From an uncultured bacterium (lineage in GTDB: Bacteria > Cyanobacteriota > Cyanobacteriia > Cyanobacteriales > Chroococcidiopsidaceae): DNA of 64,000 nucleotides. Below, one piece after another: positions 1 to 64,000 of the stretch (positions are counted from its first letter, which is position 1; each line of letters starts with the position of its first letter). A model generated the notes under the pieces. The model ran no database searches, had not been told where the DNA came from, and saw only the letters and a list, made by a program, of their open reading frames with translations. Made by a program: the position numbers and the translations under genes. The stretch covers positions 13,149 through 77,148 of the forward strand of contig CAXUIG010000002.1 of assembly GCA_964250845.1 (NCBI GenBank), given 5' to 3'.

Positions 1-3000
1 AATCTTGTTTTTGTAGCCAAGCGATGTAGTTGAGGTAGCTTCTTGCCGTTGGTTGGTCAGGTAAAGTTTCACCCTGCAAAATTACTTGATAAAAGTACAA
101 TAGGTCTTTGAAAACCAAAGGTACTGACCAGCCATCGAGCAATAAGTGATGAGAACTCCAAATGAATTGATAACTATCTGCACTCAGTTGGATGAGATTG
201 AGGTGCATCAGTGGTGCTTGAGACAGTTGGAAACCTTGTTGTCGCTGTGAGTGCAAAAAAATCTCTAATTGCTGTTGCTGCTCTTGTGCAGATAGCTCTC
301 GCCAATCATGAGTCTGTAGATTGACATCCACCTGCCGATACACGACTTGAAGTGGCTGGGTCAATTGCTCCCAAACAAAAGCAGTCCGCAAAATTGAATG
401 CTGTGCTATTACTTTCTGCCAAGCTTGCTCAAAAGCTGCCACGTTCAACTTCCCTGTCAAAGTGCAACTCAACTGCTCAAAATATACTCCTGAGTCTGGA
501 GCATACAAACTTTCAAACAGCATACCCTGTTGCATTGGAGAGAGCGGGTAAATCTCTTCAATATTTTTACATTTACTTTGATCTATTCCTTGTTTCAATG
601 CTAGGCTTGCCAACAGTTGATCTAGTTCTAGCTGGTTGAGCTTGACTAACGAGAAATCTGAGGGTGTATAACCGCCACTCTCAGGAGATGAACAATGAGC
701 AATTAGCCCTTGTAATGTCTTGACAAATTCTTGCGCCAGACCTTCAATTGTGGCGTGCTGGTGGACATTTGTGCTGTAAGTCCAATTGATTTGCAGTCGT
801 TCTCCAGTAATGATGCTGTTAATATCTAGCAAATAAGAGCGCTCGCCATGCACACTTTGGTTGTCTCCAGCAGACTCACTAGCCAGCTGCAGCCAGGAAG
901 ATGTATTGAGAAGTTGATCAAATTGACCCAGATAGTTGAAACTGATTTCTGCTTGAGGAAATGCCTGTAGTTGGGCAGCGATTTCTTCATCTTGACTCAG
1001 ATAGCGCAATAAGCCGTAACCAATTCCCTTGTTAGGAATAGCGCGCAGTTTTTCTTTGATATATTTTAAGGCATCTGCTGGATTTTCTGTTGCTTTCAGT
1101 TCCACAAGTACAGGGAAAATGGTCGTAAACCAACCGATGGTACGTGACAAATCCACACCATCAATAATATCTTCCCGCCCATGACCTTCTAAGTTGAACA
1201 GCACAGAGCTTGAGTTAATCCATTTGCCCAAAACCAGCACCAAGGCAGTCAGTAGCACATCATTAATCTGAGTGTTGTAGGCTTTTGGCACATCTTGCAG
1301 TAAGGCACGAGTTTGTGCCTCATTTAACGACACTGATACTGTACTAGCAGATGCAACAGTGTTCACCCCTTGTGTATAGTCCACTGGGATGGAAAGAACT
1401 GCGAAGCGAGATTCATTGAGCCAATAAGCCACTTCGGATTTCAGGGCTTCTGATTGTGCATATTCTGTTAATTTTTCAGACCAATCCTTGAAAGAAGTTG
1501 TTTTGGCAGGAAGCGCGATCGCTTTACCTTTGGCAAGTTGCTGGTAAGCGGTTTGCAAATCCTCTAACAGAATTCGCCAAGAAACACCGTCAACTACCAA
1601 GTGGTGGATGACTATGAGTAATCGAGCGGGTTTGTCAACACCCAACCAGAAAAAGGCTACTTCAAATAGATTTTCTGACAGATTCAAACTCGCCTGTAAG
1701 GAAGTTGCCTTAGCTTCAATGGCAGTTTTTTGCTCACTCTCTGGGAGTGCCGATAAGTCTATTTGGGAAAAAGCAACGTTATCAGTCGGAGCAGAGTGAA
1801 TCTGCTGCCAAGTGGAGTCAGAGTGTGTAAAACGTAAGCGCAGAGCATCATGCTGTAATAGCAATTGCTGCAATACTTGCTTTAATAGCTCTGGCTTGAG
1901 GTCAGATGGAACTGAGAGCAGAAATGATTGATTAAAGTGGTGCGGCTCTGGTAAATTTTGCTCAAATAAATAGTTTTGAATTGGCGTTAGAGGTAATGTC
2001 CCTGTGACTAATCCTTGTTCTATTTGGATAACACTCGCTATGTTTGCCACTGTGGCTAATTCCACAATTGTTTGATGTGCAAATAATTGCTTTAGAGTCA
2101 GTTGCAATCCTGCTTGCTTTGCTCTGCTGATGATTTGAATACTGAGAATGGAATCTCCACCAAGTTCAAAGAAGTTATCGTGAATTCCTACTTGCTCTAC
2201 TCTGAGAACTTGTGCCCAAATCTGCGCTAGTATTTCTTCAATTTGATTGCGTGGGGCTACAAAACTGACTTCCAGTTCTCCACGGGAGTCTGGTGCGGGC
2301 AAAGCGCGGCGGTCTACCTTGCCGTTGGCAGTTAGTGGTAGGGACTCTAGCATCACAAAAGCATGTGGCACCATGAAAGTAGGCAATTGATGCAACAGGA
2401 ACTGACGCAACTGGCTAATCGTGGGTGCATAGTCCTGATGCGGTACTACATAAGCAACTAAGCGCTTATCACCGGGAGTCTCTTCACGAGCAATGACACA
2501 AGATGCTTGCAAATCGCCATGTTGGCTCAGTACTGCTTCAATTTCGCCCAACTCGATGCGAAAACCGCGAATTTTAACTTGATTGTCTATACGTCCTAAG
2601 TATTCGATGTTACCATCACTCAAGTAGCGTGCTAAGTCCCCGGTTTTGTAGAGGCGGGAATGTGGATTAGTACTAAAGGGGTTGAGGATGAACTTTTCGG
2701 TTGTCAATTCTGGACGGTTCAGGTAGCCTTTTGCTAACCCCACACCACCAATGTACAATTCTCCTGGCACACCAATGGGAACAGCCTGTAAATACCTGTC
2801 TAGAATATATACAGTCTTGTTAGGCAGGGGACGACCAATAGGGATTTTTTTTAGATTGATTTCTTCACTAAACTGGGGAAGAATTTCAAACAGGGTTGCT
2901 GTGATGGTTGTCTCTGTGGGACCATAAGCGTTGAGCAGACGAACACAAGACATTGGGCTTTGTTGCCAAAGGGCAACATATTCGGGCAACATTACGTCTC

Positions 3001-6000
3001 CACCAACAATTACAAGTCTCAGTTGGCTGTTTCCATCTAACACTTGTGTTTTGACCCACTCTTGAGCCAATTGTTGCCAATAGGCTGTTGGGAGATTAAC
3101 AACAGTGAGTCCAAAATCAGAAATTATTTTTTGGAAGCTTGTCAGAGTCCATACATCTGAGGTTCGGAGTACCAAGGTAGCGCCAACCATTAGTGTAGGA
3201 AATATCTGCTCCAATGAGGCATCGAAGTTTATTGAGGCAAACTGGAGTACGCGATCACTGTACACAAGTGCGTAAGCCTGTTGAATAATACAGCAGTGGT
3301 TGGCAATCGCGCCATGTGGGATGAGAACCCCTTTGGGTCTGCCTGTAGAACCGGAAGTGTAAATCACATAAGCAAAATTAGTTGCTTGCACCTCTGTGAT
3401 TAGATTGTTCTGACTAGACTTAGAGACAAGGAGCCAGTCAGTATCCAAACAGACAAGCTGCGCTTGATGTTTAGGCAACCCCCCAATTAGATGCTGTTGG
3501 GTCAGCAGCACCGAAACTTGAGCATCTTCTAGCATAAAGCTAAGACGGTCTTGAGGATAGTCTGGGTCAAGCGGCACATAAGCCCCACCCGCCTTAAGAA
3601 TGCCAAGTAGTCCCACCACCATTTCCAGTGAGCGTTCCACACACAACCCAACCAGCACATCCGCTCCCACACCCAAAGACTGCAAGTAATGCGCCAACTG
3701 GTTAGCGCGACAGTTCAATTGGTAGTAAGTCAGTTGTTGATTTTCAAACACAACTGCCACAGCATCTGGAGTACGCTGAACCTGCTGCTCAAACAGATGA
3801 TGGATACACTTATCTAGTAGATAATCGGTTTGAGTATCGTTCCATTCAACTAATAACTGATGCTGCTCAATTTGTGTGAGCAAAGGCAATTGCGAAATCC
3901 GCTGCCTAGGGTTAGCAACAATACCTTCAAGCAATGTCTGAAAATGCCCAGTCATCCGCTCAATTGTGCTGGGATCAAATAAGTCAGTGCTATACTCCCA
4001 TACACCCACCAGTCCAGCAGTAGTGTTCTGCATTGATAAAGACAAATCAAACTTGGCAGTTGCGCTTTCTGCTGGCAAAGAACTTATAGTTAAGCCAGCA
4101 AGCTCTACTTCAGATATGGGCGCATTCTGAAGTGCAAACATCACTTGGAACAGTGGTGTATGGCTGAGGTCTCTTTGTGGCTGCAATGCTTCCACTAGCA
4201 TTTCAAATGGCAAGTCCTGATGAGCATAGGCATCCATTGCCATGAACCGAACGCGACTAAGTAATTCGCTAAAGCTAGGATTGCCTGCTAAGTTAGTACG
4301 CATTACTAAAGTGTTGACAAAGAAGCCAATTAACCCCTCTATCTCACTACGATTACGGTTAGCAATGGGAGAACCCACCAAAATATCTGATTGTCCTGTG
4401 TAGCGATAAAGTAACGTATCAAACGCTGCCAACAGCGTCATGAATAAAGTAACTCCTTGTTGCTGACTCAGTTTTGTCAGCCTACCAGTTAGCTCAACTG
4501 AGAGTGAAAACTTTTGATATGCTCCTGCGAAAGTCTGCACAGATGGTCTGGGTCGATCTGTGGGGAGGGACAACAAAGCTGGTGCATCTGCCAGTTGTTG
4601 TTGCCAGTAACTCAGTTGGTTTTGCAGTACATCCCCTTGCAACCAGTGTCTTTGCCAGATGGCAAAATCTGCATACTGAATCGGCAGCGGTGCTAAGGGT
4701 GAGGGCTGACCTTGAGAGTAAGCATTGTATAGTGCTGCTAGCTCTTGGACAAACACACCCATTGACCAGCCATCACTGACAACATGATGCATACATACTA
4801 ACAAGACATGTTCTGTCTCGGACAGCACAATTAATGTTGCCGTAATTAATGCTTGGTTTGCCAAGTCAAACGGTTGAATAGCTTGTCGTTGCACTAATTG
4901 CTGGCTAGTAATTTCTTGCTCAGTTGTCGATAAATGCTGCCAGTCAATTACTGACATCCTCCAAGCAGTTTCTGTGTAAATAATTTGAGAAGGTTTTCCA
5001 TCAACTATGACAAAGTTAGTGCGTAATGCTTCGTGGCGAACAATGATTTCATGCAAGCTTTGTTCTAAGGCTGTCACCCTCAGAGTTCCTACTAGGCGCA
5101 AAGCTAAAGGTATGTTGTATAAGGCACTGTTCGACTCGAATTGGTCTAAAAACCACAGACGCTGTTGAGCAAATGATAGTGGTAATTCTGCATTCTTTGC
5201 TCTTGGTAAGATGGGTGGAGAAGTTAGTTTTAAGTTTTGTTGCTGTAACTGCCCAATCAGATGCGCCAATTCCGCAACTGTTGCTCTGGCAAACAACTCA
5301 CGCAATGGTAGTTCCACTTTGAGAATGTTGCGGATGTGTGAAACCAATTGTGTTGCTAGCAGCGAGTGTCCGCCAAGTTCAAAGAAGTTATCATGAATGC
5401 CCACTCGCTCTACTTTCAGCACTTGTGCCCAAAGGAGTGCCAGCATTTCTTCGATTGGGTTGCGTGAGGCAACATATTTGTCTTTTTGTTCGCTGTGTAA
5501 ATCCGGTACGGGTAGGGCACGGCGGTCTACTTTGCCGTTGGGAGTAAGCGGCAGCGACTCCAGGATAACTATTGCATTTGGCACCATGTACTCTGGCAGC
5601 TTTGCTTTCAGGAATTGGCGCAGTTTGCTGATTGTGGGTGTACAGTCCTGATGTGCTACCACGTAGGCGACTAAGCGTTTATCACCTGGGGTATCTTCGC
5701 GGGCGATGACACAAGATACCTGCACATCACCATGTTGGCTCAGGACTGTTTCAATTTCTCCCAATTCGATGCGGAAGCCGCGTATTTTTACTTGATTATC
5801 AATTCGTCCCAAGTATTCGATATTGCCGTCACTTAAGTATCGTGCTTTATCCCCGGTTTTGTAGAGGCGGGAATCGGGGTAGTTGCTAAAGGGGTTGGGG
5901 ATGAATTTCTCTTGTGTTAACTCTGGTCGGTTAAGGTACTCTTTTGCTAGACCATCTCCCGCAATATATACTTCTCCCGGCACACCAACGCCTACTGGCT

Positions 6001-9000
6001 GTAGTTGGGAATCTAACACATAGATTTGCGTGTTGGAAATTGGTCGCCCGATGGGAATAGTTGTAGCGCCTTCGGGGACATCCTGCACTAAGTACCAGGA
6101 AGTAAATGTTGTATTTTCTGTTGGTCCATAAACATGCAGCAGTCGCTGTGGCGCACCATTTTTCAGTACTTCTTTGACCCATTTAGGATCGACAGCTTCT
6201 CCTCCAAATAGAAGCTCCCGCACTGTATTGAAAGCACAGGGAACTTCCTGGGCAACTTGATTGAACAAAGCAGTTGTCAAGAATAACACGCTGATTCCTT
6301 GCGCTTGAATAAAGGTTGCGAAATCTTTTGGCGCCAGAGCCAAATCTTTGCTAACCCCTACCAGCCGTGCTCCTTGAAGTAGCGCTCCCCAAATTTCAAA
6401 GGTCGCAGCGTCGAAGGCGTAATTTGAGGCTTGTGCAATTACATCTTTAGCAGAAAAGCTCACATAGTCGGTTTGTTTGACTAATCGAACTACACCTCGA
6501 TGGACAATGCTAACACCTTTGGGTTGACCTGTAGAACCAGAGGTGTACATTACATAAGCTAAGTTATCAGCTTTGATGTTAGTAGTCGGGTTCTGTTGTG
6601 TTTCTTGATTGATGAGATCCCAGTTTGTGTCTAAGTAAATTCCACAAGCTTTGTGATTGGGTAGTTTGTTAACTAGTTTTTCTTGAGTCAATAAGACTGA
6701 TATCTGAGTGTCTTCGAGCATGAAGCTTAAGCGCTCTTGGGGATACTCTGGGTCGAGAGGTACATAAGCACCACCCGCCTTGAGAATTCCCAACATTCCC
6801 ACCACCATTTCTAATGAACGTTCAACACACAACCCAACCAGTACTTCTGGTCTGACCCCAAGTGTTTGTAGATAATGGGCGAGTTGATTTGCTCTTGCGT
6901 TTAACTCGGCATAGGTCAGGTGTTGATCTCCAAATATCACCGCCGTTTCATTGGGTGTTTGCTCTACTTGCGCTTCAAACAACTGGTGAATGCATTTATC
7001 TTTAGGATATTCTACTGCTGTCTGGTTCCATTCCACCAGAAGTTGATGGCGCTCCTCTAAAGAAACAAGAGAGTGCAACTCATAACGTCCTTGTGGCTGG
7101 TTCGCCATTGCAGCAAGAACTTTGATGTAATAATCACTAATCCTATTGATTTGTTCGGAGCATAACTCACACACATCGTACTTCAAATTCAGTCCTACCT
7201 CAGACGAGCTTGGACTCACGCTGAATTGAGCAAGAAAAGTAAAGTTTGTTTGTTCAAAAAACTTTCCACCTACTAGCTGCAAATTATCGAGTCCCAGCAC
7301 CTGTTCGTAGACATGGAAATGGGTGAAATTAAACGCCGTCTCAAACAAAGATTCACCACCCAAACTCCTCTGTATTTCCGCCAAAGGATAGCGACGGTGT
7401 GGCAACATTTCTCGTTCTGCTGCAAACACTTGCCGTACTAGTTCTATCCAAGTGCCTCCACCCAATTGCAGGCGAAATGGCAATGTATTGAGGAATAGTC
7501 CCAGGACTCGCTCACCATCACTTTGTTCAGGTCGTCCGTTAGCTGCTAAACCCGTTAGTACGTCTGACTCACCACTTAGGAAATTTAACACTCGCAGATG
7601 TGCAGCCAACAGCACACTCTTGAGTGGAACTTCTGCGGACTGAGCCAGTTGTTTTAAGCCTTCAAAAATCTCAGGAGATAAAGTTACCTCTTGAACACCA
7701 ATTTCTGTAATATTGGTGTTTGTTGGTATAGAAGACCAGCGAGGCAATTTGGTGAAAGTGCTGTCATTTAACTTTTCACTCCAGTAGCGCTGAGTCTCGG
7801 ATGAGGCGATCGCTTGTTGCTCTAAAGCTACAAAATCCCGGAACGCAATACTGAATTGTGGCGATACATAATCGACTTGCTTGTCTAAAAGCGACAAGTA
7901 ACGCTTAAACAACTCACTCATCATTGAGGCAACACTCCACCCATCGAGAATGGCATGGTGGAAGCTCAAAGCCAGATTAAATGTCTCCTGTGTGCGACGA
8001 TGAACAAAGAAACGCACTAAGGGAGGATGAGTCCAATCAAAATGCCGTTTCTTTTCGGCTTCAAACCAAGCAGCTAAGGCTTCTTCTTGCTCAGAATGAT
8101 TCAAATGACACCAATCCTCCATTTGCAAGGGAACCTCAACTTGCTGATGAACCAGCTGCAACGGAATACTGAAATTACTAAGCTCAAATGAGGTTCGCAG
8201 TACAGCGTGATGATTGACTAAATCTTGGACAGCGACTTGTAAAAGTTGAACATCAAGAGGGGTTTTGAGGTGGAAACTGAAAATGTCGTGATAGACTGCA
8301 CTATCTTGGCTGTACTCACTGTGGTAAATCATTCCCATTTGCAGTATAGCCAGAGGATAGGCATCCTCTAGACCATTAGGTAACTGCTGTTTGTCTGTTT
8401 GGGAAATGAGACTGAATGGTTGAGTTAATTCTAATTTTGTGGTGTCATTCTCTTGTGTTTTCAGTTCTTGGACTAGCTCGTGAATCGTCTGATGTTGGAA
8501 TAGCTGTTGCACAGAGAAACTCAAACCTTGTTCTTTAGCTTGAGACAGCACTTGAATACTACGGATAGAATCTCCACCTAAAGCAAAGAAGTTATCATTA
8601 ATACCCACCTGCTCAACACTGAGAACCTTAGCCCAGATGGCGGATAATATTTTCTCTTCAGGAGTGCTAGGAGCGACAAAAACATCTTCTAGTTCTGGTC
8701 TTGCAGTGTCAGGTGCTCTCAATGCGCGACGGTCTACCTTACCGTTTGCTGTCAGTGGTAGAGCTTCTAACTGTACAAAAGCACTTGGTACCATGTACTC
8801 TGGCAGCTTTTGTTTGAGGAAGCGACGTAGTTCTGCGGCTGTGGGAGATTGTTCTGTCTCCGGCACAACGTAAGCCACTAGACGTTTGTTGCCCGGTTCA
8901 TCCTCGCGAACCACCACCACGCTTTCCCAGATGGCTGGGTGAGAAGCCAGTAGTGCCTCAATTTCTCCCAACTCAATGCGGAAACCGCGAATCTTGACTT

Positions 9001-12000
9001 GATTGTCGATGCGTCCTAAATACTCCAACTCGCCATTGGGCAAATAACGCGCTAAGTCACCTGTTTTATATAATTTTGAATTTTGAATTTTGAATTTTGA
9101 ATTGTCAAAGGGATTAGAGATAAACCTTTGTGCTGTGAGTTCAGGACGATTGAGATAGCCACGCGCCACCCCAGCACCACCAACGTACATTTCACCAGGA
9201 ACTCCAATCGGCACTGGCTGTAAATGTTCATCTAGCAGATACACCTGTAAGTCGGGAATCGGACGACCAATCACACTTGCTGTGCCATTCAAATCGGCTT
9301 TGCTCAATGGACGGTAGGTGACGTGTACAGTGGTTTCCGTAATCCCGTACATATTCACTAACAGGGGTGAGCGATCGCCGTGGCGTTCAAACCAAGGCTG
9401 CAAACTCTTCAGTTCTAAAGCTTCTCCACCGAAAATAACCAAGCGCAAGTTCAAGTCGCCAATAGTTACTTGAGATTGTTCTGCTTGAATTAACTGGCGG
9501 AAGGCTGAAGGTGTTTGATTGAGAATTGTTACTTTCTCTTGACACAATAATTGATAGAACGATTCGGGTGATCGCGTCACTAAGTAAGGCACTACTACCA
9601 GTCGTCCACCGTACAGCAGAGCGCCCCAAATTTCCCAAACAGAGAAGTCGAAGGCGTAGGAGTGGAACATTGTCCACACGTCTTGAGCGTTGAAGTTATA
9701 CCAGGAGTTTGTCGCTGCAAACAGACGAACTACATTTGAGTGGTTAACTAAGGTGCCTTTCGGTTGACCTGTAGATCCTGATGTGTAAATGACATAAGCT
9801 AAGTTGTCATTTGTAGAGCCACTAATAAGATTGTCTTTACTTTCGGTAGATATGTCTTCCCAGTCTTTATCTAAGCAGACTACACGCGCCCCATGTTCCG
9901 GTAAACTAGTGAGCAATTTCTCTTGAGTCAACAGGACTGATACCTGTGAATCATTCAGCATATATGCCAAACGGTCTTGAGGATAGTCTGGGTCAAGTGG
10001 CACATAAGCCCCACCAGCTTTGAGAATACCAAGTAGTCCCACCAGCATTTCCAGCGATCGTTCCACACACAACCCGAGCAGCACCTCCGCTCCCACGCCC
10101 AAAGACTTCAGGTAGTGCGCCAACTGGTTAGCGCGAGTATTTAACTGCTGGTAAGTCAGTTGTCGATTTTCAAACACCACAGCTACAGCATCGGGGGTAC
10201 GCTCTACCTGCTCCTCAAACAACTGATGGATACACTTATCAAAAGGATAATCTGCTTGGGTCGAGTTCCACTCAACTAACAACTGATGCTGCTCAACTTG
10301 TGTCAGCAAAGGCAATTGCGAAATCCGCTGCATAGGGTTAGCAACAATACCTTCCAGCAAGGTAACAAAATGCCCAGTCATCCGCTCAATTGTGCTTGCA
10401 TCAAATAAATCAGTACTATACTCCCATACACCCACCAGTCCATCAGCAGTGTTCTGCATTAATAAAGACAAATCAAACTTGGCAGTTGCGCCTGATGCTG
10501 GCAAAGAGGTGATAGTTAACCCAGCAAGCTCTACTTCAGATATGGGCGCATTCTGGAGAGCAAACATCACCTGGAATAGTGGTGTATAGCCCAGATCCCG
10601 TTGGGGCTGCAATGCTTCCACCAGCATTTCAAAAGGCAAGTCCTGATGAGCATACGCTCCTAAAGCTATTTCCCGAACACGAAGGAGTAATTCGTTAAAA
10701 GTGGGGTGGCCTGCCAAGTTGGTACGCATGACTAAAGTATTGACAAAAAAGCCAATTAACCCCTCTATCTCACTACGATTACGGTTGGCAATGGGAGACC
10801 CCACTAAAATGTCTGATTGTCCTGTGTAGCGGTAAAGTAGGGTATCAAACGCTGCCAACAGCGTCATGAACAGCGTCACTCCTTGTTGCTGGCTTAGTTG
10901 CGTGAGTCCATCAGTGAGATCAAAGGAGAGTACAAACTTTTGATATGCCCCTGCGAAAGTCTGCACAGCAGGTCTGGGTCGGTCTGTGGGTAAGGACAAC
11001 AAAGCTGGTGCATTTGTTAGTTGTTGTTGCCAGTAACTCAGTTGAGTTTGCAGTACATCCCCTTGCAACCACTGTCGCTGCCAGATGGCAAAATCTGCAT
11101 ACTGAATCGGCAGTGGCGCTAACGGTGAAGGCTGACCTTGAGAATAAGCATTGTACAGTGCTGCTAATTCTTGCACAAACACACCCATTGACCAGGCATC
11201 AGAGACAACATGGTGCATACACACTAACAATACTTTTTCTGTCTCGGACAGCACAATTAATGTTGCTCTGACTAATGGTTGGTTTGCTAGGTCAAACGGT
11301 TGAATAGCTTGTTGCTGCGCTAATTGCTGTGTAGCAATTTCTTGCTCGCTTGTTGGCAGATGTTGCCAGTCAATAATTGATAGTGTCCAATTTGTTCGTA
11401 TTTGAATGATTTGAGAAGGTTTTCCATCAACTATGACGAAGTTGGTGCGTAACGCTTCATGGCGAGAAATTATTGCTCGCAAGCTTTGTTCTAAGGCAGC
11501 TCGATTGAGAGTTCCTACTAGACGCAAAGCTATAGGTAAGTTGTATAAGGGGCTGTTCGGCTGTAACTGGTCTAAAAACCACAGACGCTGTTGGGCAAAC
11601 GATAGTGGTGATTGAGCATTCTTTGCTCTTGCTAAGATAGGTGGAGAAGTTAGTTCTAAGTCCTGTTGCTGCAAACGTTGAATGTTTTGGGAAAATTCCG
11701 CAACTGTTGGTGCAGTAAATAAGCTACGCAACGGTAGTTCTACTTTCAAGCTAGTACGCACGCGGGAGATGAGTTGCGTTGCTAGCAGCGAGTGTCCTCC
11801 GAGTTCAAAGAAGTTATCATGTATGCCTACTTGCTCTACTTTCAGCACTTTTGCCCAAATTAGTGACAAGATTTCTTCGATTGGGTTACGTGAGGCGACA
11901 AATTTGTCTTTTCGTTCGCTGTGTAAATTTGGTGTGGGCAAAGCGCGGCGGTTTACTTTGCCGCTAGGAGTTAGTGGCAAGGACTCCAAGATTACAAAAG

Positions 12001-15000
12001 CCTGGGGCACCATGTAGTCTGGGAGTTTTGCTTTGAGGAATTGCCGCAGTTCACTGATTGTGGGTGTACAGTCCTGATGTGCTACCACGTAGGCAACTAA
12101 GCGTTTATCACCTGGGGTATCTTCGCGGGCAATGATACAAGATGCTTGCACATCGCCATGCTGGCTCAGTACTGCTTCAACCTCGCCCAATTCAATGCGG
12201 AAACCTCGGATTTTTACCTGATTGTCAATGCGTCCCAAATATTCAATATTGCCATCACTTAAATAGCGTGCTTTATCCCCGGTTTGGTAGAGGCGGGAAT
12301 GGGGGTAGTTGCTAAAGGGGTTGGGGATAAATTTCTGTTTTGTTAACTCTGGTCGGTTGAAATAACCCCGCGCTAAAGGGGTACCACTAATGTGCAATTC
12401 TCCTGGCACACCGATAGGTACAGGCTGTAAATATTTATCTAAGATGTATATCTGTGTATTAGCAATTGGTCGCCCAATGGGAGGAAGTAGCGGCCAATTC
12501 TCCACTGAATTAGTCAGAGTAAAAGTGGTGACGGCATGGCTCTCCGATGGCCCATAATGATTGTGCAAAGTACAATTAGTCAGTTGGCTTAACCAATGAG
12601 AAATGGCGGGAGTAATCTGCAACTGTTCGCCAGCAGTAATGATTTCCCGTAGATTACTCGTCACTGATTCACTACCAACATATGCTTCAGCTAGTTGCTG
12701 CAAGGCAACAAAGGGGAGAAACAGTCTCTCAACAGCTTGTTCTTGGATAAAACCTAACAAAGCTGATGCATCTCGGCGCAATTCCTCCCCAATTAAGAAC
12801 AATGTGCCTCCAGAACACCAGGTAGAGAATATTTCTTGGAAGGAGACATCAAAGCTGATAGGAGCAAATTGCAGGGTTTTTGCTCCACGAGAAATTTTCA
12901 TGTTTTCCAGGTGCCACAGGATCAGATTGCAAAGGGCAAGCTGATTCATAGCTACACCCTTAGGCTGACCTGTAGAACCGGAGGTGTAAATTATATAAGC
13001 TAAGTTATTCGCTTGTACACCTGTGGTGGGATTTTCCTGACTCAACTGGGAAATCAGTTGCCAGTCAATATCTAAGCAAACAAGATGTGGTTTGTGCTGG
13101 GGAAGTCTGTCGAGGAGTGATTGCTGGGTCAGCAACACTGAAACTTGAGCATCTTCTAACATGAAACTCAGGCGTTCAGTTGGATACTCTGGGTCAAGTG
13201 GTACATAAGCCCCACCTGCCTTAAGAATTCCTAACAGTCCCACGACCATTTCTAAAGAACGCTCGACACACACACCGACCAACACATCAGCTCCCACACC
13301 CAAAGATTTCAGGTAGTGCGCCAACTGGTTAGCGCGGCAGTTCAATTGGTAGTAAGTCAGTTGTTGATTTTCAAACTCCACCGCTACAGCATTGGGTGTA
13401 CGCTCCACCTGCTCCTCAAACAACTGATGAATACACTTATCTTGGGGATAATCCGCCTGAGTATTGTTCCACTCCACTAATAACTGCTGTTGCTCAACTT
13501 GTGTCAGCAGGGGCAATTGGGAAATTTGCTGAATAGGGTTAGCAATAATACCTTCAAGCAACGTCACAAAATGACCCGCCATCCGCTCGATAGTGCTAGC
13601 ATCAAACAAGTCAGTGTTGTATTGCCACACACCTACCAGCCCAGTACTAGTCTTTTTAATGAATAAAGTCAAATCAAACTTGGCAGTTGTCCTTTCTGTC
13701 GCTAATGGACTGACAGTTAACCCAGTCAGTTCTACTTCAGATATGGGCGCATTTTCGAGGACAAACATTACCTGAAACAGTGGTGTATGACTCAGGTCTC
13801 GTTGTGGCTGCAAAACTTTAACCAACTCCTCAAACGGGAGGTCTGGATGAGCGTAAGCTTGCAGTGTCAGTTGCCGCACTCGGTTCAGCAACTGTTGAAA
13901 GCTGGGATTGCCTGACAAATCGGTACGTAGTACTAAAGTGTTGACAAGAAAGCCAATTAACCCTTCAAGTTCCAAGTGATCGCGTTTAGCAATGGGCGTG
14001 CCCACTACAATGTCATCGGAGCCTGTATAACGATAAAGCAAGGTAACAAATGCTGCGAACAGCGTCATGAATAGGGTGGCTCCCTCTTGCCTAGTAAAAT
14101 TGGCAAGCGCTTCACTCAGTTCAATTGAAAGTTCGACACTTTGGAGTGCGCCCCGGAAAGTTTGAATGGCTGGTCTAGGTCTGTCTGTGGGTAATTCTAG
14201 TAAGGTAGGAGCGTTTTTGAGTAGTTGCTTCCAGTAGTCAAGCTGCGTTTGGAGTGCTTCTGTTTGCAACGACTGCCGTTGCCAAATAGCAAAGTCGGCA
14301 TACTGAATTGGTAACTCAGGTAGCTCTGGGGACAATTTATTGCAGAGGGCTGAGTAAATGGTTCCTAATTCCTGCATCAATACGCCCATTGACCAACCGT
14401 CAAAGACAATGTGGTGTATTGTTAGTAGCAAGACGTGTTCTACCTCTGTGAGTTTAACCACAGAAGCTCGGATTAAAGGAGAACTAGCAAGGTCAAAGGG
14501 TCGAGTAGCTTCTGCCGTGGCTAATTGTTGACAAACAATTTTTCTTTCACTTTCAAGTAGTTCTGTTAGGTCTACTACTGGAACACTTAAAGTTAAGCTG
14601 TCAGCAATTACTTGGACTGGCTGCTCGTTGATGGTGCGGAAGTTGGTACGTAAGGCTTCGTGGCGGGCGATAATTTTGTTGAGGCTTTGCTCTAGCGCCA
14701 CGACGTTCAAGTAACCATGAAGTTTTAGAGCTGCTTGTTCGTTGTAGAAGGGGTTATCTGGTTCCAACTGGTTTAATAACCAGAGTTGTTCTTGGGCAAA
14801 AGACAAAGGTAAGTTCTGAGGACGCTCGGCTTTGATTGGGTGTAAATCTGTAGCGGTGGCGATCGCATTTTTCTGGTGCAGCAACAAAATAAGTTCTGCT
14901 TTATACTTAACCAGTAAATCACGAGTTTCTGGTGTCAATACTCCTTTTGGCGCATTAACACGCAACTGCTCACCTTCAACCCACAACTTCACACCCTGCT

Positions 15001-15034
15001 GCGAAAGTTCAGCTACAAATTGCTTGATATTCAC
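1..15034 (-). CDS. Non-ribosomal peptide synthetase. N-terminus is complete; C-terminus runs off the left window edge (at least 5011 codons). Domains: TubC-like dock-C-A(Pro-like)-T / C-A(Thr)-T / C*(DCL-like)-A(Ile/Val-like)-T / C-A(unassigned, acidic pocket)-T-E / C(DCL)...
   Basis: Absent from the ORF track because there is no in-frame stop inside the window. I translated the minus strand from GTG at 15034 (GGAGG at 15045-15049): VNIKQFVAELSQQGVKLWVEGEQLRVNAPKGVLTPETRDLL... (docking-domain-like), then LPLSFAQEQLW and HHIVFDGWS (C). T-domain cores: FFELGGHS near 11810 and 5370, FFALGGDSIRSIQV near 8560-8600, FFELGGDSILSIQ near 2160. E domain: HHLVVDGVSW near 1600 and EGHGRE near 1190. The next C starts IEEIYPLSPMQQGMLF near 560, with HHLLLDGWS near 150. 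Hand-read 10-residue A-domain codes: DVQFIAHAVK, DFWNIGMVHK, DAFFLGVTFK, DAENIGAITK. Confidence 0.93.
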   Translation of the reverse strand, partial: MNIKQFVAELSQQGVKLWVEGEQLRVNAPKGVLTPETRDLLVKYKAELILLLHQKNAIATATDLHPIKAERPQNLPLSFAQEQLWLLNQLEPDNPFYNEQAALKLHGYLNVVALEQSLNKIIARHEALRTNFRTINEQPVQVIADSLTLSVPVVDLTELLESERKIVCQQLATAEATRPFDLASSPLIRASVVKLTEVEHVLLLTIHHIVFDGWSMGVLMQELGTIYSALCNKLSPELPELPIQYADFAIWQRQSLQTEALQTQLDYWKQLLKNAPTLLELPTDRPRPAIQTFRGALQSVELSIELSEALANFTRQEGATLFMTLFAAFVTLLYRYTGSDDIVVGTPIAKRDHLELEGLIGFLVNTLVLRTDLSGNPSFQQLLNRVRQLTLQAYAHPDLPFEELVKVLQPQRDLSHTPLFQVMFVLENAPISEVELTGLTVSPLATERTTAKFDLTLFIKKTSTGLVGVWQYNTDLFDASTIERMAGHFVTLLEGIIANPIQQISQLPLLTQVEQQQLLVEWNNTQADYPQDKCIHQLFEEQVERTPNAVAVEFENQQLTYYQLNCRANQLAHYLKSLGVGADVLVGVCVERSLEMVVGLLGILKAGGAYVPLDPEYPTERLSFMLEDAQVSVLLTQQSLLDRLPQHKPHLVCLDIDWQLISQLSQENPTTGVQANNLAYIIYTSGSTGQPKGVAMNQLALCNLILWHLENMKISRGAKTLQFAPISFDVSFQEIFSTWCSGGTLFLIGEELRRDASALLGFIQEQAVERLFLPFVALQQLAEAYVGSESVTSNLREIITAGEQLQITPAISHWLSQLTNCTLHNHYGPSESHAVTTFTLTNSVENWPLLPPIGRPIANTQIYILDKYLQPVPIGVPGELHISGTPLARGYFNRPELTKQKFIPNPFSNYPHSRLYQTGDKARYLSDGNIEYLGRIDNQVKIRGFRIELGEVEAVLSQHGDVQASCIIAREDTPGDKRLVAYVVAHQDCTPTISELRQFLKAKLPDYMVPQAFVILESLPLTPSGKVNRRALPTPNLHSERKDKFVASRNPIEEILSLIWAKVLKVEQVGIHDNFFELGGHSLLATQLISRVRTSLKVELPLRSLFTAPTVAEFSQNIQRLQQQDLELTSPPILARAKNAQSPLSFAQQRLWFLDQLQPNSPLYNLPIALRLVGTLNRAALEQSLRAIISRHEALRTNFVIVDGKPSQIIQIRTNWTLSIIDWQHLPTSEQEIATQQLAQQQAIQPFDLANQPLVRATLIVLSETEKVLLVCMHHVVSDAWSMGVFVQELAALYNAYSQGQPSPLAPLPIQYADFAIWQRQWLQGDVLQTQLSYWQQQLTNAPALLSLPTDRPRPAVQTFAGAYQKFVLSFDLTDGLTQLSQQQGVTLFMTLLAAFDTLLYRYTGQSDILVGSPIANRNRSEIEGLIGFFVNTLVMRTNLAGHPTFNELLLRVREIALGAYAHQDLPFEMLVEALQPQRDLGYTPLFQVMFALQNAPISEVELAGLTITSLPASGATAKFDLSLLMQNTADGLVGVWEYSTDLFDASTIERMTGHFVTLLEGIVANPMQRISQLPLLTQVEQHQLLVEWNSTQADYPFDKCIHQLFEEQVERTPDAVAVVFENRQLTYQQLNTRANQLAHYLKSLGVGAEVLLGLCVERSLEMLVGLLGILKAGGAYVPLDPDYPQDRLAYMLNDSQVSVLLTQEKLLTSLPEHGARVVCLDKDWEDISTESKDNLISGSTNDNLAYVIYTSGSTGQPKGTLVNHSNVVRLFAATNSWYNFNAQDVWTMFHSYAFDFSVWEIWGALLYGGRLVVVPYLVTRSPESFYQLLCQEKVTILNQTPSAFRQLIQAEQSQVTIGDLNLRLVIFGGEALELKSLQPWFERHGDRSPLLVNMYGITETTVHVTYRPLSKADLNGTASVIGRPIPDLQVYLLDEHLQPVPIGVPGEMYVGGAGVARGYLNRPELTAQRFISNPFDNSKFKIQNSKLYKTGDLARYLPNGELEYLGRIDNQVKIRGFRIELGEIEALLASHPAIWESVVVVREDEPGNKRLVAYVVPETEQSPTAAELRRFLKQKLPEYMVPSAFVQLEALPLTANGKVDRRALRAPDTARPELEDVFVAPSTPEEKILSAIWAKVLSVEQVGINDNFFALGGDSIRSIQVLSQAKEQGLSFSVQQLFQHQTIHELVQELKTQENDTTKLELTQPFSLISQTDKQQLPNGLEDAYPLAILQMGMIYHSEYSQDSAVYHDIFSFHLKTPLDVQLLQVAVQDLVNHHAVLRTSFELSNFSIPLQLVHQQVEVPLQMEDWCHLNHSEQEEALAAWFEAEKKRHFDWTHPPLVRFFVHRRTQETFNLALSFHHAILDGWSVASMMSELFKRYLSLLDKQVDYVSPQFSIAFRDFVALEQQAIASSETQRYWSEKLNDSTFTKLPRWSSIPTNTNITEIGVQEVTLSPEIFEGLKQLAQSAEVPLKSVLLAAHLRVLNFLSGESDVLTGLAANGRPEQSDGERVLGLFLNTLPFRLQLGGGTWIELVRQVFAAEREMLPHRRYPLAEIQRSLGGESLFETAFNFTHFHVYEQVLGLDNLQLVGGKFFEQTNFTFLAQFSVSPSSSEVGLNLKYDVCELCSEQINRISDYYIKVLAAMANQPQGRYELHSLVSLEERHQLLVEWNQTAVEYPKDKCIHQLFEAQVEQTPNETAVIFGDQHLTYAELNARANQLAHYLQTLGVRPEVLVGLCVERSLEMVVGMLGILKAGGAYVPLDPEYPQERLSFMLEDTQISVLLTQEKLVNKLPNHKACGIYLDTNWDLINQETQQNPTTNIKADNLAYVMYTSGSTGQPKGVSIVHRGVVRLVKQTDYVSFSAKDVIAQASNYAFDAATFEIWGALLQGARLVGVSKDLALAPKDFATFIQAQGISVLFLTTALFNQVAQEVPCAFNTVRELLFGGEAVDPKWVKEVLKNGAPQRLLHVYGPTENTTFTSWYLVQDVPEGATTIPIGRPISNTQIYVLDSQLQPVGVGVPGEVYIAGDGLAKEYLNRPELTQEKFIPNPFSNYPDSRLYKTGDKARYLSDGNIEYLGRIDNQVKIRGFRIELGEIETVLSQHGDVQVSCVIAREDTPGDKRLVAYVVAHQDCTPTISKLRQFLKAKLPEYMVPNAIVILESLPLTPNGKVDRRALPVPDLHSEQKDKYVASRNPIEEMLALLWAQVLKVERVGIHDNFFELGGHSLLATQLVSHIRNILKVELPLRELFARATVAELAHLIGQLQQQNLKLTSPPILPRAKNAELPLSFAQQRLWFLDQFESNSALYNIPLALRLVGTLRVTALEQSLHEIIVRHEALRTNFVIVDGKPSQIIYTETAWRMSVIDWQHLSTTEQEITSQQLVQRQAIQPFDLANQALITATLIVLSETEHVLLVCMHHVVSDGWSMGVFVQELAALYNAYSQGQPSPLAPLPIQYADFAIWQRHWLQGDVLQNQLSYWQQQLADAPALLSLPTDRPRPSVQTFAGAYQKFSLSVELTGRLTKLSQQQGVTLFMTLLAAFDTLLYRYTGQSDILVGSPIANRNRSEIEGLIGFFVNTLVMRTNLAGNPSFSELLSRVRFMAMDAYAHQDLPFEMLVEALQPQRDLSHTPLFQVMFALQNAPISEVELAGLTISSLPAESATAKFDLSLSMQNTTAGLVGVWEYSTDLFDPSTIERMTGHFQTLLEGIVANPRQRISQLPLLTQIEQHQLLVEWNDTQTDYLLDKCIHHLFEQQVQRTPDAVAVVFENQQLTYYQLNCRANQLAHYLQSLGVGADVLVGLCVERSLEMVVGLLGILKAGGAYVPLDPDYPQDRLSFMLEDAQVSVLLTQQHLIGGLPKHQAQLVCLDTDWLLVSKSSQNNLITEVQATNFAYVIYTSGSTGRPKGVLIPHGAIANHCCIIQQAYALVYSDRVLQFASINFDASLEQIFPTLMVGATLVLRTSDVWTLTSFQKIISDFGLTVVNLPTAYWQQLAQEWVKTQVLDGNSQLRLVIVGGDVMLPEYVALWQQSPMSCVRLLNAYGPTETTITATLFEILPQFSEEINLKKIPIGRPLPNKTVYILDRYLQAVPIGVPGELYIGGVGLAKGYLNRPELTTEKFILNPFSTNPHSRLYKTGDLARYLSDGNIEYLGRIDNQVKIRGFRIELGEIEAVLSQHGDLQASCVIAREETPGDKRLVAYVVPHQDYAPTISQLRQFLLHQLPTFMVPHAFVMLESLPLTANGKVDRRALPAPDSRGELEVSFVAPRNQIEEILAQIWAQVLRVEQVGIHDNFFELGGDSILSIQIISRAKQAGLQLTLKQLFAHQTIVELATVANIASVIQIEQGLVTGTLPLTPIQNYLFEQNLPEPHHFNQSFLLSVPSDLKPELLKQVLQQLLLQHDALRLRFTHSDSTWQQIHSAPTDNVAFSQIDLSALPESEQKTAIEAKATSLQASLNLSENLFEVAFFWLGVDKPARLLIVIHHLVVDGVSWRILLEDLQTAYQQLAKGKAIALPAKTTSFKDWSEKLTEYAQSEALKSEVAYWLNESRFAVLSIPVDYTQGVNTVASASTVSVSLNEAQTRALLQDVPKAYNTQINDVLLTALVLVLGKWINSSSVLFNLEGHGREDIIDGVDLSRTIGWFTTIFPVLVELKATENPADALKYIKEKLRAIPNKGIGYGLLRYLSQDEEIAAQLQAFPQAEISFNYLGQFDQLLNTSSWLQLASESAGDNQSVHGERSYLLDINSIITGERLQINWTYSTNVHQHATIEGLAQEFVKTLQGLIAHCSSPESGGYTPSDFSLVKLNQLELDQLLASLALKQGIDQSKCKNIEEIYPLSPMQQGMLFESLYAPDSGVYFEQLSCTLTGKLNVAAFEQAWQKVIAQHSILRTAFVWEQLTQPLQVVYRQVDVNLQTHDWRELSAQEQQQQLEIFLHSQRQQGFQLSQAPLMHLNLIQLSADSYQFIWSSHHLLLDGWSVPLVFKDLLYFYQVILQGETLPDQPTARSYLNYIAWLQKQD
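9072..9104. repeat. Heptanucleotide microsatellite AATTTTG x4 (plus a partial copy) inside the NRPS coding sequence.
   Basis: Perfect copies at 9072-9078, 9079-9085, 9086-9092 and 9093-9099. On the coding strand it encodes ...FDNSKFKIQNSKLYKTGD, in the loop just before A-domain core A7. Confidence 0.9.
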
Positions 15035-15124
15035 AGAATCATTACCTCCAGATTTTTACCTAATTCGTAATTCGTAATAGCCTACGGCAAAGCTTGTGCC
15101 TACGGAATCAAAAAGTATGTTTAC

Positions 15125-18100
15125 TCATATTGCGATTTCTTCTCTATCAATTGCACCTAAGTTTGTATCTGGTTGTGATTGTTTTTCTACCTTTGGCGCT
15201 ATGTCAGCTATTGTGGGAGATTCAAGCAAACTTTTTACAGATAATTGAACAGAAAAAGTCTTTCGTAATCGGGACATAACTTGAACAGCTATTACGGAAT
15301 CTCCTCCCAATTCAAAAAAGTTGTCATGGATTCCTACCTGTTTAATTCCCAACAATTCTTGCCAGATATCGGAAATTTTCTCTTCAAGCTCATTGCGGGG
15401 AGCTACATAGGAATTTGGAAAATCGGGTCTTGAGTGAAGTGTAGATAATTTTTCTGGCTGAAAGATATCCTGCTTTCTTTGTAATGGAATCTGTGATTTA
15501 TGGGCAGTCTCTTTTTGCCCAGAGTTTATGCTAAATGCGGCTGGTGCAGAAGCTTGAGCCATAATAATCTTATGCTCAAACGCTTCAGTTTCAGGAAAAG
15601 CGGCAACTTGAACAAAATCTTGGGCGCGTAGTGCTTCAAACCACTGCTCTTTGGTTATAAAAGGCTGACCTGGGGTGCGTCTTACATCGTCTAAAGGTTT
15701 CAACAGCAAACCCCAACTTATATCAAAGTCTATTTTCGGCTGCGTTATTTCCCACAGTAAGAGGAAGCCGCCAGGAGCTAATAAAGAGCGTACATGGTGG
15801 AGTGTTTGATCTATGTTCCGAGTTGCATGCAACACATTAGAAGCTATGACTACATCAAAGCTATACTTCTCAAACCCTTGCTCAATTGGAGACTTGTCTA
15901 TGTCTAGTAATCGATATTCAACAAATGGATAGTCGTTAAACTTTTGTTGCGCTTGAGTCAGGAAGCCGCTACCAATATCAGTAAAAGTATAGTTGGTTTG
16001 TTTGGATGGCAACACAGGTAATAATGCTTGCGTAGACATACCAGTACCCGCGCCGATTTCCAGAACTCTCAGGTGAACCGATGATGGTAATGACTTGACC
16101 ACTTGTTCCAAGCTGGAGCGCAAGATAGAGTTGTAGTAATTTAGTAATGCCAATTCTGAATTTGAACCGTTGTTTTCCGCTTGGTAAATCAGTTCGTTGA
16201 AAAACTCTAAGGGTTCTTGTTCACCAACAACAACAGCAGCTAAATTTTCGCCACAGCGCTGCACTAAATCTACTGTTAGAGATGTAGCAGCCAATCTCGC
16301 TCTGACTTCTTCTAAAAGTTCATTAATCAAATCTTGCGAACATGGCACTAGCCCAGTAAATAACCCCTCCTGTTGCTCTAGTTGTCCTTGCTCCACTAAT
16401 ATTTGCAACCATCTAGACAACAAGTGTTGATAGCGGGGAGTTATATGACATTGCTCTAACAAGTTCTCCAAAGAATACTTTTCTTCGGCATTGTTAAAAG
16501 CCCCTAACTGCTTGAGTCCAGAGTTGACGTATGCTGTAGATAAACGATCCAAAAACTGTCTGTTTTCCTGATAGTTTAACTCATTGAGTTCTATATTTCT
16601 AACACTTGCTTGCTTTTGACCTGCTTGTATAAGCAATGTCCACAATTGTGATGTTGTGGGTAAGGTTTGCAACTGCCTCCAAGCTGCTTTTTGTGGTGGT
16701 TCAATCCAATAACGTTGGCGCTCAAAGGGATAAGTCGGTAAGGGAAGACGATAATACTCCTCCTGACTATAGAATCCAAACCAATCTACCTTGACCCCAG
16801 CCAGCCAGAGTTGACCTAATGTAGTCAATAAAACACGATTATCCGATTGCTTTTCTTGAGGATGACGTACCGAAGTCAACACCGTTTGTGTGGCTGCTTT
16901 GTCTGGATGCCTTTTGGCTAATGTAGTCAGTGTGTGTCTTGGCCCCACCTCTAGTAAGATTTGCTCAGGTGTTGTCAATAATTTCTCTACACCTTGGGCA
17001 AACAGCACTGTGGAACGCAGATGTTGAGCGTAATAGTCAGGATTGGTGGCTTGCGTGACTGTAATCCAAGTACCAGTCAGGTTGGAGATATAAGGAATTT
17101 TTGGCGGATTTAAGGTAACTTTTTTGACTCGCTCGACAAATGCCTCTAAGATTGGTTCCATCATTTCCGAGTGGAAGGCATGGTTCGTATGCAGAAGGTG
17201 GCATTCAATACTTTGAGCAGCAAGCTGATTTTGGAGTGCATGTACTGCTGCTATGGAGCCGGAAACTACACACTGCAAGGGTTGATTAATTGCTGCTAGA
17301 GAAAGTTCTGGCCCTAATAGGGATTTTACCCTGTCTGCGGGCAGGGGAACAGAAAGCATTGCTCCACTCTCGAGTTGCTGCATCATCTGTCCGCGTGCTG
17401 CTACCAGAGATAAGGCATCTTCTAGGGAAAAAACTCCTGCTAGAGTTGCTGCTACATATTCGCCAATACCGTGACCGATCGCAGCCACAGGATGCACTTC
17501 CCATGACTGCCATAATTTAGCTAGCGCGTACTCAATCACAAAAAGAGTAGGCTGAGCGATCGCTGTTTGTTGAAGTTGCTTCGATGCTTCATCAATCTTT
17601 TCCTCACTGGGGTAGAGAATATGACGTAAATCAAGCTCTAGTAGGGGTTGGAGAATTTCTGAGCAATAATCAACTTGTTCTCGAAATACTGTCTCAGTCT
17701 GGTATATTTCCCGCGCCATGTTGACATACTGAGAACCTTGACCGGGAAACATAAAGACAACAGACCGTTCTGTAATTTCTGTATAATTGGTAAAAACTTG
17801 TTTTGACTCTAAGCTACTGAGAGCTTTAACAGCATCTTCTAATTCGTGACAAATTAACATCCGTCGATGATTAAAACCCCGGCGACCACTACTGAGGGTA
17901 TAAGCTACATCGCCTAAGTTAAGTTCTGGATGCTGTTTTAAATGCGTGATTAAATTAGCTGTTGCCTCCTCAAGAGCATTCGCGCTTTTAGCTGAAAGTA
18001 CCAACAATTGATAATTTCTCCCCTGCTCCCCTGCACAAGATCTCCCCTGCTCTAATACAGGGGCTTCTTCTAAAATTACGTGAGCATTAGTACCCCCGAT

Positions 18101-19387
18101 ACCAAAAGAACTAACCCCAGCACGGCGAGGGGTGTTATTTGTTTTCCATTCAGTCAGAGTTGTATTAACGTAAAAAGGACTGTTGGCAAAATCAATTTTA
18201 GGATTAGGTGTCTCGAAGTGCAAACTAGGAGGCAGCATTCTATGTTGCAGTGCTAATACAGTTTTAATCAAACCTGTTACACCTGCTGCTGTATCCAAAT
18301 GTCCAAAGTTAGTTTTTACCGAACCAATAGCGCAGAAGCCTTTTTTATCAGTACTTTGAGTAAAAGCTTGAGTTAACGCTGCGATTTCAATAGGATCTCC
18401 TATAGGTGTAGCGGTGCCATGAGCTTCGATATAGGAAATTGTTTCGGCATCTACACCAGCTAAAACTTGAGCCTCGCCAATGACTGCTGCTTGACCACTG
18501 ACACTGGGAGCAGTGTAGCCCACTTTCATTGCACCATCATTATTGATCGCCGAGCCTTTAATAATTGCATAGATGTGATCGCGATCTGCGATCGCATCCT
18601 TTAATCTTTTCAAAACAACAATACCGACACCGCTACCGGCAACAGTTCCTTGTGCTTGAGCATCAAAAGTACGGCAGTGTCCATCGGGAGAGAGAATCAT
18701 CTCCGGTTGATGCAAATAACCTGTTTTTTGGGGAATGATGATAGAAACTCCACCAGCTAAAGCCATGTCACATTCACAATTTAATAGACTTTGACAAGCT
18801 AAGTGAACAGCGACCAAAGAAGTAGAACAGGCACTTTGCACATTCACTGCTGGCCCAGTCAAGTTGAGTTTATAAGCAACTCGTGTGGGTAAAAAATCTT
18901 TATCGTTGGAGATTCCTAATTGGAGAGGATCAACTGTCTCTAATAATTGATGATGAGGATAGAGATTATTGAGAAAATAACTATTCATCCCCACACCAGC
19001 ATAAACCCCTATTAAACCATTGTATGTTTGTGGGTCATAACCAGCTTTTTCTATAGCTGACCAAGCCAATTCTAAAAATATGCGTTGTTGCGGATCTATT
19101 AACTCAGCTTCTTTCGCGCTATAAGCAAAGAAATTTGCATCCAACAATTCAATATCTGATAGAACAGCACTAGCTTTTACATAATTAGAATGACTCAGCA
19201 AATCTTGAGAAATGCCAGATTCTAACAATTCTTCATTCGTAAACTGAGATATAGATTCTACCCCATCCCGTAAATTCTGCCAAAAAGACTCATTATCTTT
19301 GGCTCCTGGAAACCGACCAGCAATAGCAATTATTGCTATTTCAGAATTATTAAACTCATTATTATTATTCACAAAATTTGTTGTCAT
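15125..19387 (-). CDS. Type I polyketide synthase module KS-AT-cMT-T (no KR). The AT active-site Ser is replaced by Gly.
   Basis: ORF track, 1420 aa. KS: VQSACSTSLVAVH, EAHGTAT, NFGHLD. AT: GQGSQ, GHGIGE (in place of GHSxGE), HAFH (malonyl-type). cMT: LRVLEIGAGTG. Carrier: FFELGGDSVIAVQV. The start ATG overlaps the upstream NRPS stop (ATGA at 19384-19387). Confidence 0.95.
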   Translation of the reverse strand: MTTNFVNNNNEFNNSEIAIIAIAGRFPGAKDNESFWQNLRDGVESISQFTNEELLESGISQDLLSHSNYVKASAVLSDIELLDANFFAYSAKEAELIDPQQRIFLELAWSAIEKAGYDPQTYNGLIGVYAGVGMNSYFLNNLYPHHQLLETVDPLQLGISNDKDFLPTRVAYKLNLTGPAVNVQSACSTSLVAVHLACQSLLNCECDMALAGGVSIIIPQKTGYLHQPEMILSPDGHCRTFDAQAQGTVAGSGVGIVVLKRLKDAIADRDHIYAIIKGSAINNDGAMKVGYTAPSVSGQAAVIGEAQVLAGVDAETISYIEAHGTATPIGDPIEIAALTQAFTQSTDKKGFCAIGSVKTNFGHLDTAAGVTGLIKTVLALQHRMLPPSLHFETPNPKIDFANSPFYVNTTLTEWKTNNTPRRAGVSSFGIGGTNAHVILEEAPVLEQGRSCAGEQGRNYQLLVLSAKSANALEEATANLITHLKQHPELNLGDVAYTLSSGRRGFNHRRMLICHELEDAVKALSSLESKQVFTNYTEITERSVVFMFPGQGSQYVNMAREIYQTETVFREQVDYCSEILQPLLELDLRHILYPSEEKIDEASKQLQQTAIAQPTLFVIEYALAKLWQSWEVHPVAAIGHGIGEYVAATLAGVFSLEDALSLVAARGQMMQQLESGAMLSVPLPADRVKSLLGPELSLAAINQPLQCVVSGSIAAVHALQNQLAAQSIECHLLHTNHAFHSEMMEPILEAFVERVKKVTLNPPKIPYISNLTGTWITVTQATNPDYYAQHLRSTVLFAQGVEKLLTTPEQILLEVGPRHTLTTLAKRHPDKAATQTVLTSVRHPQEKQSDNRVLLTTLGQLWLAGVKVDWFGFYSQEEYYRLPLPTYPFERQRYWIEPPQKAAWRQLQTLPTTSQLWTLLIQAGQKQASVRNIELNELNYQENRQFLDRLSTAYVNSGLKQLGAFNNAEEKYSLENLLEQCHITPRYQHLLSRWLQILVEQGQLEQQEGLFTGLVPCSQDLINELLEEVRARLAATSLTVDLVQRCGENLAAVVVGEQEPLEFFNELIYQAENNGSNSELALLNYYNSILRSSLEQVVKSLPSSVHLRVLEIGAGTGMSTQALLPVLPSKQTNYTFTDIGSGFLTQAQQKFNDYPFVEYRLLDIDKSPIEQGFEKYSFDVVIASNVLHATRNIDQTLHHVRSLLAPGGFLLLWEITQPKIDFDISWGLLLKPLDDVRRTPGQPFITKEQWFEALRAQDFVQVAAFPETEAFEHKIIMAQASAPAAFSINSGQKETAHKSQIPLQRKQDIFQPEKLSTLHSRPDFPNSYVAPRNELEEKISDIWQELLGIKQVGIHDNFFELGGDSVIAVQVMSRLRKTFSVQLSVKSLLESPTIADIAPKVEKQSQPDTNLGAIDREEIAI
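18017..18063. repeat. Small G-rich dispersed repeat inserted in frame in the KS-AT linker.
   Basis: tctcccctgctcccctgcacaagatctcccctgctctaatacagggg. The 17-nt core tgctcccctgcacaaga (18024-18040) is identical to 27461-27477. It encodes ...EQGRSCAGEQGRN... Confidence 0.7.
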
Positions 19388-22300
19388 TTTTCACCTTTTC
19401 TTTGAGAAAGATACTGTTGCCTAAGTTGTAATTGTTGGTTCCTGAAAGCTTTACTCTCACTAGTAGATTGAGTACGAAAATTATTTTTCTTGATTGGATA
19501 TTCTGTTTCGTTATTTCCTGTTTGGATTTTACTACTCAAAAATTGGCTCAAGTTATGTATATTTGGGTAATTAAACATATCAACTATTGACAGTTCTAAA
19601 CCAAATATTTCTTGTAATTGCTGATTAATCCGTACCAGTAGTAACGAATGACCGCCTAGTTCAAAGAAATTATTATAAATTCCCACCTTTTCTACTTCCA
19701 GTGCTTTTTGCCAAATGCCAGCAATGATTCTTTCTACTTCTGTATTTGGCATTACATAATCTGATAGTTCCTGATGTAAATCAGGGTCAGGCAGAGCACG
19801 ACGGTCTAGTTTGCCATTAGGTGTCAGGGGTAAGGACTCCAGTATCACAAAAGCAGTTGGCACCATATACCCAGGCAGTTTATTGGAAAGGAACTGACGC
19901 AGTTCGCTGGTTGTGGCTGTCACCTCTTTTTGCGGTACTACGTAGGCGACTAAACGCTTATTACCTGAAGTTTCTTCACGGGCAATGACACAACATATCT
20001 GCACATCACCATGTTGGCTCAGTACTGTTTCAATTTCTCCCACCTCGATGCGGAAGCCCCGAATTTTTACCTGATTGTCGATGCGTCCCAGGTATTCAAT
20101 GTTGCCATCCGCTAAATAGCGTGCTAAATCCCCAGTTTTGTAGAGGCGACCAGAGCAAAAGGGGTTGGTAATGAATCTTTCCTGAGTTAGTTCTGGACGG
20201 TTGAGGTAGCCTCTTGCTAACCCAACACCACCGATGTGCAACTCTCCTGGCACACCCACAGGCACTAGTTGCAAATACTCGTCTAAAATGTAAATTTGCG
20301 TGTTGGCGATCGCTCGTCCAATAGAGATTTTCTCGTCGCCATCAGTGCATTTTGCGATTGTGGCACAGACAGTAGCTTCTGTTGGCCCGTAGGCGTTGAA
20401 AAAGTCTCTGTTAGCAGACCACTGCCTGATGAGTTCAACAGAACAAGCTTCTCCGGCTACAATCATAGTCTGCAATGCCGGAAGTTCCTCAATAGGCATA
20501 ACTGCCAGTGCTGATGGTGGTAGCGTGATATGCGTAATACAATAATTGCGTAATCGCTCAATTAACGGTATGCCAGGCAGTAGAGAGTCTTTTGTTCCCA
20601 GGTAAAGTGTTGCCCCTGACCCCAAAGCCATCACAACTTCCCAGATAGAAGCATCAAAACTGAGTGAGGCAAACTGGAGAACGCGACTTGAGGAATGCAA
20701 GCCAAAAGTCTGGATTTGAGCTTGAGCTAAGTTGCACAGTCCGGTATGCTCAACCATCACACCCTTGGGTTTGCCGGTAGATCCTGATGTGTAAATTACA
20801 TTAGCCAGATGAAAAGCTCTGACTTTACTGACGGGATTATCTTGATTGTTGTGGATAATTTGTTCCCATACCTCATCCAAACAGACAAGGTTGGCTTGAT
20901 CCTCAGGCAGTTTGTCAACAAGTCGCTGTTGAGTCAGCAGTACTGAAACTTGAGCATCTTCTAACATGAAGCTCAAACGTTCTTGGGGATACTCAGGATC
21001 GAGTGGCACATAAGCGCCACCCGCCTTAAGAATTCCCAAAAGTCCTATCACCATTAAGAGCGATCGCTCCAGACACAACCCGACCAGCTGATCTGGTTTT
21101 ACACCGAAAGAGCGCAAGTAATGCGCCAACTGATTAGCACGACAATTCAACTGCTGGTAGGTCAGTTGTTGATTTTCAAACACAACTGCTACAGCATGGG
21201 GGGTGCGTTGAACCTGCTCCTCAAACAACTGATGGATACATTTATTCTGGGGATAGTCTGCTATATCATTCCACTCAACGAGTAACTGCTGTTGCTCAGG
21301 TTGTGTCAACAGAGGCAATTGAGAAATTCGCTCTTTGGGATTAGTAACAATACCTTCAAGCAATGTCACAAAATGACCCGTCATTCGCTCAATCGTAGAT
21401 GCATCAAACAAGTCAGTGTTATATGCCCACCACCCCACTAGTCCAGTAGCAGTGTTCTCCATTGCTAAAGTCAAATCAAACTTTGCCGTTGTGCTTGCTG
21501 TCATCAATGGAGTGACACTTAACCCAGTCAACTCTACTTGAGGCATGGGCGAATTTTCAAGGACAAACATCACCTGGAACAGTGGTGTGTGGCCCAGATC
21601 CCGTTCTGGCTGCAATGCTTCCACCAGCATTTCAAAAGGCAAGTCCTGATGAGAGTATGCATCCATCGCCATTTCTCGAACGCGACCCAGTAATTCGCTA
21701 AAGCTAGGATTGCCTGCCAAGTTGGTACGCATCACTAAAGTGTTGACAAAAAAGCCAATTAACCCTTCGATTTCACTGCGATTGCGATTTGCGATCGGCG
21801 AACCAACTAAAATGTCTGATTGTCCTGTGTAGCGGTAAAGTAGGGTATCAAACGCTGCCAACAGCGTCATGAACAAAGTAACTCCTTGTTGCTGGCTCAG
21901 TTGTATAAGCCTACCAGTTAGCTCAAGTGAAAGTGCAAACTTTTGATATGCCCCACAGAAAGTCTGCACAGCTGGTCTAGGTCGGTCAGCTGGTAGCGAC
22001 AATAAAGCTGGTGCGTTTGCCAGTTGTTGTTGCCAATAGGTCAGTTGGCTTTGCAGTACATCTCCTTGCAACCACTGTCGCTGCCAGATGGCGAAATCTG
22101 CGTACTGAATCGGCAGTGGCGCTAACGGTGAGGGCTGACCTTGAGAATAAGCATTGTACAGCGCCGCTAGTTCTTGGACAAACACACCCATTGACCAACC
22201 ATCAGAGACAATGTGATGCATACACACTAACAAAACGTATTTTGTCTCATTCAGTACTACTAATGTCGCCCTGACTAATGCAAGTCTAGCTAGGTCAAAT

Positions 22301-25300
22301 GGTTGAATAGCTTGTTGTTGCGCTAATTGCTGTGAAGAATTTTCTTGTTCGCTTGTGGATAAATGCTTCCAGTCAACAACTGAGACTGTCCAATTCGTTT
22401 GTGTTTGAATGATTTGAGAAGGTTTTCCATCAACTGTAATGAAGTTTGTGCGTAATGCTTCGTGGCGATAAATAATTTGTTGTAAGCTTTGTTCTAAGGC
22501 TGCAACCTTGAGATCTCCTACTAGATGCAACGCTATGGGTATGTTATAGAAGGAGCTATTCGGCTGTAACTGGTCTAAAAACCACAAACGCTGTTGAGCA
22601 AATGACAGTGGTAATTCTGCATTCTTTGGTCTTGGTAAGATGGCTGGGGAAATTAGTTCTAAGTTTTGTTGCTGCGATCGCCCAATCTCTTGTGCCAATT
22701 CGGCAACTGTTGCTGCTGCAAACAGGCTACGCAATGGTAGTTCTACTTTCAAGCTGGTGCGGATGCGTGAGAGCAGTTGAGTTGCTAGTAGTGAGTGTCC
22801 CCCAAGTTCAAAGAAGTTATCGTAAATACCCACTTGCTTTACTTTCAGCACTTGCGCCCAAATTTGTGCCACCATCTCTTCAATTGGAGTGCGCGGAGCG
22901 ACAAATTTTTCTAGCAGTGTGCTGTCTAACTCTGGTTTTGGCAGTGCGCGGCGGTCTACTTTGCCGTTAGATGTCAGGGGTAAGGACTCCAGCACCACAA
23001 AAGTGTTTGGCATCATGTATTCGGGTAGCTTCTTTTGTAGGAAGCGGCGAACCTCGCTGAGTAATAAACTCGAACTGCTCCAGGTCGGTTTTACAGAATC
23101 ACAGACTAACCTGCTACCAGGCTCCTCTGGGAGGTACTGGTTTATAGATGGTCGTCTAGCATAGATATTGTAGAGTTCAGTATCTTCCAGTAAAACATCC
23201 TGCTCAATAATTAGGTCGTATCCATGTTTTTTTAGCAGCGCTGCAATCTCCTCTAACCTACCATTGATGTTATGAATCTCTACAACTATCTGCTGGATTT
23301 TTTGCCAATGTTCTTGCTGGATGCCAGAAAGCACATCCTGCTCACTTTTCTCCACGTCGATTTTCAGCAAATTGATCCTCTCAACGCCATGCTCACGAAT
23401 CACATCAGAAATTGTTCTTAAGTGGCAAGTGAATTGCTGACTCTGTAATCGTTCTGCTAGCAGTTCATCAATTGCCTGACTCGATACTGCTGTCTCATTT
23501 GCTACGATCTTTTGTTGGTTGAGCAAAAAGGATTTGATCACCTCTCGCTCTTGAGCAGCATCAGCAAAGCGTCCAGAAATAACGGAAACCTGAGGATAAT
23601 ATGTAAACGTGTCACTCTTTGTCTCGCTGGAAAGACCAAGATTAAACAGCTTCACATTTAAGCCATAGCCCTCAGTATTTATGCGTAATAGATCAAAAAC
23701 AGGCGGAATTGGCTCAAATGCGTAAATAGAAATATCTTTACATATTTGACCCACGAAGAGTGAGAACAGACCGATATTAGCACCTACATCAAAGATGCAA
23801 TCCCCTTCATTGATAGTGATGCCATGTTTTAAATAAGCTTGTTCCTCCCAAAGTTCTTTGTAGACAAATTCTGTCTCGTTTTTATTCAGATGGGCAATCA
23901 CCATGCCATTCGGCAACTCATAGAGTAACACTTCATTAAGCAGACCTTTGTTTTTAAAACGAAGTAGTTGTAAAATTGGGAAGGCATACTCTTGGTTGGG
24001 AACAATATAGGCTACCAGACGCTTATTGTCAGGATCGTCCTCTCGGGCGACTACTACAGTTTCCCCTACAGCCAGGTGTTGTGTTAACGCTGACTCGATT
24101 TCTCCAAGTTCGATGCGGAAGCCGCGAATCTTCACTTGTTGATCAATGCGCCCTAAGTACTCCAACTCGCCATTGGGCAAGTAACGTGCTAAGTCGCCGG
24201 ATTTATATAGTCGGGCTTTTGAGTTGTTGTTAAAAGGGTTAGAAATAAACCTTTGTCCTGTCAGTTCAGGGCGATTCAGATAGCCACGCGCCACCCCAGC
24301 ACCACCGATGTACATCTCGCCTGCAACTCCAATTGGCACTGGCTGTAAATGTTCATCTAGCACATACACCTGTAAATCGGGAATCGGACGACCAATTACA
24401 CTTGCAGTACCATTCAGATCGGCTTTACTCAATGGACGATAAGTGACGTGTACAGTGGTTTCCGTAATCCCGTACATATTCACTAACTGGGGTGACTTGT
24501 CGCCATGCCGCTCAAACCAAGGCTGCAAACTCTTCAGTTCTAAGGCTTCTCCACCGAAAATAACTAAGCGCAAGTTCAAATCGTTAGCAGTTTTTATTGA
24601 CTGTTCTGCTTGAATTAACTGGCGGAAGGCTGAAGGTGTCTGATTGAGAATTGTGACTTTATCTTGACGCAATAATTCTAAGAAGGATTCTGGCGATCGC
24701 GTCACTAAGTAAGGCACTACTACCAGTCGTCCACCATAAAGCAAAGCACCCCAAATTTCCCACACGGAAAAGTCGAATGCATAAGAGTGGAACATTGTCC
24801 ACACATCATCTTGATTGAAGTGATACCAGGAATTTGTGGCTGCAAATAGACGCACAACATTGTAGTGGTTGACTAAAACGCCTTTGGGTTTTCCTGTGGA
24901 ACCTGAAGTGTAGATGACGTATGCTAGATTACTGGGTGTCGCGGTGTTTTTCGGGTTTGACTCGCTCTTTTGAGCAATTTTTTCCCAGTCGGTGTCTAAG
25001 CAGACGACACGCGCCTGATTGGGAACAGACTCTACTAATTGCTGTTGGGTCAGCAGCACCGAAACTTGAGCATCTTCTAACATGAAGCTTAAACGCTCAG
25101 TCGGATACTCTGGGTCAAGTGGCACATAAGCCCCACCCGCTTTGAGAATTCCCAAAAGTCCCACTACCATCTCTAGTGAGCGTTCTACACACAACCCCAC
25201 CAGCACATCCGCTCCCACGCCCAAAGACTGCAAGTAATGCGCCAAATGGTTAGCGCGACAGTTCAACTGGTGGTAGGTTAGTTGTTGATTGCCAAACACA

Positions 25301-28300
25301 ACTGCCACAGCATCCGGGGTACGCTGAACTTGCTCCTCAAACAACTGATGGATACACTCATCCAGGGCATAATCCGCCTGAGTATCATTCCACCCAATGA
25401 GTAACTGCTGTTGCTCAACTTCTGTTAACAGCGGCATTTGAGAAATTCGCTGAATAGGATTAGCAATAATACCTTCAAGCAATGTCACAAAATGACCCGT
25501 TATTCGCTCAATCGTAGATGCATCAAACAAGTCAGTGTTATATTCCCACCACCCCACTAGTCCAGTAGCAGTGTTCTCCATTGCTAAAGCCACATCAAAC
25601 TTTGCCGTTGCGCCTTCTGTTGGCAATGAACTGACACTTAACCCAGTCAACTCCAATTGAGACATAGGAGAATTCTCCAGCGCAAACATCACTTGAAACA
25701 GTGGTGTATGGCTGAGGTCTCTTTGTGGCTGCAATGCCTCAACTAACATTTCAAAAGGCAAGTCCTGATGAGAGTATGCATCCATCGCCATTTCTCTAAC
25801 GCGACCCAGTAATTCGCTAAAGCTAGGATTACCTGCCAAGTTGGTACGCATCACTAAAGTGTTGACAAAAAAGCCAATTAATCCTTCGATTTCACTGCGA
25901 TTGCGATTGGCAATGGGAGACCCTACCAAAATATCTGATTGTCCTGTGTAGCGGTAAAGTAAGGTATCAAACGCTGCCAACAGCGTCATGAACAAAGTAA
26001 CTCCTTGTTGCTGGCTCAGTTGTATAAGCCTACCAGTTAGCTCAAGTGAAAGTGCAAACTTTTGATATGCCCCACAGAAAGTCTGCACAGCTGGTCTAGG
26101 TCGGTCAGCTGGTAGCGACAATAAAGCTGGTGCGTTTGCCAGTTGTTGTTGCCAATAGGTCAGTTGGCTTTGCAGTACATCTCCTTGCAACCACTGTCGC
26201 TGCCAGATGGCGAAATCTGCGTACTGAATCGGCAGTGGCGCTAACGGTGAGGGCTGACCTTGAGAATAAGCATTGTACAGCGCTGCTAGTTCTTGGACAA
26301 ACACGCCCATTGACCAGTCATCAGAGACAACATGATGCATACACACTAGTAAAATATGTTCTGTCTCGGACAGCCCTACCAATGTCGCTCTGATTAATGA
26401 TTGAGTTGCCAAATCAAAAGGTTGTTGTGCTTGTTGTTGCGCTAATTGCTGTCTTGCAATTTCTTTTTCGCCTGGTGGCAGATCTTGCCAGTCAATAATT
26501 GATATTGTCCAATTCGTTTCTGTCTGAATGATTTGAGAAGGTTTTCCATCAACTGTGATGAAGTTGGTGCGTAATGCTTCGTGGCGTTCAATGATTGAGC
26601 GCAAGCTTTGTTCTAAGGCTGTCACTCTCAGAGTTCCTTGAAGACGCAAAGCTAAGGGTATGTTGTAGAAGGCGCTGAGAGGCTGTAACTGGTCTAAAAA
26701 CCACAAACGCTGTTGGGCAAATGACAGCGGTAATTGTGCATCCCTTGCCCTTGGTAAGATGGGTAGGGAAGTTTGTTCTAAGCTTTGTTGCTGCAAATGC
26801 CCCGTCTCTTGTGCCAATTCGGCAACTGTCGCTGCCGCAAACAGACTACGCAATGGTAGTTCTACTTTCAAGCTGGTGCGAATGCGTGAAAGCAGTTGGG
26901 TTGCTAGTAGCGAATGTCCCCCAAGTTCAAAGAAGTTATCATGAATGCCTACTTGCTCTACTTTCAGCACTTGTGCCCAAATTTGTGCCAGCATTTCTTC
27001 AGTTGGAGTGCGTGGGGCTACAAATTTTTCTGGCAGTGTGCTGTCTAACTCTGGTTTTGGCAGTGCGCGGCGGTCTACTTTGCCGTTAGACGTTAGGGGT
27101 AAGGATTCCAGCACCACAAAAGTGTTTGGCACCATATAACCTGGCAGTTGGTTGGCGAGGAACTGACGCAGTTCTTGGGCTGTGGGAGATTGTTCCACCT
27201 TAGGCACCACGTAAGCCACTAGACGTTTGTCGTCAGGTTCATCCTCTCGTACCACCACTACGCTTTCCCAAACTGTTGGGTGTTGCGCTAGTAATGCTTC
27301 AATTTCTCCCAACTCAATGCGGAAGCCACGAATCTTTACTTGCTGGTCTACTCGCCCTAAATACTCTAACTCGCCATTGGGCAAATAACGCGCTAAGTCC
27401 CCTGTTTTATAGAGGCGTTCGGAATTAAAGGATTGGTCTTCTGTATCACCTCTGCCCCCTTGCTCCCCTGCACAAGAGCTTTTTTGGAAGGAGTTAGAGA
27501 TAAACCGTTCTACTGTAAGTTCGGGACGATTCAGATAGCCACGCGCCACTCCAGCACCACCGATGTACATCTCGCCTGCAACTCCAATTGGCACTGGCTG
27601 TAAATGTTCATCCAACACATACACCTGTAAGTCCCGAATCGGACGACCAATTACACTTGCCGTGCCATTCAAATCGGCTTTGCTTAATGGACGATAAGTG
27701 ACGTGTACAGTAGTTTCCGTAATCCCGTACATATTCACTAACTGGGGCGACTGGTCACCGTGCCCCTCAAACCAAGGCTGCAAACTCTTCAGTTCAAGGC
27801 TCTCTCCACCGAAGATAACCAGGCGCAACTTCAAATCGCCAACAATTGCTTTAGAGTGTTCGGCTTGAATTAACTGGCGGAAGGCTGAAGGTGTTTGATT
27901 GAGAATTGTTACTTTCTCTTGACACAACAACTGATAGAAGGATTCTGGCGATCGCGTGACTAAGTAAGGCACTACTACCAGTCTTCCACCATAAAGCAAA
28001 GCACCCCAAATTTCCCACACTGAAAAGTCGAAGGCGTAAGAGTGGAACAGTGTCCATACATCCTGTTGGTTGAAGTGATACCAGGAATTTGTGGCTGCAA
28101 ATAGACGCACAACATTGTAGTGGTTGACTAAAACGCCTTTGGGTTTTCCTGTGGAACCTGAAGTGTAGATGACGTATGCTAAGTTGTCAGTTTTAGAGCC
28201 ACTAACGGGATTGTCTTCAGCTTCAGCACACCCTCTCCACCCTGTATCTAAGCAGACTACACACGCTCCATATTCCGGCAGGCTAGTCAGCAATTTCTCT

Positions 28301-30195
28301 TGAGTCAACAGGACTGATACCTGTGAATCATTCAGCATATAAGCCAAGCGTTCTTGGGGATATGTTGGGTCTAACGGCACATAAGCCCCTCCCGCTTTGA
28401 GAATTCCCAAAAGTCCCACCACCATCTCTAGTGAGCGTTCAACACACAACCCAACCAGCACATCCGCTCCCACGCCCAAGGAGCGCAAGTAATGTGCCAA
28501 CTGATTAGCGCGACAATTCAACTGGTGGTAGGTCAGTTGTTGATTTTCATACACCACTGCCACTGCATCGGGTGTACACTGAACCTGCTCTTCAAACAAC
28601 TGATGGATACACTTATCCTGGCGATACTCCACCTGTGTGTTGTTCCACTCGACGAGTAACTGCTGTTGTTCAGGTTGTGTCAGCAGAGGCAATTGCGAAA
28701 TCTGCTGTTGTGGATTAGCCACAATCTCTTCAAGTAAAGTCACAAAATGCCCTGCCATCCGCTCGATAGTGCTGGCATCAAAAAGGTCAGTGTTGTACTT
28801 GAAAATCCCGGCTAAAGAAGAACGGCCTTCTGCGAGCGTCAAATTTAGATCAAACTGACCCTCCATCTGGGGCATTTCAAAAGGTTTGAGTTTAATTCCT
28901 TCTTTATCTACTTCACCTCCTAACCACAGTTGTTGTGTATGCTCAAACTGCCCCAAGTTCTGGAAAAGGAAGTTGAATACAGCCTGAAAGATAGGAGAGC
29001 GGCTCGGATCGCGCTGTGGCTGCAATCGCTCTACCAGTAGAGCAAAGGGAAAATCCTGATGCGCCAATGCTTCTGATACTGTTTGGCAAACTTGAGTCAG
29101 AAACTCTTGAAAACTGGGATTTCCTGAAAGATTCGCCCGCATAACCACTGGATCGACAAAATAGCCCACTAGTGGCACAAATTCAGGTTGAGTTCTACCT
29201 GACGTGGGCGCACCAACCAGAATATCCTCTTGCCTCGTATAACGATACAAGAGAACCTGAAATGCAGCTAGGAGAACTATGTATTGGGTCACGCCTTCTG
29301 TTTGAGCTAGCTCTTTCAGTTGTTCTGTGAGCTTTTGAGATATTTTGAAATTATGAGAAGCGCCGTTGTAGGTTTGTATGGGTGGTCTTGGTCTATCTGT
29401 TGGCAAGTTAAGTACAGGCAATTCCCCTGTCAGTTTTTGCTGCCAGTAGTTCCACAGTTTTTCTCCTTGAGCACTGGTTAATAATTCTCTTTGCCAACGA
29501 ACGTAATCTATATAGGAGTGATTTAGAGCAATTAGAGATGGCTGAACACCTGACTCTAGTGCAAGATAGACCGTTATTAACTCTTCTATTATTAATATTA
29601 CAGACCAAGCATCAACAGCAATATGATGTATGGTCATTAACAGTATATGTTCCTGCTGCGAGCAAGTGAACAAACGCACCCGCATCATTGAGTCGTTTTC
29701 GATGTTGAAGGGTTGTTGGTGTGACTGAAAAACTCCTTGCTCAAGCTCCTGTTCTCTCCAGGTACAGGCATTTATCTGCTGAAAATATGTGAACTGAGTT
29801 TGATGAATCTGTTGAACAACATTATTACCTTGCTTAAAAAACTTACTACGCAATTGCGGATGACGGTCAAGAATAACCTGGAAACTCTGTTGTAAAGTCG
29901 TAACATTTACAGGAAAACAGATACGACATGTAAAAGATACGTTGTAGGCTACGCTTTCAGGTGCTAATTGCCATAAAAACCACAGTGCTTGTTGACCGTA
30001 GGAAAGAGGATAAATATTTAAAATATCTGAGCGATCGCGCAGTAAATGTAAAATTTCAGTTTTGTGCTGTTGTAATTGAGCAATTACATCAGGAGTCAAT
30101 ACACTTTCGGAACCATCTATTAGTAATTTTTCTCCATCATGTCCCAACTCAATTCCTTGAAAAGAAAGGTGTTCTAGAAATTGTAATAGATTCAT
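19384..30195 (-). CDS. Trimodular NRPS: TubC-like dock-C-A(Thr)-T / C-A(Thr, interrupted by an FkbM-type methyltransferase)-T / C-A(Phe-like)-T.
   Basis: ORF track, 3603 aa. N-terminus: MNLLQFLEHLSFQGIELGHDGEKLLIDGSESVLTPDVIAQL (docking fold). C motifs: HHIAVDAWS, HHVVSDDWS, HHIVSDGWS. A motifs: YTSGSTGKPKG, YKTGD, GRxDxQVKIRGFRIELGEIE. T: FFELGGHSLL, three times. Hand-read codes: DFWNIGMVHK (twice, the canonical Thr code) and DAWTIAAVCK (Phe-like). ATGA overlap with the upstream PKS at 30192-30195. Confidence 0.95.
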   Translation of the reverse strand: MNLLQFLEHLSFQGIELGHDGEKLLIDGSESVLTPDVIAQLQQHKTEILHLLRDRSDILNIYPLSYGQQALWFLWQLAPESVAYNVSFTCRICFPVNVTTLQQSFQVILDRHPQLRSKFFKQGNNVVQQIHQTQFTYFQQINACTWREQELEQGVFQSHQQPFNIENDSMMRVRLFTCSQQEHILLMTIHHIAVDAWSVILIIEELITVYLALESGVQPSLIALNHSYIDYVRWQRELLTSAQGEKLWNYWQQKLTGELPVLNLPTDRPRPPIQTYNGASHNFKISQKLTEQLKELAQTEGVTQYIVLLAAFQVLLYRYTRQEDILVGAPTSGRTQPEFVPLVGYFVDPVVMRANLSGNPSFQEFLTQVCQTVSEALAHQDFPFALLVERLQPQRDPSRSPIFQAVFNFLFQNLGQFEHTQQLWLGGEVDKEGIKLKPFEMPQMEGQFDLNLTLAEGRSSLAGIFKYNTDLFDASTIERMAGHFVTLLEEIVANPQQQISQLPLLTQPEQQQLLVEWNNTQVEYRQDKCIHQLFEEQVQCTPDAVAVVYENQQLTYHQLNCRANQLAHYLRSLGVGADVLVGLCVERSLEMVVGLLGILKAGGAYVPLDPTYPQERLAYMLNDSQVSVLLTQEKLLTSLPEYGACVVCLDTGWRGCAEAEDNPVSGSKTDNLAYVIYTSGSTGKPKGVLVNHYNVVRLFAATNSWYHFNQQDVWTLFHSYAFDFSVWEIWGALLYGGRLVVVPYLVTRSPESFYQLLCQEKVTILNQTPSAFRQLIQAEHSKAIVGDLKLRLVIFGGESLELKSLQPWFEGHGDQSPQLVNMYGITETTVHVTYRPLSKADLNGTASVIGRPIRDLQVYVLDEHLQPVPIGVAGEMYIGGAGVARGYLNRPELTVERFISNSFQKSSCAGEQGGRGDTEDQSFNSERLYKTGDLARYLPNGELEYLGRVDQQVKIRGFRIELGEIEALLAQHPTVWESVVVVREDEPDDKRLVAYVVPKVEQSPTAQELRQFLANQLPGYMVPNTFVVLESLPLTSNGKVDRRALPKPELDSTLPEKFVAPRTPTEEMLAQIWAQVLKVEQVGIHDNFFELGGHSLLATQLLSRIRTSLKVELPLRSLFAAATVAELAQETGHLQQQSLEQTSLPILPRARDAQLPLSFAQQRLWFLDQLQPLSAFYNIPLALRLQGTLRVTALEQSLRSIIERHEALRTNFITVDGKPSQIIQTETNWTISIIDWQDLPPGEKEIARQQLAQQQAQQPFDLATQSLIRATLVGLSETEHILLVCMHHVVSDDWSMGVFVQELAALYNAYSQGQPSPLAPLPIQYADFAIWQRQWLQGDVLQSQLTYWQQQLANAPALLSLPADRPRPAVQTFCGAYQKFALSLELTGRLIQLSQQQGVTLFMTLLAAFDTLLYRYTGQSDILVGSPIANRNRSEIEGLIGFFVNTLVMRTNLAGNPSFSELLGRVREMAMDAYSHQDLPFEMLVEALQPQRDLSHTPLFQVMFALENSPMSQLELTGLSVSSLPTEGATAKFDVALAMENTATGLVGWWEYNTDLFDASTIERITGHFVTLLEGIIANPIQRISQMPLLTEVEQQQLLIGWNDTQADYALDECIHQLFEEQVQRTPDAVAVVFGNQQLTYHQLNCRANHLAHYLQSLGVGADVLVGLCVERSLEMVVGLLGILKAGGAYVPLDPEYPTERLSFMLEDAQVSVLLTQQQLVESVPNQARVVCLDTDWEKIAQKSESNPKNTATPSNLAYVIYTSGSTGKPKGVLVNHYNVVRLFAATNSWYHFNQDDVWTMFHSYAFDFSVWEIWGALLYGGRLVVVPYLVTRSPESFLELLRQDKVTILNQTPSAFRQLIQAEQSIKTANDLNLRLVIFGGEALELKSLQPWFERHGDKSPQLVNMYGITETTVHVTYRPLSKADLNGTASVIGRPIPDLQVYVLDEHLQPVPIGVAGEMYIGGAGVARGYLNRPELTGQRFISNPFNNNSKARLYKSGDLARYLPNGELEYLGRIDQQVKIRGFRIELGEIESALTQHLAVGETVVVAREDDPDNKRLVAYIVPNQEYAFPILQLLRFKNKGLLNEVLLYELPNGMVIAHLNKNETEFVYKELWEEQAYLKHGITINEGDCIFDVGANIGLFSLFVGQICKDISIYAFEPIPPVFDLLRINTEGYGLNVKLFNLGLSSETKSDTFTYYPQVSVISGRFADAAQEREVIKSFLLNQQKIVANETAVSSQAIDELLAERLQSQQFTCHLRTISDVIREHGVERINLLKIDVEKSEQDVLSGIQQEHWQKIQQIVVEIHNINGRLEEIAALLKKHGYDLIIEQDVLLEDTELYNIYARRPSINQYLPEEPGSRLVCDSVKPTWSSSSLLLSEVRRFLQKKLPEYMMPNTFVVLESLPLTSNGKVDRRALPKPELDSTLLEKFVAPRTPIEEMVAQIWAQVLKVKQVGIYDNFFELGGHSLLATQLLSRIRTSLKVELPLRSLFAAATVAELAQEIGRSQQQNLELISPAILPRPKNAELPLSFAQQRLWFLDQLQPNSSFYNIPIALHLVGDLKVAALEQSLQQIIYRHEALRTNFITVDGKPSQIIQTQTNWTVSVVDWKHLSTSEQENSSQQLAQQQAIQPFDLARLALVRATLVVLNETKYVLLVCMHHIVSDGWSMGVFVQELAALYNAYSQGQPSPLAPLPIQYADFAIWQRQWLQGDVLQSQLTYWQQQLANAPALLSLPADRPRPAVQTFCGAYQKFALSLELTGRLIQLSQQQGVTLFMTLLAAFDTLLYRYTGQSDILVGSPIANRNRSEIEGLIGFFVNTLVMRTNLAGNPSFSELLGRVREMAMDAYSHQDLPFEMLVEALQPERDLGHTPLFQVMFVLENSPMPQVELTGLSVTPLMTASTTAKFDLTLAMENTATGLVGWWAYNTDLFDASTIERMTGHFVTLLEGIVTNPKERISQLPLLTQPEQQQLLVEWNDIADYPQNKCIHQLFEEQVQRTPHAVAVVFENQQLTYQQLNCRANQLAHYLRSFGVKPDQLVGLCLERSLLMVIGLLGILKAGGAYVPLDPEYPQERLSFMLEDAQVSVLLTQQRLVDKLPEDQANLVCLDEVWEQIIHNNQDNPVSKVRAFHLANVIYTSGSTGKPKGVMVEHTGLCNLAQAQIQTFGLHSSSRVLQFASLSFDASIWEVVMALGSGATLYLGTKDSLLPGIPLIERLRNYCITHITLPPSALAVMPIEELPALQTMIVAGEACSVELIRQWSANRDFFNAYGPTEATVCATIAKCTDGDEKISIGRAIANTQIYILDEYLQLVPVGVPGELHIGGVGLARGYLNRPELTQERFITNPFCSGRLYKTGDLARYLADGNIEYLGRIDNQVKIRGFRIEVGEIETVLSQHGDVQICCVIAREETSGNKRLVAYVVPQKEVTATTSELRQFLSNKLPGYMVPTAFVILESLPLTPNGKLDRRALPDPDLHQELSDYVMPNTEVERIIAGIWQKALEVEKVGIYNNFFELGGHSLLLVRINQQLQEIFGLELSIVDMFNYPNIHNLSQFLSSKIQTGNNETEYPIKKNNFRTQSTSESKAFRNQQLQLRQQYLSQRKGEK
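21631..22200. repeat. Intragenic near-identical repeat (C-domain segment), copy A.
   Basis: It aligns with 25750-26319 at a constant offset of 4119 nt. Positions 21844-22164 are identical base for base to 25963-26283 (321 nt, checked by eye). Confidence 0.9.
23040..23995 (-). other. FkbM-family methyltransferase domain inserted between A-domain core motifs A8 and A9 of module 2.
   Basis: The insert lies between RLVAYIVPNQ and LPEYMMPNTFVVLESLPLTSNGK. It contains CIFDVGANIGLFSL and LLKIDVEKSE, which are FkbM-type signatures. Confidence 0.8.
25750..26319. repeat. Intragenic near-identical repeat (C-domain segment), copy B.
   Basis: See copy A. More diverged relatives of the same segment occur at about 4440-4790 and 10890-11240 in the neighbouring NRPS gene. 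Confidence 0.9.
27441..27480. repeat. Second copy of the small G-rich dispersed repeat, inserted in frame in an A-domain loop.
   Basis: It contains tgctcccctgcacaaga at 27461-27477 and encodes FQKSSCAGEQGGRGDTEDQSFNSE just before YKTGD. The paralogous Thr modules lack this insert. Confidence 0.7.
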
Positions 30196-33100
30196 AATTC
30201 TATCTTAATCCTATTGCTGGCTTTGCCATTTACTAGCTTAACCGTCTCATTTTTTTGCTTATTTTCTTGAGTAAATTTATCAGAGTCTAAGCCAATCTCC
30301 TGCACTAGATAATCAGTCAGCAACTCTACAGTAGGATACTCAAAAACTAAATTTAGCGGCAAAGACAATTTTAAACTCCTTTGCAGGTGATTTTTTAAAT
30401 CTAAAGAAGTTAGCGAATCCATTCCTAGCTCGAAAAACCTTTTCTGTAGATCGATTGGTTCTGATTGCCAACCGAGGACTTTAGCCACTACTGAACAAAT
30501 ATGCTCCTGCAAAAGCTTGCGACGTTTGGTAATATTTGTTGTCTTTAATTTTTCAACCAGATCAGATTGCACAACCACAGTTTTTACTGAAGTTTGTAAA
30601 AAATTAGTGAGAAACGACGAAACTGAAGTTGATTTTTCCAAAATCTGCACCCAATTAATAGGCATAACTGCAACTTGAGTAGAGGATTGACACAGTAATT
30701 GATCCAGAGCAACTAATCCCTGTTCTGGGGTAAACGTTCCAATACCCCGCGATTTTGTTTGCTCATCAAGTTGACGCTGTGCGAAGGCTCCTACTTGCGA
30801 CCAAGCTCCCCAGTTGATGCTCAAACCTGCTAGTCCCTGAGCCTGGCGATGATGGGCTAAGGCATCAAGAAAAGCATTAGCTGCTGCATGGTTAGATTGA
30901 CCTGGATTACCAAGTAAAGAACTTATAGAAGAAAACATCACAAAGAAGTCTAAGGGCTGGTTCTGAGTTAAAGTATGCAGATGCCAAGCTCCTTGTACTT
31001 TTGGAGCCAGAACTTTTGCAAAGCGTTGCCAGTTTTGTTGTTGTAGAACGCCATCATCCAAAACACCAACAGAATGAATAATTCCGCGCAGTGGTGGTAA
31101 AGTTTGCTCAATTTCTGAGAGTACTTTTGTGATTTGTTTGACATCAGACACATCCGCCTGAGCAACCTTTACCTGAGCGCCAGCTTGTTCTAACTCTTGA
31201 AGTTGCTCATTAACAGTAACACTTGCAGCACTACGCCCAACTAGCACCAAATGCCTTGCTCCCCGTTGCACCATCCAACGAGATACCAATAAACCCAAAC
31301 CACCCATACCGCCAGTTATCAGGTAGGTACTATCCTCACGGAACGTTAGAGGCTTGCGCGCTGCTGTTTCTATATAATCTTTAGGCTTCCGGTAGCGAGC
31401 TAACCTTGCGACATAACGCAGTTGGTCAGTAAAGGCAACCTGGTCTTCTGTAGTCGGTAACCAAATTTCCTCAAATAGGGCTTGCACCACTCCAGCATCC
31501 GCCTTTGGAGTCAAATCTACCCGCACACAGTTGAGTTCTGGATGTTCGCTAGCAATCACCCTTGCCATTCCCCACAAGCTTGATTGTGCTACTCCCTCTA
31601 GGTTGTTGATTGCCACTGCTCCCTGAGTTACTAACCAGAGACGAGGATGAGCAAATAAATTAGCCCCTGTTAATGCCTGGACTAAATGCAAGGTGCTACC
31701 ACAACTTAGCAAGGATGCCGCAGCTAAATCGGCTGGGGTGAGTTCTGCTGCTTTAAGTGTATCTAAACTCCAGCAATGAACGACACCATACAAAGGCAAG
31801 GGTTTGCTATTGATTGCCTGCAATAACTTGTGATAATGTTGTGGTTTTCTTGGATTAATTTTGAACTTTTGCTCGTCTAATTGTTCATATTCCTCACCAA
31901 CAAATACTAAGGTACAAATTTGTGAGTGAGTATCTAGCTTGGCAGCTAACTGCTGCGCTATCCCTAGCCGATCTGCGAATAACAGCCAATGTCTTGGCTC
32001 AATTTGCAGCGACTCATTTTGTGATGGTGGTAATTGTGCCAGCATTACCATTGCTGGAGATAAAACGCTTTGAGTCTGTTGAGCAGGTGATAGATTGACT
32101 GTGCTTGTAAACCCAGTCTCTTGCAATACTTCTTGCCATTGAGCAGCACTAATCAAGGGATAGTCTGGGCGCAAGTGCAAATCGCTAAATCGCCACCATC
32201 CTGGAGTTAATCCAAAGGTTAAGTCCAGCCAACGCTGACGCTGAGTTGTTTCCAATAAAATTAATATGCCCTGTGGTGCTAATAATTGCTTGGCGTGCTT
32301 GAGGGTTTGTTGCAAATATTGGGTGGCATGCAAGACATTGGCAGCGACAATTACATCATATTGCTGCCTTTGAAATCCTTGGCTAAAGGGGTCCTTTTCA
32401 ATGTCTAATACTTTATATTTTAGAAATGGGAAATCCTGGAATTTTTCCTGTGCTTTTTGGGTAAAAAAGATACCAATATCGCTGAAGTGGTATTGGGTTT
32501 GCTCACAGGACAAAGGTGGTAGCAGGTAAGAGGTTGTTCCACCAGTTCCGGCACCAATTTCCAATATTCTTAATCCCCGTCCAGTTGGTAAATGCTCTAA
32601 AATTGAAACTAGGGCTTGTTGGGCTAAGATATTCATCACCTTTGTCAGTGGCGAATTCTCATATAACTGGGCTGTAGTTGAGTCGTCTTCGGGGAAAAGC
32701 AATTGCAATGGGTCACATTCACCCCGTAGGACTTGGGCTAATGATGGGCCGCAACGTCCTAGTAGAGTGAATTCAGCATTTGCTATTGGATATTGAGTTA
32801 ACAGGGTATTTAATTTAGCTTGCGGATCGCTGATTTCTGGCTGGCGAATGACTTGCCACTCAAAAGCTTTTGCCTCTAACACCCCTACTTCCGCTAACAT
32901 TTCTAGCAGTCGCTTTAATAGCCGTTGGTGTTGGCTGACTATTCCTAACTGGTTAGCGATCGCGGTTGTAGTGAAGCGCTGCCCTAGTTGCAGTTCCCAC
33001 CCCATTGCCGTCAGGGCTTGCAACACATAGTCAATACTGAGTGCTTCTAACTGGCTGACTGCTACCTCATAAACTTTTAGCTGTGGTTCAGCCATCAATT

Positions 33101-36100
33101 GAGAATATTGTGGGTGAAGTTTACGGCTAATTTCTTCAAGTGCTGGCAGGTAATCTGGATACAGTTGCTCATTGCTAAAGCGCACTTGAGGATGCCACTC
33201 TACTTCATACAGCCAATTCTCTAAATAATTTTCTTTGAAGTCTAGCTGGAGACTTTGTAACAAAGTGTTAGGAGTCGCTTTTTTAGCCTCCAAGCCTTTG
33301 ATTTCTGCAATCAACTGTCCGTTAGCGTCAAAAAGTCTGATATCTGCTAATAGCTTGTCTAGATGGGAGTTCTCCGACTGCGACCGTACCGCATGACACC
33401 ATAATTGCTGACTTTGGGGACGTTGGTAAAACCGGAAACTCTCAATTGCGAAGGGTACAAAAGTGTCTTCGCTAGGGAAGAAAGTGCTGATCAGTTGCAA
33501 GCAGGAGTCCACAAGACCCGGATACAACTGATACTCGTATTGACTATCTCCTACGGAAAGCCATTTGAGCTTGGCTAGGGCTTCTCCTTCCCCACACCAG
33601 ATGGAATCAAGCCACTGGAAGCTTGAACCCAATTGAATCTGCCGCTTTTGCAAACTTTGGTAAATTTCGAGTGCAGCTATTTGTTTTTGACAACGTGTCT
33701 TTATCTGTTGGAGAAAGACAGTTTCTAGTCTAGTGTTAACGCCTTTAGAGATTTTCCCTGTGGCATGGACTAGCCACTGACCTACCTGAGTACTACTATT
33801 TGGGACTGTATCAAAGCTGATGAGTTGGAAAGATGCACTACTCTCCTCTGGAGACAGCACCAGCTGCACCGTGCGCACTTTATCTTCGGGGATAACCAGT
33901 GCCTGGGGGAAAACTATATTTTCTAACAGACATGACTCACTGGCGAAAGTCAACCCTGCTGCACCCAATAGTAAGGAGAGATGACAGGCTCCAGGCACAA
34001 CAATTTGGTTATAAACTTGATGATCTACTAAAAACGGTAGGTTTTGGGTACTGAATTCAGACTCAAACAAGATTTCTTTGCTTAGGGGCAGCTGGAGCTT
34101 TTTGTCTAATAATGGGTGCAGTTTTGTAGAGTTTTGTTGCCGTTGATGCCGACGCGGAGTATTCTCAATCCAATAGCGCTGTCGTTGAAACGGATAGGTG
34201 GGTAGTGTGACTTTCTTCCGGAAATAGTCGCGGTCAAACCCTGACCAATCTACTGCCATTCCGCCTACATATAACTCAGCCAAACTAGAAAGCAGTTGTT
34301 GCCATTCTGACACTCCAACACGCAGAGAAGGCAACCACAAACCCACGCTGTCAGGCAAGCACTCACGCCCCATACCCAACAAAATTGGCTTGGGCCCAAC
34401 CTCTAAAAAGACTTCATACCCTTGCTGATGCAATGTCTGCATACTATCGGCAAACCGCACTGTTTGACGGACGTGATTCACCCAGTATTGTGCATTGGTG
34501 ATATTCTCGTCAGCAAGTTGTCCGGTGACATTAGAGACTAATGGGATCTGAGGTTGATTGTAGGTGACATGACTAGCTACTTGTTCAAACTCCTTCAACA
34601 TCGGTGTCATCAATGGGGAATGGAAGGCATGGGATACCTGTAACCGCTTCGTTTTCACCCCCTGGGTTGACACTTGCTGACAAATAGCAGCAATGTCTTC
34701 ACTGGCTCCCGAAATCACTACACTTTCGAGCCCATTGATAGCAGCGATCGCCACTGTATGATCATAAGGAGCGATCGCTTCGAGCACCAGCTCCTCTGAA
34801 GCCATCAGCGAAACCATATCGCCTCCCGATGGCAACTGCTGCATCAACTGTCCTCGATGAAAAATGAGTTTGAGTCCATCTTCCAAGCTAAAAACACCAG
34901 CTATACAAGCAGCAACATATTCGCCTACGCTATGCCCCATCACCACATTTGGTTCAATGCCCCAGGATTTCCACAGTTGATACAGGGCATATTCAAAAGC
35001 AAACAACGCTGGTTGGGTATAGGCGGTTTGGTCCAACAAATATGAGACTTGCTCAAGAGCCTGGGTAGGATAGAGTATCTCTAATAATGAATATTCCAGA
35101 TAAGGGCGGAGGATTTCATCGCACTGCTGCAAAGTTTGGCGGAAGATGGGCTGAGTGTCGTAGATTTGGCGCCCCATGTTGATGTACTGTGAGCCTTGAC
35201 CAGTAAACAAGAAGGCTATCTTTGGTGGCTTTTTGCCTGGTTGACGACTAATTAAGCCAGCGGTGTCTTTCCCAGATGCCAAAGCAGTGAGTTGATCAAC
35301 CAATTGCTCTCTAGAGTCGGCCACAATAGCAAGACGGTAGTCAAAATGTGCTCGCCCACTGTTGGCCGTGTAACAAATATCTGCTAGCGATATCTTCAAA
35401 TCGGAGCTTAAATAAATTTGATATCTTTTTGCCAGTTCCTTTAGAGCCTTCTCAGTTTTCGCCGAAAGTGTCATCAAGTGGCTTGGACGCTCAATTTTCG
35501 TAACAACTATTTCTTCTGGCACTGACGACTCTTCTAGGATTACATGGGCATTAACACCCCCAAAACCAAAGGAACTTACCCCTGCTCGTCTAGGAATATT
35601 TGTTCCTGCTTTTGTCTTTAAATGTTCCCACTCTTTTGTTTCTTTAACTATATAAAATGGACTACCATCTAACTTGATTCGAGGATTTAATTGCTGAAAG
35701 TTATTCATTCCTGGCAATTTTTTATATTTTATTGCCAATAATACTTTTATGATCTCGGCAATACCTGCTGCTGATTCTAAATGTCCAATATTTGTTTTGA
35801 CTGAACCTAATCCACAATAGCTTTCTGCGGTTAGTTCAATACCATAGTGCTGATACAGTTGTGTATATGCTCGTTTTAAAGCATTAATTTCAATTGGGTC
35901 GCCTAATGGCGTACCTGTTCCATGAGCTTCTATATAAGATACTGTATCAGGCGTAATATTTGCCTTTATACATGCAGACCTCACAACTTGCGATTGAGAA
36001 TAAGCATTGGGAGAGGTTAAAGTACGGGCATGACCACCATGATTTATGGCACTCCCTTTAACTATTCCATAAATATAATTTTTATCCTCAACTGCTTTTC

Positions 36101-36902
36101 TAAAAGGTTTTAATAAAATGACACCTGCCCCTTCACCTCGCACATAACCGTCTGCTTTGGCATCAAAGGTTTTGCATTTGCCTTCAGGTGATAACATACC
36201 CAACTTACTGAAAGAGATATAACTAGTCGGTGTACACAATATGCTGACCCCACCAACTAATGCCATCTCACATTCATTTTGATTAAGTGAATTCACTGCT
36301 TGATGAATTGCGACAAGTGAGCTAGAACAAGCAGTATCTATAGGAATACTAGGACCATGAAAGTTGAAAAAATAGGAAATTCGATTTGGAATAATACAAG
36401 TATAGGTACCTGTAGAATTATGTCCTTCAATGGCTTCGCCCTGCTCCTGTAATTCTTTATAATCGAAATTACAAACGCCAATAAAAACACCAACGTTATT
36501 TCCTGATAGTTCTAATGGTGAATATCCAGCATCTTCTAAGCATGACCAGCTCAGTTCTAGCATTAGCCTTTGTTGAGGGTCCATTCGCTTAGCTTCTCGA
36601 GCTGATACCTGGAAAAAATTTGCGTCAAATTTATCTATGTCTTCGATAAATCCTCCCCATTTACTATTACTTGTATTGGGATTATCGATATTTGAAGAAT
36701 AAAAATCATCAAGATTCCATCGTTGTTTAGGTATCTCCGTTACACTATCTATTCCTTTTTCTATATTCACCCAAAATTCATTATAATTATTTGCACCTGG
36801 AAATCTACATGCCATACCAATAATGGCAATTGCCTCTGGCTGAATGCTAACCTTTAACAAATCACTATCAAAATCACCTGTCATGTCAGTTTCATTGTTC
36901 AT
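30192..36902 (-). CDS. Type I polyketide synthase module KS-AT-DH-cMT-KR-ACP. It starts directly with KS, with no loading didomain.
   Basis: ORF track, 2236 aa. KS: DTACSSSLVAIH, EAHGTGT, NIGHLE. AT: GHSVGE and HAFH (malonyl-type). DH: LVDHQVYNQIVVPGA. cMT: LRILEIGAGTGG. KR: TYLITGGMGGLG, LDD motif, but NHAAAN where NYAAAN is expected. ACP: LGMDSLTS. Confidence 0.95.
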   Translation of the reverse strand: MNNETDMTGDFDSDLLKVSIQPEAIAIIGMACRFPGANNYNEFWVNIEKGIDSVTEIPKQRWNLDDFYSSNIDNPNTSNSKWGGFIEDIDKFDANFFQVSAREAKRMDPQQRLMLELSWSCLEDAGYSPLELSGNNVGVFIGVCNFDYKELQEQGEAIEGHNSTGTYTCIIPNRISYFFNFHGPSIPIDTACSSSLVAIHQAVNSLNQNECEMALVGGVSILCTPTSYISFSKLGMLSPEGKCKTFDAKADGYVRGEGAGVILLKPFRKAVEDKNYIYGIVKGSAINHGGHARTLTSPNAYSQSQVVRSACIKANITPDTVSYIEAHGTGTPLGDPIEINALKRAYTQLYQHYGIELTAESYCGLGSVKTNIGHLESAAGIAEIIKVLLAIKYKKLPGMNNFQQLNPRIKLDGSPFYIVKETKEWEHLKTKAGTNIPRRAGVSSFGFGGVNAHVILEESSVPEEIVVTKIERPSHLMTLSAKTEKALKELAKRYQIYLSSDLKISLADICYTANSGRAHFDYRLAIVADSREQLVDQLTALASGKDTAGLISRQPGKKPPKIAFLFTGQGSQYINMGRQIYDTQPIFRQTLQQCDEILRPYLEYSLLEILYPTQALEQVSYLLDQTAYTQPALFAFEYALYQLWKSWGIEPNVVMGHSVGEYVAACIAGVFSLEDGLKLIFHRGQLMQQLPSGGDMVSLMASEELVLEAIAPYDHTVAIAAINGLESVVISGASEDIAAICQQVSTQGVKTKRLQVSHAFHSPLMTPMLKEFEQVASHVTYNQPQIPLVSNVTGQLADENITNAQYWVNHVRQTVRFADSMQTLHQQGYEVFLEVGPKPILLGMGRECLPDSVGLWLPSLRVGVSEWQQLLSSLAELYVGGMAVDWSGFDRDYFRKKVTLPTYPFQRQRYWIENTPRRHQRQQNSTKLHPLLDKKLQLPLSKEILFESEFSTQNLPFLVDHQVYNQIVVPGACHLSLLLGAAGLTFASESCLLENIVFPQALVIPEDKVRTVQLVLSPEESSASFQLISFDTVPNSSTQVGQWLVHATGKISKGVNTRLETVFLQQIKTRCQKQIAALEIYQSLQKRQIQLGSSFQWLDSIWCGEGEALAKLKWLSVGDSQYEYQLYPGLVDSCLQLISTFFPSEDTFVPFAIESFRFYQRPQSQQLWCHAVRSQSENSHLDKLLADIRLFDANGQLIAEIKGLEAKKATPNTLLQSLQLDFKENYLENWLYEVEWHPQVRFSNEQLYPDYLPALEEISRKLHPQYSQLMAEPQLKVYEVAVSQLEALSIDYVLQALTAMGWELQLGQRFTTTAIANQLGIVSQHQRLLKRLLEMLAEVGVLEAKAFEWQVIRQPEISDPQAKLNTLLTQYPIANAEFTLLGRCGPSLAQVLRGECDPLQLLFPEDDSTTAQLYENSPLTKVMNILAQQALVSILEHLPTGRGLRILEIGAGTGGTTSYLLPPLSCEQTQYHFSDIGIFFTQKAQEKFQDFPFLKYKVLDIEKDPFSQGFQRQQYDVIVAANVLHATQYLQQTLKHAKQLLAPQGILILLETTQRQRWLDLTFGLTPGWWRFSDLHLRPDYPLISAAQWQEVLQETGFTSTVNLSPAQQTQSVLSPAMVMLAQLPPSQNESLQIEPRHWLLFADRLGIAQQLAAKLDTHSQICTLVFVGEEYEQLDEQKFKINPRKPQHYHKLLQAINSKPLPLYGVVHCWSLDTLKAAELTPADLAAASLLSCGSTLHLVQALTGANLFAHPRLWLVTQGAVAINNLEGVAQSSLWGMARVIASEHPELNCVRVDLTPKADAGVVQALFEEIWLPTTEDQVAFTDQLRYVARLARYRKPKDYIETAARKPLTFREDSTYLITGGMGGLGLLVSRWMVQRGARHLVLVGRSAASVTVNEQLQELEQAGAQVKVAQADVSDVKQITKVLSEIEQTLPPLRGIIHSVGVLDDGVLQQQNWQRFAKVLAPKVQGAWHLHTLTQNQPLDFFVMFSSISSLLGNPGQSNHAAANAFLDALAHHRQAQGLAGLSINWGAWSQVGAFAQRQLDEQTKSRGIGTFTPEQGLVALDQLLCQSSTQVAVMPINWVQILEKSTSVSSFLTNFLQTSVKTVVVQSDLVEKLKTTNITKRRKLLQEHICSVVAKVLGWQSEPIDLQKRFFELGMDSLTSLDLKNHLQRSLKLSLPLNLVFEYPTVELLTDYLVQEIGLDSDKFTQENKQKNETVKLVNGKASNRIKIEL

Positions 36903-36925
36903 ACTTCAACTCGCTAAACACTGCT

Positions 36926-37102
36926 TTAATTATTTAACTGCATAAGCTTTTGAATATTCCTGATTCGTCTAAAGTGAGTCGGGTTTGCATGAAACAGGCA
37001 AAACTTTTCGTAGGCACTCACCCACAGCCTCTCCAGGTGCTCAATCGGGAACTGTCTCAAGGTTTCTGGGTTAGATAATTGGGGCTGTGCGGCAAGGTTC
37101 AT
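36926..37102 (-). CDS. Hypothetical 58-aa protein immediately upstream of the first PKS gene and co-oriented with it.
   Basis: My translation: MNLAAQPQLSNPETLRQFPIEHLERLWVSAYEKFCLFHANPTHFRRIRNIQKLMQLNN, then a stop. It falls below the 60-aa cutoff of the ORF track. The stop lies 23 nt before the PKS ATG. I recognise no motif. Confidence 0.3.
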   Translation of the reverse strand: MNLAAQPQLSNPETLRQFPIEHLERLWVSAYEKFCLFHANPTHFRRIRNIQKLMQLNN

Positions 37103-37248
37103 TTACTTATGATACTAGAAAAAATTATGTGATCAAGTCCCTGACTTAAATCCTTACAATACAATAAACTCATTGAAATTAAAAAACTACGCTGAACTTA
37201 AGTTTACAAATCATCTCACCTTCATCACCAAAATGCAATATAAATTAA

Positions 37249-37309
37249 GACAGTTAAGTGGACAGTTAAGACAGTTAAGCAGATAGTTAAAATATTTAAA
37301 ACAGTTAAT
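37249..37309 (-). promoter_or_regulatory. Array of CTTAACTGT(C) motifs, read on the minus strand, upstream of the PKS-NRPS operon. Candidate transcription-factor binding array.
   Basis: The plus strand shows gacagttaag at 37249-37258 and 37261-37270, and acagttaag at 37271-37279. Degenerate copies are agatagttaa and acagttaat (37301-37309). The same motif, in the same orientation relative to transcription, occurs at 42980-42995 upstream of the LeuB-like gene and at 39654-39680. Confidence 0.45.
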
Positions 37310-37338
37310 CAAGACTAATTAGGTAACTGTAACTAACA

Positions 37339-37362
37339 TAAAAAAAGAGGCATACAGCCTCT
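37339..37362 (-). terminator. Putative intrinsic terminator after the small membrane-protein gene.
   Basis: The minus strand reads agaggc-tgtat-gcctct followed by a run of seven T. This is a 6-bp stem and 5-nt loop, about 95 nt downstream of the stop at 37458. Confidence 0.45.
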
Positions 37363-37457
37363 AGAGCCCAAAAAAGGGCTATCCTGGGATTTTAGTGAAA
37401 GTTTATCTATTACTAGGAAAACCCAAGATAATCACAAGGTGAAAGCCCTGATTTTGC

Positions 37458-37829
37458 TCAGCCATCAGATGTTTTTAGCGCCTTAAACTCAGAATAAAGC
37501 TGTATTTCAGCTTTAAGTTTGTGTTTTAGATCGTCTGAAATAGCCAAACTGTCAATTTCGCTCAGGAGACTTGCGCTTGGTTCAGTTTTGCGGCGCTCCG
37601 CATACACTCCAGAGAGAATAGCGTCAATTCCGAATCGAGCTAAAGCATCGCTAACGAGCGTCATAAGACCTATTACGGTTATACCACCTATGATTCCAAA
37701 AGGTCCACCAAACATAGCAATTGCTATTGGTATAGCCAAATAAACTGCCAACCCTCTAGTGGCTAATGTAATAACAAGTATTACGCCACTTAACCCCAGA
37801 GATGCAATTCTTTTAATTACGTCATCCAT
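37458..37829 (-). CDS. Small membrane protein (two predicted glycine-rich hydrophobic helices plus an amphipathic C-terminal tail). Paralogue of 46119..46520.
   Basis: ORF track, 123 aa. It aligns along its length with the 133-aa ORF at 46119. Shared blocks: MDxxxKxIAxLGLxGVILVIT, GGPFGIxGGI, LMTLV, ALAxxGIxxIL, YAER, TE, LKxKLK. Confidence 0.8.
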   Translation of the reverse strand: MDDVIKRIASLGLSGVILVITLATRGLAVYLAIPIAIAMFGGPFGIIGGITVIGLMTLVSDALARFGIDAILSGVYAERRKTEPSASLLSEIDSLAISDDLKHKLKAEIQLYSEFKALKTSDG

Positions 37830-37957
37830 TACAGTACCTGTTAGTTAGTTAAAATTTTGCCTTTTTTACTTTATCCTACATTTCGGTTGTTGTCATTATT
37901 TATTTGCCATCAAAACATCAGCTGTACAAGTGACACAAGTAAGCGCCCCTGGATGAA

Positions 37958-39523
37958 TTATCCAGAGACTGCAGCTAACTGTGCTTCAAGCGTTTTCACT
38001 TTATCTGACAAATCCTTGACAGCGTTTACCAGGGTGAAAGTAAGCTCTGAAAGGTCTGTCATTAAAAGGTCTGACAACTCGCCCTTTTGTGTTTGTAAAA
38101 CCATGCTGGGGGCAATTTTTCGCAACTCCTGGGCGACAAAACCTACATACTGCTTACCTACTTCACTGCCCTTGGCATCAAACTCCGGCTTATAACGGAA
38201 TTTCACTGGTGACAGTTGCTCAATAAGTTCTAATCCCTGCTTGTAAGGCGTAATATTTGTTTTTGCTCTAGCGTCTGAAAGCGCCGCAAAGCTGCCACCA
38301 CCCGTCTTGGAAGCGTTGCCGGAAATACTTAAGGTCTGGTCGGGGTTTGAGGTATTGATTCCCACTCTCTGTGTTGATGAAAATATATTTATCGCTTCCC
38401 AACCATTATTAACGTTACCTGGTACATAAACCGTAATTACATCACCGGGGTTTGAATCAGGGCGGTTATAACCCCAACGAGTCAACTTAGATTTGGAGTT
38501 ATCTATTGACCAACTCGGACCCCAAAGATCAATCCCGCCCTCGGCGTTAAAAGCAGCAATTCCCTTAGGACACAACCTAAATGGGTCTTTACCAGCTACG
38601 TTAAAGTAAAGCTTGTCATCGTTATAGTTTTGCTCTATTTTAGTTTTTGTGGTGGTGCCGTCAGTATCACAAAACTCAAACCTATTAACAACGGTTGTAG
38701 CATCTTTACGGCTGATTCTAATCCCCTCATTGCCTGCTGCCGTGATCTGAAGCTTTTGTTGAGGGCTATTATTTCCTACCCCAAATTTCCCATCACCTGA
38801 AAACGTCAAGTTGAATCCAGCGCTGGGAATATCTGTATTATGCAGAAGATTTTGACCTAATTCAATAACTGAACCGCTCGTTAACAATCCATTTCTAGCT
38901 GTTGGGCTAATGTTGACAGTGGAATTTGTTACCGACAGAGTTAAATCGCCGGTAGCAGGGTCAAAAGCAAGCGTTTGTTCCTCTGCCGCCTGTGCAATTG
39001 CTGGTATGGTTGATAAATCGATAGTGTTGCCATTGCTGATACCTAGCACGTTCTCGGTGAGCGTGAGAGTTTGAACATCTCTACCCTGTGGAAACGCCGC
39101 TGACAGGTCTACAGTTGCGTTTTTATCGTTAACTGTAGATGTAAGCGTTGTTCCGGTCAACGTCATCGTGTGAGTTGTCGCGTCGTTCAGCGCCTGTGGT
39201 GTGATTGCAGATTGCTGTACTCCTGGTGGCACTGGTACTGGTACGAGCAGCCCTAATTCTTGCCCTGGAACAGGTGCTATCGTTTCGACATTAATCGAGG
39301 AGGTCTTGTTCTTAAAGTCGTCGCCCACCCAGCTAACGTCGCTGGTAAAGGTCTTACTCGTGCCCTCACATCCAGTCGCTTCGTAGACGGTGACCTTTAT
39401 GCCTGCTGGCACTTTTAACGAACTCAACTTATCGTTGCCGAAAATGTCATACTTGCCCGGCTCAAGTTCTTGGTAGGCTCCTTGGAAGTTAGTGCCTGCA
39501 TAGATCATAACTTTGTCTGACAT
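37958..39523 (-). CDS. Tail-fibre-like protein: N-terminal beta/gamma-crystallin-type domain, Thr/Asn-rich fibre region, and C-terminal peptidase-S74 intramolecular chaperone domain.
   Basis: ORF track, 521 aa. N-terminus: MIYAGTNFQGAYQELEPGKYD...DKLSSLKV (Greek-key-like). C-terminus: LSDARAKTNITPY...LSPVKFRYK...GFVAQELRKIAP...coiled coil. This matches the SDxRxK auto-cleavage motif and layout of S74 chaperone domains. Confidence 0.8.
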   Translation of the reverse strand: MSDKVMIYAGTNFQGAYQELEPGKYDIFGNDKLSSLKVPAGIKVTVYEATGCEGTSKTFTSDVSWVGDDFKNKTSSINVETIAPVPGQELGLLVPVPVPPGVQQSAITPQALNDATTHTMTLTGTTLTSTVNDKNATVDLSAAFPQGRDVQTLTLTENVLGISNGNTIDLSTIPAIAQAAEEQTLAFDPATGDLTLSVTNSTVNISPTARNGLLTSGSVIELGQNLLHNTDIPSAGFNLTFSGDGKFGVGNNSPQQKLQITAAGNEGIRISRKDATTVVNRFEFCDTDGTTTKTKIEQNYNDDKLYFNVAGKDPFRLCPKGIAAFNAEGGIDLWGPSWSIDNSKSKLTRWGYNRPDSNPGDVITVYVPGNVNNGWEAINIFSSTQRVGINTSNPDQTLSISGNASKTGGGSFAALSDARAKTNITPYKQGLELIEQLSPVKFRYKPEFDAKGSEVGKQYVGFVAQELRKIAPSMVLQTQKGELSDLLMTDLSELTFTLVNAVKDLSDKVKTLEAQLAAVSG

Positions 39524-39653
39524 AGTTTTAACTCCTTTATTTACTGGACTAGAAACCTGGGACAGCCATGTTAAACTGGCTCAAAAGTTAAGGTACAAAT
39601 ACAAACTTTACCTGCCCTAACTTTATTAAGTCAAGACATTTACCACCTTCTTT

Positions 39654-39855
39654 CTTAACTGTCTTAACTGTCTTAACTGTCTCAATTTTATCCTTTAATT
39701 TTTTCCTTAAGTGTCTTATGTGGTATTGACTTTTTCCTGTAATAAGGAAAATATTAATATGAAATATTGTTAAATACCTTAGCTCGACTTTGTTCATTTG
39801 CCAAATTCTCAACTAAGGAAGCAATATGAGAAAATGCTCTCAGTGCTCAAATCTA
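39654..39855 (+). repeat. Copy 1 of a duplicated promoter-like region (CTTAACTGT x3 plus about 170 bp), homologous to 42980..43220.
   Basis: cttaactgt occurs three times in tandem at 39654-39680. Blocks shared in the same order with copy 2: ccttaagtgtcttat, attgacttt, gaaaatatt, attgttaaa, ttagctcgacttt, agcaata.gagaaaatgc.ctcagtg.tcaaatc. Confidence 0.7.
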
Positions 39856-39980
39856 TTTGATCAATGTCATCATTGAAGATAAAGATTTTGCTAAGTTTAT
39901 TAAAACGTTATCACTTTACGGCGTTGGTCTTGTCTTGGTAACGCTCTTGGGGTTGTGTTGCAATTGGATAACACCACCTG

Positions 39981-40531
39981 TTATTTGACCTGTAGCCAAT
40001 TGAAGATTTGTCCAATTGTGAGTTGCAGATTCGAGGCGAAGTCAGGAACACTTAGCACATCATTTAGCTCCTCCTCCAGTTCTGGCTGCTGTCCGGGAGG
40101 ATAGAGCAGGATGGAGCGTTCCGCTGGCTCGATAAGCCATCCCATGAGAGAGCCATGCTTGAGACTGTGCAGAATTTTGCGAGTTGTTTTAGTAGAGGAT
40201 TGTTCTGGACTGAGGATTTCAATGATCCAGTCTGGATGAGATTCAAAGGCGTTGGCAATCGTGCCGCCGGGGTTAGTGGGGATGCGCTCCCAGGTAAAGA
40301 CAGCGATATCGAGGACGATTGAGCGTCCTCCAAAGGTACAGCGTAGTTCTGGAAGAGCAAGAGCAATACGCAGATCTTCTACTACTGCGTTGATAGCAGG
40401 ATGCGGCTGTGTTCTCCTTGTGGCATTGGTTTTTGAATAATCTGTCCATCAATGAATTCCCTGGCAGGTTTAGTTTCGGGCAGGAGCAGAAACTCATTTA
40501 GGGTGATGGAATTAAGAGAAGTTTGTACCAT
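39981..40531 (-). pseudogene. Uma2-family (DUF820, PD-(D/E)XK-like) endonuclease gene disrupted by an internal out-of-frame deletion.
   Basis: From ATG 40531: MVQTSLNSITLNEFLLLPETKPAREFIDGQIIQKPMPQGEHSRIL, then a stop at 40381-40383. A shifted frame continues from about 40393: INAVVEDLRIALALPELRCTFGGRSIVLDIAVFTWERIP...HPDWIIEILSPEQSSTKTTRKILHSLKHGSLMGWLIEP...IFNWLQVK, with its stop at 39981-39983. Confidence 0.75.
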
Positions 40532-40734
40532 CCGTCATTACTCCCAGTCGTGGACTGTGTCCTTATTCTAACTAGGGACGAGCGTCGGCATTGTCAAGTT
40601 AACGGAACGAATCTGTCAGAACTGGATTCAAACGGAAGAGTACAAATACTGGTTCTGGTATGCTAATAGCCATAAAGCAGCATCCGTTGGCAAACCATGA
40701 AGTCTTTTGTTACCCTTACCAGGGGTGAACTGAT

Positions 40735-41476
40735 TCATTCTTCGTCGGGGTTAATACCTGCTGCCCGTAAGCGCTCTGCCAACTGCTCGGCTCTTTGCTG
40801 CTCCTGTTTAGCTATTTCCTCCGGCAATAAGACTAATCTCTCTTGGCGATCGTAGAATCGTAACCACTGGCAAGTTCCCGTTGGCGGCTCGCGTCGTATG
40901 CATCCTGACCATGTCCCTAGCCATAGCTCTAAGCTTTCACACCACAACCAACCATGCTCGTTTGCTATCAGAGGTTGATATTGCTGTGCAGCGTCTAGGT
41001 GCCAGCCCTCCAACGACTCCGGGTCAAACGGATCGTAAATACAGTACTCTCTGGTGCGAAATGTTCGTTCGTAGAGCCGCTTTCTGATTCCTTTGTCTAT
41101 CTTTGCCGTGCTGGGCGACATCAGCTCGACAATCACGTCAGGATACCGTCCTTCCTCCTCCCAGATTACCCAACCCTGGCGCTCGCGACTGCCATCTACA
41201 TCCAGAGCCACAAAAAAATCTGGTCCTTTGAAAATCTCGGTTCATTGCTTGAGAGCGGCTGTAGTAGACGAACATATTGCCACCGACGAAAAAGTCTGTT
41301 CGCTCCGCTAGGGCTGTCAGGACCGAATCAATCAAGACATTCATTGCAATCCGATGGCGATTCGTATCCATTGGCTCTCCATCATCAAAAACTAAATCGG
41401 TTGGAGGCTCAGGCGGCTCCCAAATTTCTGCTTGGAGAGATAACACTTCCTGCTCGGCAGTTACTTTAGCGGTCAT
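40735..41476 (-). pseudogene. Uma2-family endonuclease gene with a +1 frameshift, or a sequencing error in a short homopolymer.
   Basis: Track ORFs 41138..41476 (…DLVFDDGEPMDTNRHRIAMNVLI…VYYSRSQAMNRDF) and 40735..41211 (ALDVDGSRERQGWVIWEEEGRYPDVIVELMSPST…) are the two halves of one protein. The frames switch at gattttcaaagg (about 41231-41236). Removing one T restores NRDFKGPDFFVALDV. Confidence 0.75.
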
Positions 41477-41591
41477 GGCTTTGTTAGAGGGTAGAGTGCC
41501 GATTCACTTTTAAGCGAGACTGAGACCGGAAAGCCATCCGATGGGTACAATCATCCGTTCAGTTGCAGTCATTATAGCGCTGAAAGCGTAA

Positions 41592-41632
41592 CAAAAGTGC
41601 AGGCAAATCTTTGGTCGAAGTGTTTGGGGCGT
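41592..41632 (+). repeat. Left arm of a perfect 41-nt inverted repeat flanking the intact Uma2 gene.
   Basis: caaaagtgcaggcaaatctttggtcgaagtgtttggggcgt. Its exact reverse complement is at 42594-42634, and weaker similarity continues for about 15 nt more. Confidence 0.85.
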
Positions 41633-41751
41633 TTTTACAGGGAATTTTGTAATGATTCAGGTGGGGGGTATTTTTACTAGCAATCCACTTCGATTTCGTT
41701 GCTGTTAAAGTGGCAAAAGCGTGGATTTAAGTACAATAGCTAGAGGATCAG

Positions 41752-41883
41752 AAGCCAGCTCTCACCTCAATCTTGAATAGCGAATTCTGACACTTTCCTT
41801 CCATATCACTACTAAGGACGACAGCCAGAGTATAACAAGCCAGCTCTCACCTCAATCTCCCAAGCGCGAGTTCTGACACTTTC
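41752..41883 (+). repeat. Two direct copies of a 46-47-nt unit just upstream of the intact Uma2 gene.
   Basis: The units span 41752-41797 and 41837-41883. Both read aagccagctctcacctcaatct, then an 11-12 nt variable stretch, then ttctgacactttc. Confidence 0.85.
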
Positions 41884-41921
41884 GGCTAAATTAAAGTCAG
41901 CCATTTGTTGAGTATAAGTCT

Positions 41922-42470
41922 ATGACTTCAGCGATTCAAACACTTACGCTAGAAGCCTTCCTGCATCTCCCAAACATTGAGGAATCTCCTGCTTGGGAAT
42001 TCATTGATGGAGAGATGTTACAAAAACCGATGCCCACAACTCATCACAGCATCTTGCAAAAGCGATTGGTTGCTGCAATTGACCAAGCACAGAGCCAATA
42101 TGAAGCGTTTCCTGAGTTGCGTTGTGTGCTGAGTCAACAGTCGGTAGTCCCCGATGTGGCTGTGATTCTAAACCAGCGTGTACCTTCCGAAAATAGTCCA
42201 GTGCAAGGTGCGCCTGATTGGATTATCGAGATTCTGTCGCCTGAGCAGAGTACGACCAAGTTGATTGCGAAGATTCAAATCTGTCTGACGGAAGGCGCGC
42301 AACTAGGCTGGCTGCTCGATTCTACAGAACGGGTGATAATGGTGTTCTGGAGCGATCGCCCTCTCGCCATCATCTCTGGAGAGACGGTTGTGCCTGTCCT
42401 TCCAGGAGTAAACCTCCAGATGAGGGCAAAACAAATTTTTGACTGGTTACAGCCACGACGAGCGAAATGA
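41922..42470 (+). CDS. Uma2-family (DUF820) putative endonuclease, intact.
   Basis: ORF track, 182 aa. Family hallmarks: EFIDGEMLQKPMPTTHHS, PELRCVL, PDVAV, APDWIIEILSPEQSTTKL, GAQLGWLLD. Confidence 0.85.
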   Translation: MTSAIQTLTLEAFLHLPNIEESPAWEFIDGEMLQKPMPTTHHSILQKRLVAAIDQAQSQYEAFPELRCVLSQQSVVPDVAVILNQRVPSENSPVQGAPDWIIEILSPEQSTTKLIAKIQICLTEGAQLGWLLDSTERVIMVFWSDRPLAIISGETVVPVLPGVNLQMRAKQIFDWLQPRRAK

Positions 42471-42473
42471 TGC

Positions 42474-42859
42474 CACATAGATCAGAAATTGGTGTCTGAG
42501 TAGACTGACCTCACCCCGATGCGGGAACCAAATCCGACAATCGCCCCACTGTGCAGAGATTCAGCGCTTCCATCCAAGGAATACCTCGTAAAGACGCCCC
42601 AAACACTTCGACCAAAGATTTGCCTGCACTTTTGGCATCTGGCAGGAAGGAACGTAGGAACTGCACAAACGCTACCCTATTCTCCGCTTGCACGCCTATG
42701 CAGGTAGGTTTCCCGCTCCGAACCAAAATAGATCACTGCAGTCCGTTGCTGGTTTTTAAGTTGAGATGCTGTTGCCACTGTCACCACTCCTGATTTCTCA
42801 GTAGAAGTTTACGCAAAAAAACCTCATTCTGCGCCAGACACCAATTTCTGATCTATGTG
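42474..42859. repeat. 386-bp segment bounded by perfect 25-bp terminal inverted repeats (MITE-like). It contains the right arm of the 41-nt inverted repeat.
   Basis: cacatagatcagaaattggtgtctg at 42474-42498 and its exact reverse complement at 42835-42859. I saw no obvious target-site duplication. Confidence 0.6.
42594..42634 (-). repeat. Right arm of the perfect 41-nt inverted repeat.
   Basis: Exact reverse complement of 41592-41632. Confidence 0.85.
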
Positions 42860-42979
42860 AGAAATTAATGAGACTAAATCGCAATAAATTGGAGTATTAT
42901 CTACGAGGTATTCGGGCTATGGAGCTGGTTTTATCTACTTTTTAGCTTTCATGTCGCCCCCGCAGCTATAGCATCCTCT

Positions 42980-43220
42980 CTTAACTGTCTTAACTTTATC
43001 CTTAAGTGTCTTATCTGGGATTGACTTTATTCTGCAATCATGAAAATATTTATTGGCTCTATTGTTAAACACCGATTAGCTCGACTTTATTTATGATCAG
43101 CGTATAATTTATCTTTGGCAAATGGAGTGGAGTCAGTAGTTTCCAATATCTGTTTGAAAAACAACTGCAAAATCCCCCACCCAGAAAGCAATACGAGAAA
43201 ATGCGCTCAGTGATCAAATC
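42980..43220 (+). promoter_or_regulatory. Copy 2 of the duplicated region. Likely promoter/leader of the LeuB-like/LeuDC-like operon, with CTTAACTGT motifs and a TTGACT box.
   Basis: cttaactgtcttaact at 42980-42995 and cttaagtgtc at 43001-43010. TTGACT at 43020-43025 is followed after about 17-18 nt by aaatatt. The same TTGACT-spacer-aaatatt arrangement is conserved in copy 1 (39727 onward). Confidence 0.4.
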
Positions 43221-43279
43221 CCTTGCTGCTGAGCAAGAACGCTATTTTACAGCCAACGAGGTGTTGGAGTTATGGGAAA

Positions 43280-44362
43280 ATGGGGTCTTTAAGTAATCCA
43301 TCATATCGGATCGTCGCCATTCCTGGGGAAGGGATTGGGCCAGAAGTTGTGGAAGCTTCCTTAAAAATTCTGCAACAGGTGGCTAAACTTGAAGGATTTA
43401 CCCTGCAGGTAGACTATGGCTGGCTCGGCGCAACTGCCTTCAAAAAACTGGGTAGTTACTTCCCTCAAGCTACCGCCCAACTGTGCGAAACAGCCGATGG
43501 GATTGTATTTGGTGCGATTACCCAAGGCGGACTGCTAGAACTACGAAAGCACTTCGACTTTTTTTGCAATCTTCGCCCAATCCGTAGCGTTAAAAGTCTC
43601 CTGAATAAATCTAGCCTTCGACCAGAGAAAGTTCAAGGACTCGATATTCTGATTATTCGAGAACTGGTCAGTGGGATCTATTTTGGACCATCTGGACGGT
43701 CTTGCGATCGCCAAGGAACTTACGGATACCATACGATGCGCTATTACGATGAGGAGATTCGTCGGATCGCTCGCGCGGCGTTGCAGCAAGCCCAACGTCG
43801 CCGAGGATTACTCACCGTAGCCCACAAAGAAAATGCCTTGCCCCATTTGCCCTGGACTTGTCTAGTGCAAGAAGAAGCCACACAGTTTCCAGGCGTTGTC
43901 GTCGAGCCAATGCTGGTGGATAACTTAGCCATGCAAATGGTTTTCAATCCGCAGCGGTTTGATGTGATTTTGGCGGGAAATCTGTTTGGAGATATTCTTA
44001 GCGATATTGGCGGTGCATTAGTTGGCTCAATCGGCTTATTAGGATCAGCCAGTCTTAACGCTAATGGATTTGGGCTGTACGAAGCCATTCACGGCACAGC
44101 CCCAGACATTGCCGGAAAGGGAATTGCTAATCCCCTCGGAACTCTCGGAGCTTGTATTTTAATGCTTCAGCAATGGGGAGAGGCACAAGCCGCCCAACGG
44201 ATTATTGAAGCACAAGACCGAATTTTATCCCAGGGATACCGGACAGCCGATTTGTCTCCCCAAGGAAAAGAAATTTTTGTCAACACTGAAACCTTAGTTG
44301 ACCTTTTGCTTGATGAAGTTTCAACCGTGCAACATTCTGCACTAGGAGTGATTCATGAGTAA
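43280..44362 (+). CDS. hphB: Isopropylmalate/isocitrate dehydrogenase-family enzyme (LeuB-like). Candidate HphB of homophenylalanine/homotyrosine biosynthesis.
   Basis: The track ORF starts at TTG 43223. I prefer ATG 43280, which has GGAG 11-14 nt upstream and gives MGSLSNPSYRIVAIPGEGIGPEV. Motifs: NLFGDILSD and HGTAPDIAGKGIANP. It is adjacent to an anabaenopeptin-type NRPS, as reported for Nostoc punctiforme hph genes (from memory). Confidence 0.65.
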   Translation: MGSLSNPSYRIVAIPGEGIGPEVVEASLKILQQVAKLEGFTLQVDYGWLGATAFKKLGSYFPQATAQLCETADGIVFGAITQGGLLELRKHFDFFCNLRPIRSVKSLLNKSSLRPEKVQGLDILIIRELVSGIYFGPSGRSCDRQGTYGYHTMRYYDEEIRRIARAALQQAQRRRGLLTVAHKENALPHLPWTCLVQEEATQFPGVVVEPMLVDNLAMQMVFNPQRFDVILAGNLFGDILSDIGGALVGSIGLLGSASLNANGFGLYEAIHGTAPDIAGKGIANPLGTLGACILMLQQWGEAQAAQRIIEAQDRILSQGYRTADLSPQGKEIFVNTETLVDLLLDEVSTVQHSALGVIHE

Positions 44363-46064
44363 CGCAAATAACGTTTTGCACCTTGGAGATGATATCAATA
44401 CCGATGATATTATTCCTGCCCAGCGGGCAACGACAGATGACCCTGAGCACTTAAAACAGAATGCTTTAGAATATCTCATCGGTCCAGGCGAACTGCTAAA
44501 ATACGATGTGATTGAAGCCGGAGAAAATTTCGGCTGTGGTTCCAGCCGAGAAGTTGCCCCCATTGCCCTCAAAGCCGCCGGAATTCAGAAGATTCGTGCG
44601 CGATCGTTTGCCGAAATTTTTTATCGTAATAGCATCAATATTGGACTGTCCCTAGAAATTCTGGGGGAAAAACAGCAGAACCCAGTAGTTGATGCGATCG
44701 CAGCAGCAGGCGGGCTGATGCCTTTTAATCAGATGCGTCGTCGCTACGAGATCACCATTCCTCCCAGCCTCACCCCTCCACGACCCATGACTTTAGTGGA
44801 AAAACTCTTGGCCCTCGCCTCCGGAAATTCCTACGTCCAGCCTGGAGAGGTGGTTTTTGCCCAGGTCGATTTAGCCTTATCCCATGATGCAGTGGCCGGT
44901 CCTGTGGCCAAAATATTTTATCAACAGTATGGAGAAGGGGCAAAGTTGTGGGACTCCCAACGGGTAGTTTTGGTAGCAGATCACTTTATCCAAGTCAATG
45001 ACATCCGTGCTGATCACAAAGCCCATCTCATGTATGAACAGATGGTTCAGTTTGCCCAAGACCAAGGATGCCACTTATTTGATGTGGTTTCCCCAGGTGA
45101 AGCAGCAGGCATCTGCCACGTTTTACTGCCAGAACAAGGGTTTATCCGACCAGGAATGGTGATTGCCGGTACAGATTCTCATACTTGCACCTACGGGGCA
45201 TTGGGAGCCTTTTCTACAGGCGTAGGAACGACGGATATGGCCAATATTTTTGCCATGGGGGATATGTGGATTCGTGTTCCCCCAACCCTAGTATTCGAGT
45301 TGTCTGGAACCCTGCCTCCCCAAATCAGTGCCAAAGATATTATCCTGTTTATCCTGGGGCAAATCGGCTGTGGTGGTGCAACCAGTAGGGTGATGGAGTT
45401 TAAAGGGTCGATCATCGAGCAATTACCCCTTGATGAACGGATGACGCTAGCCAATATGGCAATCGAGTGTGGTGCGATGTGTGGCTTGATTGCTCCTGAT
45501 CAGGTGACCCGTAAGTATGTAAAAAACAGCACATCACAATGGTTTGAAGAGATTATCGCCGATTCTGATGCTGAGTACGAAAGGATTTATCAATTTGACC
45601 TGAGTGATTTAGAACCGCAAGTCGCACGCCCCCCAAAACCGGATCAGGTAGTTGCCATTAGTCAGTTAGGGGACATTCCTATTACCAAAGCCTTTATTGG
45701 CTCTTGTACGGGGGGCAAACTCTACGATCTAGCTCAGGCAGCGGAAGTTTTGAAGGATCGCCAACTGGCAGACGGCGTAAACTTGTTTATTGTACCTGCT
45801 TCGGTTGAGATTCGCCAACAAGCCCAAGCGTTAGGCTATCTCGACATTTTTGAACGAGCAGGGGCACAGATTCTGAAGTCAGGTTGTGGGGCTTGTATCA
45901 ACTCTGGACTTGGGGTTTTGGCAAAAGAAGAAACAGGGGTTTATGCAACCAATCGCAATTTTAAAGGACGCAGCGGCGATCCAACCGGCAAAAACTATTT
46001 GGCCTCCCCAAGAACGGTGGCCATCTCAGCCGTAAATGGAAAAATTAGTCATGATCTCGATTAA
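44355..46064 (+). CDS. hphCD: Fused aconitase-superfamily isomerase: a LeuD-like small-subunit domain at the N-terminus and a LeuC-like large-subunit domain at the C-terminus. Candidate HphCD.
   Basis: ORF track, 569 aa. N-terminus: GDDINTDDIIPA, ENFGCGSSREVAP. C-terminus: GTDSHTCTYGALGAFSTGVGTTDMA, IGSCTGGK, NRNFKGRSG. The start overlaps the upstream stop by 8 nt (ATGAGTAA). Confidence 0.7.
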   Translation: MSNANNVLHLGDDINTDDIIPAQRATTDDPEHLKQNALEYLIGPGELLKYDVIEAGENFGCGSSREVAPIALKAAGIQKIRARSFAEIFYRNSINIGLSLEILGEKQQNPVVDAIAAAGGLMPFNQMRRRYEITIPPSLTPPRPMTLVEKLLALASGNSYVQPGEVVFAQVDLALSHDAVAGPVAKIFYQQYGEGAKLWDSQRVVLVADHFIQVNDIRADHKAHLMYEQMVQFAQDQGCHLFDVVSPGEAAGICHVLLPEQGFIRPGMVIAGTDSHTCTYGALGAFSTGVGTTDMANIFAMGDMWIRVPPTLVFELSGTLPPQISAKDIILFILGQIGCGGATSRVMEFKGSIIEQLPLDERMTLANMAIECGAMCGLIAPDQVTRKYVKNSTSQWFEEIIADSDAEYERIYQFDLSDLEPQVARPPKPDQVVAISQLGDIPITKAFIGSCTGGKLYDLAQAAEVLKDRQLADGVNLFIVPASVEIRQQAQALGYLDIFERAGAQILKSGCGACINSGLGVLAKEETGVYATNRNFKGRSGDPTGKNYLASPRTVAISAVNGKISHDLD

Positions 46065-46118
46065 AGACTGAGCTGTAAGATCAATAGAGAAATATTGTCA
46101 GGATTTTAGGTAATTCCA

Positions 46119-46520
46119 ATGGACGAAATCGTAAAAAAAATTGCCGGTCTGGGTCTTCCTGGCGTGATTCTCGTGATTACAATGGCCGCATCAGGGGGGG
46201 TGGGTAGTTCCTACGCCATTATAGCTGCGATCGCGGGGTTGGGAGGTCCGTTTGGCATCGTAGGAGGTATAGGCATGCTTAGTCTGATGACACTTGTGGG
46301 GGAGGCTCTAGCGGGATATGGAATTGAAACCATTCTTCATAGCATCTATGCAGAACGCAGCCAAACCGAATCCGCGAGATTTCTCCTCAAAGAAATTAAA
46401 GCTTTACCCATTACAGAGGAGCTAAAACTCAAACTTAAAACTCAACTTGGCCCAGAACAAATCAGTAGTGATTCTAAAGAGTCTCAGGCCCCAAAGACAA
46501 TTGAAATCACAGATGATTAA
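46119..46520 (+). CDS. Small membrane protein, paralogue of 37458..37829.
   Basis: ORF track, 133 aa. It has the same conserved blocks as the 123-aa paralogue and starts 54 nt downstream of the LeuDC-like stop. Confidence 0.8.
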   Translation: MDEIVKKIAGLGLPGVILVITMAASGGVGSSYAIIAAIAGLGGPFGIVGGIGMLSLMTLVGEALAGYGIETILHSIYAERSQTESARFLLKEIKALPITEELKLKLKTQLGPEQISSDSKESQAPKTIEITDD

Positions 46521-46743
46521 TTTCAATGTTACATTCTTTGAGCCAGGTCTAATGGCACTAATGAAATCATTAAGAACTAAGATGCGTATAATTTAGATGC
46601 GTTTGACCTGGTGGATGTCCCAAAATTGCTGAAATTTATCCTAATTTTGAAAATTCCTAGCTCATGTTCAAACATGACAAAGAACCGAAGGTGTTGAAAG
46701 GGGTGAGATAGCGGTAAGACTTTAATTAATTTAAAAGAGAGAT

Positions 46744-47154
46744 ATGAACAATAGCAATCTTTCTGATATAGAAATAGAAAAATTTCTTTGTGGTAAATGG
46801 CGCTTTGATACGTCTTGGGAAAAAATATATATTGGATTTAGGAATGATATGACCTATGAGCAAACCAGGATTGAAACATTTATTTTATCTAAACCTAGGG
46901 AATTTATAACAGGTAATAAATTTAATGGGGTATGGCACGTAAGTGAAAGGAAATTGTGGTTAAATGTTAAAAGTATTCCGAACTCCATTTTTAATTTCCA
47001 GATCCCGCTATTATCTAAGGTTTCTGTTGCAGATATGGCAGCTAGATTCGGTTCTATGTTTATGACAGAAAAGTATGAAGTCATTGAAATTAATAGTTTT
47101 AAATTTCTGATTATGGATGTAGACGAATCAATTGTTGGCACCAGAATAACTTAA
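46744..47154 (+). CDS. Hypothetical protein in a visibly AT-rich segment.
   Basis: ORF track, 136 aa. I recognise no motif. An antisense ORF (46854..47141) overlaps it and is less plausible. Composition is much more AT-rich than the flanking genes. Confidence 0.5.
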   Translation: MNNSNLSDIEIEKFLCGKWRFDTSWEKIYIGFRNDMTYEQTRIETFILSKPREFITGNKFNGVWHVSERKLWLNVKSIPNSIFNFQIPLLSKVSVADMAARFGSMFMTEKYEVIEINSFKFLIMDVDESIVGTRIT

Positions 47155-47295
47155 TAGTTCAAAACTAGTAGAGATTGTAAAATGGCTTTTGCCATCACTG
47201 GATGGTGACCACACAACCAAAACTTACCATCACTACATCAAGCACATATCAGTAGTGATGACTTTAGTAAAATTTTTAATTCGTGCATTACGTTT

Positions 47296-50200
47296 ATGGA
47301 AAAAAAAGTGATTGGTTCTACTCAGTCTATTGATAATTTTTCCGCTTTAACTGAAGGTGAGCGGCGCAAACTCCTGGTGGAGTGGAATGATACAAGCGTA
47401 AATTACCCTAAGCACCTATGTATACATCAGTTATTTGAAGCACAGGTAGACAAGACTCCAGACAGTATAGCTGTCGTCTTCGAGGAGCAGCAACTTACTT
47501 ATCAGGAGTTGAACCACCGAGCCAACCAGTTGGCGCACTATCTGCAAGGTTTGGGTGTAGGGCCAGAGGTGCTTGTAGGCATTTGCGTCGATCGCTCCCT
47601 AGAGATGGTCGTAGGACTGCTGGGCATCCTCAAGGCAGGTGGAGCATATGTGCCGCTAGACCCAACGTATCCCAAAGAGCGTCTATCGTTCATGCTGTCA
47701 GATTCACAAGTGCAGGTGCTGTTGACCCAACAAAAGTTCGTTGAAGGGTTTACTGGAAGCGCGGCAAAGGTGGTTTGTCTGGATACTGATAGGAAATCCG
47801 TTAACCGCCAGAGCCAAGAGAATCCCACTAGCAACGTAATGGCTGATAACCTGGCTTACGTCATCTACACCTCCGGTTCTACAGGAACACCAAAGGGAGT
47901 AGCTGTGCCGCATCGGGCTGTCAATCGGCTAGTATGCAACACAAACTACGTAAAGTTAGTGCCTAGCGATCGCGTTGCCCAAGCCTCAAATGCTTCATTT
48001 GACGCAGCTACATTCGAAATCTGGGGCTCTCTCCTTCACGGGGCAACGCTTGTCGGAATTCCTCATGATGTTGTGCTTTCGCCCCAGAACTTCGCAGTGT
48101 ACATCCGCGAACAAGGTATTAGCGTATTATTCTTAACGACAGCCTTATTTAATCAGTTAGCCAGCGTTGTCCCCCAGGTATTTAAAGACCTGCGACACTT
48201 GCTATTTGGAGGCGAGGCTGTAGATCCCAAGTCGGTCAAAGCGGTTTTCAGGAATGGGGCGCCACAGCGATTGCTGCATGTTTATGGACCGACTGAGAGT
48301 ACAACATTCTCTTCCTGGTATCTAGTACAGGACATTCCGGAAGGGGCTACAAACCTGCCAATTGGTCGCCCGATCTCCAATACACAAATCTACCTACTGG
48401 ACTCCAAACTTCAACCAGTTCCCATTGGATTAGCTGGTGAATTATACATTGGCGGCGACGGCTTGGCACGAGGCTACCTGAACGCAAGAGAGTTAACTGA
48501 GGAAAAATTCATTCCCAATCCCTTCAGTCAAGAACAGGAGGCACGCCTTTACAAAACTGGCGACTTAGCCCGCTTCTTACCAGACGGCAACATTGAGTTT
48601 ATTGGTCGGATTGACACTCAGGTGAAGATTCGTGGCTTTCGCATTGAACTAGGAGAAATTGAGGCGCTTTTGAGTCAACACCCGGATGTACGGCAGGCAG
48701 TAGTCATAGCCCGTGAAGACACCCCTGGTGATAAGCGCCTTGTCGCCTATGCCGTCCCCAACCAACAACCTGATGCGATCGCTAGTACCCTAAAACGCTT
48801 CCTCCAGGAAAAGCTACCCAACTACATGGTGCCAGCGGTCTTTGTGATCCTAGACTCCTTGCCCCTCACCCCCAATGGTAAGGTGGATCGTCAGGCAATG
48901 CCAGCCCCCGACCGCACACGCCCTGATCTCGAAGAAACCTTTGTCGCACCTCGTAACCCAATTGAGGAGACGCTAGCGGTGATCTGGGCTGAGTTACTGG
49001 GACTTGAGCAGATTGGAGCCAATGACAATTTTTTCCATCTGGGTGGTCATTCGCTAATCGCAACCCAGATCCTTTCGCGCGTGCGCGAAGTTTTCCAAAT
49101 TGAGTTGTCCTTTCACCACATCTTTGAAAACCCCACCGTAGCGGGCCTAGCTCAGCTAATCGAACAGTGGAACCGCCTACAGCAGCAGTTGCAGCGTCCT
49201 GCCATACAACGAATTCCGCGTCAGGGACTTTTGCCAGTCTCCTTTGCCCAAGAGCGAGTGTACTTCATCCAGCAATTGGCTCCTGAAAGTAGTGCCTACC
49301 AATTCCAGGCAACTATGCGATTTAAGGGTCAGCTGGATGTGGCGGTATTACAACAGTGCCTCAACGAGATTGTGCTGCGTCATGAAATCTTTCGCACGAC
49401 TTATCCGGCGGTAAATGGACGGCTATTTCAGGTAATCCACCCACCCCAACCAATCAGCTTCAGAGTGGTTGACCTCCAGACATTCCCTGAATCTGAACGT
49501 GAAACAGAGGCGACTCGACTGCTTGAGGCAGAAGTGCAAAAGCCCTTTGACCTGAATCAACTACCATTAGTCAGGTGGGTTTTGTTGAGGTTAAGCGACC
49601 AAGAACATCTGTTAATCCATATCGAGCATCACATGGCTCATGATGGTTGGTCCTTCAACGTGTTCCTGGGTGAGTTAGTGGGACTTTATCAAGCGTTCTC
49701 ACTGGGAGATCCTTCCCCGCTTCCTGAACCAGTCCTCCAGTTCGCGGACTTTGCCCATTGGCAGCGACAGTGGGTCAAAAGCCAGGAAGCCCAAGCCCAA
49801 TTGGCCTATTGGCAGCAGAAGTTATCCGGCAGTTCACCCCTCTTGGAATTACCCTATGACCGCCCGCGACCTGCAGAGCAAACTTACCAGGGCGATCAAA
49901 TCAGGGTGGAACTTCCCATCAACTTGTGCGAATCCCTCAGACTTCTGAGCCGTCAAGAGGGTGTCACCTTATTCATGACGATGCTGGCAGCTTTTCTGGT
50001 AATGTTGCGCCGATACACCGGGCAGGACGACCTTAGCGTAGGGACTGCTGTTGCCAATCGGCGGATGCGCGAGATAGAGCGGTTAATTGGCATGATCGTC
50101 AATAACCTGGTTTTACGCACCGATTTGTCTAGCAATCCCACATTTCGGGAGTTAGTTGGTCGAGTGCGCTCCTGTACTCTGGAAGCCTATGCCAACGAAG

Positions 50201-53200
50201 ACCTACCCTTCGATAAGGTGGTGGAGGTTCTCAAGCCAATACGGAACCTGAGTCACAATCCCCTGTTTCAAGTGATGTTCAGCTTCCATGATTCCCCCCT
50301 GCCGGACTTGAGTCTCCCAGGCTTGAATATCAGCCTGCATGAACCTGTGAGCAACAAATCGGCAAAGTTTGATCTGGATTTCCTTGTCATACCACGTTCT
50401 GAGCAACGTGTGCAGAACAGTTCTAAAACGGGAGCGAAGGGAATCACTCTAGTCTTAGAATACAACAGTGACCTATTCGATGCCGCCACAATCCAACGAA
50501 TACTAGAGCAGTATCAAACTTTACTAGAGGGGATTGTTGCCAACCCAGAGCATCGAGTTTTCGAATTACCACTGCTAACGCAGGCCCAGCAGCAGTTACT
50601 GGTGGAGTGGAATCAGACTCACAGGGAGTATCCCTCTAAGGAATGTGTCCATCAGTTATTTGCAGCCCAAGTGGAGCTAACGCCCGATGCTGTAGCTATC
50701 CAGCAGTCAGGTCAACACCTAACCTACCGCGAATTGAACGATCGCGCCAACCAACTAGCACACTATCTGCAAAATTTGGGAGTCAAACCAGAAACCCTAG
50801 TTGGCATCTGCGTAGAGCGAACACTCGAGATGATTGTCGGCTTACTCGGCATTCTCAAAGCGGGGGGTGCTTATGTTCCTCTTGACCCTGCCTATCCAAA
50901 AGAGCGACTGGCTTACATTCTAGAAGATACGCAACTGGGCATTCTCCTGACTCAAGAAAGATTACTCGCCTTCCTACCAGATCAGGCGAGAAAAACGATC
51001 TGTTTAGATACGGACTGGGCAGTAATTGCTCAACACAGTACAGCCAACCCTATTAGTGACGTTCAACTCCACAACCTGGCCTACATTATTTACACCTCTG
51101 GTTCCACGGGCAAACCCAAGGGGGTAATGATTGAACATCGGTCACTGATGAATTTTGTCATCACCGCCGCCCACGAATATGGAATTAATGCAGGCGATCG
51201 CATTCTGCAATTTGCCTCTATCTGCTTTGATACATCTGTTGAAGAAATCTTTCCCAGTCTATTAGTCGGCGCAACATTAGTGCTGCGAACCGAACAGATG
51301 CTGCACTCGGGCGATGAATTTTGGCGGTGTTGCCGAGAATGGCAATTGACCCTTTTGAATTTTCCCACAGCATATTGGCATCAGTTGGCGGCGGAACTTA
51401 CCCCTCAAGACCCCCGTATTCCCTCTAGTCTTAGAACCGTGATTGTTGGGGGAGAAGAAGCTCAACTCGAAAAAGTCAGGCGTTGGCACAGTAGTGTTGC
51501 TCATTTCCCCAATCCACCCCAATTATTTAATAGTTACGGGCCAACGGAAGCAACGGTCATAACCACTCTACACCGCTTAAATTCCCCAGCAGCCACCTCC
51601 GTTTCGATTGGACGACCTATAAGCAATGCTCAGGTCTATGTCCTGGATCAATATCTGCAACCTGTGCCAATAGGAGTTCCCGGAGAACTGTATATTGGCG
51701 GATCTCTCTTAGCCAGAGGATATTGGCAACGCCCTGAACTCACGGCTGAGAAATTTATCCAGAATCCAGTTATTGATGCAACCTGCGATCGCCTCTACAA
51801 AACAGGGGACTTAGCACGATTTCGAGCAGATGGCAACCTGGAATATCTTGGTCGAGTTGACGATCAGGTGAAGATTCGCGGCTTCCGCATCGAGTTGGGA
51901 GAAATCGAGATCGTGCTGAGTCAACATCCACAGGTGCTCCAATCTGTCGTCATTGCACGCGAAGACATTCCCGGACAAAAGCGCCTAGTGGCTTATGTCG
52001 TTGGGCACCAGCCGCAACCAAACGCCAATGAACTGCGCCATTTCCTGAAGCAGCTCCTGCCTAATTACATGGTGCCCTCGGCTTTCGTGCTGCTGGAAGC
52101 GCTGCCGATGACTCCCAACCGGAAGGTAGACTACCGCGCCTTACCAGCCCCCGATTTCTCCCGCAGTGGGGAAGATAACTTTGTTGCCCCCCGCACCCCC
52201 ACAGAAGAGAGATTAGCGGCAATCTGGTCAGAAATCTTAAGACTAGAACTTGTCGGCATCCACGATAACTTCTTTGAACTGGGCGGAGACTCCATCCTTA
52301 GCATTCAGGTAATTTCCCGAGCCAATCAGGCGGGTATCCAAATTGCCCCCAAACAGCTAGTTCAGTACCAAACCATTGCTGAGTTAGCTGCCGTGGCAGG
52401 CATCAGTCGCCTTTTTCAAGCCGAACAAGGGTTAGTGACTGGCTCGGTGGCGCTGACACCCATCCAGCAGTGGTTTTTCGAGCAGAAATTGCCTGCTCCT
52501 CATTTCTTTAACCAGTCAGCACTGCTGGAGGTGCCGCCAGACTTGACACATGAGCAATTGCAGCGAGTCGTACAACAATTGTTAGTGCATCACGATGCTC
52601 TGCGTCTGCGGTTTGTGCAAGAAGACGAACACACTCAGCAGATTAACGCCGCCGCCCAGGAACCTGTGCCATTTAGCGTCATCGATTTGTCACACCTGTC
52701 GGCAGAAGAACAACAAACAGCGATGAAAGCTGCGGATTCTGAACTCCAGGCTAGTCTGAACCTATCCACTGGGCCTATCGTGCGAGTGGCGCTGTTTCAA
52801 CTGGGTTTGGATCAACCTGGTCGGTTACTGTTCATCATCCATCATTTAGCAGTAGATGGCATCTCGTGGCGGATTTTGCTCGAAGACTTAGCTACTGCCT
52901 ACCAACAAATCAGCCGTGGCGAAGCGATTAAACTACCGCCCAAGACCACTTCCTTCCAAGATTGGGGCGATCGCTTAATAGAATATGGGCAATCAGACGC
53001 GATCGCTACGGAGCTGGATTACTGGCTGAGTGAGTCTAGTTTTAAAGTTACTGCCCTGCCAGTAGACTATCCTTCAGGTAAAGAGGACAACAACTTAGCC
53101 TCAACCGCTTCTGTGTCACTTTCTTTAAGTGAAGAACAGACCCGCGCCCTCTTGCAGGATGTACCCTCTGCCTACAACACTCAAATTAACGATGTGTTGT

Positions 53201-53868
53201 TGACTGCCTTAGTGCAGAGCTTTACCCAATGGACGGGAGAACGTTCACTGCTCGTTGACCTTGAAGGTCATGGACGGGAAGACTTATTTGAGGATGTGGA
53301 TCTGTCACGCACCGTGGGCTGGTTTACCACCTTATTCCCCGTTCGGTTACAGCTAGAAGAAGTTGACCATCCAGGAGAGGCTTTAAAGTTAGTCAAAGAG
53401 CAACTGCGGCGCATCCCCAACCGGGGCATTGGCTATGGCGTGTTGCGATATTTGGGGCAGGATGACACAACACGCAGGAAACTACAGACGCTATCCCAGG
53501 CGGAAATAAGTTTTAACTACCTTGGTCAGTTCGATCAGGTGCTTAGGGCATCTGCTGTGTTGGGTTTGGCTAAAGAATTCAAAGCTGAACAGAGCGAACT
53601 TGGCAGACGCAGCCACCTGTTAGGAGTAAGCGGATTCATTCGCTCAGGAAAGCTGGAAATGACTTGGACTTACAGTGAGAAAGTTCACAAGCGAGCCACC
53701 ATTGAACGGTGCGCTTTTGGATTCATGGAAGCATTAAAAACCCTGATTGCTCACTGTCAGTCTCCAGAGTCCCAAGGCTATACGCCTTCTGACTTTTCTG
53801 CTGCAAAACTCAATCAACAACAGCTTGATAAATTCCTAGCCAAGATTAACAAAGACAAAACCAAGTAG
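47296..53868 (+). CDS. aptA: Anabaenopeptin-type NRPS, bimodular A-T-C-A-T-E.
   Basis: ORF track, 2190 aa. It starts with an A domain (no C). T: FFHLGGHSL. C has EHHMAHDGWS. Second A, then T (FFELGGDSILSIQV), then E (HHLAVDGISW, EGHGRED). Hand-read codes: DAFFLGVTFK and DTENIGSVIK. This matches the AptA/ApnA layout (exocyclic residue plus D-Lys). Confidence 0.85.
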   Translation: MEKKVIGSTQSIDNFSALTEGERRKLLVEWNDTSVNYPKHLCIHQLFEAQVDKTPDSIAVVFEEQQLTYQELNHRANQLAHYLQGLGVGPEVLVGICVDRSLEMVVGLLGILKAGGAYVPLDPTYPKERLSFMLSDSQVQVLLTQQKFVEGFTGSAAKVVCLDTDRKSVNRQSQENPTSNVMADNLAYVIYTSGSTGTPKGVAVPHRAVNRLVCNTNYVKLVPSDRVAQASNASFDAATFEIWGSLLHGATLVGIPHDVVLSPQNFAVYIREQGISVLFLTTALFNQLASVVPQVFKDLRHLLFGGEAVDPKSVKAVFRNGAPQRLLHVYGPTESTTFSSWYLVQDIPEGATNLPIGRPISNTQIYLLDSKLQPVPIGLAGELYIGGDGLARGYLNARELTEEKFIPNPFSQEQEARLYKTGDLARFLPDGNIEFIGRIDTQVKIRGFRIELGEIEALLSQHPDVRQAVVIAREDTPGDKRLVAYAVPNQQPDAIASTLKRFLQEKLPNYMVPAVFVILDSLPLTPNGKVDRQAMPAPDRTRPDLEETFVAPRNPIEETLAVIWAELLGLEQIGANDNFFHLGGHSLIATQILSRVREVFQIELSFHHIFENPTVAGLAQLIEQWNRLQQQLQRPAIQRIPRQGLLPVSFAQERVYFIQQLAPESSAYQFQATMRFKGQLDVAVLQQCLNEIVLRHEIFRTTYPAVNGRLFQVIHPPQPISFRVVDLQTFPESERETEATRLLEAEVQKPFDLNQLPLVRWVLLRLSDQEHLLIHIEHHMAHDGWSFNVFLGELVGLYQAFSLGDPSPLPEPVLQFADFAHWQRQWVKSQEAQAQLAYWQQKLSGSSPLLELPYDRPRPAEQTYQGDQIRVELPINLCESLRLLSRQEGVTLFMTMLAAFLVMLRRYTGQDDLSVGTAVANRRMREIERLIGMIVNNLVLRTDLSSNPTFRELVGRVRSCTLEAYANEDLPFDKVVEVLKPIRNLSHNPLFQVMFSFHDSPLPDLSLPGLNISLHEPVSNKSAKFDLDFLVIPRSEQRVQNSSKTGAKGITLVLEYNSDLFDAATIQRILEQYQTLLEGIVANPEHRVFELPLLTQAQQQLLVEWNQTHREYPSKECVHQLFAAQVELTPDAVAIQQSGQHLTYRELNDRANQLAHYLQNLGVKPETLVGICVERTLEMIVGLLGILKAGGAYVPLDPAYPKERLAYILEDTQLGILLTQERLLAFLPDQARKTICLDTDWAVIAQHSTANPISDVQLHNLAYIIYTSGSTGKPKGVMIEHRSLMNFVITAAHEYGINAGDRILQFASICFDTSVEEIFPSLLVGATLVLRTEQMLHSGDEFWRCCREWQLTLLNFPTAYWHQLAAELTPQDPRIPSSLRTVIVGGEEAQLEKVRRWHSSVAHFPNPPQLFNSYGPTEATVITTLHRLNSPAATSVSIGRPISNAQVYVLDQYLQPVPIGVPGELYIGGSLLARGYWQRPELTAEKFIQNPVIDATCDRLYKTGDLARFRADGNLEYLGRVDDQVKIRGFRIELGEIEIVLSQHPQVLQSVVIAREDIPGQKRLVAYVVGHQPQPNANELRHFLKQLLPNYMVPSAFVLLEALPMTPNRKVDYRALPAPDFSRSGEDNFVAPRTPTEERLAAIWSEILRLELVGIHDNFFELGGDSILSIQVISRANQAGIQIAPKQLVQYQTIAELAAVAGISRLFQAEQGLVTGSVALTPIQQWFFEQKLPAPHFFNQSALLEVPPDLTHEQLQRVVQQLLVHHDALRLRFVQEDEHTQQINAAAQEPVPFSVIDLSHLSAEEQQTAMKAADSELQASLNLSTGPIVRVALFQLGLDQPGRLLFIIHHLAVDGISWRILLEDLATAYQQISRGEAIKLPPKTTSFQDWGDRLIEYGQSDAIATELDYWLSESSFKVTALPVDYPSGKEDNNLASTASVSLSLSEEQTRALLQDVPSAYNTQINDVLLTALVQSFTQWTGERSLLVDLEGHGREDLFEDVDLSRTVGWFTTLFPVRLQLEEVDHPGEALKLVKEQLRRIPNRGIGYGVLRYLGQDDTTRRKLQTLSQAEISFNYLGQFDQVLRASAVLGLAKEFKAEQSELGRRSHLLGVSGFIRSGKLEMTWTYSEKVHKRATIERCAFGFMEALKTLIAHCQSPESQGYTPSDFSAAKLNQQQLDKFLAKINKDKTK

Positions 53869-53875
53869 AGGTAGT

Positions 53876-56800
53876 TTGGTGAAGAATATCGAAGATCTTT
53901 ATGAACTTTCGCCCATGCAGCAGGGGATGCTCTTTCATACCCTTTATGCGCCAGAATCGGAAGTCTATTTCGAGCAGTTGCTTTGCACCCTCCAAGGAGA
54001 ATTGAATTTTTCTGGGTTTGTGCAAGCTTGGCAGCAGGTTGTTGCTCGACACCCGGTTTTACGCAGTTCCTTTTATTGGGAGGAGATAGACAAGCCCTTG
54101 CAAATGGTGAGTAAGCAAGTGGAGATCCCGTGGGTGGAACTGGACTGGCGTAATTTAACGCCCGATCAACAACAACAGCATCTAGGGGATTTTCTGCAAG
54201 GCGATCGCCAAAAAGGGTTTGAGCTGACTCAAGCTCCTCTGATGCGCTTCACCCTGATCCAGCTAGGGGAGTATACCTACCAATTTATCTGGAGCCATCA
54301 TCATATCCTGTTTGATGGCTGGTCGATGCAGATTATCCTGCAAGAAGTTTTAGCCTTCTATGAGGCTTATCATCGAGGCGAACCTTTACGCCTCAAACCT
54401 TCTCGCCCCTATCGAGGGTATATTGATTGGTTACAGCAACAGGACATCTCTAAAGCAAAGAACTTCTGGCAACAAACCCTTCAAGGGTTTGAGGCTCCTA
54501 CCCCTTTGAGGGTAGGTAAATGGATGGGGGACTCAGGGCAACAGCAAACCTATGATGAGCAACATTTTAAATTCTCCCAAGGGTTAAGCGATCAAGTACA
54601 ATCCGTAGCTCGACAGCACCATTTAACTTTGAATAATTTGGTGCAAGGAGCATGGGCGTTGCTGCTTTCTCGCTACAGTGGGGAACCCGATGTAGTCTTT
54701 GGTGCGACTGTATCCGGTCGCCCACCTACGCTTGATGGAGTAGACTCGATGGTCGGGCTATTTATCAACACCCTCCCCATACGGGTACAAGTCACTGGAA
54801 AAGCGGAATTATTACCCTGGCTTAAGCATTTACAAACCCAGCAATTTGAACAGGAACAGTATGCCTACTACTCCCTGGCAGAAATTCAGCGCCTGAGTGA
54901 TATTCCGCCAGGAATGCCGCTGTTCGAAAGCCTTTTAGTATTTGAGAATTATCCAATAGATTCCTCGGCAACAGAATCAAAAAAAACTTTAGAAATTAGT
55001 CATATTTATTGTTTTGAACGCACGAATTATCCCCTGACTGTCGTTGTAAATCCTCAATCCCAATTGTCTGGAAGGATTGTCTATGATACCAGCCGCTTTG
55101 AGGGAGAGACAATTGGCCGCATGATTGGACATTTCCAAACATTGCTAGAAGGAATGGCCGCGAATCCACAACAGTGTATTTCCCAATTATCCCTGCTCAG
55201 TGCAGCCGAACAGGAACAATTGCTGGTGGAAGAGAATAATCTTCAGACAGACCAGTTTGATTACAAATGTATTCACCATTTATTTGAGTCACAGGTAGAA
55301 AAAAATCCCGATGCAGTAGCAGTTGTGTATGAAAAACAACACCTAACTTATCGGGAGTTGAATAACCGCGCCAATCAATTAGCCCATTATTTACAATCGC
55401 TGGGAGTTAAACCCGAGGTCCGGGTGGGAATTTGTGTCGAGCGATCGCTCTTAATGGTGGTAGGAATGCTGGGGATTCTCAAAGCGGGTGGAGCTTATGT
55501 TCCGCTAGATCCAGCTTATCCTTCAGAAAGACTGGCGTTCATGGTGGAAGATGTACAGACCCCCATCTTGCTAACGCAAACTCATTTGCAAGATAGACTC
55601 CCAGGCAATTTAACCCAAACTGTGATTGATCTTGACTCAGCTTGGGAAATAATTGCCCAACACAGGGAAGACAATTTGCATAGTGAAGTTAATCCAGAAA
55701 ATTTAGCTTATATCATTTATACCTCTGGCTCGACGGGAAAACCAAAAGGAACAGAAGTTCCCCATCGTAGCATCATTGGGTTTATGTTTGGGGTTGATTA
55801 CATTCACCTTGATGCAGACCAGGTTTTTCTACAACATTCATCGATTTCCTGGGATGCTCTTACCCTAGAACTTTGGCCGCCCTTGCTTTATGGGGGGCGT
55901 TGTGTGCTTTACCCAGGCAAAATTCCCACACCTGGGGACTTAAGCAAGATCATCCAGCAACAAGGGGTTAACATCCTGTTTCTGACTACCGCCCTATTCA
56001 ATCTCATGATTGACATAATGCCACACGGGTTGTCAGGGGTTAAAAAACTGCTGTTTGGGGGAGAGTCCGTTTCTGTACCCCATGTTCGGCGAGCCTTAGA
56101 GATATTACCAGCGACGCAAATTATTCATGCCTACGGCCCTTCAGAATGTACCGTATTTACCTGCTGTTACCCGCTTCCTCAACAACTTGATCGCAATGCA
56201 CAGTCAATTCCCATTGGAAAACCCATCGGTGACAGGAAAGTTTATTTACTGGATGGGGATTTACACAGGGTTCCTCTTGAGGTTCCTGGGGAACTATATG
56301 TGGGTGGAGCGAGTGTTGCTAGAGGTTACTTAAATAAACCAACATTAACCCGTGAAAAATTTATCGCTAATCCTTTTGTTGAGGGGGATACGCTTTACAA
56401 AACCGGAGATTTAGTCCGCCGTCTCCCTGATGGGAATCTAGAATTTCTGGGTCGAATTGATACACAGGTTAAAATTCGCGGCTTTCGCATTGAATTAGGA
56501 GAAGTTGAGGCGGTTTTAAATCAACACCCTGACATAGGCCAAGTTATGGTCATTGTGCAGGAAGATCAACCTGGGGACAAATACCTAGTCGCCTATCTCA
56601 TTGCCAAGGATAACCCACCGACTCCTAGCACCCTGCGAAACTTCCTGAAGAAAAAGCTGCCTGACTACATGATCCCCGCCGCTTTCGTATTTCTGGAGGC
56701 ATTCCCCCTGACTCCTAATGGTAAGGTCAATCGCCGTGCTTTGCCCGCCCCAGATGCTTACCAGAGAAGTCTGGAGGTTGATTTTGTTGCTCCTCGCACG

Positions 56801-57109
56801 CCTACCGAACAAGAATTAGCCACTATTTGGTCTGAAGTTCTCAGGTTAAAACAGGTTGGAATTCACGATAACTTCTTCGAGTTGGGGGGGCATTCTTTAC
56901 TGGCTACCCAAGTGATTTCTCGGTTAAGGGAAGCCTTTTCTCTAGATTTTCCTCTGCGTTACCTGTTTGAAAATCCGACCCTTGCTGAACTAGCCCAAGA
57001 AGTGATGGCTCAACAGCTCGAACAATCAGAAAGCGATGCCTTAGCACAGATTTTAGGGGAAGTTGATCAGTTATCAGAGGAAGAAGTAACGCAGCAATTG
57101 CTTTTTTGA
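53876..57109 (+). CDS. aptB: Anabaenopeptin-type NRPS, single module C(DCL)-A-T.
   Basis: ORF track, 1077 aa. TTG at 53876; GTG at 53879 sits 7 nt after GAGG and may be the real start. Motifs: IEDLYELSPMQQGMLFH, HHILFDGWS, FFELGGHSLLATQV. Hand-read code DALFLGAVFK (aliphatic-like). Confidence 0.85.
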   Translation: MVKNIEDLYELSPMQQGMLFHTLYAPESEVYFEQLLCTLQGELNFSGFVQAWQQVVARHPVLRSSFYWEEIDKPLQMVSKQVEIPWVELDWRNLTPDQQQQHLGDFLQGDRQKGFELTQAPLMRFTLIQLGEYTYQFIWSHHHILFDGWSMQIILQEVLAFYEAYHRGEPLRLKPSRPYRGYIDWLQQQDISKAKNFWQQTLQGFEAPTPLRVGKWMGDSGQQQTYDEQHFKFSQGLSDQVQSVARQHHLTLNNLVQGAWALLLSRYSGEPDVVFGATVSGRPPTLDGVDSMVGLFINTLPIRVQVTGKAELLPWLKHLQTQQFEQEQYAYYSLAEIQRLSDIPPGMPLFESLLVFENYPIDSSATESKKTLEISHIYCFERTNYPLTVVVNPQSQLSGRIVYDTSRFEGETIGRMIGHFQTLLEGMAANPQQCISQLSLLSAAEQEQLLVEENNLQTDQFDYKCIHHLFESQVEKNPDAVAVVYEKQHLTYRELNNRANQLAHYLQSLGVKPEVRVGICVERSLLMVVGMLGILKAGGAYVPLDPAYPSERLAFMVEDVQTPILLTQTHLQDRLPGNLTQTVIDLDSAWEIIAQHREDNLHSEVNPENLAYIIYTSGSTGKPKGTEVPHRSIIGFMFGVDYIHLDADQVFLQHSSISWDALTLELWPPLLYGGRCVLYPGKIPTPGDLSKIIQQQGVNILFLTTALFNLMIDIMPHGLSGVKKLLFGGESVSVPHVRRALEILPATQIIHAYGPSECTVFTCCYPLPQQLDRNAQSIPIGKPIGDRKVYLLDGDLHRVPLEVPGELYVGGASVARGYLNKPTLTREKFIANPFVEGDTLYKTGDLVRRLPDGNLEFLGRIDTQVKIRGFRIELGEVEAVLNQHPDIGQVMVIVQEDQPGDKYLVAYLIAKDNPPTPSTLRNFLKKKLPDYMIPAAFVFLEAFPLTPNGKVNRRALPAPDAYQRSLEVDFVAPRTPTEQELATIWSEVLRLKQVGIHDNFFELGGHSLLATQVISRLREAFSLDFPLRYLFENPTLAELAQEVMAQQLEQSESDALAQILGEVDQLSEEEVTQQLLF

Positions 57110-57189
57110 GTATTAAATTCAGTACTCTTTCTTATCTATGTGCGTCTGGAGCGGTTCGATTTAAAAAACTAATTTTTAACAAAAGTATT

Positions 57190-60100
57190 ATGAGCGATCT
57201 ACTAAAACGTCTTGAAACACTTTCGCCAGAAAAGCGAGAATTAGTACTGCAAAAACTGAGAAAACAGCAACAGCTTTCTCCACAAAATGATGGCAGGCTA
57301 ATTCCACTCCTGACACCCAGATCGCGGGAGCAACCCCTTCCTCTCTCCTTTGCCCAAGCTCGACTGTGGTTTCTCGACCAACTAGAAGGCGAAAATTGTG
57401 TCTACAACGTCCCGTTTTTCTGGCAATTTAGCGGATGTCTCCAGATAGCTGCCTTAGAACAAGCCATCAGAGAAATTGTTCAACGTCATGAAGTGTTACG
57501 TACCACCTTCTCAGTTGTCGATGGGTCGCCGATACAGGTGATTCACCCTGCTCCCAAGCTGACGATGCAAGTGCTAGACTGGCGACAATTGACAGAAGAA
57601 GACCAGTTAAGGAAAGCGCAGCAGTTAGCCAAGAAAGAATTGCAACAGCCCTTTGACTTATCAAACCCACCTTTGCTGCGGGTAAAGTTGTTGCAACTGA
57701 CTAACCAATCCCATCTGCTGTTGCTCGTCATCCATCATATCGTTTGTGATGGCTGGTCAATGGAGATATTCCGCTGTGAATTGTTCACCCTTTATACCGC
57801 TTTCTGCACTGGAGAACCGTCTCCCCTACCCGAATTATCGCTTCAATATGCCGATTTCGCCCACTGGCAAAGACAATGGCTACAGGGAGAGGTACTCCAA
57901 ACCCAACTTAATTACTGGCAAAAACAATTAGCCGAAGTCCCGCCCCTGTTAGAATTGCCTACAGATCGACCCCGCCCGTCAGTTCAAACCTATCGGGGGC
58001 GTAGCGAGTTTGGGGAAATCAGTCAGGATTTAACACAGAAGTTGAAGCGTTTGAGTCAGGAGGCAGGAACGACCCTGTTTATGACTTTACTGACGGCATT
58101 TACTCTCTTACTTTCACGCTACAGCAGACAGGAGGATATTGTCGTCGGCTCTGCGATCGCCAATCGCAATCGTCGTGAAGTTGAACCACTGATTGGCTTT
58201 TTTGTCAATACCCTAGCATTGCGTACCAATCTGCAAGGGAATCCAACCTTCTTAGAATTACTCCTCCGGGTGAAGCAAGTAACCCTGGATGCTTATGACC
58301 ATCAAGATTTACCCTTTGAAAAACTGGTCGATGAACTGGGTCTAGAGCGATCGCTCTCCCATCATCCCCTATTTCAAGTGGCGTTTAGCTTGCAAAATCA
58401 AACTCAGGAGAAACTGGAAACCCCTGGATTAACCATTACCCGGTTTGAGTGGGAAAATACGACGACTCTGTTTGATTTGTCGCTGATTTTTCGGGAAACG
58501 CCCCAGGGGCTAACAGGAGAATGGGAATATGCCAGCGATTTGTTTGAAGCTAAAACCATTCAACGGATGGCGGGACATTTTGCAGTCTTGCTTAAGAGAA
58601 TTGTCGATAACCCTCAACAACCGATCAATGCTCTGCCGTTGTTCACAGAAGTTGAACGTCAGCAACTACAACACTGGAATCAAACTCAAACCGATTATCC
58701 TTACAATCAAACTCTGGTTAACCTGTTTGAACGACAAGTTGCCAAAACCCCTAATAATCTCGCTTTGGTGTTTGAATCCCAAAGCTTAACTTACCAACGA
58801 CTGAATGAAAAAGCGAACCAAGTGGCTCATTACCTGATTCAAACCCATAAGATTGAGCCAGACACTTTAATTTGTATCTGTGTTGAACGGTCTTTGGAAA
58901 TGATTATTGGTCTACTCGGTATCCTCAAAGCAGGTGGGGCTTATGTACCGATTGATCCCAATTATCCACCAGAGCGGATTCAGTTTATGTTAGAAGATTC
59001 TGGGACATCGGTGTTGCTAACCCAAAGTTTCCTCCTAGACCAATTACCCGTGGTTGAACTGGAACACTTTTGTCAAGTAATTTGTTTGGATGAGGCAACT
59101 TTTAGTTCGGAGTTAACCGATAATCCCAGTCCCCAAAGTACGCCTGATAATTTAGCTTACGTCATCTACACCTCTGGTTCGACGGGACGACCTAAAGGGG
59201 TAATGATTGAGCATCAAGCACTTGTCAATCTCAGCTTGGCTTGGGCCAAAACTTTTCAAGTTCAATCCCAAAGCCGTTTGCTTCAGTTTGGGTCTTTTAG
59301 TTTTGATCTATCTATTGCTGAAATTGCTACTACCTTCGTCACTGGTGCTTGCTTGTATCTGGCCAAGAAAGAAACCTTGTTACCCAGTCAAATCTTGGTT
59401 GACTTCTTAGCTCATCACAAGATTTCCCATAGTTTTTTATCTCCTTCGGCCTTATCTGTCTTACCTGAAGCGACCTTACCCGATTTGGAATGCCTAACGG
59501 TTGGTGGTGAGGCTTGCCCAGCAGAATTAGTTACCCAGTGGGCGCAGTCACGACGTTTATTCAATTGCTACGGGCCGACAGAATCTACGGTTGGTGCAGC
59601 GATCGCTGTTTGTAAACCCAATGGGAAAAAACCGCCCATTGGTCAACCGTTGTCCAATATCCGCATCTACATTTTAGATGCACACAATCAACCATTACCC
59701 CCTGGTATTGCTGGGGAATTGTGTATCGCTGGCGTTGGCTTAGCAAGAGGCTATCTGAATCGTCCCGATTTAACTGCCCAGAAATTCATCCAAGTTGATT
59801 TATTCGGTAGAATTGAGCGAATTTACCAAACTGGCGACCTGGCAAGATGGGGGTTGGATGGCAACCTTGAATATCTGGGTCGCATTGACGATCAGGTTAA
59901 ATTGCGGGGCTTCCGCATTGAATTGGGTGAAATTGAATCGCTATTATTGCAACATCCATCAGTTAAAGAAGCTGTTGTCATTTTATATGAAACTGATAAT
60001 AATCCCAGGTTAGTAGCATATCTCACGGCGGCGGAAAAATCCGTCAATTTAGGGGGTCTACTCAAAGACTACCTCAAAATTCGCCTGCCGAATTATATGG

Positions 60101-63100
60101 TTCCTAGCCAGATTATGGTATTGGATAGGTTGCCCCTTACCCCTAACGGTAAGCTAGATCGGCGATCGCTGCCAGCACCCGATAGAGCCACTTCCACTGA
60201 CTGGGAAATGCCAGTGACTCCAACAGAAGAACTGCTGGCTACTTTATGGCAGGCTATCTTAAAAGCTCAGTCTGTTGGTCGTCGAGACAACTTCTTTGAA
60301 CTGGGTGGACATTCTCTATTAGCTACCCAATTGGTTGCCCGTATTCGTGACAGTTTTGGGGTAGAATTGCCTGTGCGCAAGGTATTTGAGCAGAGCGTTT
60401 TGTCTGAGTTGGCTACAGTTATTGACAAAGCCGCTTGGGCGATCGCCTTACCCCCCATCACTCCCCAACGGTCAAATGACCCCAAAACTCTGTCCTTTGC
60501 CCAATCAAGACTCTGGTTTTTAGCCCAGCTTGAAGGTACAGGAACCTCGGCTATCTACAATATGTCAACTGCCCTGCAACTTGACGGCAACTTGAAAATA
60601 GAGGCGTTGCGTGCAAGTTTTGAGTATCTCCTCGAACGCCATGCCATTCTACGCACCTACTTTCCTGCACTGGAGGGAGAGCCTCAAGTAGTCGTCCAAG
60701 ATCCAGAAGATATAGAAGTGCTGGCGATCGCAGACTTACAGGAACTTGATCCCCAGACTCAAGCGAAAACTGTACAACGTTTAGCCGATACCCATGCCCA
60801 AGAACCCTTTGACTTAAATACTGGCCCTTTGTTTAAAGCGAAACTGCTGCAACTAAGGGAACAGAAATATGTGTTGCTGATCAATATGCACCATATTATC
60901 AGTGACGGCTGGTCTATGGGGGTGTTTAAGCGGGAATGGGAACAGGCTTATTGTGCCTTTGCTCAAGGTCAAGCACCAACTTGGGAACCGTTGCCGATTC
61001 AGTATAGTGATTATGCAGCTTGGCAGCGCAGTTGGTTACAAGGGGAGATTTTAGCAAGTCAGGAAACTTACTGGTTTCAACAACTAGGCGATGCTCCCCG
61101 ATTGCTGGATTTGCCTACTGACTATCCCCGTCCGGCGCAACAAAGTTACCAAGGTGGGCGCGAGGAATATCGTTTGAGCAATGAACTGACTTCATTACTC
61201 AAAATAGTGAGTCAAAAACACGGGGTTAGTTTGTTTATGACCCTGTTGACGGCTTTTAGTATTTTACTATCTCGTTACAGCCGCCAAGACGATTTATGTG
61301 TCGGTACTGCGATCGCTAACCGCACCCATAGCTACACAGAAGGATTGATCGGCTTTTTTGTCAATACCTTGGTATTGCGTAGCAAAGTCAAGCCAGAGCA
61401 AGGATTTAGCGATTTACTCCAACAAACCCGCCAAACTTGCTTAGATGCTTATGCTCATCAAGATATTCCTTTTGAGTATTTGGTAGAACAGTTACAACCA
61501 GAACGCAGTCTGAGCCATAACCCCTTATTCCAAGTCATGATGGTGTTGCAAAACACGGGAAGTGCGGGGACGAATGCTAATTTACCAGGGCTTGATATTC
61601 AGTACTTGGAGCAAAGTTATCCATTTGCCAAGTTTGATTTGACACTGGATTTTTGCGAAAGGGGCGATCAACTGCACTGTATGTGGGAATATGCCACCGA
61701 TCTATTTGAGGCTGAAACGATTAGGCGCATGGCAGGACACTTTGAAGTCTTGCTCCTTGCGATCGCCCAACATCCCCAACAGCCCATCAGTACGCTACCC
61801 TTAATCACCACAGCAGAAATCCAACAACTGCGAGTTTGGAATCAAACCGATATCAATTATCCTCAAGACCAGACTCTGGTGACTCTGTTTGAACAACAGG
61901 TAGCAAAAACACCTGATAACATTGCGGTAGTGTTTGAAGAGCGCAGCCTAAGTTATCAAGAACTAAACCAAAAAGCTAATCAGCTTGCCTATTACCTGTT
62001 GCAACTCAAAAGAGAGCAACAGTTACCTAACAACCCATTGTTCGCGATCTGTGTGGAGCGATCGCTGTCAATGGTCATCGGTATATTTGCTATCCTCAAA
62101 GCAGGTGGGGCTTATGTGCCGATTGATCCGAGTTATCCCCAAGAACGCATTCATTTAATGCTCGAAGATAGTAATGCTTCTGTATTACTAACAACAAACC
62201 CCATCAAGAAGCAAATTCCCCTAGAAAAACTGCAAAACACCTGTCAAGTAGTGTTTCTGGAGCAAGAAATATGGGCAAATCAGCCAACAGACAATCCCAA
62301 CTCACAAAGTAGCCCTGATGATTTGGCTTATGTCATTTATACTTCTGGTTCCACAGGGCGACCTAAAGGTGTTGCCATTGCACACTATAGTCCGGTAGTT
62401 CTGCTAAAGTGGGCGCATTCAGTCTTCAGTGCAGAACAGCTTGCAGGTGTCTTAGCATCAACCTCAATTTGTTTCGATCTCTCCATTTTTGAAATTTTTG
62501 TCCCCCTGACTCAAGGTGGTAGTGTAATTGTGGTTGAAAATGCACTCTACATTGAGCAAGCACGCCAAAGTAGTGTACCAATTACGTTGATTAATACTGT
62601 ACCGAGTGCTGCTGCTGAACTGCTCAATATGAATGCTATTCCGGCAAGTGTTCAAGTGATCAATTTAGCTGGCGAACAATTAAAAAATAGTCTGGTACAG
62701 GCTTTATATCAAACCACATCTGTGATCGGAGTTTATAATCTCTATGGCCCTTCTGAAGACACAACTTACTCTACTTTTACGAAAGTTGCCAAAAATGCTC
62801 AGCATGAACCAACTATCGGCAAGCCGATCGCCAACACCCGCATCTATATTCTAGATAGCTACAACCAACTCCTTGCCCCTGGTATTCCTGGCGAACTCTG
62901 TATCGCAGGTGCAGGTTTAGCACAAGGCTATTTGAATCGTCCCGAGCTTAGCGCTGAAAAATTTATTAACCTCAACTTTTTCAACCAAACTGAGCGAATT
63001 TATAAAACTGGCGATCTAGCCCGTCGGCTAACTGACGGCAATCTGCAATACTTAGGTCGCATCGATCATCAAGTCAAACTTCGTGGTTTTCGGATTGAAT

Positions 63101-64000
63101 TAGGTGAGATTGAAGCCTCATTAGTCAAACATCCAAAAATTAAGGAAGCTGTTGTCATTGTACGGGAGGACACTGATCTCGATCAACGTCTAGTGGCATA
63201 TATAGTCCCAACACCAACAGAGGATGACGATCTCCAAGGTAAACAGGTAGATCTGTGGCAGCAAGTATTCAATGATGCTTACTTCAACTACAATTCACCA
63301 GACGATCCAACTCTCAATCTAGCTGGCTGGAATGACAGATATACGGGACAACCGTATCCCAAAGCGGCGATGCAAGAATGGAGAGATACAATAGTTGACC
63401 AAATTCTGGAGCTTGATCCAAAACGAGCTTGGGAAATTGGTTGCGGCACAGGGATGTTATTGTTTAAAATTGCGCCCCATTGTCAGCATTATCTAGGTAC
63501 GGATTTTTCACCTGAAGCGTTGCATTATATTGAACAACATATCAAACGACAGTCGCTTAATGACAGAGTTACCTTAAAAGCCAGTGCAGCTAACCAGTTT
63601 GACGGCATTGAGACAAATGCTTATGACTTGGTAATAATGAATTCTGTCATCCAGTATTTTCCCTCCTTGGATTACTTGTTGGAAGTGTTGGAGGGGGCTG
63701 TCAAAGCTGTAACGACTCAGGGCTCAATCTTTATTGGGGATGTACGAAATCTCCATCTGCTGGAAGTTTTCCACACGGCAGTTGAGTTTTATCGCGCCCC
63801 TGATGACTTATCAATTAAGGACTTGCGTCAACAGATTCAAAAAAGCATTCGCAACGAAGGCGAATTACTGATTGCCCCTGATTTTTTTATCGCCCTCAAA
63901 AAAAGATTTCCTCGGATTAGTCATGTGCAGATTCAATTGCAACGGGGTTATGCTCAGACGGAGATGAGCCGTTTTCGTTATAACGTTGTTTTACACTTGG
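57190..64000 (+). CDS. aptC: Anabaenopeptin-type NRPS, C-A-T-C-A(interrupted by a methyltransferase)..., truncated by the right window edge.
   Basis: Not in the ORF track (no stop in the window). My translation from ATG 57190: MSDLLKRLETLSPEKRELVLQKLRKQQQLSP...LPLSFAQARLWFLDQLEG, HHIVCDGWS, FFELGGHSLLATQL (about 60300), HHIISDGWS (about 60890). Codes: DLAFTGCVGK (unassigned) and DLFNNALTYK (canonical Ala). The MT insert starts at about 63240. Confidence 0.88.
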   Translation, partial: MSDLLKRLETLSPEKRELVLQKLRKQQQLSPQNDGRLIPLLTPRSREQPLPLSFAQARLWFLDQLEGENCVYNVPFFWQFSGCLQIAALEQAIREIVQRHEVLRTTFSVVDGSPIQVIHPAPKLTMQVLDWRQLTEEDQLRKAQQLAKKELQQPFDLSNPPLLRVKLLQLTNQSHLLLLVIHHIVCDGWSMEIFRCELFTLYTAFCTGEPSPLPELSLQYADFAHWQRQWLQGEVLQTQLNYWQKQLAEVPPLLELPTDRPRPSVQTYRGRSEFGEISQDLTQKLKRLSQEAGTTLFMTLLTAFTLLLSRYSRQEDIVVGSAIANRNRREVEPLIGFFVNTLALRTNLQGNPTFLELLLRVKQVTLDAYDHQDLPFEKLVDELGLERSLSHHPLFQVAFSLQNQTQEKLETPGLTITRFEWENTTTLFDLSLIFRETPQGLTGEWEYASDLFEAKTIQRMAGHFAVLLKRIVDNPQQPINALPLFTEVERQQLQHWNQTQTDYPYNQTLVNLFERQVAKTPNNLALVFESQSLTYQRLNEKANQVAHYLIQTHKIEPDTLICICVERSLEMIIGLLGILKAGGAYVPIDPNYPPERIQFMLEDSGTSVLLTQSFLLDQLPVVELEHFCQVICLDEATFSSELTDNPSPQSTPDNLAYVIYTSGSTGRPKGVMIEHQALVNLSLAWAKTFQVQSQSRLLQFGSFSFDLSIAEIATTFVTGACLYLAKKETLLPSQILVDFLAHHKISHSFLSPSALSVLPEATLPDLECLTVGGEACPAELVTQWAQSRRLFNCYGPTESTVGAAIAVCKPNGKKPPIGQPLSNIRIYILDAHNQPLPPGIAGELCIAGVGLARGYLNRPDLTAQKFIQVDLFGRIERIYQTGDLARWGLDGNLEYLGRIDDQVKLRGFRIELGEIESLLLQHPSVKEAVVILYETDNNPRLVAYLTAAEKSVNLGGLLKDYLKIRLPNYMVPSQIMVLDRLPLTPNGKLDRRSLPAPDRATSTDWEMPVTPTEELLATLWQAILKAQSVGRRDNFFELGGHSLLATQLVARIRDSFGVELPVRKVFEQSVLSELATVIDKAAWAIALPPITPQRSNDPKTLSFAQSRLWFLAQLEGTGTSAIYNMSTALQLDGNLKIEALRASFEYLLERHAILRTYFPALEGEPQVVVQDPEDIEVLAIADLQELDPQTQAKTVQRLADTHAQEPFDLNTGPLFKAKLLQLREQKYVLLINMHHIISDGWSMGVFKREWEQAYCAFAQGQAPTWEPLPIQYSDYAAWQRSWLQGEILASQETYWFQQLGDAPRLLDLPTDYPRPAQQSYQGGREEYRLSNELTSLLKIVSQKHGVSLFMTLLTAFSILLSRYSRQDDLCVGTAIANRTHSYTEGLIGFFVNTLVLRSKVKPEQGFSDLLQQTRQTCLDAYAHQDIPFEYLVEQLQPERSLSHNPLFQVMMVLQNTGSAGTNANLPGLDIQYLEQSYPFAKFDLTLDFCERGDQLHCMWEYATDLFEAETIRRMAGHFEVLLLAIAQHPQQPISTLPLITTAEIQQLRVWNQTDINYPQDQTLVTLFEQQVAKTPDNIAVVFEERSLSYQELNQKANQLAYYLLQLKREQQLPNNPLFAICVERSLSMVIGIFAILKAGGAYVPIDPSYPQERIHLMLEDSNASVLLTTNPIKKQIPLEKLQNTCQVVFLEQEIWANQPTDNPNSQSSPDDLAYVIYTSGSTGRPKGVAIAHYSPVVLLKWAHSVFSAEQLAGVLASTSICFDLSIFEIFVPLTQGGSVIVVENALYIEQARQSSVPITLINTVPSAAAELLNMNAIPASVQVINLAGEQLKNSLVQALYQTTSVIGVYNLYGPSEDTTYSTFTKVAKNAQHEPTIGKPIANTRIYILDSYNQLLAPGIPGELCIAGAGLAQGYLNRPELSAEKFINLNFFNQTERIYKTGDLARRLTDGNLQYLGRIDHQVKLRGFRIELGEIEASLVKHPKIKEAVVIVREDTDLDQRLVAYIVPTPTEDDDLQGKQVDLWQQVFNDAYFNYNSPDDPTLNLAGWNDRYTGQPYPKAAMQEWRDTIVDQILELDPKRAWEIGCGTGMLLFKIAPHCQHYLGTDFSPEALHYIEQHIKRQSLNDRVTLKASAANQFDGIETNAYDLVIMNSVIQYFPSLDYLLEVLEGAVKAVTTQGSIFIGDVRNLHLLEVFHTAVEFYRAPDDLSIKDLRQQIQKSIRNEGELLIAPDFFIALKKRFPRISHVQIQLQRGYAQTEMSRFRYNVVLHL
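63240..64000 (+). other. SAM-dependent methyltransferase domain embedded in the Ala-specific A domain (N-methylation expected).
   Basis: After RLVAYIVPTPTEDDDLQGKQ comes VDLWQQVFNDAY...AWEIGCGTGMLLFKIAP...LVIMNSVIQYFPS...IFIGDVRN. GxGxG SAM motif. Confidence 0.8.

What the first reader, a model, noticed from the sequence alone, without database searches (positions are those of the whole stretch)
37458..46520. Two paralogous small glycine-zipper membrane proteins, one at the head of each biosynthetic cluster
The 123-aa ORF (37458..37829, minus strand) and the 133-aa ORF (46119..46520, plus strand) are clearly homologous. Shared blocks are MDxxxKxIAxLGLxGVILVIT…GGPFGIxGGI…LMTLV..ALA..GI..IL…YAER..TE…LKxKLK. 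Both have two glycine-rich hydrophobic segments and a charged amphipathic tail.

They face away from each other. One lies about 550 bp upstream of the PKS-NRPS operon. The other lies between the LeuDC-like gene and the AptA-like gene. I do not recognise the family.

The mirror-image placement suggests a cluster-associated role, but that is speculative. Possibilities include export or anchoring of the megasynthase, self-protection, or a membrane sensor. Alternatively the pair may simply mark the ends of the 8 kb island between them.
Basis: partly seen in the sequence, partly recalled or inferred. Interest (0 to 1): 0.6.

Follow-up and report, generated by a model that had tools for sequence, protein, structure and literature searches.

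The report
Undescribed membrane-hairpin protein of peptide clusters
Two related ~125-aa membrane proteins belong to an undescribed, mostly cyanobacterial family that sits inside anabaenopeptin, microviridin and other peptide gene clusters, but only the right-hand copy is a real cluster gene; the left-hand one travels with a tail-fibre-like gene, not with the PKS next to it.

Summary
Both ORFs are intact and homologous (53% identity, E 2e-37). Each has a 52-54-residue uncharged, about 25% glycine stretch with a GxxxGxxxG zipper, followed by a charged helical tail.

The family ("c0") has no match in Pfam, NCBIfam, PADLOC, PHROGs, PDB or by Foldseek. In 89 homologues from 76 species loci:
- 70% lie within 10 kb of an NRPS/PKS gene (background 5.6%).
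- 45% lie directly upstream of one (background 0.42%).
- Others sit between the microviridin ATP-grasp ligases and the ABC transporter.

The c0 tree tracks cluster type. LamG-phospholipase genes are c0's tightest partner: all 17 genomes with one also have c0.

The right copy is a typical hphB-hphCD-c0-aptA member. The left copy is different. Its conserved partner is the S74 fibre gene (4 of 4 related contigs). A 95%-identical strain lacks the whole ~47 kb PKS-NRPS cluster but keeps fibre + c0.

The ~110-aa domain also occurs fused to Mrr nuclease, GTPases, CN-hydrolase and HTH domains, and in a Bifidobacterium prophage. This implies an N-in/C-in membrane hairpin module.

The mechanism is inferred only. 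The best guess is a cytoplasmic-face membrane adaptor for the cluster's lipase, exporter and enzymes.

The parts
46119..46520 (+). c0-right: a 133-aa small membrane-hairpin protein of the anabaenopeptin-cluster type. It keeps the acidic C-terminal tail (...PKTIEITDD).
   Evidence: ORF. 299 homologues. The hphCD-c0-NRPS synteny occurs in 24 loci. AF2 gives an all-helical model with pLDDT 78.
37458..37829 (-). c0-left: a 123-aa divergent paralogue without the acidic tail. It forms a two-gene unit with the upstream fibre gene.
   Evidence: It is a long-branch outlier in the tree. Orthologues at 79-96% identity always follow the S74 fibre gene. dN/dS is about 0.32 against the L083 orthologue, but from only 10 substitutions.
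37958..39523 (-). 521-aa beta/gamma-crystallin + Peptidase_S74 (intramolecular chaperone) tail-fibre-like protein. It is the conserved upstream partner of c0-left.
   Evidence: Pfam PF13884 at 3.6e-14 and Crystall. It matches tail-fibre PHROGs. Its synteny with c0-left is conserved in L083, L089, L090 and L091.
37346..37362 (-). Terminator-like hairpin plus T-run about 95 nt after the c0-left stop. It separates c0-left from the PKS promoter region. Homology with the cluster-less strain L083 ends here (37359).
37250..37279 (-). Three CTTAACTGT copies ahead of the 58-aa ORF and the PKS. The same motif occurs 3x at 39654-39680 (+) and 1x at 42980 (+) ahead of hphB. It is a candidate shared operator of the two clusters and lies outside the c0-left transcription unit.
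   Evidence: 7 matches against 0.84 expected by chance; none of 100 shuffles reached 7.
43223..46064 (+). hphB-like (LeuB family) and hphCD-like (fused LeuD+LeuC) homo-amino-acid genes directly upstream of c0-right. No terminator was detected between them and c0-right.
   Evidence: Pfam and NCBIfam. Terminator scan.
46744..47154 (+). c6: a 136-aa protein of unknown function (31% GC). It belongs to a conserved cassette gene family that elsewhere follows the GUN4-domain gene.
   Evidence: Cluster c6 occurs in 15 loci. It is 62% identical to the L021 c6.
47296..53868 (+). AptA-like NRPS (A-T-C-A-T-C/E), the first synthetase of the anabaenopeptin-type cluster. The cluster continues through the end of contig C2 into C22, which carries an NRPS end, hphA, an ABC transporter and a GUN4-domain gene.
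30192..36902 (-). First PKS of the left PKS-NRPS cluster (C2:3556-50050, including a terminal ABC transporter). It is a neighbour of c0-left, not a demonstrated partner.

Best explanation
Both genes encode members of an undescribed family of small proteins, here called c0.

**Architecture.** The N-terminal ~60 residues form a glycine-zipper membrane hairpin. Both ends of the domain face the cytoplasm. A ~50-residue conserved helical, charged cytoplasmic domain follows.

**Genomic setting of the subfamily.** In Nostocales-type cyanobacteria one subfamily has become a dedicated accessory gene of peptide natural-product clusters. It sits between the precursor-supply or tailoring genes and the first synthetase (anabaenopeptin-type and other NRPS/PKS clusters). 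In microviridin clusters it sits between the ATP-grasp ligases and the ABC transporter. It usually occurs with a LamG-phospholipase gene, and often with a GUN4-domain gene and the small c6 gene.

**Proposed mechanism (inferred, not shown).** c0 acts on the cytoplasmic face of the membrane as an adaptor or organiser. It would tether or regulate cluster-encoded partners: the LamG-lipase through its acidic C-terminal tail, the ABCD-type exporter, and possibly the synthetase. Production and release would then happen at the membrane, as already proposed for the MdnE scaffold in microviridin biosynthesis. c0 is optional, not part of the core chemistry.

**The two window copies.** The right copy is the anabaenopeptin-cluster c0, although its lipase partner has been lost from this genome. 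The left copy is an old, divergent paralogue whose functional unit is 'S74 tail-fibre-like protein + c0'. Its position next to the PKS-NRPS cluster results from a ~47 kb cluster insertion or deletion at that site.
For: **Shown directly**
- Homology of the two ORFs.
- A family of at least 299 close and 397 representative clusters, with no Pfam, NCBIfam, PADLOC, PHROGs or PDB match and no Foldseek neighbour with E < 1.
- A 52-54-residue uncharged, Gly-rich stretch and an all-helical AF2 model with pLDDT 78.
- Association with clusters: 62 of 89 copies lie within 10 kb of a megasynthase and 40 of 89 directly upstream on the same strand. The genome background is 5.6% and 0.42%. 84 of 89 lie beside a megasynthase, ATP-grasp, ABC, patatin or GUN4 gene.
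- Neighbour identities: MvdC/D ATP-grasp, GNAT, ABC_membrane_2 transporter, HMGL/LeuB/LeuCD-like hph genes, LamG+patatin, GUN4.
- c0 clades follow cluster type: microviridin clade 100/99, c20 clade 99/89, patatin-c0-ABC clade 99/98. Paralogues from one genome fall in different clades.
- Every one of 17 genomes with a LamG-patatin orthologue has c0, within 10 kb at 16 of 18 loci.
- In Microcoleaceae loci the patatin domain is replaced by a Tle1-like lipase, but LamG, a lipase and c0 are all kept.
- The acidic tail tracks the patatin gene: 45 tail+patatin, 13 tail only, 7 patatin only, 24 neither.
- Left copy: the fibre-c0 pair is conserved in L083, L089, L090 and L091. The PKS cluster is absent in L083. 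A terminator-like hairpin follows c0-left.

**Inferred**
- N-in/C-in topology, because an HTH domain precedes the domain and Mrr nuclease, GTPase or CN-hydrolase domains follow it in fusion proteins.

**Literature precedent**
[quoted passage not shown] 2011).
- GUN4-superfamily and hypothetical proteins have been noted in mvd clusters, with unknown role (PMC4558948).
Against:
- No physical interaction was tested, because multimer modelling was not available.
- c0 is missing from about two thirds of microviridin loci in the phylum sample. It is rare in the window's own family (2 of 21 genomes). So it cannot be essential for biosynthesis.
- The window genome lacks the LamG-patatin partner yet keeps an intact c0-right, so the lipase cannot be its only partner.
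- Distant family members occur with no cluster at all: a prophage accessory slot, a RadC + kinase neighbourhood, and a Leptolyngbya locus.
- The association statistics are inflated by shared ancestry of syntenic loci.
- The number of membrane passes is not resolved. The first hydrophobic segment is about 18 residues. The second is about 30 residues with a GGP kink.
Confidence: 0.45

Rival explanations
1. c0 is a pore-forming, holin-like release factor. Glycine-zipper hairpins would oligomerise into a membrane lesion. Alone or with the LamG-phospholipase, this would let out products that have no export signal: the cluster's peptides, the lipase itself, or, for the left copy, the signal-less fibre protein.
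For: - The size and layout resemble class II holins: a short N-terminus, two hydrophobic segments, a GxxxGxxxG zipper and a charged C-terminal tail, with N-in/C-in topology.
- A membrane-attacking enzyme is its tightest partner.
- c0-left follows a tail-fibre-like gene, a position where lysis genes often lie in phage and tailocin clusters (own knowledge).
- A distant member is prophage-borne.
Against: - No PHROG holin family matches any member.
- The best BFVD 'holin' match has E = 1.3, which is noise.
- No endolysin gene is nearby.
- The prophage copy lies at the integrase/repressor end, not in a lysis cassette.
- Fusions to an HTH, a nuclease and GTPases fit a membrane anchor better than a pore.
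- A dedicated ABC exporter is already present in most clusters.
Confidence: 0.2
2. c0, the LamG-phospholipase and the GUN4-domain protein form a conflict (defence or cell-suicide) module that merely resides in, or guards, variable genomic islands that also hold peptide clusters. c0 would be its membrane sensor or effector, and it would have no role in peptide production.
For: - The patatin domain resembles CBASS CapV-type effectors: PADLOC 3.6e-63, NCBIfam CBASS_lipase 8e-51 (below its cut-off), and PDB CapV chains.
- The GUN4 region matches the C-terminal part of PD-T4-6.
- c0-domain fusions to Mrr nuclease, GIMAP-like GTPases and EEP domains, and its place in a prophage accessory slot, are typical of conflict systems.
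- GUN4 fusions in cyanobacterial conflict systems are described in PMC7159879.
- A patatin-c0-ABC-GUN4-c6 cassette exists without any core biosynthetic gene within 10 kb.
Against: - c0 sits inside operons at fixed positions (hphCD-c0-aptA; ATP-grasp-c0-ABC) across many genera.
- c0 clades co-diversify with cluster type. That pattern is not expected of a hitch-hiker.
- No PADLOC model matches c0.
- No cyclase, STAND NTPase or other sensor typical of such systems was seen next to it.
Confidence: 0.15
3. c0 is a membrane-bound regulator or signal sensor that controls transcription or activity of the adjacent cluster.
For: - It often sits at the 5' edge of operons.
- An XRE-type HTH fused to the c0 domain exists (P0169).
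- A shared CTTAACTGT array sits near both window clusters.
Against: - Stand-alone c0 has no DNA-binding, kinase or anti-sigma domain.
- No cognate regulator is a conserved neighbour.
- c0-left lies outside the motif-plus-PKS unit and survives the loss of that cluster.
Confidence: 0.08
4. The pair has no cluster-related meaning. The two paralogues simply bracket a mobile or variable 8 kb island.
For: - The interval holds a Uma2-gene insertion and a truncated hphA remnant.
- The left flank is a site of a 47 kb insertion or deletion.
Against: - The genes share only 69% DNA identity over 211 nt, so they are not recombination substrates or terminal repeats.
- Each copy has its own conserved synteny elsewhere: hphCD-c0-aptA and fibre-c0.
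- Both are intact and keep all family-invariant residues.
Confidence: 0.03

Closest known systems
MdnE/MvdA ABC transporter as membrane scaffold of microviridin biosynthesis (Weiz et al. 2011, as summarised in PMC7823629)
   Same: It is a membrane component encoded in the same clusters. [quoted passage not shown]
   Different: MdnE is a ~670-aa ABC half-transporter with no sequence relation to c0. c0 is a 110-135-aa hairpin protein with no ATPase domain. No experiment links c0 to the complex.
EACC1 (effector-associated constant component 1) of Kaur, Burroughs, Iyer and Aravind 2020 (PMC7159879)
   Same: It is a small, constant membrane protein with a strongly conserved TM segment carrying a patch of glycines. 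It is encoded next to variable effector genes and was proposed to be more than a simple anchor.
   Different: EACC1 has a single TM helix with alpha+beta extensions. It is mainly actinobacterial and pairs with a caspase-domain gene. The c0 Pfam scan at E <= 1 found no family at all, and no caspase neighbour was seen.
Class II / pinholin-type holins
   Same: About 100 aa, two hydrophobic segments, a glycine-zipper motif, a charged cytoplasmic C-terminus and N-in/C-in topology (own knowledge of holins; c0 features).
   Different: No PHROG or Pfam holin model matches. No endolysin partner is present. c0 has a much longer, strongly conserved C-terminal domain. The domain is also fused to cytoplasmic enzymes.
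Pfam glycine-zipper families (C19orf12-like PF20721, Gly-zipper 2TM types)
   Same: Gly/Ala-rich paired hydrophobic helices. The GTPase fusion proteins carry a c0 domain at the N-terminus and a C19orf12-like zipper at the C-terminus.
   Different: c0 itself matches none of these models. Its conserved juxtamembrane YAER..TE / PIS.ELK.KLK domain is unique to the family.

Membership tests
c0 family (undescribed; defined here by alignments A1/A2) | N-terminal MD(E/D)(I/V)(V/I)K(K/R).A.LG(L/F).G motif followed by an uncharged hydrophobic segment | tested here: met
   Both window proteins carry it. M1, D2, K6, A9, L11, G12 and G15 are invariant in A1.
c0 family (undescribed; defined here by alignments A1/A2) | GGPFG..GG glycine zipper in the second hydrophobic segment | tested here: met
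   GGPFGIVGGI in the right copy and GGPFGIIGGI in the left. G43, P44, G46 and G50 are at least 90% conserved even in the 68-sequence superfamily alignment.
c0 family (undescribed; defined here by alignments A1/A2) | Juxtamembrane Y.ER..TE and L(P/A)I(S/T)..LK.KLK helices | tested here: met
   Both copies have them. AF2 predicts helices 69-83, 86-95 and 100-110 with pLDDT 86-90.
Cluster-linked (Nostocales-type) c0 subfamily | Position inside a peptide cluster, directly upstream of a synthetase or the ABC transporter, conserved in orthologues | tested here: met
   This holds for the right copy only: hphCD-c0-(c6)-aptA, as in 24 other loci. It does NOT hold for the left copy, whose orthologues follow the S74 fibre gene and lack the PKS.
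Cluster-linked (Nostocales-type) c0 subfamily | Acidic C-terminal tail P(K/R)T(I/V)EI(V/T)(E/D)(E/D) | tested here: met
   The right copy ends in PKTIEITDD. The left copy ends in KALKTSDG and has no tail.
Holins | Match to a holin family model and/or an adjacent endolysin gene | tested here: not met
   No PHROG hits and no Pfam hits. No lysin gene is among the neighbours.
EACC1 (PMC7159879) | Single conserved TM helix with a 3' neighbouring caspase- or cyclase-domain effector gene | tested here: not met
   c0 has two or three hydrophobic segments. No Pfam family matches at E <= 1. The neighbours are synthetases, an ABC transporter or a lipase, not caspases.
Microviridin precursor peptide (MdnA/MvdE) | PFFARFL leader motif and a conserved T.KYPSDWE-type core (PMC4558948 figure legend for the leader motif; own knowledge for the core) | tested here: not met
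   Neither motif is present in either window protein or in the family consensus (sequences).
Known anti-phage defence proteins (PADLOC-DB 2.0) | Match to a PADLOC model | tested here: not met
   There are no hits for either window protein. Only weak compositional hits (E 1e-3 to 1e-4) appear, from the hydrophobic region of distant or fused members (P0128, P0137, P0146) to LeoBC, PDC-M09A and BnzA.
Membrane protein with N-in/C-in hairpin topology | Both termini of the domain on the cytoplasmic side | not testable with these tools
   Inferred only from fusion partners that must be cytoplasmic: an HTH before the domain, and Mrr nuclease, GTPase or CN-hydrolase after it. It needs reporter fusions or a structure.

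The most novel reading that the evidence does not exclude
c0, the LamG-phospholipase, the GUN4-domain protein, c6 and the ABCD-type transporter form a previously unrecognised accessory system. It has been recruited repeatedly by cyanobacterial protease-inhibitor peptide clusters: anabaenopeptin and microviridin as shown here, and possibly cyanopeptolin- and aeruginosin-type clusters, judged from domain order only. In this reading the system couples the intracellular peptide stock to a regulated membrane event. That event could be lipase-driven release or altruistic lysis on damage, infection or a tetrapyrrole/light signal. c0 would be the membrane receptor or gate that the lipase docks onto through the acidic tail.
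Probability: 0.15. Interest if true: 0.8.

Novelty: new variant of a known kind. Interest (0 to 1): 0.55.

Why it matters
How cyanobacterial oligopeptides such as anabaenopeptins and microviridins are localised, exported or released is poorly understood. It is also unclear why their clusters carry unexplained genes; GUN4-like and 'hypothetical' genes have been noted in mvd clusters since 2015 (PMC4558948).

This work defines a conserved, unannotated membrane protein family. It shows that the family co-diversifies with cluster type and links it tightly to a LamG-phospholipase. That yields a concrete, testable gene set in a genetically tractable model, Nostoc punctiforme.

c0 is also a practical marker for genome mining. 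Its presence directly upstream of a synthetase is about 100-fold enriched over background.

The left copy carries a caution for cluster-boundary calling. A family member next to a cluster is not necessarily part of it.

Finally, the ~110-aa domain is a new, widely reused membrane module, also found fused to nucleases, GTPases and transcription factors. It deserves a family entry.

Tried and rejected
- **Family libraries.** Pfam, NCBIfam, PADLOC and PHROGs scans of both proteins and of distant members gave no family.
- **PDB profile search.** Only chance-level hits to ABCE1 / RNase L inhibitor (E 0.011) over the C-terminal helices.
- **Structure search.** Foldseek of the pLDDT-78 model against PDB and BFVD found nothing below E = 1. 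A first AF2 run with 20 close sequences gave only pLDDT 65.
- **Precursor-peptide idea.** Rejected. c0 has no PFFARFL or double-glycine leader, and the adjacent ABC transporter has no C39 peptidase domain.
- **MbtH-like idea** for c0 or the 58-aa ORF. Rejected on sequence; the 58-aa ORF has no Pfam hit.
- **Island-end repeat idea.** Rejected.
- **Literature.** Searches for anabaenopeptin+microviridin+patatin and for the Npun_F2456/2459 locus tags found nothing relevant.
- **Cyanopeptolin/aeruginosin assignment.** Calling the c20 and c26 megasynthases cyanopeptolin- and aeruginosin-type rests only on Pfam domain order and memory. It was not verified.
Full report
**1. Observation**

Both ORFs are present exactly as described: 37458..37829 (-) of 123 aa and 46119..46520 (+) of 133 aa. 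They align over 120 residues at 53% identity, E 2e-37. They are the only two copies in the 6.8 Mb genome.

Residues 8-61 of the right copy and of the family consensus form a 52-54-residue stretch without a single charged residue. About 25% of it is glycine, Kyte-Doolittle 19-residue means reach 1.9-2.0, and it contains a G42-G46-G50 zipper. In the left copy the stretch is broken by one Arg at position 25. The C-terminal half is charged and helical.

AlphaFold2 with a 68-sequence alignment gives an all-helical model with pLDDT 78 and pTM 0.62. Its helices span residues 2-11, 13-24, 31-41, 43-67, 69-83, 86-95 and 100-110.

At DNA level the two genes share only 69% identity over 211 nt. They are ancient paralogues, not a repeat.

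**2. An undescribed family**

Several searches found no known relative:
- Pfam and NCBIfam at E <= 1.
- PADLOC and PHROGs.
- A PDB profile search.
- Foldseek against PDB and BFVD.

The word-indexed search found 299 homologues. All are annotated 'hypothetical', and nearly all come from Nostoc, Anabaena, Scytonema, Brasilonema, Stigonema and relatives.

The exhaustive profile search found 397 representative clusters. Among 394 good cyanobacterial species genomes, 67 carry the domain (31 of 152 genera). Only 2 of 21 genomes of the window's own family carry it. The window organism is therefore an atypical host.

**3. Genomic context of the core subfamily**

I fetched 76 loci with up to 10 kb flanks from species-representative genomes. 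I called ORFs and clustered all neighbours. The recurrent neighbours were identified with Pfam, NCBIfam, PADLOC and PDB:
- NRPS/PKS megasynthases.
- An HMGL-like, LeuB-like and fused LeuD-LeuC-like trio, the HphA/B/CD homo-amino-acid pathway described for Nostoc apt clusters in PMC9564503.
- Two MvdC/MvdD ATP-grasp ligases plus a GNAT, which make up a microviridin cluster.
- An ABC_membrane_2-type ABC transporter.
- A ~710-aa Laminin_G_3 + patatin phospholipase.
- A ~570-aa protein with a C-terminal GUN4 domain.
- A ~140-aa unknown protein (c6).

Four architectures recur:
- (A) patatin-(hphB or hphA)-hphCD-c0-NRPS-NRPS.
- (B) ATP-grasp-ATP-grasp-c0-ABC-(GNAT)-GUN4-c6.
- (C) patatin-c0-ABC-GUN4-c6.
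- (D) c0 followed directly by a 2,900-3,200-aa megasynthase.

Of 89 c0 genes, 62 (70%) lie within 10 kb of a megasynthase. 40 (45%) lie immediately upstream of one on the same strand, and 16 immediately upstream of the ABC transporter. Only 5 have none of the marker genes nearby. In the window's own genome the same measures for all other ORFs are 5.6% and 0.42%.

The c0 tree follows cluster type rather than genome:
- Microviridin-linked copies form one clade (100/99).
- The c20-linked copies form another (99/89).
- The patatin-c0-ABC copies form a third (99/98).
- Copies from one genome fall in different clades.

These numbers are inflated by shared ancestry. Even so, the recurrence across at least four unrelated kinds of core biosynthesis is independent evidence of a real link.

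**4. The tightest partner is a LamG-phospholipase**

In the 394-genome sample, all 17 genomes with an orthologue of the LamG-patatin protein also have c0. At 16 of 18 loci the two genes lie within 10 kb, and most are directly adjacent. Stand-alone CapV-like patatins show no such link.

In two Microcoleaceae MAG loci the gene between two c0 copies is Laminin_G_3 fused to a Tle1-like phospholipase instead of patatin. This domain displacement keeps 'LamG + lipase + c0' together.

The conserved acidic C-terminus of c0, P(K/R)T(I/V)EI(V/T)(E/D)E, tracks the patatin gene. The counts are 45 with tail and patatin, 13 with tail only, 7 with patatin only and 24 with neither. Microviridin-type copies carry a different, hydrophobic tail. 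Copies that head a megasynthase on their own have lost the tail.

**5. c0 is optional**

Only about 10 of roughly 30 microviridin ATP-grasp loci in the phylum sample have c0 within 5 kb. The literature reports that mdnA-C alone yield tricyclic microviridin in E. coli (PMC7823629). c0 is therefore an accessory, not part of the core chemistry.

**6. The wider superfamily**

The ~110-aa domain also occurs at the N-terminus of several fusion proteins:
- An Mrr-type nuclease.
- AIG1/GIMAP-like GTPases that end in a C19orf12-type glycine zipper.
- A CN-hydrolase.
- A multi-TM EEP enzyme.

It also occurs at the C-terminus of an XRE-type HTH protein and of proteins with unknown N-termini.

Stand-alone distant members lie in varied settings:
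- A Bifidobacterium crudilactis prophage, between the integrase and the ImmA-type repressor module.
- Beside RadC and a kinase-WD40 gene.
- In a Leptolyngbya locus without any cluster.

HTH, nuclease and GTPase domains must be cytoplasmic. Both ends of the domain must therefore face the cytoplasm. This is an inference that fits a hairpin with a very short outer loop (SGGSS). So the domain is a general membrane module, and only one subfamily is cluster-dedicated.

**7. The right copy**

Its context is hphB-like, hphCD-like, c0, c6, then an A-T-C-A-T-C/E NRPS. No terminator was detected between hphCD and c0.

The cluster runs off contig C2 and resumes on C22 with an NRPS end, hphA, the ABC transporter and the GUN4-domain gene.

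The genome has no LamG-patatin gene. A 65-residue remnant of the hphA C-terminus lies just upstream of hphB, at about window 43099-43293. The head of the operon therefore seems to have been truncated by the Uma2-gene insertion noted by other readers.

**8. The left copy**

It is a long-branch outlier with few relatives. In all four informative contigs the S74 fibre gene lies directly upstream. These are L083 at 96% protein identity, and L089, L090 and L091 at about 80%. Neither the PKS nor the 58-aa ORF lies downstream in any of them.

L083 is 95% identical in DNA to window 39679..37359. It then continues in C2:53-3520, beyond the ABC transporter that ends the left cluster. That strain therefore lacks the whole ~47 kb PKS-NRPS cluster while keeping fibre + c0-left intact.

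The breakpoint coincides with a terminator-like hairpin at 37346-37362. It lies just before the triple CTTAACTGT array that precedes the PKS.

dN/dS between the two orthologues is about 0.32, but it rests on only ten substitutions.

The left copy therefore belongs to a 'tail-fibre-like protein + c0' unit. Its closeness to the PKS is a consequence of a cluster insertion or deletion, not of shared function.

**9. Mechanism**

Nothing tested here shows what c0 does. The most economical reading of the anatomy has five elements:
- A cytoplasm-facing hairpin with a conserved helical domain.
- A tail that co-varies with the lipase.
- Fixed positions next to the exporter or the first synthetase.
- Reuse of the domain as an anchor in fusion proteins.
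- A published proposal that these peptides are made on a membrane scaffold (MdnE; PMC7823629).

Together these suggest that c0 is a membrane adaptor or organiser for cluster-encoded partners. I hold the identity and association statements with high confidence and the mechanism with low confidence, about 0.45 overall.

The rivals, in order of my confidence, are:
- A holin-like pore or release factor (0.2).
- A conflict-system module co-resident with clusters (0.15).
- A regulator or sensor (0.08).
- A meaningless island boundary (0.03).

**10. Comparison with known systems, and novelty**

The closest functional analogue is the MdnE scaffold idea. The closest conceptual analogue is EACC1 of Kaur et al. 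2020, a small glycine-patch TM 'constant component'. c0 fails EACC1's defining features, and it also fails the defining features of holins (see the membership table).

An earlier agent of this scan reached a similar family-level reading on Nostoc punctiforme (e1-2694812). That is not independent evidence. My tests here agree with it and add four points:
- The lipase link.
- The tail correlation.
- The fusion-based topology.
- The different status of the left copy.

I rate the finding as a new variant of a known kind: a cluster accessory membrane protein built from a new domain family. It has moderate interest.

Noticed in passing
window ..37359 (= C2:3520-50507): The whole left PKS-NRPS cluster is a ~47 kb presence/absence polymorphism. 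It runs from the CTTAACTGT array to the terminal ABC transporter at C2:3556-5346. The 95%-identical metagenome contig L083 joins window 37359 directly to C2:~3520.
   Followed up: partly
window 43099-43293: A remnant of the hphA C-terminus (residues 328-392, 83% identity) lies just upstream of hphB. An intact hphA lies on contig C22 next to the ABC and GUN4 genes. The head of the apt operon, including any LamG-patatin gene, seems to have been truncated by the Uma2-gene insertion.
   Followed up: partly
window 37250-37279 (-), 39654-39680 (+), 42980-42988 (+): CTTAACTGT occurs 7 times against 0.84 expected. It forms triple arrays ahead of the PKS operon and at the left edge of the Uma2 island, and occurs once ahead of hphB. 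It is a possible common operator of the two clusters.
   Followed up: partly
window 46744-47154: The AT-rich (31% GC) 136-aa ORF is not an orphan. It belongs to a conserved gene family (c6, found in 15 loci) that normally ends the ABC-GUN4-c6 cassette. Here it has moved next to c0.
   Followed up: partly
L058:10488-12470 and L064 (Microcoleaceae MAGs): A Laminin_G_3 + Tle1-like phospholipase replaces Laminin_G_3 + patatin between two c0 copies, next to microviridin-type ATP-grasp, GNAT and ABC genes.
   Followed up: partly
L021, L022, L032, L035 (about 7.7-14.8 kb of each locus): A five-gene cassette patatin-c0-ABC-GUN4-c6 occurs with no core biosynthetic gene within 10 kb. Its neighbours are GH31, MFS, GT4, aldo-keto reductase and 2OG-oxygenase genes.
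   Followed up: partly
L003/L014, L004/L018, L013/L066 and genomes G045, G060, G166, G367: Anabaenopeptin-type and microviridin clusters often lie about 27-38 kb apart on one contig, each with its own c0 paralogue. Together they look like a protease-inhibitor 'supercluster'.
   Followed up: no
P0132/P0182/P0285 (Tolypothrix and others), L088:7001-8744: GIMAP/AIG1-like GTPases carry a c0 domain at the N-terminus and a C19orf12-like glycine zipper at the C-terminus, so they are anchored at both ends. A second AIG1-like GTPase gene follows.
   Followed up: no
L079-L082:8001-8342: A 113-aa c0-domain protein sits in the accessory slot of a Bifidobacterium crudilactis prophage, between the integrase/DUF2335 genes and the Peptidase_M78 (ImmA) repressor module.
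   Followed up: no
window 37958-39523: The crystallin + S74 fibre protein has no obvious signal peptide and matches phage tail-fibre PHROGs. No other phage gene is nearby, so how it would reach the cell surface is unexplained.
   Followed up: no
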